A stretch of DNA of 64,000 bases. It comes from Octopus vulgaris. Taxonomy: Eukaryota. Positions 1-64,000 of the stretch are shown here, one piece after another. The notes below the pieces were generated by a model that made no database searches, was not told the DNA's origin, and saw nothing but the letters and a program-made list of their open reading frames with translations. Both the position numbers and the translations under genes were made by a program. The stretch is from the NCBI GenBank assembly GCA_951406725.2, contig OX597830.1:24738001-24802000 (forward strand), read 5' to 3'. The stretch's first letter is position 1. Each line of letters opens with the position of its first letter.

Positions 1-743
1 ACTGCACCCCACTAGCTACTCTAGTGTATATATGCTGCACATATGTATGCATATATGCACCTCAACCGCACCCCACTAGCTACGCTAGTGTATATATCTG
101 TATGCAGGCCACTGTCGCTATACAATGTCTTCCTAGCTGTGTATGTGTGTGTGTGCGTGTGTCTATGTTCCTAGTTAAGTACGTATTTGTTTAGCGTACC
201 CTCCCACCGCCACCAGCATGTCTTACTAACAGTTGTAACATTTGTCAACCTCTACGGTTTCACTCTCCTCCCCTTCCCCCCTCCCCCCCCTCTTATCGTG
301 TTATGTTTACTGATTGATATTAGAAGTCGAGAAGGCGGTTTGTCGAAGGCGAAAGACTGTCCTGTCTATACGGGTGTGTGAGTGAATGCATCTGTATGTG
401 TTTTGTGTCGTTCCGGCTTGCTCAGTATCTATACACCTTAAGCTTTATTGTATTGAAGTAATCCAGTCACAGTGTCTCTTCTTCGACGTGTGTATGTGAC
501 TGTCATTACATCTATCTATTTCTTGTGTGCTTATTTACAAGCGTATTCATTCACCACTCTTAACTATTGTAGAGAAATATGTTTACGTGCGAATTGTCCA
601 CATACCAGAGGGTCCCAGCTGAGATGTTTTGAATTGTTTCCCTCTATTGTCATTCGCCCTTTCCTCTTTTCCCCTCCCTCACATGCCATCCTTCTACTTC
701 TCGTTTCCCCTCTCCCCTCTCTCTAGAATGTATAGATATATAT

Positions 744-950
744 TTGTTTCAGTCACTGAACTTCGGCCATGCTGGGGCATCACCTTGAAGGGCGTTGGTC
801 AAACAAATCGCCCCTAATACTGTTTTTTCTTTTCTTTTTTTTTTTTTTTAAGCCTGGAACTTTGTCTATTAGTGTCTTTTGCCGAACTGCTAAGTTATGA
901 GGGTGTAAACAAGTCAACACTGACTGTCAAGCAGTGATGGGGGTAAAACA
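744..950 (-). mobile_element. SINE family A (tRNA-derived, internal microsatellite), 3' half
   Basis: Reverse complement of the family tail (ttgtttcagtca...ggccatgctgg...tttgccgaactgctaagtta) that recurs more than 15 times in the window. Confidence 0.75.
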
Positions 951-1149
951 CAAAGCTACACTCATACATACATACATACATACATACACACACACACATA
1001 CATACATACATACATATATACACCCATACATACATACACACACATACATATGCACATTCATACACACGCACCATACATACATACATACACACACATACAT
1101 ATACACGCACATACATAGATACACACACACATACATACATACATACACA

Positions 1150-1297
1150 CAGTTCAGCAAAAGAGACTGATAGAATAAGTACTAGGCTAACAAAGAATAA
1201 GTTTTGGGGTTGATTTCTTCAACTAAAAAAACCCTTTAAGGTGGTGCTCCAGCGTGATCGCAGTCAAATGACTGAAACAAGTGAAAGAGTGAAAGAA
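1150..1297 (+). mobile_element. SINE family A, 3' half
   Basis: cagttcagcaaaagagactgatagaataagtactaggc...gcagtcaaatgactgaaacaagt tail. Confidence 0.8.
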
Positions 1298-1320
1298 TGT
1301 ATGTATGTATCTTTTTTTTA

Positions 1321-1723
1321 TTTTACTTGTTTCAGTCATTTGACTGCAGCCATGCTGGAGCACCACCTTTAGTCGAGCAAATCAACCCCAGCACTTATTC
1401 ATTGTAAGCCTAGTACTTATTCTATCGATCTCTTTTGCCAAACCGCTAGTTTATGGGGACGTAAACACACCAGCATCAATTGTCAAGCGATGTTGGGGGA
1501 ACAAACACAGACACACAAACGCACACATATATATATATACATATATATAACAGGCTTCTTTCAGTTTCCGTCTACCAAATCCACTCATAAGGCTTTGGTT
1601 GGCCCAAGGCTATAGTAAAAGACACTATAGCCTTGGGCCGAACAAAGGTGCCACACAGTGAGACTGAACCCGGAACCATGTGATTGGTAAGCAAGCTGCT
1701 TACCACACAGCCTCTCCTACGCC
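1321..1723 (-). mobile_element. SINE family A, full length (octopus tRNA-SINE; exact OK/OR1/OR2 assignment not determined)
   Basis: Minus strand has A-box-like ggctgtgtggtaag, B-box-like gggttcagtc, body, internal TA/CA tract and gactgaaacaagtaaaa tail. Confidence 0.9.
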
Positions 1724-1950
1724 TACAGTGTATATGTATGAGTCTAGAGAGATATGTTATCAGACTGGATACCAAGGTAGCTCTCAGTTATGTTTGGGTT
1801 ACGTTACACTGTGCAATGGAAACACATGTCATAACCATAAAAATATGTTGTATGAAATTGTAAAATATAAGGAAATAAATTTTGAGTAGGTACCAGCCTC
1901 CACATTCTATATCATTATAATTATTGCTTATATATATATATATATATATG

Positions 1951-2122
1951 TCCCGTTCGTCAGACAGTTTTTCTTAACAAAACTGTCCGACAAACAGGAA
2001 CGTGAAACTCCAAGTAACAGCTTTTGTTAAATTTCTGCTGCTTTTAAATAAAGCATATTACTCTACCTCTGGTATTTGAGTACTCTTTTTTCCACCTTGT
2101 TTCACATTTATGTGTTTAATCC

Positions 2123-2124
<2 letters not shown>
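1951..2124 (+). mobile_element. Short hairpin-headed insert in (TA)n, probable PLE-derived terminal fragment
   Basis: Flanked by (TA)n on both sides; ~20-bp inverted repeat cccgttcgtcagacagtttt / aaaactgtccgacaaacagg; GAAA-ctccaag-TA resembles a hammerhead 3' half. Confidence 0.5.
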
Positions 2125-2154
<30 letters not shown>

Positions 2155-2156
<2 letters not shown>

Positions 2157-2416
2157 CCTGACAGGCACCTATGCCGGTGGCATGTAATAGGCACCATTTG
2201 AGCATGGTCGATGACAGTGCCGCCTGACTGGCTCCTGTGCTGGCGGTACACAAAAACCACATACTACATTCTCAGAGTGGTTGGCATTAGGAAGGGCATC
2301 CAGCTGTAAAAACCTTGCCAGATCAGATTGGACCCTGGTATGGCCACCTGGCTTGCCAGTCAAACCGTCCAACCCATATCAGCATGGAAAGTGGAATGTT
2401 AAATGATAATGATGAT
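2155..2416 (+). mobile_element. SINE family B (ttggcattaggaagggcatccagc body, (GAT)n tail, probably RTE-type tail)
   Basis: Further copies at about 5480-5660(-), 11066-11250(-), 14600-15020(-), 29017-29194(+), 31275-31420(-), 47315-47540(-), 50035-50427(+). Confidence 0.8.
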
Positions 2417-2631
2417 AGATATATGTATGTATTTATATATACACATACACGCGACAGGCTTCTTTCAGTTCTTATCTACCAAATCCACGTAGAAGACCCA
2501 TGCCTAAGCGAGATTCTTACAGCATGTCTGTGCCTATGAATATGTCGTGTGTGAATTTCTTAAATGTTTTTCCCATTCACATTGTTTTCATATTCACTTT
2601 CTTCCTGTTGTCGCATCTATCTGTCTGTCTG

Positions 2632-2739
<108 letters not shown>

Positions 2740-3165
2740 ACGCACACACACATATGCTCTCTCTCATATACACACATTCTCTCTCTCTCTCTCATGCACA
2801 CACACTCTTACATGCATGCATACACACACACTCATTCACATACATTCTCTCTCACATATGCAAAGACTCTCTCTCTCTCTATCTGTCTCTCTATCTATCT
2901 ATCATTACTCATTCTATTACATTAATCCCTTTCTAATTCTTTTGGAATACCTACATAGGTTCAAACCCAATCACAGCCATTTCAGTGAGGCCCCTTAACC
3001 AGTTTGCTCTTACTTCAGTTGACTACATGTTTTTAATCTCAAATCATCAGACTTGATCCAAGCATAACTATGGTCAAATGCATTTCAACCATGACCATCC
3101 TGTTTTATTCGTAGATGTATATTTAAGTCTAATATTATTTAATGAATCAAAACTTTTGGCTAATA

Positions 3166-3219
<54 letters not shown>

Positions 3220-3328
3220 GTCAATTCACCAAATTTAATTATCCCTTAAGACACCAAATAGTTACTGTATTAATTTGCTATCCATAGTTCTTCTCTCAAT
3301 CCAATTTATTCAAGATTTTACAGCTAAT

Positions 3329-3800
3329 TATTTACATTATTTATATTTGATGGATATTTGTCCTCATCTTGTTTGTTGTTAACACAATGCTTCAGCTAAT
3401 ATACCCTCCAGCCTTCATCAGGTGTCTTGGGGAAATTTTGAGCCTGGGTTCTCATTCCTAAGGTATTTTTTGATGCTGCTGCTGTTGCTGTTATTCAGGT
3501 CACTACCTGGAATCAAACTCACCATATGTCCATGGGCATATGGCGTGGTGGTTAAGAGCATGGGCTACTAACTCCAAGATTCTGAGTTCGATTCCAGGCA
3601 GTGACCTCAATAATAATAGGAATAAGAATAAGAAGAAGAAAAATAATAACATTGAAAAATACCTTAGGAATGAGAACCCAGGTTCGAAATTTCCCCAAGG
3701 TACCTGATGAAGGCTGGAGGGTATATCAAACAAGATGAGGACAAATATCTGTCAAATGTAAATAATGTACATAATTCTTCATCTCTTAAATATAGAACTG
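3329..3800. mobile_element. Palindromic tRNA-head plus hammerhead-like element, copy 1
   Basis: Arms 3329-3520 and 3534-3770 are inverted copies; unpaired tail to 3800; TSD tttacagctaat (3317-3328) / tttccagctaat (3801-3812); homologous to 45239-45808. Confidence 0.85.
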
Positions 3801-4694
3801 TTTCCAGCTAATCTCTCATAATTGCCCGAAATGAAAGATTAGGAAATTATTGTCACTAAAAGCTGACAACGAAGAACAATCTTTAGAAGTATTTATCTCT
3901 TCCTTCTCTCACCTCTCATTTACCATTCCTTATTTCTCTGGCATTGTTGCATTTTCTTGCTAATTGAAACACCAGTTCCCTTTCTCTCTGTTGATTGAGT
4001 GAGATTTGGCTGTTATATCTAGAATGGCAAGCTACTGTACAATGGTTACCTTTGTGAGTTTTTGTCTGGCTACGACCGTGTCAACACGACCTGTTGCAAA
4101 AGTTTTTTTTCTTCTTCTTTGAAAATATTGGGCATGATGGTATCAAAACCATTGGTGATATGACTGGTGTGTGGTTTGTACTCTGTAGTTGACAGTCTCA
4201 CCTTTATCTCTCCCAGGGAGTTTTACCTGTTATATGGTAAGTTATAGCAGTAACTACATTTGCATGCAAGCTACTTTATAAAAGAAACATTGTTTTTTTT
4301 TTTTTATCAAACCTCCTGTGGGTTAACTTGGGATCCCTTGATGACAATGGGACCTTCAATTGACAAAGGTACCTTTGGCCAGATGAGTAGCTATTGGAGT
4401 ACCCCTCATTGAGTAATTCCTACTTTCAAAGTTCTGCTAGCTAGGAAACATATGTGGCCTGGATTTTACCTATTCCATTCCCTAAATTTGGATTTTTATT
4501 CACATACATAGCAACCCTAGTTGCTAACTGTGAACTATATAATAATGTTTTCTTTTTTCAGTTTACTGAACTTCAATATAGGTAAAATTAAAAAATTTCT
4601 ATGCCAATAAACCACTATTGTTCCTTCTGTGGACTGCTCCAAACTTACTAACTTCCTATGTGTGGATCCTTGAACCTTTCTTTTACATACATAT

Positions 4695-5107
4695 AGGTGT
4701 AGGAGTGGCTGTGTGGTAAGTAGCTTGCTTACCAACCAAATGGTTTCGGGTTCAGTCCCACTGTGTGGCACCTTGAGCAATTGTCTTCTACTATAGCCTC
4801 GGGCCGATCAAAGCCTTGAAAGTGGATTTGGTAGAGGAAACTAAAAGAAGCCCGTCATATATATATATATATATATATGTGTATGTGTGTGTATATGTTT
4901 GTGTGTCTGTGTTTGTTCCCTCCAACATCGCTTTGACAATGCTGGTGTGTTTACATCCTCATAACTTAGTGGTTCGACAAAGGAGACCAATAGAATAAGT
5001 TCTAGGCTTACAAAGAATAAGTCCTGGGGTCAATTTGCTTGACTAAGGGCAGTGCTCCAGCATGGCCACAGTCAAATGACTGAAACAAGGAACTGAGTAA
5101 AAGAGTA
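4695..5107 (+). mobile_element. SINE family A, full length
   Basis: ggagtggctgtgtggtaagtagcttgc...gggttcagtccc head, internal TA/TG tract, tail. Confidence 0.9.
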
Positions 5108-5135
5108 TAGCATTATATATATATATAATCATATA

Positions 5136-5447
5136 TTGTGTCATCCCATAAATAATGCGCTTTCTTTTATAGCTCTTTTATTTTTCAAAATGAAGATAAA
5201 CAAAGTTCTTTTTTAATCTGAAATATACTCTCCTTCATTTTCTACAATGCTCTTTCATCTATCTGGTAGACTTGCAAGGCCCCTTTTCCAAAATTCACTT
5301 GTCCATGAAGAAAAATACTCCTCTGGTACTGTTTTTTGCAACATTTGTCTATTTTTTAACGAAGTATCACACAAAATAATTTTTTGCTTTAATCTTGGTA
5401 TTAAATGGTTTTGATTTACTGTCGGGTGACCTTTAGCCAACCCTGTA
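5136..5447 (-). pseudogene. Mariner transposase C-terminal remnant joined to a Tc1/mariner-type TIR
   Basis: Minus translation EEYFSSWTSEFWKRGLASLPDR*KSIVENEGEY is a mariner C-terminus; tacagggttggctaaaggtcaccc terminus on the minus strand near 5447. Confidence 0.7.
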
Positions 5448-6296
5448 TAAATGTTTATCATATGCATATAAATATATCACCATCCTCATTGTTGTCATTT
5501 AGCCTCCACTTTCCATGCTGGAGAGTTCGACGGTTTGCTGGCAAACCAGCAAAAACTGCACTAGGCCCAATTATCAGCTTTGACATTGTTTCTATGGCTG
5601 GTTGCCCTTTAGAGGGCAACTACTTAACAAAGTGTACTGGCTGCTTTTTATGTGACACCAATATTTGTATGTATGTATATGTGTATAGGTGCAGGTATGG
5701 TTGTGTGGTTAGAGAATTTGCTTTGAAACACATGGTTCTCGATTCAATCCCACTGTGAGGTAGCTTGCGCAAGAATCTTCTATTAAAACTCTGAACTAAC
5801 CAAAACTTTGTAAGTAGATTTAGTAGATCAACACTGAAAGAAACCCTGTGTGTGTGCATATGTATATGCACATCTCCCAGTGTCTTCACATCAGGAACCA
5901 GTTGTGTGCAATCTTTTGTGGAAACATATCCAGCCATTGTGTCCTTTGTGCTTGAATAATCAAGGAAAATATTACCTTCCTTGAAAATAGGTGGGGGCTG
6001 TCGATAGGAAGGGCTCCTGGCCATAGAAAATCTGCATCAGTGAATTTCATCTAACCTATAAAAGCGTAGAAAAGTTGATATCAAAATGGCAATGGTGATT
6101 ATAATGTATGTCATTCAAGACCAACAAAATAGCACCAGCAGTGGTGGTGGTAGTGGTAGTAGTTGTAATTAAATAGTAGTCTTGGCACATCTAGTAACAA
6201 TAGATTATGTGTTGCAGTTTATTGGTTGACCTACCTACAGTGCCATACAATTCGATCAATTTGAACTGATTTAGAGCTGTATAACACTACCAACAA

Positions 6297-6372
6297 CAAG
6301 ATCTGCCAGAAAGGAGTTTAGCCCAAGGAAAGATTTGCAAGATCTGCCAGAAAGGAGTTTAGCCCAAGGAAA
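6297..6372. repeat. Tandem duplication, period 41 bp
   Basis: caagatctgccagaaaggagtttagcccaaggaaa at 6297 and 6338. Confidence 0.9.
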
Positions 6373-6401
6373 ACTCAGAGAGTCAGGGAGGAGCTCCTTA
6401 A

Positions 6402-6599
6402 CCCTTTCGTTACTGGATTTATTTTGAGATGCTGTGTGTTTCTTTCAATTATTTTAATATATAACAAAGAATTTAGTAAAATAACTTAGTTATCATTAAG
6501 CTAGTGTTAGGAACATAAATTGTGACTAAGGTTTGGTGGGAGATTTTAATTCAAAACTTATGAAAACAAGACTTTTCAGTCGGGTTAGTAACAAAAGGG
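6402..6599. mobile_element. piggyBac-type MITE family 1
   Basis: TTAA on both sides (6398-6401, 6600-6603); TIR ccctttcgttac / gtaacaaaaggg; second copy at 26667-26887. Confidence 0.85.
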
Positions 6600-8756
6600 T
6601 TAATGAGCTCTTAAGCCCTTCTTTGAAAGGAATCATTACAAATCCCTTGAGTTTTGAAAGGGCTTCCCTATCAGGGCCCGAAAACCATCTTGTCTCACAT
6701 TGTTAAATGGCTCTCATAAACCCCATTTATTATTTTGGTGGTTCTTCTGTACCCAGAGATTTGTTATTAGTAGCAACTATTTTCTGTCCACTTAGGTATA
6801 TAAATACACGCACACACAACATGTTAGTAACAAACTATTAAAATAAATACTCATCATTGAAAAGGTAAATAAATACTTCTCTGTTGTAGAATTTTCATCA
6901 TTATTCTGGTACCTGAGATTTTCCACTGATGGAGATGAGCATGTTTTTCCACCAGGATTTGTAAAAACACCAATGGCACTCTTATCAGCTTAAATAGAGT
7001 AGCATTTGTATTTTGAATTGAAAATGCTAATTTCTGTCAAGAGAAAGTACTTGAGAAATAATGAATATTAAATACACACACATATACATACATACATACA
7101 TAAATATATATAGTAAAAAATATAAAAGAAGGAAAATGTACATTTTGTAAAACATCCTTCCTTCTACTAACAAGGAATGAAAATTTATGATAGCATGAAA
7201 TTATAACATTATCACTTACTAACATGATTAGCATAATTAAAACTGGTTGACTATGTAAATATTTTATTTCATAAAAAAATATATGTATATAATGCACAAG
7301 CCAGTGCCCCAGCATGGCCTCAATCTAATACTGAAACAAGTAAAAGAGAAAGGATATATATTTTCCAAGAAAATATCTGTACATTTTCTTTCTTGTTATA
7401 TTTTTTTTACTACAATTCACCTCAGGGAATTTTTTCCTCTAACCTTTAAGTATCTGTGTTCCCAAGCATGTTTATATCTATTTCATCATGCTTTGTCCAA
7501 ACACCAAACTGTTGAACAGTTTTCAACATATACCAAAGTGGTAACAGTTTGTGTTTTTCATTCTTTGTAACAAATCAACTGTGTTTCACATTGTCCTCTT
7601 TTCAGAGGAAAAGAAGTGTGAGAAAGATAATATAGAAGCTTTAATAGCATTTGTAAAGTCTTTCAGTTTACAATTTTCTGACTATTTTATTTATAGGTGC
7701 CAGCATGGCTGTGTGATTAAGAAATTCACTCCACAACTACGTGGTTTCAATTTCAATCCAACTGAACAGTACCTTAGACAAGGGGCCCCTAATTCTGGTC
7801 CCAAACCAAGCAATGACTTGTGTGTGAATTCGAAAAATTAAAACTGAACTAAACCCATAGTGTGTGTGTGTGTGACTATTGATATTTCACTTGTCACTAT
7901 TTGAGCAAAGCAATGGTGATGTTTATATTCCTTGTTGCCATTATGACCAATCTTTATGTACCTTCAAAGACCATCAGAATATAAATTCTCTTGCTTGAAA
8001 AACTGGTGTGGGTTGGTTAGAGAATGTGCACCCAATCATAAAATCCTACCACAAAATCATTTCTTGTCTAAGCCATGATAGCATCATCATCATTTAAATA
8101 TATCCGCTTCTCCATGCTTACATGCATCAAACAGAATTTGTTGAGGCCTTCCTGTCTCCAGCCCTCACATGTTCCCTATATCCATGACTGGACTTGTTTC
8201 CACTGAATATCAGAAACAAGCAACACCACTTGTGTGAAGGTGGCACTCATTTACAACAACAATTATGTGATGTCATGACAAAGAAACACAAGCACACACA
8301 TACAACCATGTTCATACACATGCACATGACCATATGTATGCATGCACGTGCACACGCATGCATGTGCACACAAACATGATGGACTTCTTTCAGTTTCTCT
8401 CTGTCAAATTTGCTTACAAGGCTTTGCTTGGCCTAAGTCTATAACAGAAAACACTTGCCTAAGGTGCCAATGCAGTGGGACTGAACCTAAGACAATATGG
8501 GTAGGAAGCAAACTTCTTAGCCACAGAGCCATGCCTGTGTCTTACTGGAAAAAAATGGATTTTAAAGAATCAAATGATATTTTCTCTCCAAAGAAGGACA
8601 AGTGTGCAGAACATTAGATACTTTTTCCACTTCTTACAATAAATCAACTCAGAGTAATTGTGATTTTTTTTTTTGTTTTGTACAGTCTTTCTTGACTTAT
8701 CATAAAACGAATTTAATCAACTCCCCAAAAAAGATGTAAATTTAAAAGTTTCTACA

Positions 8757-9170
8757 GGTGCAGACATGGCTGCGTTGTAAGAAGCTTGCATTCCAACCAC
8801 ATAGTTCTGGGTTCAATACCATTGCATGGTACCTTGGGCAAATACCTTCTACTATAGCCTTAGGCTGACCAAAGCTTTGTGAGAGGATTTGGTAGACAGA
8901 AACTGAAAGAAGCCCATCGCATATCTGTGTGTGTGTGTGTGTGTGTGTGCCTTTGTCTTTGTGTCTGTGTTTGTCTCCCACCACTGCTTGACAACTGGTG
9001 CTGGTGTGTTTACATCCCTGTAACTTGGTAGTTCAACAAAAGAGACCGATAGCATAAGTATCAGGCTTTAAAAATAAGTACAGGGATCAATACATTCAAC
9101 TAAAAATTCTCCAAGGTTGTGCCCCAGCTTGGCCGCAGTCTAATGACTGAAACGAGTAAAAGATAAAAGA
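8757..9170 (+). mobile_element. SINE family A, full length
   Basis: Head, internal (TG)n, aatgactgaaacgagtaaaaga tail. Confidence 0.85.
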
Positions 9171-10099
9171 TACCAAAATGGGTTCATCTGAAAGATCTTT
9201 GCAGTAATCTTACTCAACAGGGTCAGTAGTTTAGAAATCGGGGGTCTCTCAGGTTGACCACTATTTCTCTGCATCGATAGTTCAAACCTATTGTATTACA
9301 GACCTGTGGTGAGAATGCCACCAAGATGGATTACAAGACAGATTTTTTAAACCAAGCCAACCCACTGGGACCTAGGGGTAGACCATGAGCAAGATGGTCA
9401 GATAATTATTCATAATTACAGTTGGACACACTTGGGGAATCCAGCAGGAATGTTTAATGACAGTTGTTTCAATCAAGACTCTGGCAGAGATGCTAGAGGA
9501 CCCTACCCCCAACGATCTACTCTACCCATATATTTGTTATAAAAAACAATCGCTTCTGGACAAGTGAACGATTTCTTTTTTCCAGCCTATTCCTTACACT
9601 ATAACCCTGATTTGTGCCATCCCAAGTCATTTTAAATGAAGAAAATTCACTTTAGTATTAAAAAACTTTTCTTGAGATACATGTGTCCCATTAGGAGCAA
9701 AGGGGTTAATCAAAGAAGGAAAGGCATTTCTCATGACCCTTCAGAAATCCTCCAAGACTTGTAGGAGAAAGAGAGCAAGTTATTCTCAGAGTGGATATCT
9801 AGATGTAATGCTTGTAACAAAGTAGACTTCACAAAAGGTATCCAAGTGTGAGACAGTGGTGTTGGACTGGGTGACAGGTTAAGTCTTCCAATCAAGAACA
9901 GAAGTTGTTCCTTTCCACATGGTTTTCACACACCAAATTTTATTCACAGGCTTTGGTCAACATAAGGTATAAGATGCTTGCCCAACACACTGTACAGTGG
10001 GATTGAACCAGAAATTGTGTAGCTGAGAATTATTTTAATCACACCAATATTTGAAAGAGAAAAGAACTGTAGATTCTGACAGTGGCTTTCTTGCTCTTT

Positions 10100-10161
<62 letters not shown>

Positions 10162-11332
10162 ATACATAAAGTCAAAGCATTATTGTGCCTTCTAGTATGA
10201 AGTTGAAGGTTAACATTCTCTTAACCATTGCTTTTGTATTTCATATGTCGACCTTCATCCACCTTGAAATTGAACTATTTTCAAGAGATAACATAATGAT
10301 ATGATGCACACAACCAAAGGTTACTAGCACCATTCGCCACAGGATACCTTTGCAATATTAACTTGAGAGCCAACAAGAGGGAGAGCAGGAGGGCGGTTGG
10401 TGTAGAGGGCTGAGTTGATAACCCGAACATAACTGGAGTGACAACCAGACAGTATGACAAAAGATGTAGCAGTTATTATACACTCTGATGACTTTCTTTC
10501 ACAACAAAGCTATATTTAGCTGTTACACATTTTTTCCCCTTCGTTAATGAGTTGCAGATTCATTAACAAAATATTGAGAACAACTACAACACTCTTAAGG
10601 ACACCGAAACGCAGACACTGAAGATGAGTGGGTCGGTGTGTGTGTGTGTGTGTAGTGGGAGGGGGCTCGTACAAACAAATGTGTTTTTATATTAAAAGTT
10701 TCTTAGAAGATCACCTGTCATGTTCAAAACAGGTATTTTCTCAGGTAACCTACTAAGGATAATAATCTCATTCTACCTCACCCATCCACCCGACAACCAC
10801 CAAAACCATCATTAAGTTGCTACAGTTTGGGCTGTGCTTCATTTCAAAGTAGATGAATTTATTCTATTTAACTATAGCACTCAGCACCTATTTCATGTGC
10901 GTGCACACGTGTGTGTGTGTGTACGTGTGTGTATCTATTTGCTTTTGTTTCTTACAAATCAGTTTAAAGAGAAATGATTTATTGATTAGTGCGAATATAT
11001 ATGTTAAACACACACACACATACATGTTGATATATACTCGTATGTATGTATGTAAATATTTGTATATCATCACCGTCATCCTCTAACATCTGTTTTCCAT
11101 ACTGGCATGGGTTGGACAGTTCGACCAGAACTGGCAAACTGCTAAGATGCATCAGGTTCCAGTTTGTTTTGGCCTGGTTTCTATGGTTAGATGCCCTTCC
11201 TAATGCCAACCACTTTACAGTATGTGCTTGGTGCTTTTAATGTGCCACTAGCACAAACACACTTAGATGGCACTGACACAAGTGCTTCTCATGTGATGTA
11301 AATTCACATTTGTGTGTGTATGTATGTATGTA

Positions 11333-11384
<52 letters not shown>

Positions 11385-11479
11385 ACTTACAATTTTAACC
11401 TTTAAAGGTATTTTAATATGCTTCCACTTTCGATGGAATTTTTTTCTGAAAAAATTTTTATCATATATTAGTAGTAGTA

Positions 11480-11547
<68 letters not shown>

Positions 11548-11980
11548 TTGTTTATATATATGTGTAAGTGTGTGTGTGTGTTTGTTTATATATATGTGTA
11601 AGTGTGTATGTGTGTATTTATATGTATGTGTATATATTTATATGAATATGTATTTGTATACATGTGTATACAAATATATGTGTTATATATATATAAATAT
11701 TTTTAAGGTTTAAGCAACATATTGCTTCGCCACATACTGAAAATTTAGAAATAGCAGCCAAAGACAGTTCATTCCTTTTTACTACAGATATTACTCTACA
11801 GATAACAATATTTGTAACTGACATAGGCAAAAAGAACAAAAATAACGAAATCAAACAGTCTTCGATTAATTATGGACACGTTTCTGGATTAGAATTATAC
11901 AAATTCATTTCCATCCTCAATAAATTAATTAATATCCATCCTTAATAAATTGATAATTCTTTACCTTATTTCTGTAATAC

Positions 11981-12070
<90 letters not shown>

Positions 12071-12751
12071 GTATGTATATAAAGTAGTCGGGATCTAAAT
12101 CATACTGGCAATTAATTTCATAGCCCTCCAATATATATTTGGTTAACAAGGTACTCGGGAAGAATACACAGATACTATTAATTAATCAACCAGTAAATAT
12201 AGCAAGCAGTACAATGTTAACTATCCTATAATGATATTAAACATCCTATAAATTCATTTATGTAGCAATAAAACTCTCCACTTATTACGTGGTAGTAAAA
12301 TATAGCAAAGGAATAAGAAAGGCCAGTTTAAACTTTTGCTAAATGTGTTTGTATAGTATGACCATTTATTCGGTAATGCTTAATATTATACAACTTTACA
12401 TAATTGCATGACCACACCGTTTCATCAGGAACAATCAAACCATAAAGTTATGTAATATTATGCACTATTGAATAATTGGCCACTCTATGGAAACATGTGT
12501 AGCAAAAATTTAAGTTGTTTATTCTTGTTACTTTACTTTACTACACACACACACATATATATATATATTAGGTTGTAAAGTACGAAATTTGTAGTAAGGA
12601 ATATGATAAACTTTGACAGTTGCTCATTTTGCACCATTACTATATTTTGACAATCTTTATTTTTTGTCAGAAAGCTGACGCATCTATTTCTTTATTCTAA
12701 CTCATTTTGCGCTTTATAAAGTATTTATAAATTGTTTTTTGCTTTTTTTGT

Positions 12752-14140
12752 TTGGAGATAGATAAGTTGGAAATTCATACAGTTTTGAAATATGAGTTCT
12801 TTCTTGGAAGTACAGCATCACACACAGCTCAGAATATTAATGGAGTATTTCATTCTAATGCTATTACACAGCAGATAGTATCAAATTGGTTTGCAAAATT
12901 TCGTCCTGCTAACTTTGACTTCACAAATGAGCAACATGGTTGACCAGAAACAAAGGTGGATCATGGCACTCTGTCGGTTACAACGACGAGGGTTCCAGTT
13001 GGTTTGATCAATGGAACAGCCTGCTTGTGAAATTAATGTGCAAGTGGCTGAACACTCCACAGACATGTGTACCTTTAATGTAGTTCTTGGGGAGATTCAG
13101 CATGATACAGTGTGTGACAAGGCTGGCCCTTTGAAATACAGGTACAACAGAAACAGGAAGAAAGAGTGAGAGAAAGTTGTGGTGAAAGAGTACAGCAGGA
13201 TTTGCCACCACCCCCTGCTGGAGCCTCATGGAGCTTTGTGTGTTTTCACTCAATAAACACAACGCCCGGTCTGGGAATCAAAACCGTGATCCTATGACCG
13301 CAAGTCCACTGCCCTAACCACTGGGCCGTTGCACCTCCACAAAGGTAGATAATAACAAACTGAAAGCCACCATTGAGTCAGATCCATCCCAAAGTACCTG
13401 TGAATTATCATTGCTGTTTGGTGTTAGCAAGCAAACAATATTGAGTCACCTAGTTCAAATTGGTAAAGCGAAAAATTTGGATAAGTGGGTTCCACATGAA
13501 CTCAATGAAAATCAGAAACAGCAGCATTTGGAAGCCTAGATTATGCTACTTTCTCATCACACAAATGAGTTATTTTTTAATCGAACTGTAACGTGATGAG
13601 AAATAGATCTAATGCAACAATCATAAATGTTCAGCACAATGGTTGGACAAAGATACCAAAACACAGTCCAAAAAGCAAAATTCATCAAAAGAAGCTGATG
13701 GTGTGTGTTTGGTGGCCCAGCACAGGTGTGATCCATTATGATTTCATTAAACCTAGTAGAAGTATATTGCAGCCAACTGGACCAAATGATGCAGAAACTT
13801 ACAAAAAAATAAAACAGCCTAGATTAGTCAACATCCACTCCTGTTTTATTGCAAGACAACACCAGACCCATCACAAAAATGACCTTGGCAAAACTACAGG
13901 AGTTGGAGTTGGAAGTTCTCCATCATCCACCATACTCACCTGATTTTGCTCTCACTGACTACCACTTTTTCCAGAATTTGGATAACTTTTTGATAAGAAA
14001 AAAATTTAATTCCGCCAATGCTGTAAAACAGGCCTCCAAGATTTTATTGACTCTAGATTGCAAGGCTTTTACAGTTCCAGGCTGGACAAGCTACCAAAGA
14101 AATGGCAAAATGTATTGACAATATGGGTGCATACTTTGAT
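12752..14140 (+). pseudogene. Mariner DD34D transposase pseudogene
   Basis: KLEIHTVLKYEF...NWFAKFR N-terminus, KWVPHEL, KKLMVCVWW, QDNTRP and HPPYSPDFALTDYHFF motifs, with stops and frameshifts. Confidence 0.9.
12965..13340 (-). mobile_element. SINE family C1 (tRNA head gtggaggtgcaacggcccagtggttagg) inserted in the mariner
   Basis: Reverse complement of 27433-27826; TSD aaaggtggatcat (12952-12964) / aaaggtagataat (13341-13353). Confidence 0.9.
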
Positions 14141-14325
14141 GAATAAAACTATTCCTTGTATTTATAAAATATCAGCAAACCTTTTTTCCTTTTCTACAAA
14201 TTTTTTACTTAAAGACCTAATACATGCGACTAGGTGCATGTATGTGTATGTGTGTGTGTATATATACACACACACACACACACACATATATACATACACA
14301 CATATATATACATTATATATATATA

Positions 14326-14532
14326 TTGGTAAAAACGATAAGATAACAAAAGAAAGAAAGAGACCTCAATATTATGTAAATAGAGGAAATTTATCTGTAA
14401 ATTAATATGTGACAATTATTCAATAGCCAGATGGCCAGATAACCGAAGAGATGGTGTTGTGGATTTCCACTTCGACATCCGAAACTCAGAGTTTTATCTT
14501 GGCTATTGAATAATTGTCACATATTAATTTAC

Positions 14533-14537
<5 letters not shown>
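14326..14537. mobile_element. Fold-back PLE-like insert in (TA)n
   Basis: 38-bp perfect inverted repeat 14392-14429 / 14500-14537; unpaired ~66-nt tail on the left arm; (TA)n on both sides. Confidence 0.8.
14437..14499 (+). ncRNA. Minimal type I hammerhead-like ribozyme motif (U4C variant)
   Basis: Stem I AGAUAA/UUAUCU; core CCGAAGA; long stem II with GUGG-AUUU-CCAC; GAAA; quasi-palindromic stem III ACUC-A-GAGU; GUU site. Confidence 0.65.
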
Positions 14538-14587
<50 letters not shown>

Positions 14588-15107
14588 CATATATATAATA
14601 TCATTATCATTTAACATTCATTTTCCATGCTGGCATGTGTTGGACGGTTTGACAGAAGCTGGCATACTGAAGAGCTGTCTGGGTTTCATGTTTGTTTTTG
14701 GAAGGTTTCTGCAGCTGGATGCCTTTCTTAATGCCAACCACTTTACACAGTCTATTGGGCACTCTTATGGAACACCAGCATGATTGTGTTTAATTGGGCA
14801 CTGGTATGGGTGCTTTTTACATGGTCCCTGTACCCACAAGCCTGCATGATTAAGAAAGCTCAACTGGAGAGTGATGCAGGGGACAGGCCTATTTGCAAGG
14901 ACAACCATGTGTTTACTTAGCTTGACATGCCTTTTCAAGCAGAGCAGACCACCAGGAGTCTTAGTTCCCTGTCATCCCCTCTGGGACTCCCAACATCTGT
15001 AAATCCTTTCTCATCACTTCAGCTGATGCAATTTTTGTAGCCTTATTAAAGATGTCTTCGTACGAAACAATTGTACCGATATATTGATCCATTCTTGTTG
15101 CTTTTTT

Positions 15108-15588
<481 letters not shown>

Positions 15589-15823
15589 TAGAAACCCATT
15601 GATAGAAGCACTATTGTCAGATAACAATAATAAAATTTGATTTTGGCATATATAATCACAGAGCAAGAAGAGAAGGAGGGAAGGACAGAGAGAGAGAGAG
15701 AAAAATAAAGGTAGGAGTGGGTCTATGGAGTTGTCAGCATTTAAATTATTGATTCAGTTGTCAAACAAAATACCCTGAATACCTTTAGTGTCCCTTGTGT
15801 TGTTATTTTGCACACTCATCTAC

Positions 15824-15866
<43 letters not shown>

Positions 15867-16049
15867 TATTTGTTTGTCTACATATATATGTATGCATGAA
15901 TCTATGTATATACGATGCCCCTATGTATAGAGTACACTTACTCTTCATTATACATGGTAATGAAAATAAAGCATAAATGAAGATAAAGCTATATTTAGTT
16001 AAGAAACAGATAATTATCTACCTACCTGTGTGTTTATGAATGTGTGTGT

Positions 16050-16052
16050 GTT

Positions 16053-16095
<43 letters not shown>

Positions 16096-16208
16096 ATATA
16101 TATGTATGTATATATATATATGTATGTATATATATATGTATGTATATATATATGTATATATATATATATGTATGTATGTATATATATATGTATGTATATA
16201 TATATATG

Positions 16209-16247
<39 letters not shown>

Positions 16248-16358
16248 ATATATATGTATATATATATATATATATTATATATGTATGTATATATATATAT
16301 ATATTATGTATATATATATGTATATATATATATGTATGTATATATATATATATGTATG

Positions 16359-16397
<39 letters not shown>

Positions 16398-16480
16398 ATA
16401 TATATATATATATGTATGTATATATATATGTATATGTATATATATATGTATTGTATATATATATTTGTGTGTGTATATAG
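16050..16480. repeat. Compound (TA)n/(TATG)n microsatellite
   Basis: Direct reading; similar tracts at about 41750-42112, 57463-57712 and 60860-61355. Confidence 0.95.
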
Positions 16481-16639
16481 AGATTCAGTTACATATATAC
16501 TTATATGTATATACACATGTTTTATATGTGTGTGTAATTATATATTTGCATATGTAATTTCTGTGTATATATATAAATACATATGTTTCACTGTCTCTCT
16601 CTCTCTCTCTTTGCCTCTGTGTGTGTGTGTATATATATT

Positions 16640-16679
<40 letters not shown>

Positions 16680-18157
16680 AAAAATATATACATACACATA
16701 TATCTGTCAATATATGTACACGTTATTTTTTTTTGTATATTTTTATTTCTTTCAATTGTTTGTTTATTTGAATTGACAGTGTGTGTGTGTGTGTGTCCAC
16801 ACACACAACCACACATATATATCTGTCGATGTATATATTTGTCAATGTATGTGTATATATATGTGTGTGGCTTTTCTGTATATACTCCTTTTATTTCCCT
16901 AGTGCTACTGCACCTACTATCTCTTCTCTCTCTGTCTCTCTCTCTCTCCCCCCATTCTCTCCCTCTCTGTATATATATTAACATCTTTTTTTACTATGTG
17001 TTGTTGTTGTTTAACATCTATCTAGTTAGTGGTCCAATGGTCAAAAGTGTTCCAGCTGTGAGCATTCAATATTTTTTGAGCATAGAGGACTACCTTGCCT
17101 AATGTGTCTTCTCTCATCAGCCCCGCCTCTCCTCCTTTGGGGCAACTGGGTGTGATGTGAGTATTGTTTGGATGCTATTCCTTACAAACCATAGAGTTTT
17201 CCTCATTAAGGACCTGTATGTGTATGAGCATATATTACATTTCATGAGACAGATATAGCACATACACAAATACGCACATTCTCATTTTGTCTGTTCTGCT
17301 CTCCCCCTCTCTCTCTCTTCCCTTCTTTCAAACAAATCAATTGATTAGTATTTGTTATTGGGTCAAAAGTACATTCGTATTGTTCCCAGTCACTTCTTCA
17401 GTACAGTCTGGGGCCCAGCCTGAGACATTATATCCAGTTTGGGGAGCACTAGGTGGGTGTTGGTGTTGTATAAGTTCCAGGAAAACTTGCTCAGGTGTAA
17501 ACAGGTAGGAAAGTGGACATGTAGACTACACCCCTAACTCTTTCTCTCACTCTCTGTTTGTTTGTCTGTCCCTCTCTCTCTCTCTCTCCCCCTCCCTCTT
17601 TTCTTTTACACTCAACACTGTAGCAGCTTGGATTACGATATTAAATTCATCCACACCAGAAACTATTTTCACACACATTTACTTATTTACATATACCACA
17701 CACACACACACTCTCACATGCACATATATAAACATAAATTTACATTCACAGATTTACGTATAAACACCTCCCACACACATAGAGACAAAACATTGACAGC
17801 ATAGACATACCTGCATACATACGTATTTATCTTCATATATATATATTTGACATTCACAGAAATCTCTTCTTGTGAACTAGTATTTGTCTCTTGATTGTCT
17901 CATACTTGATCCACCCATAGAATATTCGGTGACAAAAACAATTGAAAAGTTCTGAAGACAATTCTTGCTGCTTTACTTTGGATATCATTTAACTTTTGAA
18001 GACATTTGAAGTAAGAGTTTTTTGTCAATTGTATATTTTTTCCTGTTCCTATATCTCTTATTATATATATATATAACACATCTATAAATGATATATGAAT
18101 AATATATGTATACTATATCTATATTATATATAAATAGTATGTATCATATATGTACTA

Positions 18158-18500
18158 TTCTTTTATTTGCTTCGGTCATCTGACTGTGGCCATGCAGGAG
18201 CACCGCCTTTAGTTGAAGAAATCAACCCCAGGACTTATTCTTTGTAAGCTTAGTACTTATTTTATCAGTCTCTTTTGCTTGGCTGTCAAGCAATGATGGG
18301 GTGACAAACACAGACACACACACACACATAAATATATACACACACCAGGCTTCCTTCAGTTTCTGTCTACCAAATTCACTCACAATGCTTTGGTGACTCC
18401 AAAGGTAGAAGACACCTGCCCAAGGTGCCACGCAATGGGACTGAACCAGAAACCATGTGGTTAGGAAGCAAGCTTCTTACCACACAGCCACACCTGCACC
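18158..18500 (-). mobile_element. SINE family A with internal deletion; an oppositely oriented 3' half follows at 18750-18906
   Basis: Family tail and head on the minus strand. Confidence 0.8.
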
Positions 18501-18558
18501 TATATTATATATTATATATGTACACTATATATATAATATATATATGTATACACAATAT

Positions 18559-18626
<68 letters not shown>

Positions 18627-18706
18627 TTTATATATACATTTAATATATGATATATACATATTATATAAATATATACAATATGTATATATATAATATATAT
18701 GTATAT

Positions 18707-18748
<42 letters not shown>

Positions 18749-18906
18749 TATTGACAACCGATGCTGGTGTGTTTATGTCCTTGTAACTTAGCAGTTGAGC
18801 AAAAGAGACCAATAAAATAAGTACTAGGCTGTTTTCTTTGACTAAAACCCTTTAAGATGGTACTCCAGCATGGCTACAGTCAAGTGACTGAAACAAGTAA
18901 AAGAAT

Positions 18907-18943
<37 letters not shown>

Positions 18944-19019
18944 TATATATTGCTGTCACTTTTATTGTTGAATTTTTTAAAAGTTTATAACGATTTGTTC
19001 AATTTAAACCTGGTGCTTG

Positions 19020-19810
19020 TATTGCTGTCAAGCCCAAGTCCACCTTGGTTGAGCTGATTTATGATCAAAATCTCCTCAGGCATAGTGTACCCCAGACTAT
19101 ATTTTATAATCTGACATTTTTATTTTTAAAACACGAGGATAAAATATGAAAGGAAATTTGGCTGCTATTTCTACAGGTTGAGCAACCATGTGGAGCCATA
19201 GGCACCTAAACATACAGATATTGTTTCATGCTGTTGTTGTTGTTATTGTTGTTCAGTTTCAGGTAAGCTTCAGATGAGCAGCCCATAATCTAAAGTTCTC
19301 TAACTTTGACCATTCTGTCTTTTTTGGGAGGATGGGGAGAGGGGTATGACAACATTTATAACGTGTTCTTTAAGATACATCATACAATGTTAGGGTGCGA
19401 TTCGAAGGATTTTGGCTACTACTTCTAGCAGTTATAATGACTGCATAGAGTTACCTCATTCACTTATTGATTTTTATGTTGTGGTTTTGCTCCAGATCAG
19501 CTCAGCTTTAAGAGACCCATAAGTACAGGAACAGAATTTGCTTAAGGAATGCAAACCCAAATCCAACACAAGATGCTCAAAGCATTTTCATTACTCCCAT
19601 CCACCAAACAAAAATTCCGCAGGTGTCAGCACACTCCCTGTGGCCTCTGTTCCTGAGCCTATATAGACACATGTGATAAAAGTTGCTCCAACCATGACTT
19701 TCTTGTATATCCAGTACTTGCATTACACAACATGGCCTGCTACCATTAACTTATTTGTAACATAGTAAGATGTGAATTAAGGAAGGTTTAGCTACTATGT
19801 CTAGCACAAA
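19020..19810 (-). mobile_element. Cluster of old SINE-like family E copies ((AAC)n tail; gatttggctgctatttctagc motif)
   Basis: Same motifs recur at about 20250-20340(+), 30240-30450, 42820-43010(+), 43050-43275, 58640-58720 and 59985-60150. Confidence 0.6.
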
Positions 19811-19954
19811 ATAGACCTCCACCCTTTATTGTTTCATGTGAGTCAATCAATGGTTATTTTTGTTACTGATGAGTGACTTTGTCCTTTTCTGTTTGGTCGC
19901 ACCTATTTGTTAAGATAACTGGTAACACACCTGATTAATGTACTCATCAAAGTA

Positions 19955-20173
19955 CAATAATCCCTTGCTATATCATGGTTCACCTATCGCGGTTTATTAT
20001 TTAAGCTTACGTCAATTCCTCCGTGGTGTTGTTTTGCATTTATGATAAAATAGATATACACAAATTATAAAAACAATTTTTAAAAAATATACAGTACTGT
20101 TTCTACTTTGCGGATTTTAACCTGTCACAGGGGCTTTTGAAACATAACACCTGTGATAGTCGAGGGATTACTG
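19955..20173. mobile_element. pogo/Tigger-type MITE
   Basis: TA TSD; TIR caataatcccttgcta / tagtcgagggattactg. Confidence 0.75.
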
Positions 20174-20623
20174 TACTCTACAGATGTGTAATTACATCAA
20201 AATAACGTCCGAGTCAACAAGTGAGGCCTTTACATGGATGTAAAAATCTATGAAAGATAGCAGCCAAATCTCTTTCAAATCATGCCCTACCATCAACAGA
20301 GAAATAATATCAAGGAAGATCACATTAGTTAAGGTAGTCTTAGAGATTAAGAATATAAGACTGGAAGAGCTTTGATTGTAGGTGAGTTCAATGAAGGCAG
20401 CTAAGTTATCTAGCACAGCTGTCTACTGCTTCTGTCATTTACTCCTACCAAGGTATTTTGATGGATTTACTTTTCATATCATAAGTGGGCAAGTAAAATT
20501 AAAAAGAATGCCTAACTCATGCTAGTACAGTGGTCAAAATGTGTGAAATGATATAAATGTAATCGATGAGGTAACTTCCCCCCAAATTTCAGGACTTATG
20601 CCTGTAGTAGAAATGACTTATTA

Positions 20624-20950
20624 AAGGAGCACTCTGTCGGTTACGACGACAAGGGTCCCAGCTGATACGATCAACGGAACAGCTTGCTCATGAAATTAAC
20701 ATGCAAGTGGCTGAGCAATCCACAGACACAAGTACCCCTAATCTAGTTCTCAGGGAGATTCAGCATGACACAGAGTGTGACAAGGCCGGCCCTTTGAAAT
20801 ACAGGTACAACTCATTTTTACCAGCTGAGTGGACTGGAGCAACGTGAAATAAAGTGTCTTGCTCAAGGACACAACGCATCGCCAGGAATCGAACTCACGA
20901 CCTTACAATCGTCAGTCGAATGCTCTAACCACTAAGCCACGCGCCTTCAC
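20624..20950 (-). mobile_element. SINE family C2 (tRNA head, CORE-like domain, family C tail)
   Basis: Perfect 13-bp TSD aaatgacttatta (20611-20623 / 20951-20963); A box tggcttagtgg, B box gagttcgattcc; gtgtccttgagcaagacacttt CORE-like segment; another copy at about 38155-38478. Confidence 0.9.
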
Positions 20951-21398
20951 AAATGACTTATTATTATCCTTGTCATCAAGACACTTGTTACTTCATTGCC
21001 AGTGTTCAACTGGTACTTTTTTTCATCAACCCTGAAAGAACAAAAGGTAAAGTCGACCTCGGCAGTATTTGAACTCTGAATGTGAAAACAGATGAAATAA
21101 AACTAAGAATTTAATCTAGCATGTTATCAATTCTGTCAGATCACCACTCTAGTAATAATAATAATAATAATAGTAATAGTAATAATAATGGCTTCAAATT
21201 TTGGCACAAGGCCAGCAATTTTGTGGGAGCGAGTAATCATTTACACTAACTCCAGTGTTTAACTTGTTCATATTGACCTCAGAAGGATGAAAGGTAAGGT
21301 CGACCTCAACGGAAATTGAACTCAGAGCATAAAGACGAACAAAATGCGGCTAAGCATTTTGCTCAGCATGCTAATGACTCTGCCAGCTCACTGCCTTC

Positions 21399-21447
<49 letters not shown>

Positions 21448-21449
<2 letters not shown>

Positions 21450-21750
21450 TTTCTTTGATTTGCTACAGGGGCATTAGATAAGGGATTCTTTACAAAGACA
21501 GTTTACAATTTGTGTGAGGTTTTACATAAAAGATGAGAAGAGAGAAAGGGAAAAGATGATGAAATGGGATAAAATATTCATAGTATGCAAATTATGTGCA
21601 TACATGAATGATGTAGTTCTCCTGATCCAGGAGAGTCTCTGACTAGGGCCAAACAAGGAACCCCACAAATCCAGGATTACCTTGAGCACCAAAGACACAA
21701 GTCTTCACCCAACTGTTGTTCTGCAATCTATAGGCATATATTCTTTGCAC
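21448..21750 (-). mobile_element. Tx1/L1-like LINE 3' UTR remnant; related piece at 22408-22645
   Basis: Similar to 32015-32450; ends in gcaaatcaaagaaatc followed by (ATT)n on the minus strand. Confidence 0.45.
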
Positions 21751-21960
21751 AGGGCCAGCGGAGGGGTAAGTCAATTACCTCAACCCCAGTTGGCACTTTA
21801 TTTTATTAATCCCAGGTGAGTGAAAAGCAAAGTTGATCTTGGTGACATTTAAACGCAAAATGTTAACCCGGAAGAAATGCGGCAAAGCAGTTTGTCTGGC
21901 ATACTGTCTATTTTGCTAATTCGCCTAATGATAATAAATATAGAACACCAAGATATTAAC

Positions 21961-22140
21961 AGGAGTGGCTGTGTAGTAAGTAGCTTGCTTACGAACCACA
22001 TGGTTCCAGGTTCAGTCCCACTGTGTGGCACCTTGGGCAAGTGTCTTCTACTATAGCCTCGGGCCAACCAAAGCCTTGTGAGTAGATTTGGTAGATGGAA
22101 ACTGAAAGAAGCCCATCGTATATGTGTGTATGTGTGTGTA

Positions 22141-22176
<36 letters not shown>

Positions 22177-22404
22177 TGTATGTGTGTGTGTATGTTTGTG
22201 TGTCTGTGTTTGTCCCCCCAACATTGCTTGACAACCAATGCTGGTGTGTTTACGTCCCCATAACTTAGCGGTTCGGCAAAAGAGACCAATAGAATAAATA
22301 CCAGGGTTACAAAGAATAAGTCCTGGGGTCGATTTGCTCGACTAAAGGCCGTGCTCCAGCATGGCCACACTCTTTTACTTGTTTCAGTCATTTGACTGTG
22401 GCCA
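21961..22404 (+). mobile_element. SINE family A, full length, with inverted 3' tail
   Basis: Consensus-like until about 22368, then ctcttttacttgtttcagtcatttgactgtggcca, the tail in reverse orientation. Confidence 0.9.
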
Positions 22405-22929
22405 GTCAATAATTTGTGTGGTGGGTTACATAAAAGATGAGGAAAAAGAAATGGAAAGATGGTGAAATGCAATAAAAGTATACATATTATAGAAAGTATG
22501 TGAGAACATGAATCATGCAGTCCTCCTGATACAGGAGAAACTCCAACTAAGATCAATTAAGGAATACCACGGATCCAGGATTATCCTGACCACTAAAGGC
22601 ACAAACGTTTGCCAATTGTTGTTCTCCAATCTACAGGTGCATACTTAGAGTAGGGTCATTCACTCTAATAATGATAATCTTTTCTACTATAGGCACAAGG
22701 CCTGAAATTTTGGAGGAGGGAGCTAATCAATTACATCAATCCCAGTGCTAAACTGATACTTATTTTATCAATCCTGAAAGGATGACAGCCAAAGTCAACC
22801 TCAGCAGAATTTGAACTCAGAAAGTGAAGACTGGTGAAATGTCACTAAGCATTTTGTATAGCATGGTAACAATTCCATCAGCTCACCACCTGGCACACTA
22901 TAAATAATAATAATAATAATAATAATAAT

Positions 22930-23337
22930 AAGAGCACTCAGAGAGCACAAACCTCCACCAAGGCAACACCAACATTCTCTCAGCAATTAGCCGGAGATGA
23001 CTTTTAACATGAGAATACCCGAAAAAATAACCTCGACTGCTCTCAGAAATGAGAATACTAAAAATGAATCCAACAGCTTTCAAAAGTTTAAAAAAAATCA
23101 GGATCCCAAAATCTAATCAGTTTGTACCAGTTACGAAGCCAAACATATCTGAAATTTTCATCCAAATCCATCCAGCGGTTTTTGAGTTACCTTGTCCATG
23201 CACAAACAAGCAAACAAACAAACATGGCTGCAAACAATACCTCCAAATCCATCCAGCGGTTCTTGAGATATCTTGTCCATGGGCAAACAAACAAACACGA
23301 CTGAAAACAATACCTCCGCCTTCACTAAGGTGGAGGT
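22930..23337 (-). mobile_element. Helentron-associated non-autonomous element (HINE/DINE-1-like)
   Basis: 5' palindrome acctccacctt-agtg-aaggcggaggt; (GTTT)n; 3' subTIR ccttggtggaggt then terminal hairpin gtgctctctgagtgctc; internal tandem duplication. Confidence 0.7.
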
Positions 23338-25069
23338 GCTGATGATGATGATAATTGTTTCTTGCATATGCACAAAGGCTTGAAATTTAGTGTTGTGGGA
23401 TTAGCTGATGGTATTGTCTCCAGTACTTAACTGGTATTTCATTTCATCACCCCCCACAAAAAAAACCCAAAAAAAACCAAAGACAAAGTTGGCTTCAGCA
23501 GTATTTGAACATAGAATTTAAAGAGCTGCAATAGATACTGTGAAGTGCTTTGTTTCACTCTCCACTTGGCTGAAATTGCAAACTATGGTTCAGAGGAATA
23601 GTCTTAATGATCAATTTGCATTCCACTCACTTCTAAGGATACATGACAGTAATATGGACCAACCTCTAGTATTTTTATTTTATCATAACCTGAAAGATGA
23701 AAAACAAGGTCAGGATTGGAACTGAACACTTTGTGGCAGGTCCCAACAGAACATTTGTTAGTCATTACATCCAGTGCTCCACTGATCCTCCCGATCCAAT
23801 GCCCTGAAGTAATGACTTCTTTTTTTTTTAGTCTCGGGGAAATATCCAAATATTGCAATATTTGAATATTTCCCTGAGACTAATAATATATGTCCATAAT
23901 ATTTCAGTCACACATAATATATCTTTCATCAACACAAAATACTCCTGGATATATTTTACATTGTTGTTGTTGTTGTTGTTATTATTATTATTTTTATTAT
24001 TAAGTAAATAATAGGAACAGTCAAGTGTAAGATATTTCACTGCTGAATGGAAAAAAGGTGTGACATTTATTTCATTTTTTTTTCTTTTTTCATGTAGGAG
24101 GTACAAATAAATGACATCAGAAAAGTGAATAGACAACATTAACTAGGAAACAAACTCTAACTAACCAATGAGAAAGCTTATATGTAGTCAGTTGTTTTTT
24201 TTTTTTTACTTTTTACAGTTGTTGGACTGTGGATTAGCTGGAGCACCATCTTAAGGGGTCTTTTTTTTTTTTCAGTTGATGAGATTTACCTCCCCACCAT
24301 ACTTATCTTAAGCATGATACTTATCCTAGCAGTCTCCTTTTTTTCTCTTTGACAAACTGCTAATTTATGAGGATGTAAACAAACCTACACTAGTCCTCAA
24401 ATGATGACAAACTTAAATATACATACAGGTATGTATGTATTTATGTATATATCACAGTATCATGGTGTTGATCGAACTATCAGATGCTGTTATACATCGC
24501 TAGTCACAATGTGCTTCACATTGTTTCAGCCTTTGAATGATGCCAACATTGCTCCTGATCATAAGGCTATTCTATCATAGGGTTACCCATTTACAGCTGA
24601 GTATGTGTGTATGTATATATATATATAATCAAAATAAGCAACAGGATATCCAGAGGTGATGCCCTATGACCGTTTCAAGCAACTCCATTTAATTGAACAA
24701 TGTAATCTTTACATCAATTTAAATGCAGGGCTATCCTCAGCTGCATAAATAAATAAATAGAATTTGTTTAATCAGTCAGACATATTTGTATAATTTTACT
24801 TAAATCCTCTAAGAGGGTAAGAAAACAGACAAAGTCCATGCTTTTTCACTTCAGCTTAGAAGCTTCTAAGACATCAGGAAAAAAAATTGTTAGGGCCATA
24901 GCTTGTCATTGATTTTGGTTCAGTTTTAATTTATTAAGTCTTGTTTATCAAATCTTTGTACACCTAATTTTGAAGTTGTACAGTTAATACCGCACTAATT
25001 TTCGGTGCTTCAACTTAAGTACCTAATTCATCTGAATCTCAATTATTTTGCTATATATATATATATATA

Positions 25070-25995
25070 GTTCATGGATGAGATCCATATATTCTTTGTA
25101 CAGAATACACTTAGTAGTGTTCAAGAAATTTTAACTTGAGCAGGCAGAGAAGTAGATATAGAGATAAGCAAGTTAGATCAATATATAAAGTATATTAAAT
25201 ACATGAAATACAATAAATGTATATGTGTAAACAATAAAGAAAGGTCCGATTTATACAGAATATAAATGATCTGGAGAATTAAAAATGTTGAGGGAAAGTA
25301 TTACAAATCCAATAGCTGTTTCTGGGGACTTGATGATCCATAATAATGTTTGTAGATTGATGTGATGAGCCTCTGTCTTCAGGGAAGAGATCTTACATTT
25401 CAGATATCAAAGGAGAGAAGTTTGAAGATGGAATGATTGAATGTGGAGAGCTAAGTGTATTAGAGGGGGGAATCAGGGGAGGTATTTAGATAGCGAATAA
25501 TGAGAGGAGAAAATATAGTTCAAGAGGGAAAATATAGTTCAAGAGTTAATAAAGAGGGTGGTGGTGGTGGTGGCGGAGGCGGCGGTGGCGGCGGTAGCAG
25601 CAGCAGCAGTAGAAGGTAGGAGGATGAGAGGAGGGTGGAGTAGGTAGTATGTGAACGATAGTCGGTTGTGTTAAGCTTCCATATAAATAATAGAACTTAT
25701 GTTTGAGATATTGAGAAATGGGAATGGCCATTATCTGAGGGAAGCAAGGTGATTAGTTCGATTCCTGAGGGAGATTATTAAAGTATGTAAAGAAGTAAAA
25801 GAGCCCCTAGAAATAATAGCTGTTGGACTTGTAATACTTTTCCTCAAACCCTTTAATTCTCCATGTTATTTGTATTCTGTGTAAGTCAGACCTTTTTATA
25901 TGCGTACATATAAATATACATTTTTTTCTTTTTTTGGTTTCATGTATTTAACACACTTTATATATTAATCTGTCTAACATGCTTATCTCTACATT
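25070..25995 (-). mobile_element. Degenerate Penelope-like 3' fragment with inverted pLTR
   Basis: Inverted repeat about 25159-25330 / 25801-25992; minus-strand CUGAAGA...GAAACAGCU motif at 25308-25388; possible GIY-YIG C-terminal remnant (YFNNLP, QIMAIP, FIWKLNT across frameshifts). Confidence 0.6.
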
Positions 25996-26140
25996 TATAT
26001 TTATATAGTTCGTATTTGTATTTGGTTTGCAAGATTCTTGATTTGAATTTGTGTGTTGAAAGAAATACTATTGAACTTTGGGAGAAGCACCAGTGCGTGT
26101 GTTTATTACAACCAGCATAATGCCCCTCCCAAGGTTCAAT

Positions 26141-26175
<35 letters not shown>

Positions 26176-26211
26176 GTGTGTGTATGTATGTATGTAAGTA
26201 TGTTATGTATA

Positions 26212-26429
26212 CGTGGGGGTGCTGACAAGTTCTTGACTTTGGATAAAAGAAAATACTGGAGGATCAGTTAATTATGATTTTATTCTACATATTCCCCTCT
26301 CAGATTCACACACTTTTTAGCAGCAATCCTTCAGTTTTTCTAAACCCTGTAAAAGAACTTAAAAGTTTGTGCCTCCAACTAGGCCTTTTGTGATACCCTT
26401 AAAGCCAGGAACGTTTTAACATCCCCTCA
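26212..26429 (-). mobile_element. Irritans-like mariner MITE
   Basis: TA TSD; TIR cgtgggggtgctgacaagttcttgacttt / aaagccaggaacgttttaacatcccctca; CVNLRGEYVE* transposase end on the minus strand. Confidence 0.75.
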
Positions 26430-26666
26430 TATAACTGGCTTCTGTACAATTTCCATCAATTAAATTCAGTAACAGGTTTTTAGTCAACCTAGAGACTATA
26501 CTAAAAACACTTGCTCAAAGTGCTGTGCAGTGTGCTTGAACCTGAAACCATCTGGTAGCAATGTGAACTTCATAGCCACACTGATTGGACACATTGCTAA
26601 AATAGCTTTTGATCATGGGATTTCTGCCCACAGCAGAGAAGAAAACAGGGAAGCCTCACCCATTAA

Positions 26667-26887
26667 CCCTTTCATTACTGCATTTATTTTGAGATGATCT
26701 GTGTTTTTTTCAATTACTTTAAATATAACAAAGAATTTAGTAAAATAACTTGGATATCATTCAGATAGAGTTAGGAATATAAATTGTGACTAAGGTTTGG
26801 TGGGAGATTTTAATTCGAAACGTATGAAAACGAAACATTTGTACTACAGAGCCAGAGCCGGTTTCAGTTGGCTTGGTAATGAAAGGG
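26667..26887. mobile_element. piggyBac-type MITE family 1, second copy
   Basis: TTAA TSD; ccctttcattac / gtaatgaaaggg TIR; homologous to 6402-6599. Confidence 0.85.
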
Positions 26888-27432
26888 TTAATGTCAATGC
26901 AACAAAATCACCAACAACAGCAATGAGAGGAATGGCAACAGTCATATCAGCAACACTAAGTACAAACTACAACACCACCACCACTACCATGTATGTGTGC
27001 TGACATTTCTACATGCCAACTTGTAGTACCTATACATCTGTATGTCTCTATGTATTTCTCTGTAGTTTTCCAAAACATCTTAGAAGTGGCTAAGGCAATA
27101 TTCTTTCATTCCTTTTGCACAAATCACTTGGCTACTCTTGGCTTCTTTTTTTTTTTTTTTTTTTTCCAGGGTGGTGAGTTCTAACCATTCTTTGGGATAA
27201 TCTTAACAATCACCCCACAGTGGTCTGTTATTGTTGCTGTCCACTGCAGTGGAAATGATGTTGGTACTGATGATATAGTTTGGTGGTGCTGCTAGAATTG
27301 GTCAACTATTGAGAGTAGTTTCCCGTACTCATCACCTTGTTAATAATTCATCTTTTCTCAACCTTCCTGTTGCTGTTAAACAGTCTTTTGTTGTTGCTGT
27401 AAACGACCCTTTCAGTCATGACTATGACAGTA

Positions 27433-27826
27433 GTGGAGGCACAATGGCCCAGTGGTTAGGGCAGCAGACTTGCTGTTGTAGGATCACGGTTTTAATTCCC
27501 AGACTGAGCATTGTGAGTGTTTATTGAGTGAAAACACCTAAAGCTCCATGAGGCTCCAGCAGGGGGTGGGGGTGGAGGTGGCGAACTCTGCTGTACTCTT
27601 CTACCATAACTTCCTCTCACTCTTTCTTCCTGTTTCTGTTATATCTGTATTTCGAAGGGTCCAGCCTTGTCACACTCTATGTCACGCTGAATCTCCCTGA
27701 GCGCTACATTAGGGGTACACGTGTCTGTGGAGTGCTCAGCCACTTGCACGTTTATTTCATGAGCAGGTTGTTCTATTGATCAGATCAACTGGAATCCTCA
27801 TCATCATAACCAACAGAGTGCCACGC
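27433..27826 (+). mobile_element. SINE family C1, full length
   Basis: A box tggcccagtgg, degenerate B box ggttttaattcc; TSD tgacagta (27425-27432 / 27827-27834). Confidence 0.9.
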
Positions 27827-28189
27827 TGACAGTAGTAGTGGCTGTTGCATTAGCTACTGCAAGAAGAGGGTTACCATTCTGTGTGAAAGTGGCAAATTTG
27901 TCTCACCTCACTGACCATTCTTGGTATCACTATCCTGGTCAGCTGGTAAATTGGCTGCTATTTTATTATATTTGTTGTTTTGAAATTTTCCTATGGAAAA
28001 GATATTTTTCATAAATTTATATAAGCTCCAATGGGACAAGAAACAAAGGAAAAAACCAACTCATTGTGATCATGACTGGTTCTACAACAAAACGGGACAC
28101 AAATATGTTCAAGATAGAAACACAACAAGGAGGTTAGATATGTCTTACATAGATCTTAGCAATAACAACAACAACAATAATGATAATAC

Positions 28190-28394
28190 TCCTTTCTACT
28201 ATAGGCACAAGGCTTGAAATTTCTTGGGAGGGGACCAATCGATTAGATCGACTTCAGTATGCAACTGATACTTAATTTATCGACCCCAAAAGGATAAAAG
28301 GTAAAGTCGACCTCAACAGAATTCGAACTCAGAATGTAGCAACAGGTGAAATACCACTAAGCATTTCATCCAGCATGCTAACAATTCTGCCAGA
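28190..28394 (-). mobile_element. SINE family D
   Basis: cctttctactataggcacaaggc...atcgaccccaaaaggataaaagg...gaactcagaa. Confidence 0.8.
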
Positions 28395-28418
28395 TATATA
28401 TATATATATATATATATG

Positions 28419-28472
<54 letters not shown>

Positions 28473-28948
28473 TCTCTCTATATATATATGTATGTTTGTA
28501 TGAGTGAGAAAGAGTGGGGAATGAGATTAAAGAATAACAAGAGAATGTTTACTGAAGAGATGACTCAATAGAGTCAAATTTATTGTCAAATCCCATTCAA
28601 CTTGAATCTTACCATATGCACACACACAAACACCAACCACACACACACACATACATATAACTTGTGTTTTTTTTATGAAATGCAAAAGTGTTTTGGTAGG
28701 TGATAGTTTGGTCTACAGTAAGAGACCGTGACCCCTGGCTTTTGCAGGGCTACTGAGGTTTCCATGTGACCAGTGTAGATAATAATATTCTTGAAAAATT
28801 CTTCAAGTTAAAAAATACAGGGAAGAACATGGACAGGGGAAGATTTCCAGATGGCTGACATTTGGGGGAAGAAGGACTGGAGAAAATGGGGCTAATATGG
28901 AGGCTGGACAAAGCTGAGGTTATTGAATGAACATAACATGGATGACTT

Positions 28949-29396
28949 CAATGGCTCGGGAACAGAATTTACTTAGGGAGTGCAAACCCAGATCCAAAAC
29001 ATTTTACAAAAAAGGTCTCTACACTCACGGAGTGGCTACACTCACGGAGTTGTTGGCATTAGGAAGGGCATCCAGCCGTAGAAACACTGCCAGATCTGAC
29101 TAGGCCTGATGAAGCCTTCCGGCTTCACAGACCCCAGTTGAACTGTCCAACCCATGCTAGCATGGAAAACGGACGCTAAACGATGATGATGATGTCTTAT
29201 TCTCCTTTTTTTTTTTTAATTAATTTTCATTTTTTATTCTTTAAGAAGAAACTGAAGTTCAAGCTACTTTTTATAGATCACTTTCCACTCACTGTTTTCT
29301 AAACCTGAGAAAAGTGAGTAGGGGTGCAAATTTTAATTTTGCACTGCCCAAAAATTTTAGGCAGTGCACTTGCAACCCCCTATTCCTGGGCCAATG
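28949..29396. mobile_element. MITE with 8-bp TSD (hAT-type), containing a SINE B fragment
   Basis: TSD gatgactt (28941-28948 / 29397-29404); TIR caatggctcgggaa / ttcctgggccaatg. Confidence 0.75.
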
Positions 29397-29554
29397 GATG
29401 ACTTAACTCTTTTGATGGCAACTTGCCTGAAACTAGTGTTTTGAAGTGATTTAAATTAAAACCTTCCATCAAGATTTCCTGTTAATTTATTTTTCAAACA
29501 CCAGCTCAATGACAAAGTGATTTCACTAAATCTCTTATTATTTTCTAAAGTAAT

Positions 29555-29948
29555 GTGGCTATGTGGTAAGTAGCTTGTTTACCAACAACATGGTTCCAGG
29601 TTCAGTCCCACTGCGTGGCACCTTGAGCAACTGTTTTCTACTATAGCCTCGGACCGACCAAAGCCTTGTGAGTGGATTTGGTAGACGGAAACTGAAAGAA
29701 GCCTGTCATATATATGTATATATGTGTATGTGTGTGTATATGTTTGTGTGACTGTGTTTGTCCCCCCAACCATCACTTGACAACCGATGCTGGTGTGTTT
29801 ACGTCCCCGTAACTTAGCGGTTCGGCAAAAGATACCAATAGAATAAGTACTAGGCTTACAAAGAATAAGTCCTGGGGTCGATTTGCTCAACTAAAGGTGG
29901 TGCTCCAGCATGGCCACAGTCAAATGACTGAAACAAGTAAAAGAGAGT
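29555..29948 (+). mobile_element. SINE family A, near full length
   Basis: Consensus-like body with many CpGs intact. Confidence 0.9.
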
Positions 29949-30787
29949 AATGGCAGTATACTTCAGCTGAAATATTATAGCAGAAGGGTTGAAAGAGGAG
30001 CACCTAAATAATGTATGGTATGTCGTCTGAGACTCTACCATTAGAAATATCTCGACTCTGTTCTGTTGGTCTCAGTTCATTGGTTTCAGTTTTTAGACTG
30101 AGTAATTTTTCAGTTCAGACTGGGTTGGGATTATTTTTGCTTTTCTATCAGGAAGTGACTTGCATATTTGTTGTATTTCTTATTAAGTCAAAACGTCAAC
30201 TATTAGCATCATCATCATGTTTTTGTTGCCACTGCTATTGTTGTTGTTGTTGTTGTCGTCGTTTGCTCAATCCTTGCCCTTCTGGACGAAGCAGGCCTAT
30301 GATCAAAGAAAACTATTCCAGCCTTGACCACCCCATCTGTTTGTACATTGGATGTCAAGAATTACATTGTCCAGTGTCTCCTTCCTGCTTTATGACATTA
30401 TTTTGTCATTTCAAGTAGCAATTTCTTTGCGGGATAAGTCATTGCATAGACACTTACCTGGTACATCATCAGATAGTGGACACCTGCAGTAGATAAGACC
30501 TAATGTTTGCATGCACACGCACACACACACACACACACACAATCACCACCCGACTGTAAAATATCTAATACTATTATGGTTCCTCTTATCGCCCAGTAAT
30601 GTAATATGACTCACATGTCACGTATTTGAAGCGATGAACAAACACGACACAAAAGTAAAGCAGATGTTCTACACACAATAGTCTATCCTGAAAAAGACAA
30701 TACTGTGCATACTTCGTAAACATGCAGGTGTACCTAGTGATGGAAGTAGAAACATGCATCGGACCTTTGATGATGACAATAATAATA

Positions 30788-31265
30788 ATCCTTTTTACTA
30801 AAGGCACAAGGCCTGAATTTTTCATGGGGAGGGGACTAGTTGACTACATCAACCCCACATCCTGAAAGGAACAAAGGCAAACTTGTTGGAATTTGAACTC
30901 AGAACATTAAGACAGACAGAAATTCCACTAAGCATTTGCCTGGCATGCTAACAATTCTACCAGCTTGCTGCCTTAATAATAATAGTAATAATAATAATAA
31001 TAATCTTTTCAACTATAGGCACAAGGCCTGAATTTATGGGTGAGGGGACTAGTTAATTACTAGTGTTTCACTGGTATTTAACTTATCGACCCCAAAAGGA
31101 TGAAAGGCAAACTCGACCTTGCCAGAATTTGAACTCAGAATGTAAAGACAGATGAAATGCTGCTAAGTGTTTTGTTTGGTGTGCTAACTAATGATTCAGT
31201 AGCTCGTCACCTTAATCATAATAATAATGGTTTCAAGTTTCAGCACAAGGCCAGCTTGCCACATT
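30788..31265 (-). mobile_element. Tandem SINE family D copies separated by (AAT)n
   Basis: Two near-complete copies and a fragment; more at about 33237-33357, 34688-35175, 36757-36895(+), 61400-61575 and 62080-62285. Confidence 0.8.
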
Positions 31266-31689
31266 AATAGTAATCATCATCATTTAATGTCTGCTTTCCA
31301 TGCTAGCATGGGTTGGACGATTTGACTGAGGACTGGCAAACCAGATGGCTGCACCAGGCTCCAATCTAATCTGGCAGAATTTCTACAGCTGGATGCACTT
31401 CCTTACACCAACCACTCCGAACGATAATAAAAGTAATGATAATATACAACAAATTTGGGTGGAAGGAATGAGTTAATTAAAACTACTTCACAAACTGACT
31501 TGGGTACTTTATTCTGTTGATCCCATAAAATAAAGGGTTCAGACAAAAGACAAAGTTGAACTTGGCAAAATTTGAAATAAGCAAATAAAAAGCTGGAACA
31601 AATGCAGGAAGGCATTTGATCAAGTGTTCTACCCACTTTGCTAATCCACTACCCATAACAATAAGAACAACAACAACAAAAACAACTGA

Positions 31690-32014
31690 CCTTTGATCTT
31701 TGGAGCTTTGGGGACAATACCAAATGGTGCTCTTCAACATAACGGCCGAATGCCAGGAAACCCAAAGTGTCAGAAATACAAAAATTTCTTCTCACGAATG
31801 CTGCCCACTTCCTAAGAAAAACATTGTGTCGACTTCAAAATACCTGATTCACGTAAAATTCTTTCAAAACTGAAGTATTACAAATTTACTTCTCAGGTTT
31901 TGGTCTCCTTCCTGTTAATCATGAATAACGTCCCATAATAAAACATTCCAACTTGCTTACTTCAGGCTGAGACCTTGAACAGCTTGTATTAAACAAAGCA
32001 ATAACATAAATAAT
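31690..32014 (+). pseudogene. R4/Dong-type (restriction-like endonuclease) LINE 3' end
   Basis: IFGALGTIP...MPGNP then (frameshift) EIQKFLLTNAAHFLRKTL, the typical C-terminus of this group; runs into a TAA-like tail. Confidence 0.75.
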
Positions 32015-32115
32015 AAGGATTTCGTTTATTTGCCACCAGGGTGAAGGATGAAGGGGACAATACAAAGCAGACATACAGTGTTGGGGTTTACATATAATGA
32101 AATGATAAATAAATA

Positions 32116-32153
<38 letters not shown>

Positions 32154-32450
32154 CAATGATAATAAAAAGAGTAAGTATGCAAGGTATATAATACAAAGGT
32201 TACCAAAAAAAAAAGGGTCATGTGATAGAGATAGAGACCTTCTGTTTCAAGATGACCTTTCGGGATAATCAAGGAACCTCACTGTCTGAGATTTCCTTGA
32301 ACACCAAGGGTAAGTGCCCTCTCCAGTTCACTTTCTGTGACTCACAGGTCTACACTCAGAGAGGTACCATCCACTCTTGCCATTGTTGCAACTTTCACCC
32401 ACCTTTCAGTAAATTCACTCCAGGAGAGCACTTCCTTCTCCACCCTGTAA
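32015..32450 (-). pseudogene. Tx1/L1-like LINE 3' end
   Basis: Minus translation RVEKEVLSWSEFTERWVKVATMARVDGTSLSVDL*, then 3' UTR ending ggcaaataaacgaaatcc-(TTA)n; family assignment from memory of F..RW termini. Confidence 0.5.
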
Positions 32451-32537
32451 TAATAGGTTACTTGTAGCCTGATGTTAGGACTTTAATCTGTTGTGCATAA
32501 ATAAAATAATAATAATAATAATAATAATGATAATAAT

Positions 32538-33235
32538 TAATTCGTTTATTGGCAACAAGGGCTTACATAAAATTACATTAAAACACATACAACATAAAAG
32601 ACAAAAACAGTACGATACAATGGGTTTTATGTGTAAGCAATATAATAACAATTAAAATTAAACAATTTAAAACTCCTAATAGGGGAAGCGCATTAAGGAC
32701 CTTGTGAAAAAACCCACAAAAGTCACAGGTGCCTGAACAACAGGGCAAGAGCCCTTCTCCTCTTGTTTACAAGTGCACGTTCAGAATTGGTCTTTCACAC
32801 TGGCCATTCTGCCTCTTTGGATACAGCCACTAGACAACTAAAAATTGCCTTCCCCTCCTGGTCAAAAGTGGGTGGCGGGGCAAACTTCTCAATGGATTCA
32901 GCTGATAGCCAGATCTGTCCTACACATAACAGCAGGTGTTCGACATAAACCCACAGGACAGCAATACTCGGGAACTGGACTAGGGTGTGCAGAACAGTTT
33001 AATTATTCTGGTTCTGGGCACACCTTGGGCAGGCCCGGCTGATGGCACTTCCATGCCTGTAAAGTTTATCTCGAAAAGGCTTCATTCCTCAGTAGCACTG
33101 CCAGGCAAGGAATTTCTGAAGATTGTCCATAGGCCCAGGCATGAAAGTTCTCTGAAACAGACCGGTTAGTCGATCTTCATCGATGCCCAGAGTTTCCCTG
33201 AGAACATCGTCACACTTTCCTTCCACAATTTTTTA
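32538..33235 (-). mobile_element. LINE-like 3' region ending gccaataaacgaatta-(TTA)n
   Basis: Same terminal motif as 32015; GC-richer body; no protein motif recognised. Confidence 0.45.
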
Positions 33236-34087
33236 GGGAAAGGGTGATGAAAGGAAAGTCGACCTCGGCGGAATTTGAACTCAGAACGTAGCGGCAGATG
33301 AAATACTGCTAAGCATTTCGCCCAGCGTGCTAACATTTCTGCCAGCTCACCGCCTTAAAGAGTTGGAAGAAATACCACCAACTTGTTATGTATTTTACCT
33401 GTTCCTCACCTTAGTAACGAATTATGCCAGCTTTATGAAATACCAACAGAGAAGAAAAAAAAAAAGGTACAGGCATACTCCATAAAGGTTTCTTGATAAT
33501 AAGGCAATTACCATACACTGGAATATGTTAATACACTCAGAATGAGAGATCAAGACTCATTTGACCAGATTTTGTTGTCAAGGATCACCAAAGATTAAAA
33601 GAATGACCACCTAATAAATATATATATATATGTATATGATGGGCTTCTTTCAATTTTCTGTCTATCAAATCCACTCACAAGGCTTTGGTTAGCCCGAGGC
33701 TATGGCAGAAGACACGTGCCTAAGGTGTCACACACTGGGACTGAACCTGGAACCATGTGATTGGTAAGCAAGCTACTTACCACACAGCGATCTTGCAGAA
33801 ATAGGAATATAGGAGAGATATAATGACCTAAAAATAGAGATGATGTGAATCAATACTTGTAATTATAAGTGCTTTGCGGGTGATTAATAAACATGGGGAC
33901 GAATAAATAGTTAGAACTCCAGGATTTACAAATATGCATAACATACAAAAATAGCTCTATTATTAACCACTGCTCAGGTATGTAGAGTACGCTTGATAGA
34001 ACTGAAAATAAATATAGAAAAGAAAAAAAAAAACTCTGCTTGTATTTAAGGAACACTGAGATGCATTCTGTAGTGTAGTAAAGGCAT

Positions 34088-34118
<31 letters not shown>

Positions 34119-34120
<2 letters not shown>

Positions 34121-34659
34121 GCCCTGGCAGTGACTCTCGTGGCTTCTGATCTTAACTGATTGGAAGTGTTATCATGTACATTGTTTTGTCTTGGTATAAA
34201 AGATGGGCTACCGCAAATATTCTGCTCAATACCACAGATTTGTTTGTCAGTTGTTTGACCTTAACCAGTTGAGCATGTCCCTTAGTGGCTGATGATATGT
34301 GCATCTCTGATCACAAGCAGAAGTAGTGGGGGAGCATCATATCCATGTGTTGAGAGGGATTCTTAGAGGTTTGGATAATTCACCCCTGGAAACATGTGTG
34401 TTTCATTCAACATCCTTAAACAACCCTCAACGACCTTTTGAGCAGGATGGGTTACTCGACCAGAAGAAAATTCTAACTGGGCCCCCACCTGCAAAGTCAT
34501 GTGCTGTTTATCTTGATATGAGATCACCATGTTGTGCACATATGGTTGTGATGCATGTGCCTAGTGTACCCTTATCAGACGTGTAGTCATGATGGGTATA
34601 CTGGGCTTCATATATTTTACCCCAGTGTCACTTTGATGGCATACACTGCTCTCTCACTC
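34119..34659. mobile_element. Unclassified ~540-bp insert within an (AAT)n tract
   Basis: Pure (AAT)n on both sides, complex GC-richer body, no TIR or ORF recognised. Confidence 0.55.
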
Positions 34660-36526
34660 AATAATAATAATAATAATAATAATAATAATCCGTTGTACTA
34701 TAGGTATAAGGTCTGAAATTTTGGAGGAGGGGGCTTGTCAACAGCATCGACCCCAATGTTTCATTGGTACTTAATTTATTGACCCTGAAAGGATGAAAGG
34801 CAAATTCAACCTCAGTGGAATTTGAACTCGGAATATAAAGAAGGACGAAATGCTGCTAAGCATTTTGCCTGGCATGCTAGTGTTTCTGCCAAGCTGGCCT
34901 CCTAATAATAATAATAATAATAAGGTGCATGGCCTGAAATTTGGGGTCATAGGTCAAGTTGATTACGATCACCCCTATGCTCAACTGGTACTTATTTTCT
35001 TAACCCCAAAAGGATAAAAAGCCAAATCAACTTCAGTGGAGTTTGAACTCAAAATGTAAAGAGGTGGAAGAAATGTCAATAAGCATTTTGCTCACCACCT
35101 TAATAATAATAATGGTAGTAATAATAATAATAATAATCCTTTCTACTATAGGCAGAGGGCCTGAAATTTTGGGGAACCATTCAACCCATGCCAGCATTAA
35201 AAAAAATGGATGTTGATAATGATGATAATCTTGATGAGTTGAATTAACTTCTCCCCATCTGCCAAAATTTCTAACCGTGTACTTGTGTTAGAAATGAATA
35301 TTATTTTGACAGAATGATCAGCACGACAATAGACAAGATCAAGAGATCAACCAAAGACAATAAAGCAAAGTGATCTCACCTGCTACCTGAGGCCTAGATG
35401 GCCACAACTGGCCAGAGATAGACCAGTAGAAGGAGTCCAGGGAGGAGATCCTCCTTCAGGAGTGATGAAGCCCTGAATAGATTAGATCTGTGTTTTAGTC
35501 CAAATCCTGCACAAGTTCAACTTTGTGTAGCTTTTCAAGGTCAGTAATATATAACAGCAGTCAAACAATGGGGGCCAGTATTATCAATATAAACCACTTT
35601 CCTTCCCCTAATTCAAGGCTTTGGGCCTGCACTATAAATAGCATTAATTTTATAAATTTATCTTTAAAAATCTAGATATTTTTGTTGTTATTATTGTCCT
35701 TACAGGAATTCCAAAAAGCAAGTTGAACAACTGTTATTTAACTGGGTAAATGTTTTGTAATAACTACAGTTTTTCTCATGACTCATTTTGTAATACAAAT
35801 ATCGTAATTCATACAAAAATACATTTGCATTTTAGACTTAGTTGTTGTCGTCAGTGTCTCAGGATTCAAGGGTTTGTGAATAAAACCGTCATAAACACAT
35901 ACACATTGACACTGCTTTCTTTCAGAATACAATGAACTCTTTATTCTCTATGCTTCCAATCATAGTAGGCTCTTTTTTTGACGCCAACTATCTTTTCATG
36001 CTCTCGGCTATTTCTCATGCTTCAATTGTAAGAAATACACTTACTATCGCCTATTATTGACATTTTACTGATCAGAAAAAAAGTATTGACTCACCAAATA
36101 TAGTTTTTTATTTCCTTTTTTTTTTTTTAATTTTCACACACACACACACACAGACATACAAGGTTATGTAAGTATAAGAACATACCTTTATATTATTCCA
36201 AATAGTTTATCATACCTTGTCTTGCTGTTACCAATCTGTGATTGTTGTTCCCATGGTGGCAGCTGATAAATCACAAGCTTTCTCAATTACAAAATGTTCA
36301 CTTCTGCATAATGTTTCGGAAAAATTGTTCTGTGCATATCTTCATTTCTTTGAACTCTTGTAGACTGCCAAAAATAGGGGAAATGGTGTGACAGATGCTA
36401 GGTTTGCATTTTCAGTTTTGTTTCAGATTGACTGGAACAAATACTACCAAAACTAATTTGGTTCTTTAAATTCCACACCATCAGACACACCCAATATGAT
36501 TTTAGGGACAGTATGATTCCATTTAA

Positions 36527-36745
36527 TCCTTTAACATTCAGATTACTCTGTCAAATGTAATCCTTATTTATTCCTTGTTTATCTCATTAATTAATCATTA
36601 TCTCATTGTTACAAGATTATAATGATGAGATTCTTTCTTTCCAGAATGACATTGTAGAACCTGTGTGAGAGGTCAAACTGACTGGTTTGAACATAAAACC
36701 GGTTGAATATTTGGGCCAGATCTGGCTGGTTTAAATTCTAAAGGG
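36527..36745. mobile_element. piggyBac-type MITE family 2 (degenerate)
   Basis: TTAA / TCAA flanks; TIR tcctttaacatt / aattctaaaggg. Confidence 0.6.
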
Positions 36746-36896
36746 TCAAGGCCATTACCTGGCAGAATCGTTAGCACATCAGACAGAACGCCTTGTGACA
36801 TTTCTTCCAGGTTTTTACATTCTGAGTTCAAATGCCACTGAAGTCAATGTTGCCTTTCATCCCTTCAGGGTCGATAAGATATAGTACCAATCAAGT

Positions 36897-37961
<1,065 letters not shown>

Positions 37962-38864
37962 ACCCGGCAATGGATCACCATCGTGTTCAAGGGAATGTTA
38001 CAATCTCACTCACTTGTAAGTCAAGGAAACTGGGTAACTGGTCTTATGAGTCCCTGGGCTAAAGGAAAATTTTTTAGAATATCATTCCATTTATATAACT
38101 CTCTGCAGGTGGTGAGGTTAGTCAATTTTATCAACTCCTTGATTAAACTGAGCCAGCACTTTGTCAGTTACGATAACGAGGGTACCAGCTGTTTTGATCA
38201 ACATTACAGCCTGCTTGTGAAATTAACATGCATGTAGCTGAGCACTGCACAAATGAGTGCACCTTTAATGTAGTTCTCAGGGAGATTCAGTGTGACCTTT
38301 GTGACAAGGCTGGTCCTTTGACTTACAGGTACACTTCATTTTTGCCAACTGCATGAACTGGAGCAACGTGGAATAAAGCACCTTGCTCAAGAACACGATG
38401 CACTGCCAAGAATTGATCTTTGGACTTTGTAATCATGAACTGAATATCCCCTAACCACTAAGTTACATGCCTTCACACTCCTTAACAAGACAGGTAGAGT
38501 ACTACTACTACTACTACTAATAATAATAATAATGGAGGGTGATGAATTGGTTGAGTCATTCATTTCAAAAATATTCCATGCAACATTTGTTTTTGTGTTT
38601 TGGGGTCTTTATATCATGGGTTCAAATCTTACTAACTCCTACCTTACAATTTGTCTCTCTGAGGCCAATAATGAAATAATGATCATGTACTGGAAAATCA
38701 ATATGATCGACTGTTAAAATATTCTGAAAAAATAATAAGATTGATCTTAGCTTTGATGATTTTGATTTCACGTATGTGTGTGTGTGTGTATGTGTGTGTG
38801 CGTGTAAATTGAATAAATACAGTCACTTCTGAAACAACAGCTGTAGTGAACCTCAGCTTATCTG

Positions 38865-38900
<36 letters not shown>

Positions 38901-38903
<3 letters not shown>

Positions 38904-39520
38904 AGGTGGTAGGTTTAATAAAAAAAATAGCTTATTCACCTAAGTTTTAACATCAGCTGCTTCGAAATAGTCACCTTGCACAGCAATACTCCAGTCCCAG
39001 TTTCTGCCACTTTTGGAATCCAGCCTGGAAACTGCAATTTGTTCTGGGTTTTGACAACAGTGTTAATACGGTGACCCTTGAGCTATATTGTCATCTTGAG
39101 TGGCAGGGGAGATGGAAGTCCATAGCTGCTAAATCTGGCAAATGGGGGAGGTGCGGGATCCAATTCTTTGTGCTCTTTCGACTATTGTCCTCCCTCAAAC
39201 GCTTCAAGACATTACAGTAGAACTCTGAGTTGATGGTCTGACGAATTCTTGGTGCACAATACCATGGATGTCAAAAAACAAAAAATGAGCATGCTCCTGA
39301 TTAAGCTGTGCCTTTTGAAGTCCCTGCGCCACTCAAAACATTGAGTACAACCCATTGCCTCATCACCATAAGTTTGCTGAAGCATGCTCAATATCTCTGT
39401 AGCAGACAACCTAAGATTAAAGAAAATTTCACATTGACTCTTTGTTCCAACTTCCTGTCCATTACAAAAATCGCAAACTACGGCATACACATGATCACAA
39501 AAACAGGGGTAAATATAAAC
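38901..39520 (-). pseudogene. Internally deleted irritans-like mariner remnant
   Basis: SATEILSMLQQTYGDEAMGCTQCFEWRRDFK N-terminal HTH, RSMLIF, and FQKWQK...IAVQGDYFE C-terminus. Confidence 0.8.
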
Positions 39521-39782
39521 ATTACATACCTACAAAATAACACAAATGTATACAAACACATCTACCCAGACATACATTAATATACATACACATACACACA
39601 CACACACATATATATTATATACATATACATACATATATATATATACACACATATACATAAATATATGCATATACATACACACAAATGCATATATGTATGT
39701 ATGTTTATACATATGCCTGTATGTGTATATATTATGCTTGTGTGTATATATATATATGTATATTTATGGGTGTATATATGTT

Positions 39783-39821
<39 letters not shown>

Positions 39822-39831
39822 ATATAGATAC

Positions 39832-40008
39832 AAGTGGTTGTGTGGTAAGTAGCTTGCTTACCAATCACATGGTTCTGGATTCGGTCCCACTGCATGGAAC
39901 CTTGGGCAAGTGTCTTCTACTATAACCTTGGGCCAACCAAATCCTTGTGAGTGGATTTTGTAGATAGAAATTGAAAGAAACACCTTGTATATTTATATGC
40001 ACACACAC

Positions 40009-40072
<64 letters not shown>

Positions 40073-40326
40073 TTTGGGATCACCACTACTTTATCATTTC
40101 CCCTTCTCCCTAGCTCTCCTATGTGACAATTCTTCCGGCCCTCACCATGATAGATCGCTAGCCACTACACATTCTTTATTTTCTCTTCTTGTTTCTTTCT
40201 GTGTTCCTTTCTGTGGAAGAGTGTAGGCTCGAAACGTTAAAGACTTTTTCACTTCCTGAGCATTAAACTAATACATCTGTTTGTTGTCTACACCACCTGT
40301 CTTCGTCTTTTGTTTTTTTTGTGAAT

Positions 40327-40357
<31 letters not shown>

Positions 40358-40490
40358 ACCCCCACCATTGCTTCACAACTGATGTTGGTCCACATGACTT
40401 AGCAGTTTGGTGAAAGAGACCAAAAGAATAAGTACTAGGCTTACAAAGAATATACATACACACACGTATATGTATATATACACATACACA

Positions 40491-40538
<48 letters not shown>

Positions 40539-40660
40539 TTTATATATATATATATACACACACACACATAAATTCACATATATATGTGTGTGTTTCTTTG
40601 TTTGACTAAAGGCAGTGCTCCAGCATGACCGCAGATCAATGACTAAGACAAATAAAAGAA
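39832..40660 (+). mobile_element. SINE family A fragmented by microsatellites and a nested insert
   Basis: Head 39832-39990, body 40355-40450, tail 40600-40660. Confidence 0.75.
40207..40242 (+). ncRNA. Minimal hammerhead-like motif (A6U variant) in a PLE-like fragment of about 40080-40327
   Basis: Stem I CUUU/AAAG; core CUGUGGA-A; stem II GAGU-GUAG-GCUC; GAAA; palindromic ACGU stem III; GUU site; related tail at about 51495-51580. Confidence 0.55.
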
Positions 40661-41146
40661 TATATATTTGTGTGTGTATATATATATATATATATATACA
40701 TGCATGTATGTAGATATGTATATATGTATGTATGTGTGTGTTCGTGTAGATACATATTTACGTGTGTGTACATATATATGTGTGTGTATTTATAATTATA
40801 TATACATACATATATATATATATTTGTGTATATATATGGATATATGCATACATACATAAATACATACATGCATATATATCTATATATATATCATCTGTAA
40901 GAAACGTAAATCCAGAAGAAATGTTTTTTTACACATGATCTTTTTTGCTTCCTGACCAGAGTGTTTTACAGAGACCACATGGTTAAATAACTGACCAGTA
41001 TTTCACCCCCTCCGTATTTTGAAGAGGTCTTGGGCCAGCAGGTTTTGGGACTGACAACATTGCCATAAGGCTAAACCCTTTATGTACGGGAAACCTAAGG
41101 TAATCCCATAAACTGGCCTTCCCCATTTAATATATATATATATATA

Positions 41147-41538
41147 AAGTAAATATAAGAGAGTGGTCACTATGTGGCTCACTCTAGCACTAGAAATAGA
41201 TCCAATAGGTTTCAACCACAAAATATATGTTTCCCATGAAAGCCAACACACTGTTAGCTCAAACGAACAGGGCAAATATTTGCCCTGTTCGTTTGAGCTA
41301 ACAGTTGTGTTGGCTTTCATGGGAAACATATATTTTGTGGTTGAAACCTATTGGATCTATTTCTAGTGCTAGAGTGAGCCACATAGTGACCACTCTCTTA
41401 TATTTACTTATGTATAAAATATTATAATATATTATAAAATATTATAATAATCCAGGTTTCTCTGTGCACTGGGCCACTTGGTGTTGAATCGAGATACTAT
41501 TAAATTAGTATCTAATTCTATCACCCTTATTAATTAAT
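41147..41538. mobile_element. Near-perfect 263-bp spacerless palindrome plus tail between (TA)n tracts
   Basis: Arms 41147-41277 / 41278-41409, centre gggcaaat|atttgccc, one 1-nt indel seen. Confidence 0.9.
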
Positions 41539-41541
41539 TAA

Positions 41542-41580
<39 letters not shown>

Positions 41581-41910
41581 ACAAAATAATAAATAAAACA
41601 TATGCATATATACAAACATATATGTACGTACCTACCTCTACATGTATATCTACATGCATATATGGGTAGAGGGCACCAAAAAAACGCCGAACACAATGAG
41701 AAACGAAAACATAAACACAAAACCAAGGAAATGGACATTTTTCTTAAACAACAATATATATGCATATATATGTATGCATATATATGTATGTATGCATATA
41801 TATATATATATATATATATATGCATGTATTTATATATATATACATACATATGTATGCATATATGTATGTGTATATATATATGTATGTATATATATGTACA
41901 TATACGTATC

Positions 41911-41952
<42 letters not shown>

Positions 41953-43409
41953 TATACGTATGTATGTGTATATATATATATGTACATATATGTATGTATG
42001 TGTATCTATCTATATATATATGTCTGTATGCATGTATGTGTGTGTGTACGTATGTGTATATATATATATATATATATCTGCATGTATGTATGTATATATA
42101 TATATGTATATATGAATGACCTTCACACAGTTTCTGCCTACCAAATCCACTCACAAAGAATTGGTCGACTGGTGGCTATAGTAGACAGCACCTACCCAAG
42201 GTGTCACGTGGTCGAACTGCACACGACACCACATGGTTGCAAAGCAGGTTTCTTTATCATGCAATCATGCCTGCACCTGTCTTCACTTGAAAAAGTTTCA
42301 TGGCTTTTGTTGAATCAAACTTAGAAATTTAAATGTTTTGTTTGTGCTAGGATAGGATTGCTTCCTTGTAGGGATGGTTGTCCCGTTATTAAACGTGATT
42401 TGAAAACATGCACATCTTCAGGTCCAAAACATATGTAACTAGGAAAATGCTTATAAAGAGGATAATATAATATATCTGTGCAATTGTCATAATGATTTTT
42501 ATGTGTGTGTCGTTTTAGTGGCTCTGTGGGAATTACAAAACAATTGGTCTATTCTGTTATTGTTTTCAATGTCAATCTTTATTTCATTTTTTATGGTTAT
42601 TACATTCTAATTCTCACATATTGTGTTTAGTTTATGACGTGTGTTTTTACAATAATGTTTATCCTGTTTGTCCATGGGAATATTTGAAGGGTGCTTGATC
42701 TTTTCTTCAGGTAGGTTAAGTTACATTTTTCCAACATCCACGTGTCTCATGAAGTTCTCGATTTACTGATTAATGTTGTTTGGCTTATTTCATTTCAAAT
42801 CAACAAGGAAGTCTATGCAGTTACTCAACTTGCTAGAAATGGCAGCTAAAGTTTCTTTAAATTACACCTTGACGCCGTCAAAATCTAGGGTTTCATCACT
42901 TAATGTGGTATTAGATACATGATGCTCAAAAATCAACAAAAACAGCTGGGTTGGTCATGGCTGAAAGGCTTGATCAACCTAGGGTTCATTGATTTAGAAT
43001 TAAACAGCAACAATCTTGCTAATATGTTTTGTTTTTTGTAATACCCCAGTTGTTGTTGATGTTATTGCTTAGCTTCAGGTTATGTCTGAAAGAGCAGGAC
43101 TATGGTCAAAGGGCATTTTAATCATGACCATCTTATCTGTTCTTTCTAGCATTTTATATCTAGGACTACATTACCCAATGTGCCCTTCATTTTTTGAGGC
43201 ACTATAGTGTAATCTGAGGGAGATTTGGTTGTTGTTTCTAACAAGTCAAGCGACTGCCTAGGGGCTTTCCTGTTGAACCATAATCTCTAACTGACTTTGA
43301 AGCAGCATTTTCAGTACTTCCTCGTTTAATAGTAATGATGCCACAACTCAATGAAAATTTTGTCTGGCATTATTAAGCCATTATGAGTGAACCCTCATTT
43401 ATTCAACAG

Positions 43410-43757
43410 TTTTGTTTCCTACTGATCCCTTTGGTTACAAATGACCATGGGATTGCACCTAGAAAGCTACCTTCCAAGGCACAAGTCCAGGCAAGGTTGT
43501 TTTTGGAAGACCAGCAGTTGCCCATGCATATCAGTCTCCCCTCTCTCTCCTCTCCACACCACTGATATTGTCCAAGGGAAAGGCAAGAGGGCCGATACAG
43601 CTTGGTGCTAATGACATCACAACTCATTTCTACAGCTGAGTTAACTGCAACAATGTGAAATAAAGTGTCTTGCTCAAGAACACAACACACAGCCCAGTTC
43701 TGGAATCAATCTCACAACCTCATGATTGTAAGCTGAACACTTTTAACCACTGTGCCA
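43410..43757 (-). mobile_element. CORE-like SINE, tail variant C3
   Basis: Same head and core (gtgttcttgagcaagacactttatttcac) as 20624-20950 but an unrelated tail. Confidence 0.7.
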
Positions 43758-44207
43758 AACTGCATTTAAATGGTTTTAACTAATTTAAATGCTTATAGAC
43801 GCATGCAAACAATTATAGCTTTATATAAAGAGTTTATAGTTAGATATAATCAATACCTATGGCATTCAAACAGCTGTAGCTGCTCACAAATTTTAATTGC
43901 ATGTCAATGGTTCTGGTGGCATATAAACAGTAAACTGTAAGGCCTGTCATGAGCCCCAGAACTTACAAGACTGGTTACCCAGTTTCCATGGCATATGAGT
44001 GAATGAGATCACAATACTTCCCCTGAAGTCAATCACTGGGTTAACTTCCAGTTATTGCTGGAACTACCTGATTTACAGATGAGCCAATTGGAACTATGTG
44101 AAACAAAGTGTTTTACTCAAGAACATAATGCACCATCTGGTCTGAGAATCAGAACCATAATTGTAAGACCATGAATATAACACCCTAAACATTAAGCCAT
44201 GCATGTA

Positions 44208-44682
44208 TTGGGTTGTCCAGAAAGTTCACGCCAATTTATAGTAGCTTACCTTTCGACTTATTTTAGAACATGGTTGGGTCCATAAAATAGGATTTGACTA
44301 CACCTCCATTTAGAGCACTGTTTAAGCTATCTTTTCATGGAAAAAGGTTTATGTTCCTATAACCTGTGTTAATGCTGTAACCCTTTAAAATAGAAGATAA
44401 GAAAGTTCATTTTCGGCATTTGATGCTTTGGGAACCAGACAAAAATTGCTGCAGCTCAGTTGGGATGTGTTACTCCACCCTCCATATTCACCAGATATTG
44501 CTCCTTCAGATTTCCACTTATTCAGGTCTCTGCAAAATAGTCTTAATGGTAAAAATTTCAATTCTTTGGATGACGTAAAAAGATGCCTTGATGAATTCTT
44601 TGCCATGAAACCACCTCAATTCTGGGAAGAGGGTATTTTCAAGTTAAAGGAAAAACCGGCACAAACTTTACAGACAACCCAA
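44208..44682 (+). mobile_element. Internally deleted mellifera-like mariner
   Basis: TA TSD; TIR ttgggttgtccagaaagtt / aactttacagacaacccaa; KVHFRHLML N-terminus fused to WDVLLHPPYSPDIAPSDFHLFRSLQNSL. Confidence 0.9.
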
Positions 44683-45238
44683 TATAAACAGTTGCTTATA
44701 AATAGCTACATGTAAACATATATCAGGTCATTGCCCTGTTTTGGAGAGAAGAAATATTTAATATTTTTTCTCATATTGCCGCCTTCAACTTATTGTATTT
44801 CTATGGCAGGTAGGGCAACTTCAATATTGTTATTCTAAGATCTGAACTGATAACCCAATAAATAGTATATAAATGTCTTCTGGGGCTTTAGAACACACTT
44901 GAAACTTGTGCCATAAGTATTGATTTCTAGTAGATATGAAATATATATATACACTATTATATAAACTACGCTTATATATATATTCTCTTATTACTACAAT
45001 AAACTGATATCTTATTCTAAATGCCTGTTAGATGAGAGGACTTGGCATCAAGGTCACTAAATATTTTTGTATTTTAATGTTTTGTCAAGACACTTGACAC
45101 ATTTTATTGGTGGTGGGTTTCTTTAGCAGAGACCAGTTCAAAAAACTTAAAATCCCATCTCTCAACTTTCATAGCTCATTAACTTATGACAATGTTAAGT
45201 TTATTTTATATTGCATTTTGTTAATAACAGTGTCATTA

Positions 45239-45808
45239 TTTACATTATTTACATTTGACAGATATTTGTCCTCATCTTGTTTGTTTTTAACACAATGTTT
45301 CGGCTGATATACCCTCCAACCTTCACCAGGTGTCTTGAGGAAATTTCGAACCTGGGTTCTCATTCCTAAGATATTTTTCAATGTTGTTGTCATTATTATT
45401 AATATTGTTATTATTATTATTAGTTAGGTCACTGCCTGGAAACAAATTCGGAATCTTGGGGTTAGTAGCCTGTGCTCTTAACCACTACATCATATGCCCT
45501 GGCATATGGCATAGTGGTTAAGAGCACAGGCTACTAACTCCAAGATTCCGAGTTCAATTCCAGCAATGACTTGAATAATAATAACAATAATAATAATAAT
45601 AGTAATAGTAATAATAATAATAATAACATCGAAAAATACCTTAGGAATGAGAACCTAGGTTTGAAATTTCCTCAAGACACATGATGAAGGCTGGAGGGTA
45701 TATCAGTCAAAACATTTTGTTAAAAACAAACAAGATGAGGACGAATATCTGTCAAATGTAAATAATGTTAATAACGTAAATAATTCCTCATCTCTTAAGT
45801 ATAGAACC
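45239..45808. mobile_element. Palindromic tRNA-head plus hammerhead-like element, copy 2
   Basis: Head-to-head arms about centre 45499-45500; perfect 13-bp TSD aacagtgtcatta (45226-45238 / 45809-45821); ~25-nt unpaired tail. Confidence 0.9.
45289..45334 (-). ncRNA. Degenerate minimal hammerhead-like motif
   Basis: GACAC-CUGGUGA-A-GGUUG-gagggtatat-CAGCC-GAAA-CAUU-GUGUU; sister arms (3381-3426 minus, 3704-3710) supply CUGAUGA and GGCUG. Confidence 0.6.
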
Positions 45809-46976
45809 AACAGTGTCATTAGTTAAGTTTCTAACACATCAATCACAGGTTTGTTGCTTTTTAAGATGGCAAGAGTAACAAGGGAGTTTTTGTATAATTT
45901 AGGCAAAACAAATTCCACAAGAGATTAAAGTTAGAAGACACTGGTTTATAAGCTTTTTCAGTAATGTTTACATCTTTCATTGATGTACTACATTGAAAGA
46001 TGTATACATAATACACACACATGATGGAATTTCCTTCAGTTTCCAGCTGATCAAATTCAACTCACAAAGCTTTATTATTGGTGACCTTTAAAAGCCAGCA
46101 GCACTGCCAAAAATATCAGAGTTCTCTTTTCATACATCAAAATTATTGATTTTAATTCCATTTCTTGTTTAAGTTGACCCATAGCAAACAAGTGTCACAT
46201 ACCAAGGAAACACTTTTAGTTTCTGTCTTGTCCACATATCTTTAAGGAAATTGGAGAAAAGTTCTGTGTTCTGATTCTTTGATGAAGACAAACTGTCTAG
46301 TGCATAAGCATAATTGCATGCATGGAATTACTTGAATCATTTTGCACTTACTTGATCTTCAACTTAGTTTTAGGGACGTTTAAGAAATAAGATAAATGAA
46401 CCAGCCAACCATTGTTCTTCATTGTTTTGTGTTTCTGTGTCTCTGAAAGAGAGTAAGAGAGTGAAATTGTTGCACTTGTAATTATGCATCATAAAGAAAT
46501 CTAATCCATTCCGGAAATGTCACCGAATAATAAAATGTAGAATAATTGTAGCAGAACATGTTAGGTGAGAAAGAAGGAATACAAAATAAAGTTTCTTTTA
46601 TTTCAAAATCATTTTTTTCTTTTTATTTATAAACTTTTGTTTTGTTTTGTTTACGACAATTTATCTTTTATTATATCCTTTTTGTTTCGATACAATTTGA
46701 TAGAGGTGAATGAAACTTGTTACCATAATTTTCTCTTCCTGTTTCCTTTGATAAACAAACAGGTTTTGTTTGTTGTGAGACAATATTTGGTGTTAAGAAT
46801 GCTCATTATTTCTATGTGTCTGCAGATGCACGAGATCAGTTTATCAACCGTTTTCTTTTCTTCTCAACGATGCCTCTTCCTTTTATTAATGGCTTTCAAC
46901 AGTCCTCTATTATACCTAATCTATTGTGAATTTATTTACTTAAGTCTAGATATTCTCTAACTCTGTACTGATGCCC

Positions 46977-47021
<45 letters not shown>

Positions 47022-48351
47022 ATTCATCTCTCTTTCTATCCATCCTTCATTCTCTCTTGTCATTTTATATCTTCAACTCTCACTCTCTCTCTCTCACATT
47101 ACTCCCTCTTCTATCACTCCTTGTCAAAAGAGATCATTCTACACATTGCTGTCTTTTTCTCCACTACTCTCCCCTACACTTTCATCAACCTGTCTACCCC
47201 TAATATGTAAATGCCTATCCCACTCTCTTCTACTATCCCCTCCCATATCATTCTACTCACTCTAACTCCCTTGGCTGGTCTGGTACCCTTTTCACTTGAC
47301 CAGAATGAAGCAATCATCATTATCGTCATTTAACATCTTTTTTCCAGACTGGCATGAGTTGGGTGGTTTGACAGGAGCTGGCAAGCCAGAGGGCTGCACC
47401 AGGCTCCAATTGTCTATTTTGGCATGGTTTCTATAGCTGGATGCCCTTCCTAATACAAACCACTTTACAGTGTACTGGGTGTTTTATACATGGCACCAAC
47501 ACAAGTGCTTTTTACAAGGCACCAGCATGGGTGCCTTTTGTGAAATGAAATACCCTGCTCAAGAACACATTGCACTGCTCGGCCCAGAAATTGTAATCTT
47601 ATAACATGATCCCAACAGCTTAACCACTTGGCCACACGTTTTCCCATCACCCAATGTTGTTTTATTACTGTCTCATCATCATCATCATTATCATCTCACA
47701 TTTCAATTCAGATGTGTTAGATTCCAGTGTAACTTTTTGCTTAATCATTGTTTTCTTGTTGTGACCAACCAATATATGTTATGTGTAAACAAAGTGGTTA
47801 CAGTTGTGTAGAAAACAACAAACATTTGACATCTGACCAATTCATGATTTGCCAGAGGAGAAAATATTAAAAAAATGATGGCAGATTTATGTGTTTTTTT
47901 TTCCTTTGCAACAAGACTTTATTATATAATTAAAAACTGTCTGTAAATATTATGGTTGATTGTGAGTTGAGGTTGACATTACCAGCTTAATGAATCAAAT
48001 TATGTCATGTTTAAATATGTGAGACGAAGCTGAAGTAATCTTTATGACTACTGTCAAACTCATGGACAGACACCTGCCATTGCTCCATGTAGCACACAAC
48101 AAGCACTAACTGTATCAACCATGTAGCCCAGCAGTTCTCAACCATTCTATACCCATGGGCCCCTTTGATTCCTCTCTTACTCTACTGGGCCCTTATAGGC
48201 ATTTGATGTTTAAATAAAACCCTATTATACATCATTTTGTAGTCTAATAATATATCCAGTTCTCATCCAAATGATATCAAATTTTAACAAAAATGTGTAA
48301 TAACTAAGTTTGGATCAGGTGTGCCAGTGATAATGAGAATGTGCTGTTGAA

Positions 48352-48556
48352 ATGGCCACCAAGTTCACCTGATAAGTTCGCCTGATTTGACACCTTATGA
48401 TTTTTTTCTATGGGGCTTTGTGAAAGGACTGGTCTATATCCTTGTCTCTTTCTACAAGCCTAGAGGAACTGAAACAGAGAATCACTGAGGCACTGAAGAA
48501 TGCTATGCAAGACATGGTACAGCATGTTTGGCAGGAGCTGGATTACTGCCGTGACA
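48352..48556 (+). pseudogene. Tc1/mariner DD41D (rosa-type) transposase fragment
   Basis: WPPSSPD/SPDLTPYDFFLWGFVKGLVY...SLEELKQRITEAL...VWQELDY. Confidence 0.8.
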
Positions 48557-50446
48557 CTTTGAGTCTTGAGAACTTAAATTGTCTTAAATTTATTTTGGTT
48601 ATTAATGTGTGTTCCTCAGGCGTTGCAATGTCGATTGCAACACCTTTGTTTTTCTTTTCCATATCCCCAGTCACAATCTGCTGGGTCATTTCGTTCAATG
48701 ATGTGTTTGCATGTTAAGATTCCATTAGGTATTTGTTTGTTCATTTTCCAATTTTCTACTGGTCCTCCTCCTACTAACACCAAACCTAACGTAAGGACTG
48801 TAGCTTGGTGGCACTTCAGGGCTAGCATCTTGCACTTAATGATCCACTGGGTCACATTCATCACCTCTGCCATCATTGATTAGGTACCACCAGCACACTA
48901 CTACTATGTCAAAATTAGTAATGTGCTGTGTATTAGCTATTTCCATCTTTGGTTCTGACAGGAACTAAACTTTAAACAGTTTTACATTTCAATCTCCTAA
49001 AGCTCAATACACTCTCTAGATAGACAAGAAAATAGGGATCCCTTTGAAAGGCTTCAGCCTTTTGGGAATCCATTCAGGAATCAGGTGTCCATTTGTGCCT
49101 GTTCATGGACATTTGGCTTGTAGCTGTTCAGATTAAGGGCCTCACTAAATTGGAGATTCTGATTTGCATAAATAATGAATTGCTGATTGCTAATTCAATT
49201 AATGAAGTTTAAACTTATTAAATTTGTGTTAGAGTAAATCAAAGGTTTTATCCAACTGTGTAATTAAGCAAAATTATACATACCAATTCAGTCTGTTGAT
49301 TCCAGTGGCTAATGATACAGAATCTTTGTGAACAGCAAAAGACAGGTACTTGGTTCCTGAAGAAATAGCAAAAGGCACTGAAACTGATTAGACTGATCCC
49401 TTCTTTTTTGTCCATGAACTGATTGCATAAAAGACATTTGTTTACAATCAGTCAGTGTTTTTGATTTAATTTAATTACACCTTGCAGTATCAGCTAAAAA
49501 CTTATAATTTACTCAAAGGTATGTTACAGCATGAACATTGAAACATAGCTCTTCATGTATCAATCATTACATTATGTTTGATGTTCTGCAGTCAAAAGAA
49601 AAAGAAAAATTTTAAGAGGAAAGATAAAAGTAAATGGGGGGGGGGGGCATTCCAGAAAGTGGGGTGAGGGGTGTGTAGCTTAGTTTGTTGTTCAGGGAAG
49701 CAGAGGATGTTATAGAAGTAGTAGGAGAGATGAGAAGAGAGATTATTGCCCAGAGATACAAGACTGCAGAAGATCATCTATGTGCAATCCTAGAGCTGGT
49801 TGTTCAGAGTGTGTGCATTTTTAAATGTATATGCACACACAAGCATACATACATGTATGTAAGGATCTTCAGATGCTGGGTCTCACAGTGGGGTAGACAG
49901 GGACTGACACTCCTGGTGGTTTGCTGTCCTCAAGAAGGAAGACTCCTCAAGCTCACTAAATATGTGGTCATCCTTGCATACAGGCATGTCCCCTGCATCC
50001 CTCTTCAGCTGAGCATTCGTAATCTTGTGGGTGCATGGGTGCCGGTGCCATGTAAAATGCACCTGTACCAGTGCTGTGTAAAAGCAGTACACTCTGTAAA
50101 GGGGTTGGCATGAGGAAGGGCATCCAGCAGTAGAAACTATACCAAAACAAACAAATCAACTCTCCTGAGCAACACCCCTTATAGCTGAGCTGACCCCAAA
50201 AAACATCAGGAGCAAGGTTTTTCAGGCAACAGTCAACTCTTACAAGAATAGTTGCTGGACCTACTAGGTGTTGCCCAGCCTGCCCTCTAGAGTGCACATG
50301 CTATGTTTGTTGATATTTTCAGATGCCATATTTGTTTTGGGCAACACCCAAAAAAACAAAAAATATCCTGGATCCTCCCCTGCAACCCATACCAGCATGG
50401 AAAACAGACACTAAATGAAGATGATGAAAGAGAGACAGATAGATAG

Positions 50447-50494
<48 letters not shown>

Positions 50495-51279
50495 GCATAT
50501 ATACACATAGGTTTGCGCTTGTGTCTGTATATGCTCATGCATATATACATTTATATGTGTGCTTTTGTATTTTTCTATTTTTGTACATAAGGTTGTGTAT
50601 GCTTATGTGATGTGTGTGTGGTTGTGTGTGTATGTTATGTATGTATGTTTATTTATTTAGACTGCAAATTTTAAATTGCTTTACAAAATTGAGGTGGAGT
50701 AACATATATGTATTGATATAAGTAAGATGGCAGACTGTCCTTCTCTGTGTCTATGTATGTATGTATACACACTCAAAAACAAGAGAGAGACAGGGAGCAT
50801 ACTGTGAAGAGTGCAGCTTCAGGATATGCTAGGGTGGATGCAGTATCAGTTGCAGCCTATGTGTATTGTGCATCAAATGCAATACAATTATTAAGACATA
50901 CACCCATTCTTTTCCTAGACTTTGTTTACATGGACTGTCTCTTATTCAGTGCCCTCCCTCAAGAATAAGTCGCCGTCAAAATCCCTGGTTTTGTCGTCAT
51001 CTTTGTCAACTTCTGGTTTGAGTCTGTCATGGTTTTTGTGTTTGCTGTCCATGCATTTGTGGTTTGGGAAAGATAAGTGCCAAACAAAGATATTTCTCAT
51101 TTCCGTTTGTGTAAATTCACACCAGAACCACATTGACGGTGATTCTATGACATTTTCTGTCTTTTATTTTCACGGCTTTCAATTGTTGGGTTTTGGCCAA
51201 GCTGGGGCACTGTCACACAGTCAAGGATTTTAATTGATGACAACAATTCTAGTATTTAGTCCTGTATTCATTTTTATCA

Positions 51280-51735
51280 TTTTCTTTTATCTGTTACAGC
51301 CATTGGACTGTGGCCATGCTGGGGCCCCTACCTTTAAGGGTTTATTTTGTTGTTTTTGTTTTTTTTTAAAGTCTGGTATTTATTCTATTGGTTTCTTTTA
51401 TTAAATTGCTCAGATACAGAAGTGTACAAAAACCAACACCTGTTATCAAGCAGTGGTCGGGAGACAAAATACACACACACACACACACATATTCCGTTCT
51501 TCCCCAGTATCAAACTAATACATCTGCTTGTTGTTCCTTTACCTGTCTTCATCTTTTGTTTCTGTAAATTCAAACTATATGCACACACACACACACAAAG
51601 GGCTTCTTTCAGTTTCTGACTACCAAATCCACTTATCAGGCCCAAGGCACTTGCCCAAGGTACTATGCAGTGAGACTGAACCTGAAACCACATGGTTGGG
51701 AAGCAAGCTTCTTACCACACAGCTACAGCCTCTAT
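51280..51735 (-). mobile_element. SINE family A with a PLE-like tail fragment in its (CA)n
   Basis: Family motifs; 51495-51580 resembles 40250-40327. Confidence 0.7.
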
Positions 51736-52688
51736 ATATTTAAAAGATGAATTACTCTTTGATAGTAAAATTACATACAATTTTACAACAGTATATAAAC
51801 ACAAATACATGTACTCACACACACACTGTTTTGTAAGTCTGCTTTTCTATGCTGGTTTATGTTGGATGGGACTTTTTGAAGTAGTGTTTTATGGTTGGAT
51901 GCCCTTCTTGAAGTTCCATTCTACGATACATGAGAGTATGGTGTATCTATTCTAAAAAACTGAGAGACACAATTCACATATTTTCTCTTCTTCCAGCCAT
52001 TTTTTTCTCATTCCCTCTCCTCCTTTATTTTTCTTCTGCTTCAAAAGAAGTGGGGCTAATTCAGGGTTTCATCACTTCAAAACAATGACTAGTTTACCAT
52101 CAGGACCAGTAAGCCTTGAATGGCTCTAGTTTTGCAATCACAGCTGCGAACATTTTAGATATTATATGTAAGAAGGATAGAGCTATTAGGTGTCCTTGGA
52201 TCGAACTCAGGCAGCAGATGGCCTGTGTCATCTAAAGAAGAATTAGCAGAGAACTGCCTGGTAAATACATACATATACATATATATATATATATACATAC
52301 ATATTTGTATACATGTGTATACGTACATATTTGTATAAATATATATGTATGTATATATATATATGTATATATATATATGTATATATATATATATGTTTGT
52401 CTATCTATGCATCTATCACATACTCATGCATACATGCATGCATTCGTACATACACATGCACTCTCATAAGAAATATCTCAGCAGTAATATGCGTTACTTT
52501 AAAGGAAAGGTGAAATTAGCTATGGTGGACCATGATCAGTTTTTCCTTTTTATTCTTCCACAGTCTGTTATAAGAAAATACTAGTTGATTTAATTTAATC
52601 AACAACTCTAAACACCTCCACCAATAAAATGCATGACCTTATGAATTATGCTCCAAATATATATTTATATAATACAAGCAGAAGTTGG

Positions 52689-52764
52689 GTTATAAACTCG
52701 AGTTATAAACTCTGGTTATAAACTCTGTTTATAAACTCAGGTTATAAACTCGAGTTATAAACTC
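52689..52764. repeat. 13-bp minisatellite, 6 units
   Basis: gttataaactcNN at 52689, 52702, 52715, 52728, 52741 and 52754. Confidence 0.95.
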
Positions 52765-54022
52765 ATAGCCTTAACACAATACTGTTTGCTGCTTGTAGTG
52801 TAAGATTAGGGTATTTCTCAGAAAGTAATACTTTTAATACTCAAGAACTCCGGTTCTGAAATGAAATAGAAGTGGTTATATATACATGTGCATGTCTAGG
52901 TAACAGTAGTTGCTACATCAATACTGGAAGTAAATATTGAAAAACCTGTAAGTTGACAATGGGAAACCTTTTTAAAGAAGTGAATCGGATATATAAGGCA
53001 ATATCATTTACTTTATTTAGTTTTAATAAGAAAAATCAATGAAGACCCTATTATGCATCTGAGGTCAAATTATTCATGCACCTCAAGTATGAAACCAATT
53101 TGTGCAGCTGTTTTCACAAGAAAGGCAAATACACACACACTCATGTACATACACAGGTCTATTTTATATAATAGATATACAGTAGTAGAAATATATACAT
53201 GTAGATCTAGTCAGAGCTTTATAGACATGCATGCACATAGCAGACAAAGAAAAGGACATGAGTGTGAATTGCTGACATGATCTGACTCAAGATAACAAGG
53301 CCAGTTTATTTTTTCATATGACAAGCTGGGTGTAACTTCTTACACATATTTTCCTAAATTTCTAGTTTGCCTCCACCCTTTGTAATTATAGTTCATGTCT
53401 ACAACGAACTAAATTTTGGGGTTGGGGGAAAATTGATCTGCTTAAATACCAGGTACCAATCCTCAAATTGTCTTCTTTGTTCACTCAGCCGTTTTGGAAA
53501 CAGCAGCTAAAACCCACTCTGTCAAAACACACCTGACTGTCATAAATGCCAATCCCCAAATTTCTACCTTTGTTCATAACAGATGAGCTTTTATTTGGTT
53601 GGTCATTCAAACTGCTTCTTTTAGTTTCCATCTACCAAATCCACTTACAAAGCTTTGAGGCTACAGTAAGAAACACTTGCCCAAGGTGCCACAAGTGGGA
53701 CTGAACCCAGAACCATGTGGTTGGAACACAAGAGAGCAAGGAATGATTTTTAGGTGACTTGACTGCTATTTCCAGCTAGTCAGTAATCATATAGAAATTC
53801 TCTCATTTGTTCATTAGATGCAAGCATGGCTGTGTGGTTAAGAAGTTTGCATTCCAACCACATGGTTTCAGGTTCAGTCCTGCTGCATGGCACCTTGGGT
53901 AAGTGTTTTCTAATATAGTCCTGGACTGATCAAAGCCTTGTGAGTGGATTTGATCAAAGGAAATTGAAAGAAGCCCACCATACATATACATACATACATG
54001 TATATTTACATATATATATATA

Positions 54023-54325
54023 TGGTGGTTGTCTACTCCTTATGCAGAGTTTGACCACCTCCTGTACCTACACCTTAGAACCATCATAGCATCTGATGTG
54101 GCTTTTTAAACTAGACAATATTTTGAATAGGCATCCACAGAGATAGCATATCTGATTTGGACCACCAAGAGCTGCAGTTAAGTTCTGATCTTTGTGGATC
54201 TTAAAATATCTTTTGAGGCCTCCGTTAGATTTGCTGACCTTATTGGCATGCATGGCATTGAAAGGTGTGCCCAGACATATAGGCAGAATAGTTGGTGGAG
54301 GTTTGCAAATGAGATTTGAGCCCAG
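54023..54325 (-). pseudogene. RTE-like LINE 3' end with degenerate C2H2 zinc fingers
   Basis: NKVSKSNGGLKRYFKIH and ICYLCGCLFKILSSLKSHIRC, stop, then short 3' UTR ending in (TA)n. Confidence 0.6.
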
Positions 54326-54453
54326 CAAAAGAAAGGCGTGGCCTGTCACAAACTGCACAAAAGAAAGGCGTGGCCTGTCACAAACTGGGCAAAAGAAAGG
54401 CGTGGCCTGTCACAAACTGCGCAAAAGAAAGGCGTGGCCTGTCACAAACTGCG
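54326..54453. repeat. 32-bp minisatellite, 4 units
   Basis: caaaagaaaggcgtggcctgtcacaaactgNN at 54326, 54358, 54390 and 54422. Confidence 0.95.
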
Positions 54454-54880
54454 CACACAAAAAGATCATTGTGATTCACCTTCCCCGATCATGACATTCT
54501 TTGTCTTGACATCACGCCATATTTGTAAAACAATCATCACCCTCATACAAGCAATGCCTCCTCATATCCAATCTTCTATGAAAATATGTCTGACCATAAG
54601 GAAGTACCACCTTGCTTGAACACAATTGATGGGGTTAGCAACAGGTAGGGCATCTAGCAGTAAAACAAATTCCAATGAATTCTGTCTGACCCAGTAAGAG
54701 AAATTACTTATAAATTACCTGAATGACCTGGTGTTGCCCTGGTTACTGCTGTTCTTATCCAGATTAGTAAACCATAAATATGAAGATACATCTTTTTTCT
54801 CCTAATTATTTCAAAATATCTATATTTTATTTTAAAATATCCAAATTGTATTGATAAAAGAATTTAGAACTGAAAATCTG

Positions 54881-55368
54881 TCAATCTTGAAGCACCTCAG
54901 GGTAAACAATATTCACTGTGCAATTTTTTGTTAGTGTCCAAATGAACAAATTGTTGCTGCTTCTAACTCGTGAGCAAGCAACATAGAGTTGGCTGTGGGA
55001 GAAGCATGTAGTAGAGAGATAAAGTCCAACTACCTTGAGGGATTGACTCTGAGATTTGTTAATTAAAATACCTAAACTTAATTTGACTGGAAACTGAAGC
55101 CTCTTAAATTCAAGTAGAACATCAGTAGGTATGAGAGAAAATTTTGGAATAAAGACATTTTCTTCTTTGTCACTACCAAAGCTGTTATGATTGTTGCCTC
55201 TAGGATATGGGGCTTCATGGAAGTAACAATTAAGCAAGATCCATTACACAGGCGAGGTGGGTCAAGATTCCTAAGCAACATAATGGGAGTACCCAGCTTT
55301 AGTGTGAAGTTTTGCGGCAGCATCCCAGTGGGTTTGAGTGTGTTCAGAAATTCAACAGGGTATTGAAC
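54881..55368 (-). pseudogene. Helitron RepHel PIF1-type helicase C-terminal fragment
   Basis: QYPVEFLN, LKLGTPIMLLRNLDPPRLCNG, FKRLQFPVKL...INKSQSQSL, FSHSQLYVACSRV, NIVYPEVL*; frameshifted; degenerate 3' hairpin ccagggcaacaccagg near 54725-54745. Confidence 0.92.
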
Positions 55369-55780
55369 AGATATGTGTGTAGATGTGTGTTTTAATCCAA
55401 ATGGAAATAAAAGTTATCACACATACACTCTTACATACAGTCACATACATATACTAAGACAGACACACACACAGGCATACATTCACACATGTCAGTTGTC
55501 ACATGTATATGTATGTGTAGATGTGTGTGTATGTGTGTTTAATAACGTATCTAACACAGAAACACACACAGACTCACAGACAAATACACACTCATATACT
55601 GACACACATATACATACACTGTCACATACACTCACATACATATAGTAAGAGAGACACACAGACATACAATCACATAAGTATATGTATGTGTAGATGTGTG
55701 TGTGTGTCTCAAACACAAGCATAGCTTTTCACTTCATTTGGTTTGTCAGTCATCACATATGTATGTGTAGATATCTTTCT

Positions 55781-56183
55781 CTCTCTTTTTACTTGTTTCA
55801 GTCATTTTGACTGTGGCCATGCTGGAGCACCGCCTTCAATCGAGCAACTCGACCCCGGGACTTATTCTTTGTAAGCCCAGTACTTATTCTATCGGTCTCT
55901 TTTGCCGAACCGCTAAGTGACGGGGACATAAACACACCAGCATTGGTTGTCAAGCAATGCTAGGGGGACAAACACAGACATACAAACATACACGCACATA
56001 CATATATATATACATATATACGACGGGCTTCTTTCAGTTTCCGTCTATCAAATCCACTCACAAGGCTTTGGTCGGCCCGAGGCTATAGCAGAAGACACTT
56101 GCCCAAGGAGCCACGCAGTGGGACTGAACCCGGAACCATGTGGTTGGTAAACAAGCTACTTACCACACAGCCACTCCTACGCC
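55781..56183 (-). mobile_element. SINE family A, full length, young
   Basis: CpG-rich consensus-like copy. Confidence 0.9.
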
Positions 56184-56630
56184 TATATGTGTTTTAATCA
56201 AAATTAAAAGTATTACTTATATATGTATCTGGCACTCTGTCGGTTACACTCACATACATACACTAAGAGAGGCATACATAGACATACATTCGCGCATGTT
56301 AGTTACCACATATGTTTATGTATGTCTAGATGTGTGTGTGTGTGTGTGTGTTTAATAATGTACCTGATGCTGAAAAAACACACATTCAGTCATACACTCA
56401 CTTGCATACACGCTCATATGTCATCCTTGTCTTGGTATAAAATGCCCTTCGTTATAGTTGACTATAGAAAGATTATTTCTATAAAATGTCATATTGTTTT
56501 AATGCAAATGAAAAAGAAAATTACATGTTGACATTCACAGAGTGTAACGCTATTACCTTGTAAAATTTGATTTCATCGAGCTGTTTGAGAATGGATAAGG
56601 AACAGACAAGAAGACAAAGAATTTTATATA

Positions 56631-56825
56631 CTCTTTTACTTGTTTCAGACATTTGACTGCGGCCATGCTGGAGCACCACCTTTAGTCAAGCAAATCGACC
56701 CGGGGACTTATTCTTTGTAAGCCCAGTACTTATAATATCGGTCTCTTTTGCCGAACCGCTAAGTGACGGGGACGTAAACACACCAGCATCAGTTGTCAAG
56801 CAATGCTAGGGAGACAAACACAAAC

Positions 56826-56868
<43 letters not shown>

Positions 56869-57030
56869 ACAGGCTTCTTTCAGTTTCTGTCTACCAAATC
56901 CACTCACAAGGCATTGGTCGGCCTGGGGCTATAGCAGAAGACACTTGCCCAAGATGCCACACAGTGGGACTGAACCCGGAACCATGCGGTTGGTTAGCAA
57001 GCTACTTACCACACAGCCACTCCTGTGCCT
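56631..57030 (-). mobile_element. SINE family A, full length
   Basis: Shares diagnostic variants with 55781-56183 (aagcccagtact, taagtgacgg, tatagcagaag). Confidence 0.9.
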
Positions 57031-57461
57031 ATATGTAGAAATTACAGGTGGACAAAGACAAGATTGATATTAGTCGTTTTACTGATCCTTACTGAATCAT
57101 TTCACTTGGGGCAGGCATGGCTGTGTGGTTAAGCAGTTTGCTTTGCAACCACATGGGTTCGGGTTCAATCTCATTCTGTGGCAACTTGGGTAAATATCTT
57201 TTGTTATGACCTCAGCCAACCACTGCCTTGTGAGTGAATTTGATGAGATGAAAACTGTGCAGAAGGCCGTTGTGTGTATGTGTGCATGTGTGAATGTGTG
57301 TGAGAGAGAGAGAGGATAAATATGTAGAGGAAGAAATACAGAATATAAAGAGATGATATATAGTCAGGTTAAGACACACAGGCATGTGTGGGTGTGTGTG
57401 TGTGTCTTTCTGTCTCTCTGTCACTCTCTCACTGTCTATCTGCCTCTCTCCCTCTCATTTA

Positions 57462-57492
<31 letters not shown>

Positions 57493-57676
57493 TGTATGTA
57501 TGTATGTATGTATGTATGTATATATATTTATGTGTATATGTATATATATATATATATATGTGTGTGTATATGTATGTGTATATATATATATATATGTGTG
57601 TATATATGTATATGTATGTATATGTGTATATATATATATATGTGTATATATATATATATGTATATGTATGTATGTA

Positions 57677-57713
<37 letters not shown>

Positions 57714-57821
57714 CATACACATACATTATATGAGAGAGAGCGTAGATTTAACCCCACCCTTGAAATATACTTAGGTAAGATATCTGAAAAGGAAATCAGT
57801 TAAATTCTTGTGAGTGTATGC

Positions 57822-57864
<43 letters not shown>

Positions 57865-58321
57865 CTCTGCCTCGCCACTTCTTTCTCCACACTCTCCACC
57901 CTCTTTTTGCTGACCTAAAAAATTTTTTAGCATAACTAAAGTTACCAACTTACTATTTATTACAACTACCGTCACCACCATCACCGCCACCACTATAAAT
58001 AATACCACTACAACTATTCCTAATACTACTACTACTGGTATCTACTATTATTAGTACCACTTCCAACTGTTGCTAGATTGTGCAACAAAACATTGCTTCT
58101 CAACAGCAGCAATGGAGCATGACCAAAGACTCAGGAACAGAAATCGGATCACTGTTATGGCCATGACAACAATGTCTGTGACAGTGATGCTGCTGCTGGT
58201 GATGGTGGTGGGCCATGTAACATGATGCTGATGATGATGACAATGAAGGCCTTAACAAATTACTTCAGTGTATTGATCCACCCACTTTTTCTCTCTTTCT
58301 CTGTCTGTCTGACTCTCACTC

Positions 58322-58361
<40 letters not shown>

Positions 58362-58756
58362 AGATAACACTTCAGTGATTATTTAGACATACTAATGATG
58401 ACTCAACTGTTTAACCTCACTTCAGCTCTGACCAAGCAGAAATATGATCAAAAGGCTTTCTAACCAGGACCACCCCTTCTTTTATTGCTAATCAGAACCA
58501 ATGTAGCTTAGGCACACAGCATGGCTGAACTGTTGAGAAATTTTGTTTCAAAGTCATGATGTTCCAGGTTCGATTCCACATCTTGGGCAAACGTGATTAA
58601 CCAGTTAACCATGGGTTCACAGAATTTCTTGTCCTTAATTGTTGTTGTTGTTGTTTAGGTCCAAGTCAGCATCAGTCAAACAGACTTATGATCAAAAGCA
58701 TTCCAGTTATGACTATCACCTTCTCAGGGGTATGTCAGTCTGGTAATTTGCACATA

Positions 58757-59011
58757 AAATAAATGCACCCTTTTAAAGCCTAGCCAGGCTCATGGGCCCA
58801 GTTTCCCGGTTTAAATGGCATATGTGTTCCCCAGCTGGACGGGATGCCAGTCCATCGCAGAGTTACTAATTTTTGCCAGCCGAGTGGACTGGAGCAACGT
58901 GATATGAGGTATTTTGCTCAAGAACACAATGCGTCGCCCGGTCCAGGAATCGAAACCACAATCTTACGATCATGATGCTGACACCCTAACCACTAAGCCA
59001 TGCACCTCCAC
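58757..59011 (-). mobile_element. CORE-like SINE, tail variant C4
   Basis: Head and core as in C2; tail gactggcatcccgtccagctgggg...gagcctggctagg; degenerate copy at about 43938-44203. Confidence 0.8.
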
Positions 59012-59241
59012 AATTTGCACATGGCTGACTGGATATTCAGCCTATTTTGGCCACGGTACTTTTTGGCACCAGAGGTATGTGCACGCACATACACACACAC
59101 ATGCAAGCAGAAATACACACATACAGATAGGAAGAGAGAGAGAGATGGAGAGACAGGGAGTAGGAGACATTACAATTTATTAATAGAAAATGGCTGGCAT
59201 AAACACTTTCCTTCTCATACGCAAAAACTGGAAACATGCTC

Positions 59242-59281
<40 letters not shown>

Positions 59282-61125
59282 GGACAGAGAACATGGGAGA
59301 GAGGGAGGATGAGAGAGAGAGAAGGTGAGAGAGGAATATAAAGGAGGCAAGAGAGAGGGAGAAAGACAATATGGGAGAAAGGGAGAGAGGGAGAAGCAGA
59401 GGGGGAGAGGGAGAGAGCGAGAGAAGGTGAGAGAGAGAGAGAGAGAGAGCAGCATTAAAATGTCAGAAGTCAGATAAATCAACATTGAATCAGGAATGAC
59501 AAATAGGCAGGTGCCAAAACAGCTGAGCCAAATTGTATCATATCCTATGCAGTGGACTTGAGCCCACAAACTCATGATTGCCAGTGAATCTCTTAACCAC
59601 TTGGCCAAACATACATGGATACAATTACACAGACATACAGACAGACCCTAACAAACAACAATAAAATTCTCTTTGATGTCTTGTACAAGTCTACCATGAC
59701 CTTCTAAGGTATTAATTAAAATTCAAGAAGTGGGTTAAGAAATGTGGTTTTTAAGGTATTTTTTCTCAGTGAAGTATTTCATTAAATGAGTCACTCTGTC
59801 CAGCTGTTAGTGACAATGTTTAAAGGTCAGCTTATCCATTTTTTGTTGCTTTTTTTTAAAAAATAACTGACCACTGAAGCAAGGAAACACAAGATGAGAG
59901 AAAGAGATAGGGAAATTATGTAGCATTGGAGTTAGTCAACCATATCGTTGGTTGTTATGGTAACATTTAACATTTATTTTTCACCTGTCAGCTCCAGGTC
60001 AGCTCTGATTGAACAGACCTATAATCAAGGGCATTTCACACATGACCATCCAACTTTTTTTAGGGAAGTATCTGGGATTTATGTAACTCTTTGCCCATTT
60101 TAAGAAAGTGGAATGTGAATTGAAGGAGATTTCAGAGTGATTTTTAGCAAATCAAGGTTCCTGCTCCTGTGTGTTGTGTGTGTTTGCTATGATGTGTGGA
60201 TATGTATGTTTATTAATATAGTTGTTTGTGCATTTGTATGCTTTGCTGCTATGTATGTTCACACACACACACACACACACACCCATATATATATTTGAAA
60301 AAATGTATAGAGGTAGCTTTTCTGATAATTTTTCCTACTTCAATTAAATTGGATGTTCATAAGTTATTAGGTGTTTACAAAAGGTGACTCTGATAGGAGT
60401 TTCTTGCTTAAAAGCGATTTTCAAACTGATATTTTAGAGTTTGTTATTTACTATTTAAATAGGAAGTGATTAATTACAACAAACATACAATTACTAATAT
60501 ATCTGTAAATTCCAAACAATGGAAATGAGGGCTGAACACTGCATTTGTGAATGAAGGCTACCATTGGTTTCATGTTAAGAAAAGTAGGAAAATATCCTAG
60601 TGTCTTAACAAATTTTCAAACCGATCACATGAAGTAAAGAGAGAGGGAGTGGGGAGTGAGAAATTGATGGAGCTAGGAGCAGGAAAAACTTTGTGGTCAT
60701 GAAATTCACTTTGCAACTATATGCTTTGAGGTACAATTCTGCTGCACAACACTCCAGGCAAGCATCTACCACTATAAGTACTATAGCTGCAGGTTGTCAA
60801 ATATTTTGTGAGCGAATTTGGTAGATGGAAATTGAACTGTAAGGGAGCCCATCGCTTGTATATATGTATGTGTGTATGTATGTATATGTCTATATATGTA
60901 TGTATATGTCTATATATATATGTATACATATATATATATATGTGAGTATGTATATGTATATCTATATATATGTATGTATATATATATGTATGTCTATATA
61001 TATGTATGTATATCTATGTATATGTATGTATATATATATATCTATATATATATATGTGTGTCTATATATATATCCATATATATGTATGTATATATGTATG
61101 TATATATATGTATATAGATATATAT

Positions 61126-61169
<44 letters not shown>

Positions 61170-61314
61170 ATGTATATGTGTGTCTATATATATGTAAGCA
61201 TCTGTATATCTATATATATGTATGTATATGTATATATATGTATGTATATATGTATACATATATATATATGTATGTATATATATATGTATATATATGTATG
61301 TATGCATATATATA

Positions 61315-61349
<35 letters not shown>

Positions 61350-61577
61350 ATATAAATGTATATCTATTAATTGAAATACAATACAGGAAGGAAAAATGTC
61401 AGTAATTTTAGTAGAAGAGGATTGTCAATTCTATCAACCTTGATACCTGACTGGTTCTGTTTTTTTCTATTTTTATCAACCCTGAAATGATGAAAGGCAG
61501 AGCTGACCTTGGCAAGTTTTGAACTTAGAATATAAAGAGTCAGAAAGGAATGCAGTTAAGCATTTTGTTTGACGCAC

Positions 61578-61814
61578 TTTATTCTTTTATTCTTTTACTT
61601 GTTTCAGTCATGTTTGACTGTGGCTATTCTGTAGAGCACCATCTTTTTAGTTGAAGAAATCGACCCCAGGACTTATTCTTTTTAAGTTTGGTACTTATTC
61701 TGTCAGTCACCTTTGTCGAACCGCTAAGTTACAGGGACCTAAACATACCAACATCAGTTGTCAAGTGATAGTAGCAGGAACAACACACACACAAACACAC
61801 AAATATATACATAC

Positions 61815-61880
<66 letters not shown>

Positions 61881-62042
61881 ATATACAGGTTTTTTTCAGA
61901 TTCCATCTACCTAATCCACTCACAAGGCTCTGGTCAGTCCACAACTATAGTAGAAGACACTTGCCCAAGGTGCCATACAGTGGAACTGAACACAGAACCA
62001 TGTGGTTGGAAAGTAAGCTTCTCGCCACACAGCCACACCTGT
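61578..62042 (-). mobile_element. SINE family A, full length
   Basis: Tail, internal TA tract and head on the minus strand. Confidence 0.85.
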
Positions 62043-63299
62043 ACTAATGATACTGCCATAAGAGGGACCTAATGATAATAATGATTTCATATTTTGGCAC
62101 AAGGCCACCAATTTAGGGGGCAGGAGTAAATCGATTAGATCAACCCCAATGCCCAACTGGCACTTATTTTATCAACCCTCAAAAGGATGAATGCCAAAGT
62201 TGACCTGGATGGAATTTAAACCCTGGAGGAAATGCTACTGAGCATTTTGCCCATGTTCTGCCGATGCTCCTAGCTCATACCTTGGCCTCATGAAATATTG
62301 GTACACCATTTTTGATGGCCCATATAATAGAGTATAAACACACACAGGCTTAGGAAACCTCTTTATGATAAACTAGCAACCAGTTAACATTATAAAATTG
62401 TTTTTGCTGATATGAATGTTATCATAGTGTGAAAACCCATGCCACACACAGAACAACAAACTATTTTCTGTGCATAATTGTATGTTTTAGATAACAGAAT
62501 GACAGAAAGTAGAATGAGACATGCTAGAATAGACCTAGCCAACCCATGCCCGCGTAGAGAATTATATATAACATATAAAAAAATATTGATGATGATATAT
62601 GAGTTGAAAGCAATATCATATTTCTATTTGGAAAGGTGGTTTATCAAGCTAACAGCTATAAACAGGAAGGGGAACAACAACAACAACAACAATATATTTA
62701 GGTGGACTAAATGTTTTGAGGGCAAGTTCTTGGGTTTACAGAATGTGATCATATTTCACTTTATCATTCAAACTATGACTAAAACACAATAGAAATAGCA
62801 AGAGTTGGCCTTGGTATGTGGTTAGGAATTTGTGTTGTCAACACGATTTAGAAGGAAATTTTTGTATAAAAAACAAAAAAATAAAAGCAATTGTAAAACA
62901 GAAAATGAAAGTCAAAAATGAAATGGAACACAATTTTCATGACTTTACACCCCACCTTCTCCCATTCCTTCCACCACTTGTACGTCACTATTAGCATTGA
63001 TATTTTATCATCCTTATCAATGAGTCCAGTGTTGCAAATGATGGTAGACTTACCTGTACACACACCCTAAGTAAACATGTCACAGGTATTTGTAACATTA
63101 GATATATGTACACATGTATGCATATATATACATATACATACACACATACATACACGTGTGTGTGTGTGTGTGTGTGTGTGAGTATGTCAACTATATATAT
63201 ATGTATATATAAATACATACTTAGAAATATATATGTGTGTTTAAATACATACTTAGATGTATAATATGTCTGCATATATACAACTATAAATAAATATAC

Positions 63300-63336
<37 letters not shown>

Positions 63337-63399
63337 CAACTATAGATATATGTATTTATCATTTATCTATATAATGAATATATATAAATCAAACATTAC

Positions 63400-63585
63400 T
63401 ATGGATCATTGAACTCCCAGAAACAGCTGCTAGATTTGTAATACTTTCTTCCACCCCTATAATTTTATAATTTGTACTCTGTGTATGTTGGACCCTTTTA
63501 TATGTATACAAATATATTTTGTATTTCGTGTATTTAATATACTTTGTATATTGATGAATCTAATTTGCTTGTCCTCATATTTGCT
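63400..63585 (+). mobile_element. PLE-like pLTR fragment, same family as 25070-25995
   Basis: atggatcattgaactcccagaaacagctgctagatttgtaatactttc aligns by eye with the 25 kb arms; GAAACAGCUG stem III. Confidence 0.65.
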
Positions 63586-64000
63586 TTTATTATTCCTTCT
63601 ATTCTTTCATCCTTTCCTTCTTTCTATCAGCCCCTTCATACTTACTTTGTTCATTCCACTCTTCTTTCTTTCGTTCCCACTCTCTCACATTTCCTAGCCT
63701 TCTCTTCATGCTCACATTCCCTCCTCTTTCATTTCCCTCTGTCCCTTTCATTTTTTCTCACCCCTCCTTAATTCTTCTATCCCACTGCCTCTACCTCTTT
63801 CTTTTCTCTCCCCACTTAACTGGTGTTCCGCGAAGCCTGACCTTACTTTCTTGGTTCAATTACCATCCATGCAACATCTGTATTCCTCCCTGTCCAATCA
63901 TATGTCCCTGCGGCTTTACTTCCACATACACAAGCTTAATTTAATTCATCCTTGGTTGAAAGACACCTATTGTTAATGTCCTGTTATTTGTATTTGTGTA

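What the first reader, a model, noticed from the sequence alone, without database searches (positions are those of the whole stretch)
3317..3812. Independent copy of the tRNA-hammerhead palindrome with its own TSD
It has the same ends as the 45.2 kb copy (left start ttatttacattattta, right tail catctcttaaatatagaac) but a different 12-bp TSD. The whole palindrome is therefore the reproducible insertion product, not a local rearrangement. The two arms carry different deletions, so they decayed independently after insertion.
Basis: seen in the sequence. Interest (0 to 1): 0.7.

Follow-up and report, generated by a model that had tools for sequence, protein, structure and literature searches.

The report
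tRNA-headed, Penelope-dependent palindromic retroelement
This 472-base mirror-image insert is a decayed copy of a very abundant octopus jumping element that likely pairs a tRNA-derived promoter with the ribozyme-bearing end of a Penelope-like retrotransposon and is likely built as a head-to-head pair each time it lands, a combination of known parts that I did not find described.

Summary
Confirmed. Positions 3329-3800 form a head-to-head palindrome between 12-bp direct repeats (11/12 match); the copy at 45.2 kb has a different, 13-bp duplication. In one of four laid runs, pieces of equal depth end in exact register for an empty site holding one 12-mer (inferred by arithmetic). The family is very abundant in all four runs, has sharp ends and shows no poly(A) tail. 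Each arm carries A/B-box motifs, a (TAA)n spacer and about 120 bases with a minimal hammerhead motif. A 25-base tail sits on one arm only. That is the published Penelope-like (PLE) insertion signature. In a related family the same segment runs in frame into a protein I recognise, from recall only, as a PLE N-terminus. Corrections: arms look variably 5'-truncated family-wide, so the geometry recurs, not one fixed palindrome. Independent decay is shown by substitutions; the deletions are undated. Both ribozyme motifs here are broken. The dimer:monomer ratio was not counted and the exact autonomous partner was not found. The new part is a tRNA-type head on a PLE end, which ten literature searches did not show. 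New variant of a known kind; interest 0.5.

The parts
3317..3328 (+). Left copy of the 12-bp target-site duplication; its last ~3 nt also match the element's end (microhomology)
   Evidence: the empty-site piece in run X14 extends to 3320, so this copy keeps the ancestral base
3329..3531 (-). Left, inverted arm, without tail; 39 nt of the tRNA-like head missing at 3521/3522
3381..3426 (-). Minimal type I hammerhead motif of the left arm (5-bp stem I, core, one bulged base, 6-bp stem II); a core change at 3390 and a stem III change at 3388 relative to the family majority, so predicted inactive
   Evidence: family letters tables 3 and 7
3530..3535 (.). Palindrome centre (6-bp self-complementary), 1-2 nt upstream of the tRNA-like position 1
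   Evidence: sequence; the same centre is implied by the start of O. bimaculoides gene model P0011
3532..3800 (+). Right, direct arm = one monomer with tail
3534..3606 (+). tRNA-like head: A box 3541-3551, B box 3584-3595; no T4 run on the sense strand of this arm; cloverleaf decayed
   Evidence: not called by ARAGORN or Rfam; fold z +1.26
3607..3654 (+). (TAA)n-derived spacer, different in length and letters in each of the four arms
3655..3775 (+). pLTR-like body: hammerhead 5' half (core 3704-3710) with its 3' half removed by a 23-nt deletion at about 3727; two 9-nt repeats at 3758-3775
   Evidence: 70-78% identical over the hammerhead region to sister-family copies in L004
3776..3800 (+). 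About 25-nt tail present on one arm only
   Evidence: family end sharp at 3800/3801 in all four runs (table 7)
3801..3812 (+). Right copy of the target-site duplication (one substitution, at 3804)
45226..45821 (.). Second, more complete copy: 13-bp duplications 45226-45238 and 45809-45821, inverted arm 45239-45499, direct arm with tail 45500-45808

Best explanation
This is a decayed insertion of a very abundant non-coding octopus retroelement whose monomer joins a tRNA-like A/B-box head to the hammerhead-bearing end (pLTR plus tail) of what is likely a Penelope-like element (PLE), and the head-to-head pair is likely built at each insertion by the borrowed PLE enzyme. Shown: palindrome, one duplication around the whole pair, tail on one arm only, A/B boxes, minimal hammerhead motif, high abundance, sharp ends. 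Inferred steps: (1) RNA polymerase III would transcribe an arm outward from the centre, giving a monomer RNA rather than a hairpin. (2) A PLE reverse transcriptase/GIY-YIG endonuclease would bind the pLTR part and nick AT-rich DNA on both strands 12-13 nt apart. (3) Each 3' end would prime a cDNA, one from the distal start site (arm with tail) and one from the internal site (arm without tail, helped by 3-5 nt of microhomology). (4) The two cDNAs would be joined where they stop: at the RNA 5' end in full-length cases like this one, earlier in truncated ones. (5) The arms then decayed separately. The hammerhead is likely a passenger of the protein-recognised region and is broken in both arms of this copy. 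About 0.8 for PLE dependence; about 0.5 for two-strand priming over fold-back self-priming.
For: Architecture matches published PLE insertions: an inverted 5'-truncated copy and a 30-40 bp tail at one end (PMC8557442, passages); inverted pLTRs with the tail on one, 8-10 bp duplications, head-to-head junctions (PMC3846280, passages and Discussion). The motif has the PLE minimal-hammerhead traits, a bulged base before stem II and a palindromic stem III (PMC4209133; descriptor hits in 2 of 4 arms, 0 of 1000 shuffles; intact core in the family loose-end consensus). A PLE protein nicks and extends both strands, starts at two sites that bound the tail, is predicted to be a dimer and does not need ribozyme cleavage (PMC11167929). 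Empty site in register in run X14. Tail-less ends (270, 256, 200, 223 contigs before 3327) and tailed ends (316, 361, 262, 330 behind 3801) are of similar number; tail/arm depth is 0.36-0.45 (weak). The centre sits at the tRNA-like 5' end in both window copies and, by its peptide, in gene model P0011. Copy 2's arms share a non-CpG variant absent from the family loose-end consensus, plus a second variant absent from both arms of this copy. In a sister family the homologous segment continues in frame past the tail into the same protein in 3 records (P0049, P0054, P0057), as in Penelope/Poseidon. P0057 also has an inverted arm upstream, and L004 holds tandem, inverted and direct copies.
Against: No reverse transcriptase-bearing partner with this exact end was found. 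The sister-family protein is a PLE N-terminus only by my recall: the Atlas gave DUF8422, PDB gave 0 hits and the model was poor (pLDDT 45). ARAGORN and Rfam do not call the head a tRNA or the motif a hammerhead. Covariation across 6 motif copies did not exceed shuffles (160 of 500). Only 3 of 21 retrieved gene models with over 40 residues upstream show an inverted arm there (biased sample, mostly the sister family). Contig depth is not a copy number, and only the top rows of the joint and loose-end tables were shown. The 12-13 bp duplications are longer than the 8-10 bp in PMC3846280, and the in vitro study reports initiation without target homology. No transcript data were obtained.
Confidence: 0.75

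Rival explanations
1. Same element and same PLE enzyme, but the second arm is made by fold-back self-priming or a template switch of one cDNA, not by priming from both target strands.
For: Proposed for PLE inverted junctions in PMC3846280 (Discussion). The centre is a short self-complementary word. Some joints in run X3 centre on an internal 6-bp palindrome of the arm (tables 5, 5c), although X3-only joints may be library artefacts. Copy 2's arms share variants.
Against: It needs an antisense template or an extra step to give head-to-head order. It does not by itself explain why the tail-less end overlaps the 3' end of the duplicated target in both copies, nor extension of both strands in vitro.
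Confidence: 0.3
2. The tRNA-like piece is a passenger inside a longer PLE 3' region; these are ordinary 5'-truncated PLE stubs and Pol III plays no part.
For: Most arms seem to lack the head (head/arm depth 0.14-0.22). The cloverleaf is decayed and uncalled. Short PLE stubs with inverted copies are common.
Against: Arms stop at the tRNA-like 5' end in both window copies and, by inference, in P0011. No consistent upstream extension appears among the 24 loose-end rows shown. A and B boxes are correctly placed (0 of 2000 shuffles). Three of four arms lack any sense-strand T4 run.
Confidence: 0.17
3. A master palindrome is copied whole, as a MITE or foldback DNA transposon or as a hairpin RNA.
For: Both window copies are near full-length palindromes with similar ends. 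The centre recurs in P0011. One short-arm joint (3427 to 3533) is seen in all four runs.
Against: The ends are not inverted repeats of each other (tail on one side). Duplication length differs (12 vs 13 bp). The centres of the two copies differ. Many different junctions are listed. Pol III from either arm would run outward and miss the other arm.
Confidence: 0.08
4. An ordinary LINE-mobilised SINE later turned into a palindrome by local repair or by a second insertion.
For: tRNA-type head; SINEs dominate octopus repeats (PMC9068888 passage; PMC13282606).
Against: One duplication encloses both arms and the inferred empty site lacks both. Sequence beyond the right end is heterogeneous (agreement 0.41-0.42) with no A-tail. 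Both arms contain the 3' end, unlike L1 twin-priming inversions (recalled).
Confidence: 0.03

Closest known systems
Insertion unit of endonuclease-bearing Penelope-like elements, Penelope/Poseidon type (PMC3846280, PMC8557442, PMC11167929)
   Same: Head-to-head inverted copy, tail on one end, short variable duplication, AT-rich target, minimal hammerhead near the 3' end; in the sister family the pLTR plus tail runs into a reading frame.
   Different: No coding region; monomer about 270-310 nt with a tRNA-like A/B-box head; duplications 12-13 bp; tail about 25 nt.
Minimal hammerheads of metazoan PLEs (PMC4209133)
   Same: Core, bulged base before stem II, 5-bp stem I, palindromic stem III; opposite-strand pairs 100-700 bp apart were noted in Schistosoma.
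   Different: Both motifs of this copy are broken; no tRNA head is described in the parts read.
SMalpha SINE-like repeats of Schistosoma (as reviewed in PMC6765202 and PMC8490949; original paper not read)
   Same: Pol III-type promoter followed by a type I hammerhead in a non-coding retroelement.
   Different: SMalpha is described in head-to-tail tandems released by cleavage; this family is dispersed, head-to-head, with a PLE-type tail and duplication.
Non-LTR retrozymes and other non-autonomous PLE derivatives (bioRxiv 10.64898/2026.07.22.740005; PMC7229834; MRC1 in PMC8557442)
   Same: Non-coding, hammerhead-bearing or pLTR-forming, argued to borrow PLE proteins.
   Different: Defined by tandem arrays; the preprint's text has 0 occurrences of 'tRNA' or 'polymerase III'.
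Helenus / TRIMp3 (PMC10886601)
   Same: A tRNA-derived Pol III promoter grafted onto a non-autonomous element of a class other than LINEs.
   Different: LTR class; 'Penelope' occurs 0 times in that paper. The present element would be the PLE counterpart.
Octopus tRNA-derived SINEs OK, OR1, OR2 (Ohshima and Okada 1994, not read) and the 'Twin' label of the first octopus genome paper (recalled; paper not held)
   Same: tRNA-derived, abundant, same genus.
   Different: OR1 and OR2 are cited as CORE-SINEs. No central domain lies between head and pLTR part here. Identity with a catalogued family could not be tested.

Membership tests
PLE-mobilised (non-autonomous) element | Inverted 5' copy giving a head-to-head structure | tested here: met
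   both window copies; further loci
PLE-mobilised (non-autonomous) element | Short tail on one end only | tested here: met
   about 25 nt on the right arm of both copies; published range 30-40 bp
PLE-mobilised (non-autonomous) element | Minimal type I hammerhead motif in the terminal repeat | tested here: met
   descriptor hit in 2 of 4 arms, 0 of 1000 shuffles; intact core in family loose ends; Rfam silent; covariation not above shuffles
PLE-mobilised (non-autonomous) element | Short, variable target-site duplication | tested here: met
   12 and 13 bp; empty site inferred in run X14
PLE-mobilised (non-autonomous) element | 3' end shared with an autonomous RT + GIY-YIG element | tested here: inconclusive
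   sister family, 70-78% alike over the hammerhead region, continues into a protein in 3 records; that protein is PLE-like by recall only; no RT seen
Autonomous PLE | ORF with reverse transcriptase and GIY-YIG endonuclease | tested here: not met
   arms of 203-309 nt with stops in all frames of the full arm
tRNA-derived SINE | Internal Pol III A and B boxes at the 5' end | tested here: met
   A box 3541-3551, B box 3584-3595; 0 of 2000 shuffles
tRNA-derived SINE | Recognisable tRNA homology | tested here: inconclusive
   no ARAGORN or Rfam tRNA match; box layout fits; resemblance to an arginine tRNA is recalled only
tRNA-derived SINE | LINE-derived 3' end with poly(A) or simple-repeat tail | tested here: not met
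   sharp end at 3800/3801 followed by heterogeneous flanks (table 7)
tRNA-derived SINE | Transcription by RNA polymerase III | not testable with these tools
   contigs cannot show RNA ends or polymerase
Non-LTR retrozyme | Head-to-tail tandem units, each with a hammerhead | tested here: not met
   both window copies are head-to-head; tandems were seen only in the sister family
MITE / foldback DNA transposon | Terminal inverted repeats reaching both ends, and a fixed duplication length | tested here: not met
   tail on one end; 12 vs 13 bp

The most novel reading that the evidence does not exclude
A Pol III-driven 'SINE' that parasitises a Penelope-like element rather than a LINE, not yet described as such, present at 10^4-10^5 copies in Octopus. 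Its partner's two-strand priming lays down a ready-made hairpin of about 200-270 bp per arm at most insertions, so this one family may supply a large share of the long double-stranded RNA behind octopus hyper-editing, and its young copies would show directly how PLE inverted ends are made.
Probability: 0.35. Interest if true: 0.75.

Novelty: new variant of a known kind. Interest (0 to 1): 0.5.

Why it matters
SINE heads are known on LINE ends and, as TRIMp3, in LTRs; I found no report of one on a PLE end with head-to-head insertion (searches; Repbase and Dfam were not available, so the family may be catalogued under another name). How PLE inverted ends and tails arise is still open (PMC8557442, PMC11167929). 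A short, very abundant element with a defined 5' end lets one test two-strand priming against fold-back by comparing the arms of young copies. Octopus has exceptionally high hyper-editing and near-perfect dsRNA potential, and its repeats were left out of the repeat analysis in PMC5625713; a self-palindromic family is a candidate source. The single copy flagged here is an ordinary dead member.

Tried and rejected
No genome is held, so copies could not be counted. A 30-letter pattern found 0 matches in metagenome and viral contigs. A protein-based metagenome scan gave 3 loci (L001-L003) that do not match the element at DNA level; dropped. No RNA holder was listed; this is not evidence on expression. 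Rfam at E up to 10 gave only hairpin/miRNA and snoRNA chance matches below their gathering scores. The open frame across the 3' part is not evidence of coding here: hits are short gene models that read through repeat copies, with no RT or GIY-YIG Pfam match in 56 proteins scanned, and P0010, P0015, P0021 are unrelated (diatom, rodent or unnamed repeat proteins). The single-sequence search of longer proteins found nothing. The structure model of P0057 was too poor for a fold search. The e1L head was misaligned; corrected counts are. Joints seen only in run X3 were not relied on, as they may be library fold-backs. Summed depth ratios of 1-3 x 10^5 overcount and are not used as copy numbers; window density gives about 87,500 (95% range 10,600-316,000) for 2.8 Gb. 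Supplements of PMC11167929 had no usable sequence text, and its GenBank file, which could test the sister protein's identity, is unreadable here. Two papers were not held. Look-ups of earlier findings by sequence, place and relatives, and one by words, were blank.

Full report
Observation. The window holds two copies of the element and no others (blastn). The flagged copy spans 3329-3800 between direct repeats at 3317-3328 and 3801-3812 (12 bp, one mismatch). The second spans 45239-45808 between exact 13-bp repeats. A 12-mer with at most one mismatch arose in 66 of 20000 random position pairs, and in 6 of 20000 outside simple repeats. Each copy is two arms joined head to head. The right arm has about 25 extra bases at its outer end. 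The left arm's outer end overlaps the duplicated target by about 3 nt here and 5 nt in copy 2. The left arm lacks 39 nt of the head and the right arm lacks 23 nt of the hammerhead.

Anatomy of one arm. From the centre outward: a 73-nt tRNA-like head with an A box (3541-3551) and B box (3584-3595); a (TAA)n-derived spacer; about 120 nt with a minimal hammerhead motif; two or three 9-nt repeats; the optional tail. The box layout occurred in 0 of 2000 shuffles. The hammerhead descriptor hit 2 of 4 arms, each with one core change, and 0 of 1000 shuffles. ARAGORN and Rfam call neither feature, the head does not fold better than shuffles, and covariation over six motif copies did not exceed shuffles (160 of 500). 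So both labels rest on motifs. The family's loose-end consensus has the intact core and palindromic stem III, whereas this copy's left motif has a core change and its right motif has lost its 3' half; both are predicted inactive.

Family-level evidence. No genome is held, so I laid contigs of 4 of the 24 listed runs on 3225-4280. Summed depth is in the millions over most of the two arms against tens on the flanks in all four. That is not a copy number; two copies per 64 kb would scale to about 87,500 (10,600-316,000) in 2.8 Gb (genome size from PMC13282606). Ends are sharp: 270, 256, 200 and 223 contigs leave before 3327, and 316, 361, 262 and 330 leave behind 3801, into heterogeneous AT-rich sequence with no A-tail. 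Only 24 of 2275 loose-end rows and 15 of 476 joint rows were shown. Tail depth is 0.36-0.45 of arm depth, near the 0.5 expected for one tail per pair; head depth is 0.14-0.22, suggesting frequent 5' truncation. Both ratios are weak measures. Several listed joints link a shortened left arm to a shortened right arm; one (3427 to 3533) is in all four runs, many only in X3, where they may be artefacts.

Empty site. In run X14, record 8 (358 nt, depth 47.7) lies on 3805-3974 with 100 letters left over on its left. A piece of the same depth lies on 3225-3320 (96 letters, derived from the from_end column), and one X14 record runs over the end of the stretch. The gap is 484 bp = 472 + 12, in exact register with the duplication. 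I infer an empty site with one 12-mer; the joint itself is not among the rows shown. X14 has no other flank version. X2 and X3 carry the window-like flank and a second version sharing X14's variants, so the empty site may be an orthologue, an allele or a paralogue. It differs from the window's flanks at 23 of 266 positions.

Host and relatives. Gene models that read through copies of the element come from Octopus bimaculoides (P0001, P0011), O. sinensis (P0035) and O. vulgaris (P0061). P0011 begins with the peptide expected from the same palindrome centre as this copy. A sister family has the homologous segment in head-to-tail tandems and inverted arrangements. L004, a probable host contaminant in a bacterial assembly, shows this at DNA level, 70-78% identical over the hammerhead region. 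In 3 of the 14 hits (P0049, P0054, P0057) the segment continues in frame past the tail into one protein, and P0057 has an inverted arm upstream. I recognise that protein as a PLE N-terminal region from recall only: the Atlas returned DUF8422 clusters, PDB nothing, and the model was poor. Antisense-then-sense matches were seen in 5 of 47 proteins and, with filtering, 4 of 62; 3 of 21 with room upstream and 0 of 30 with room downstream had an inverted arm. This sample is biased and does not show that pairs dominate. No partner with RT was found.

Mechanism. The architecture is that of PLE insertions: an inverted truncated copy and a tail at one end (PMC8557442, passages); inverted pLTRs, tail on one, 8-10 bp duplications, and a pLTR that holds the first codons of the ORF (PMC3846280, passages and Discussion); minimal hammerheads with a bulged base and palindromic stem III (PMC4209133, parts 1-2 of 4). 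A purified PLE protein nicks and extends both strands, starts at two sites bounding the tail, is predicted to be a dimer and does not need ribozyme cleavage (PMC11167929, parts 1-2 of 4). I therefore infer that a Pol III monomer RNA is copied from both nicks, once with and once without the tail, and that the cDNAs are joined at their ends. The centre lying 1-2 nt before the tRNA-like position 1 in both copies fits a template that begins at a Pol III start. Copy 2's arms share two variants not seen in this copy, one also absent from the family consensus, so they came from one source or were homogenised. Fold-back self-priming remains a live rival for this step.

One insertion, not a local rearrangement: supported. 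A fixed palindrome as the unit: not needed and probably wrong, since the centres differ and arms look variably truncated. Independent decay: shown by 10 differences in 147 columns (copy 2: 20 of 208), including a CpG that decayed on opposite strands in the two arms (family letter). The deletions are not the family norm, since most contigs lie on the intact counterpart, but they are undated.

Comparison and novelty. Non-autonomous PLE derivatives are known (MRC1; retrozymes, preprint parts 1-2 of 5 and passages; PMC7229834 passages; Heliconius). A Pol III promoter with a hammerhead is known in Schistosoma SMalpha, in tandems (review passages). tRNA heads in LTRs are known (passages). Octopus OR1 and OR2 are cited as CORE-SINEs (passages); the original paper and the first octopus genome paper were not read. 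A 2026 O. vulgaris annotation (parts 1-2 of 3) lists many unclassified SINEs without this description. Ten searches showed no tRNA-headed PLE dependant in their listings; Repbase and Dfam could not be checked. Earlier AI notes on head-less PLE palindromes in other genomes agree with the geometry but are leads, not support. Verdict: a real, dead copy of a new variant of a known kind. Interest 0.5, because the geometry is published while the tRNA head, the abundance and the possible link to octopus double-stranded RNA (PMC5625713 passages; untested) are not, as far as I could search.

Noticed in passing
window 40150-40330 (motif at about 40211): A different repeat with a hammerhead-like core, short stem II and the same palindromic stem III word; possibly the end of another PLE family. 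The descriptor's other stray hit, at 17952, looks like chance.
   Followed up: partly
window 3225-3290 and 3834-3944: Runs X2 and X3 carry a second version of the right flank (X2 also of the left flank) that shares variants with run X14's empty site; seven shared differences cluster in 3864-3914. Deep allele, introgression or paralogue is unresolved.
   Followed up: partly
window 3981-4052: Short fragment of another repeat family: summed depth in the hundreds to thousands against tens on either side.
   Followed up: no
P0011 and P0035 (Octopus gene models): Annotated isoforms, one named dystrobrevin beta, begin with sequence from this element; either annotation artefacts or exonised copies.
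   Followed up: no
L004:1-470 and 2135-2286 (contig CBDHDV010000339.1): A contig filed in a Rubritalea assembly carries copies of the sister repeat and a ~119-bp tandem array, so it is probably animal host contamination.
   Followed up: partly
window 4712-4901, 21972-22161, 29562-29751, 36898-37087 and others; 21159-35173: At least two other dispersed SINE-like families with 8-15 copies each in the window (families D16-D20).
   Followed up: no
window 44401-44715 (+), 13828-14118 (+), 54881-55413 (-): Open frames that resemble, by recall, Mariner transposase C-termini and a Helitron helicase fragment; not searched.
   Followed up: no
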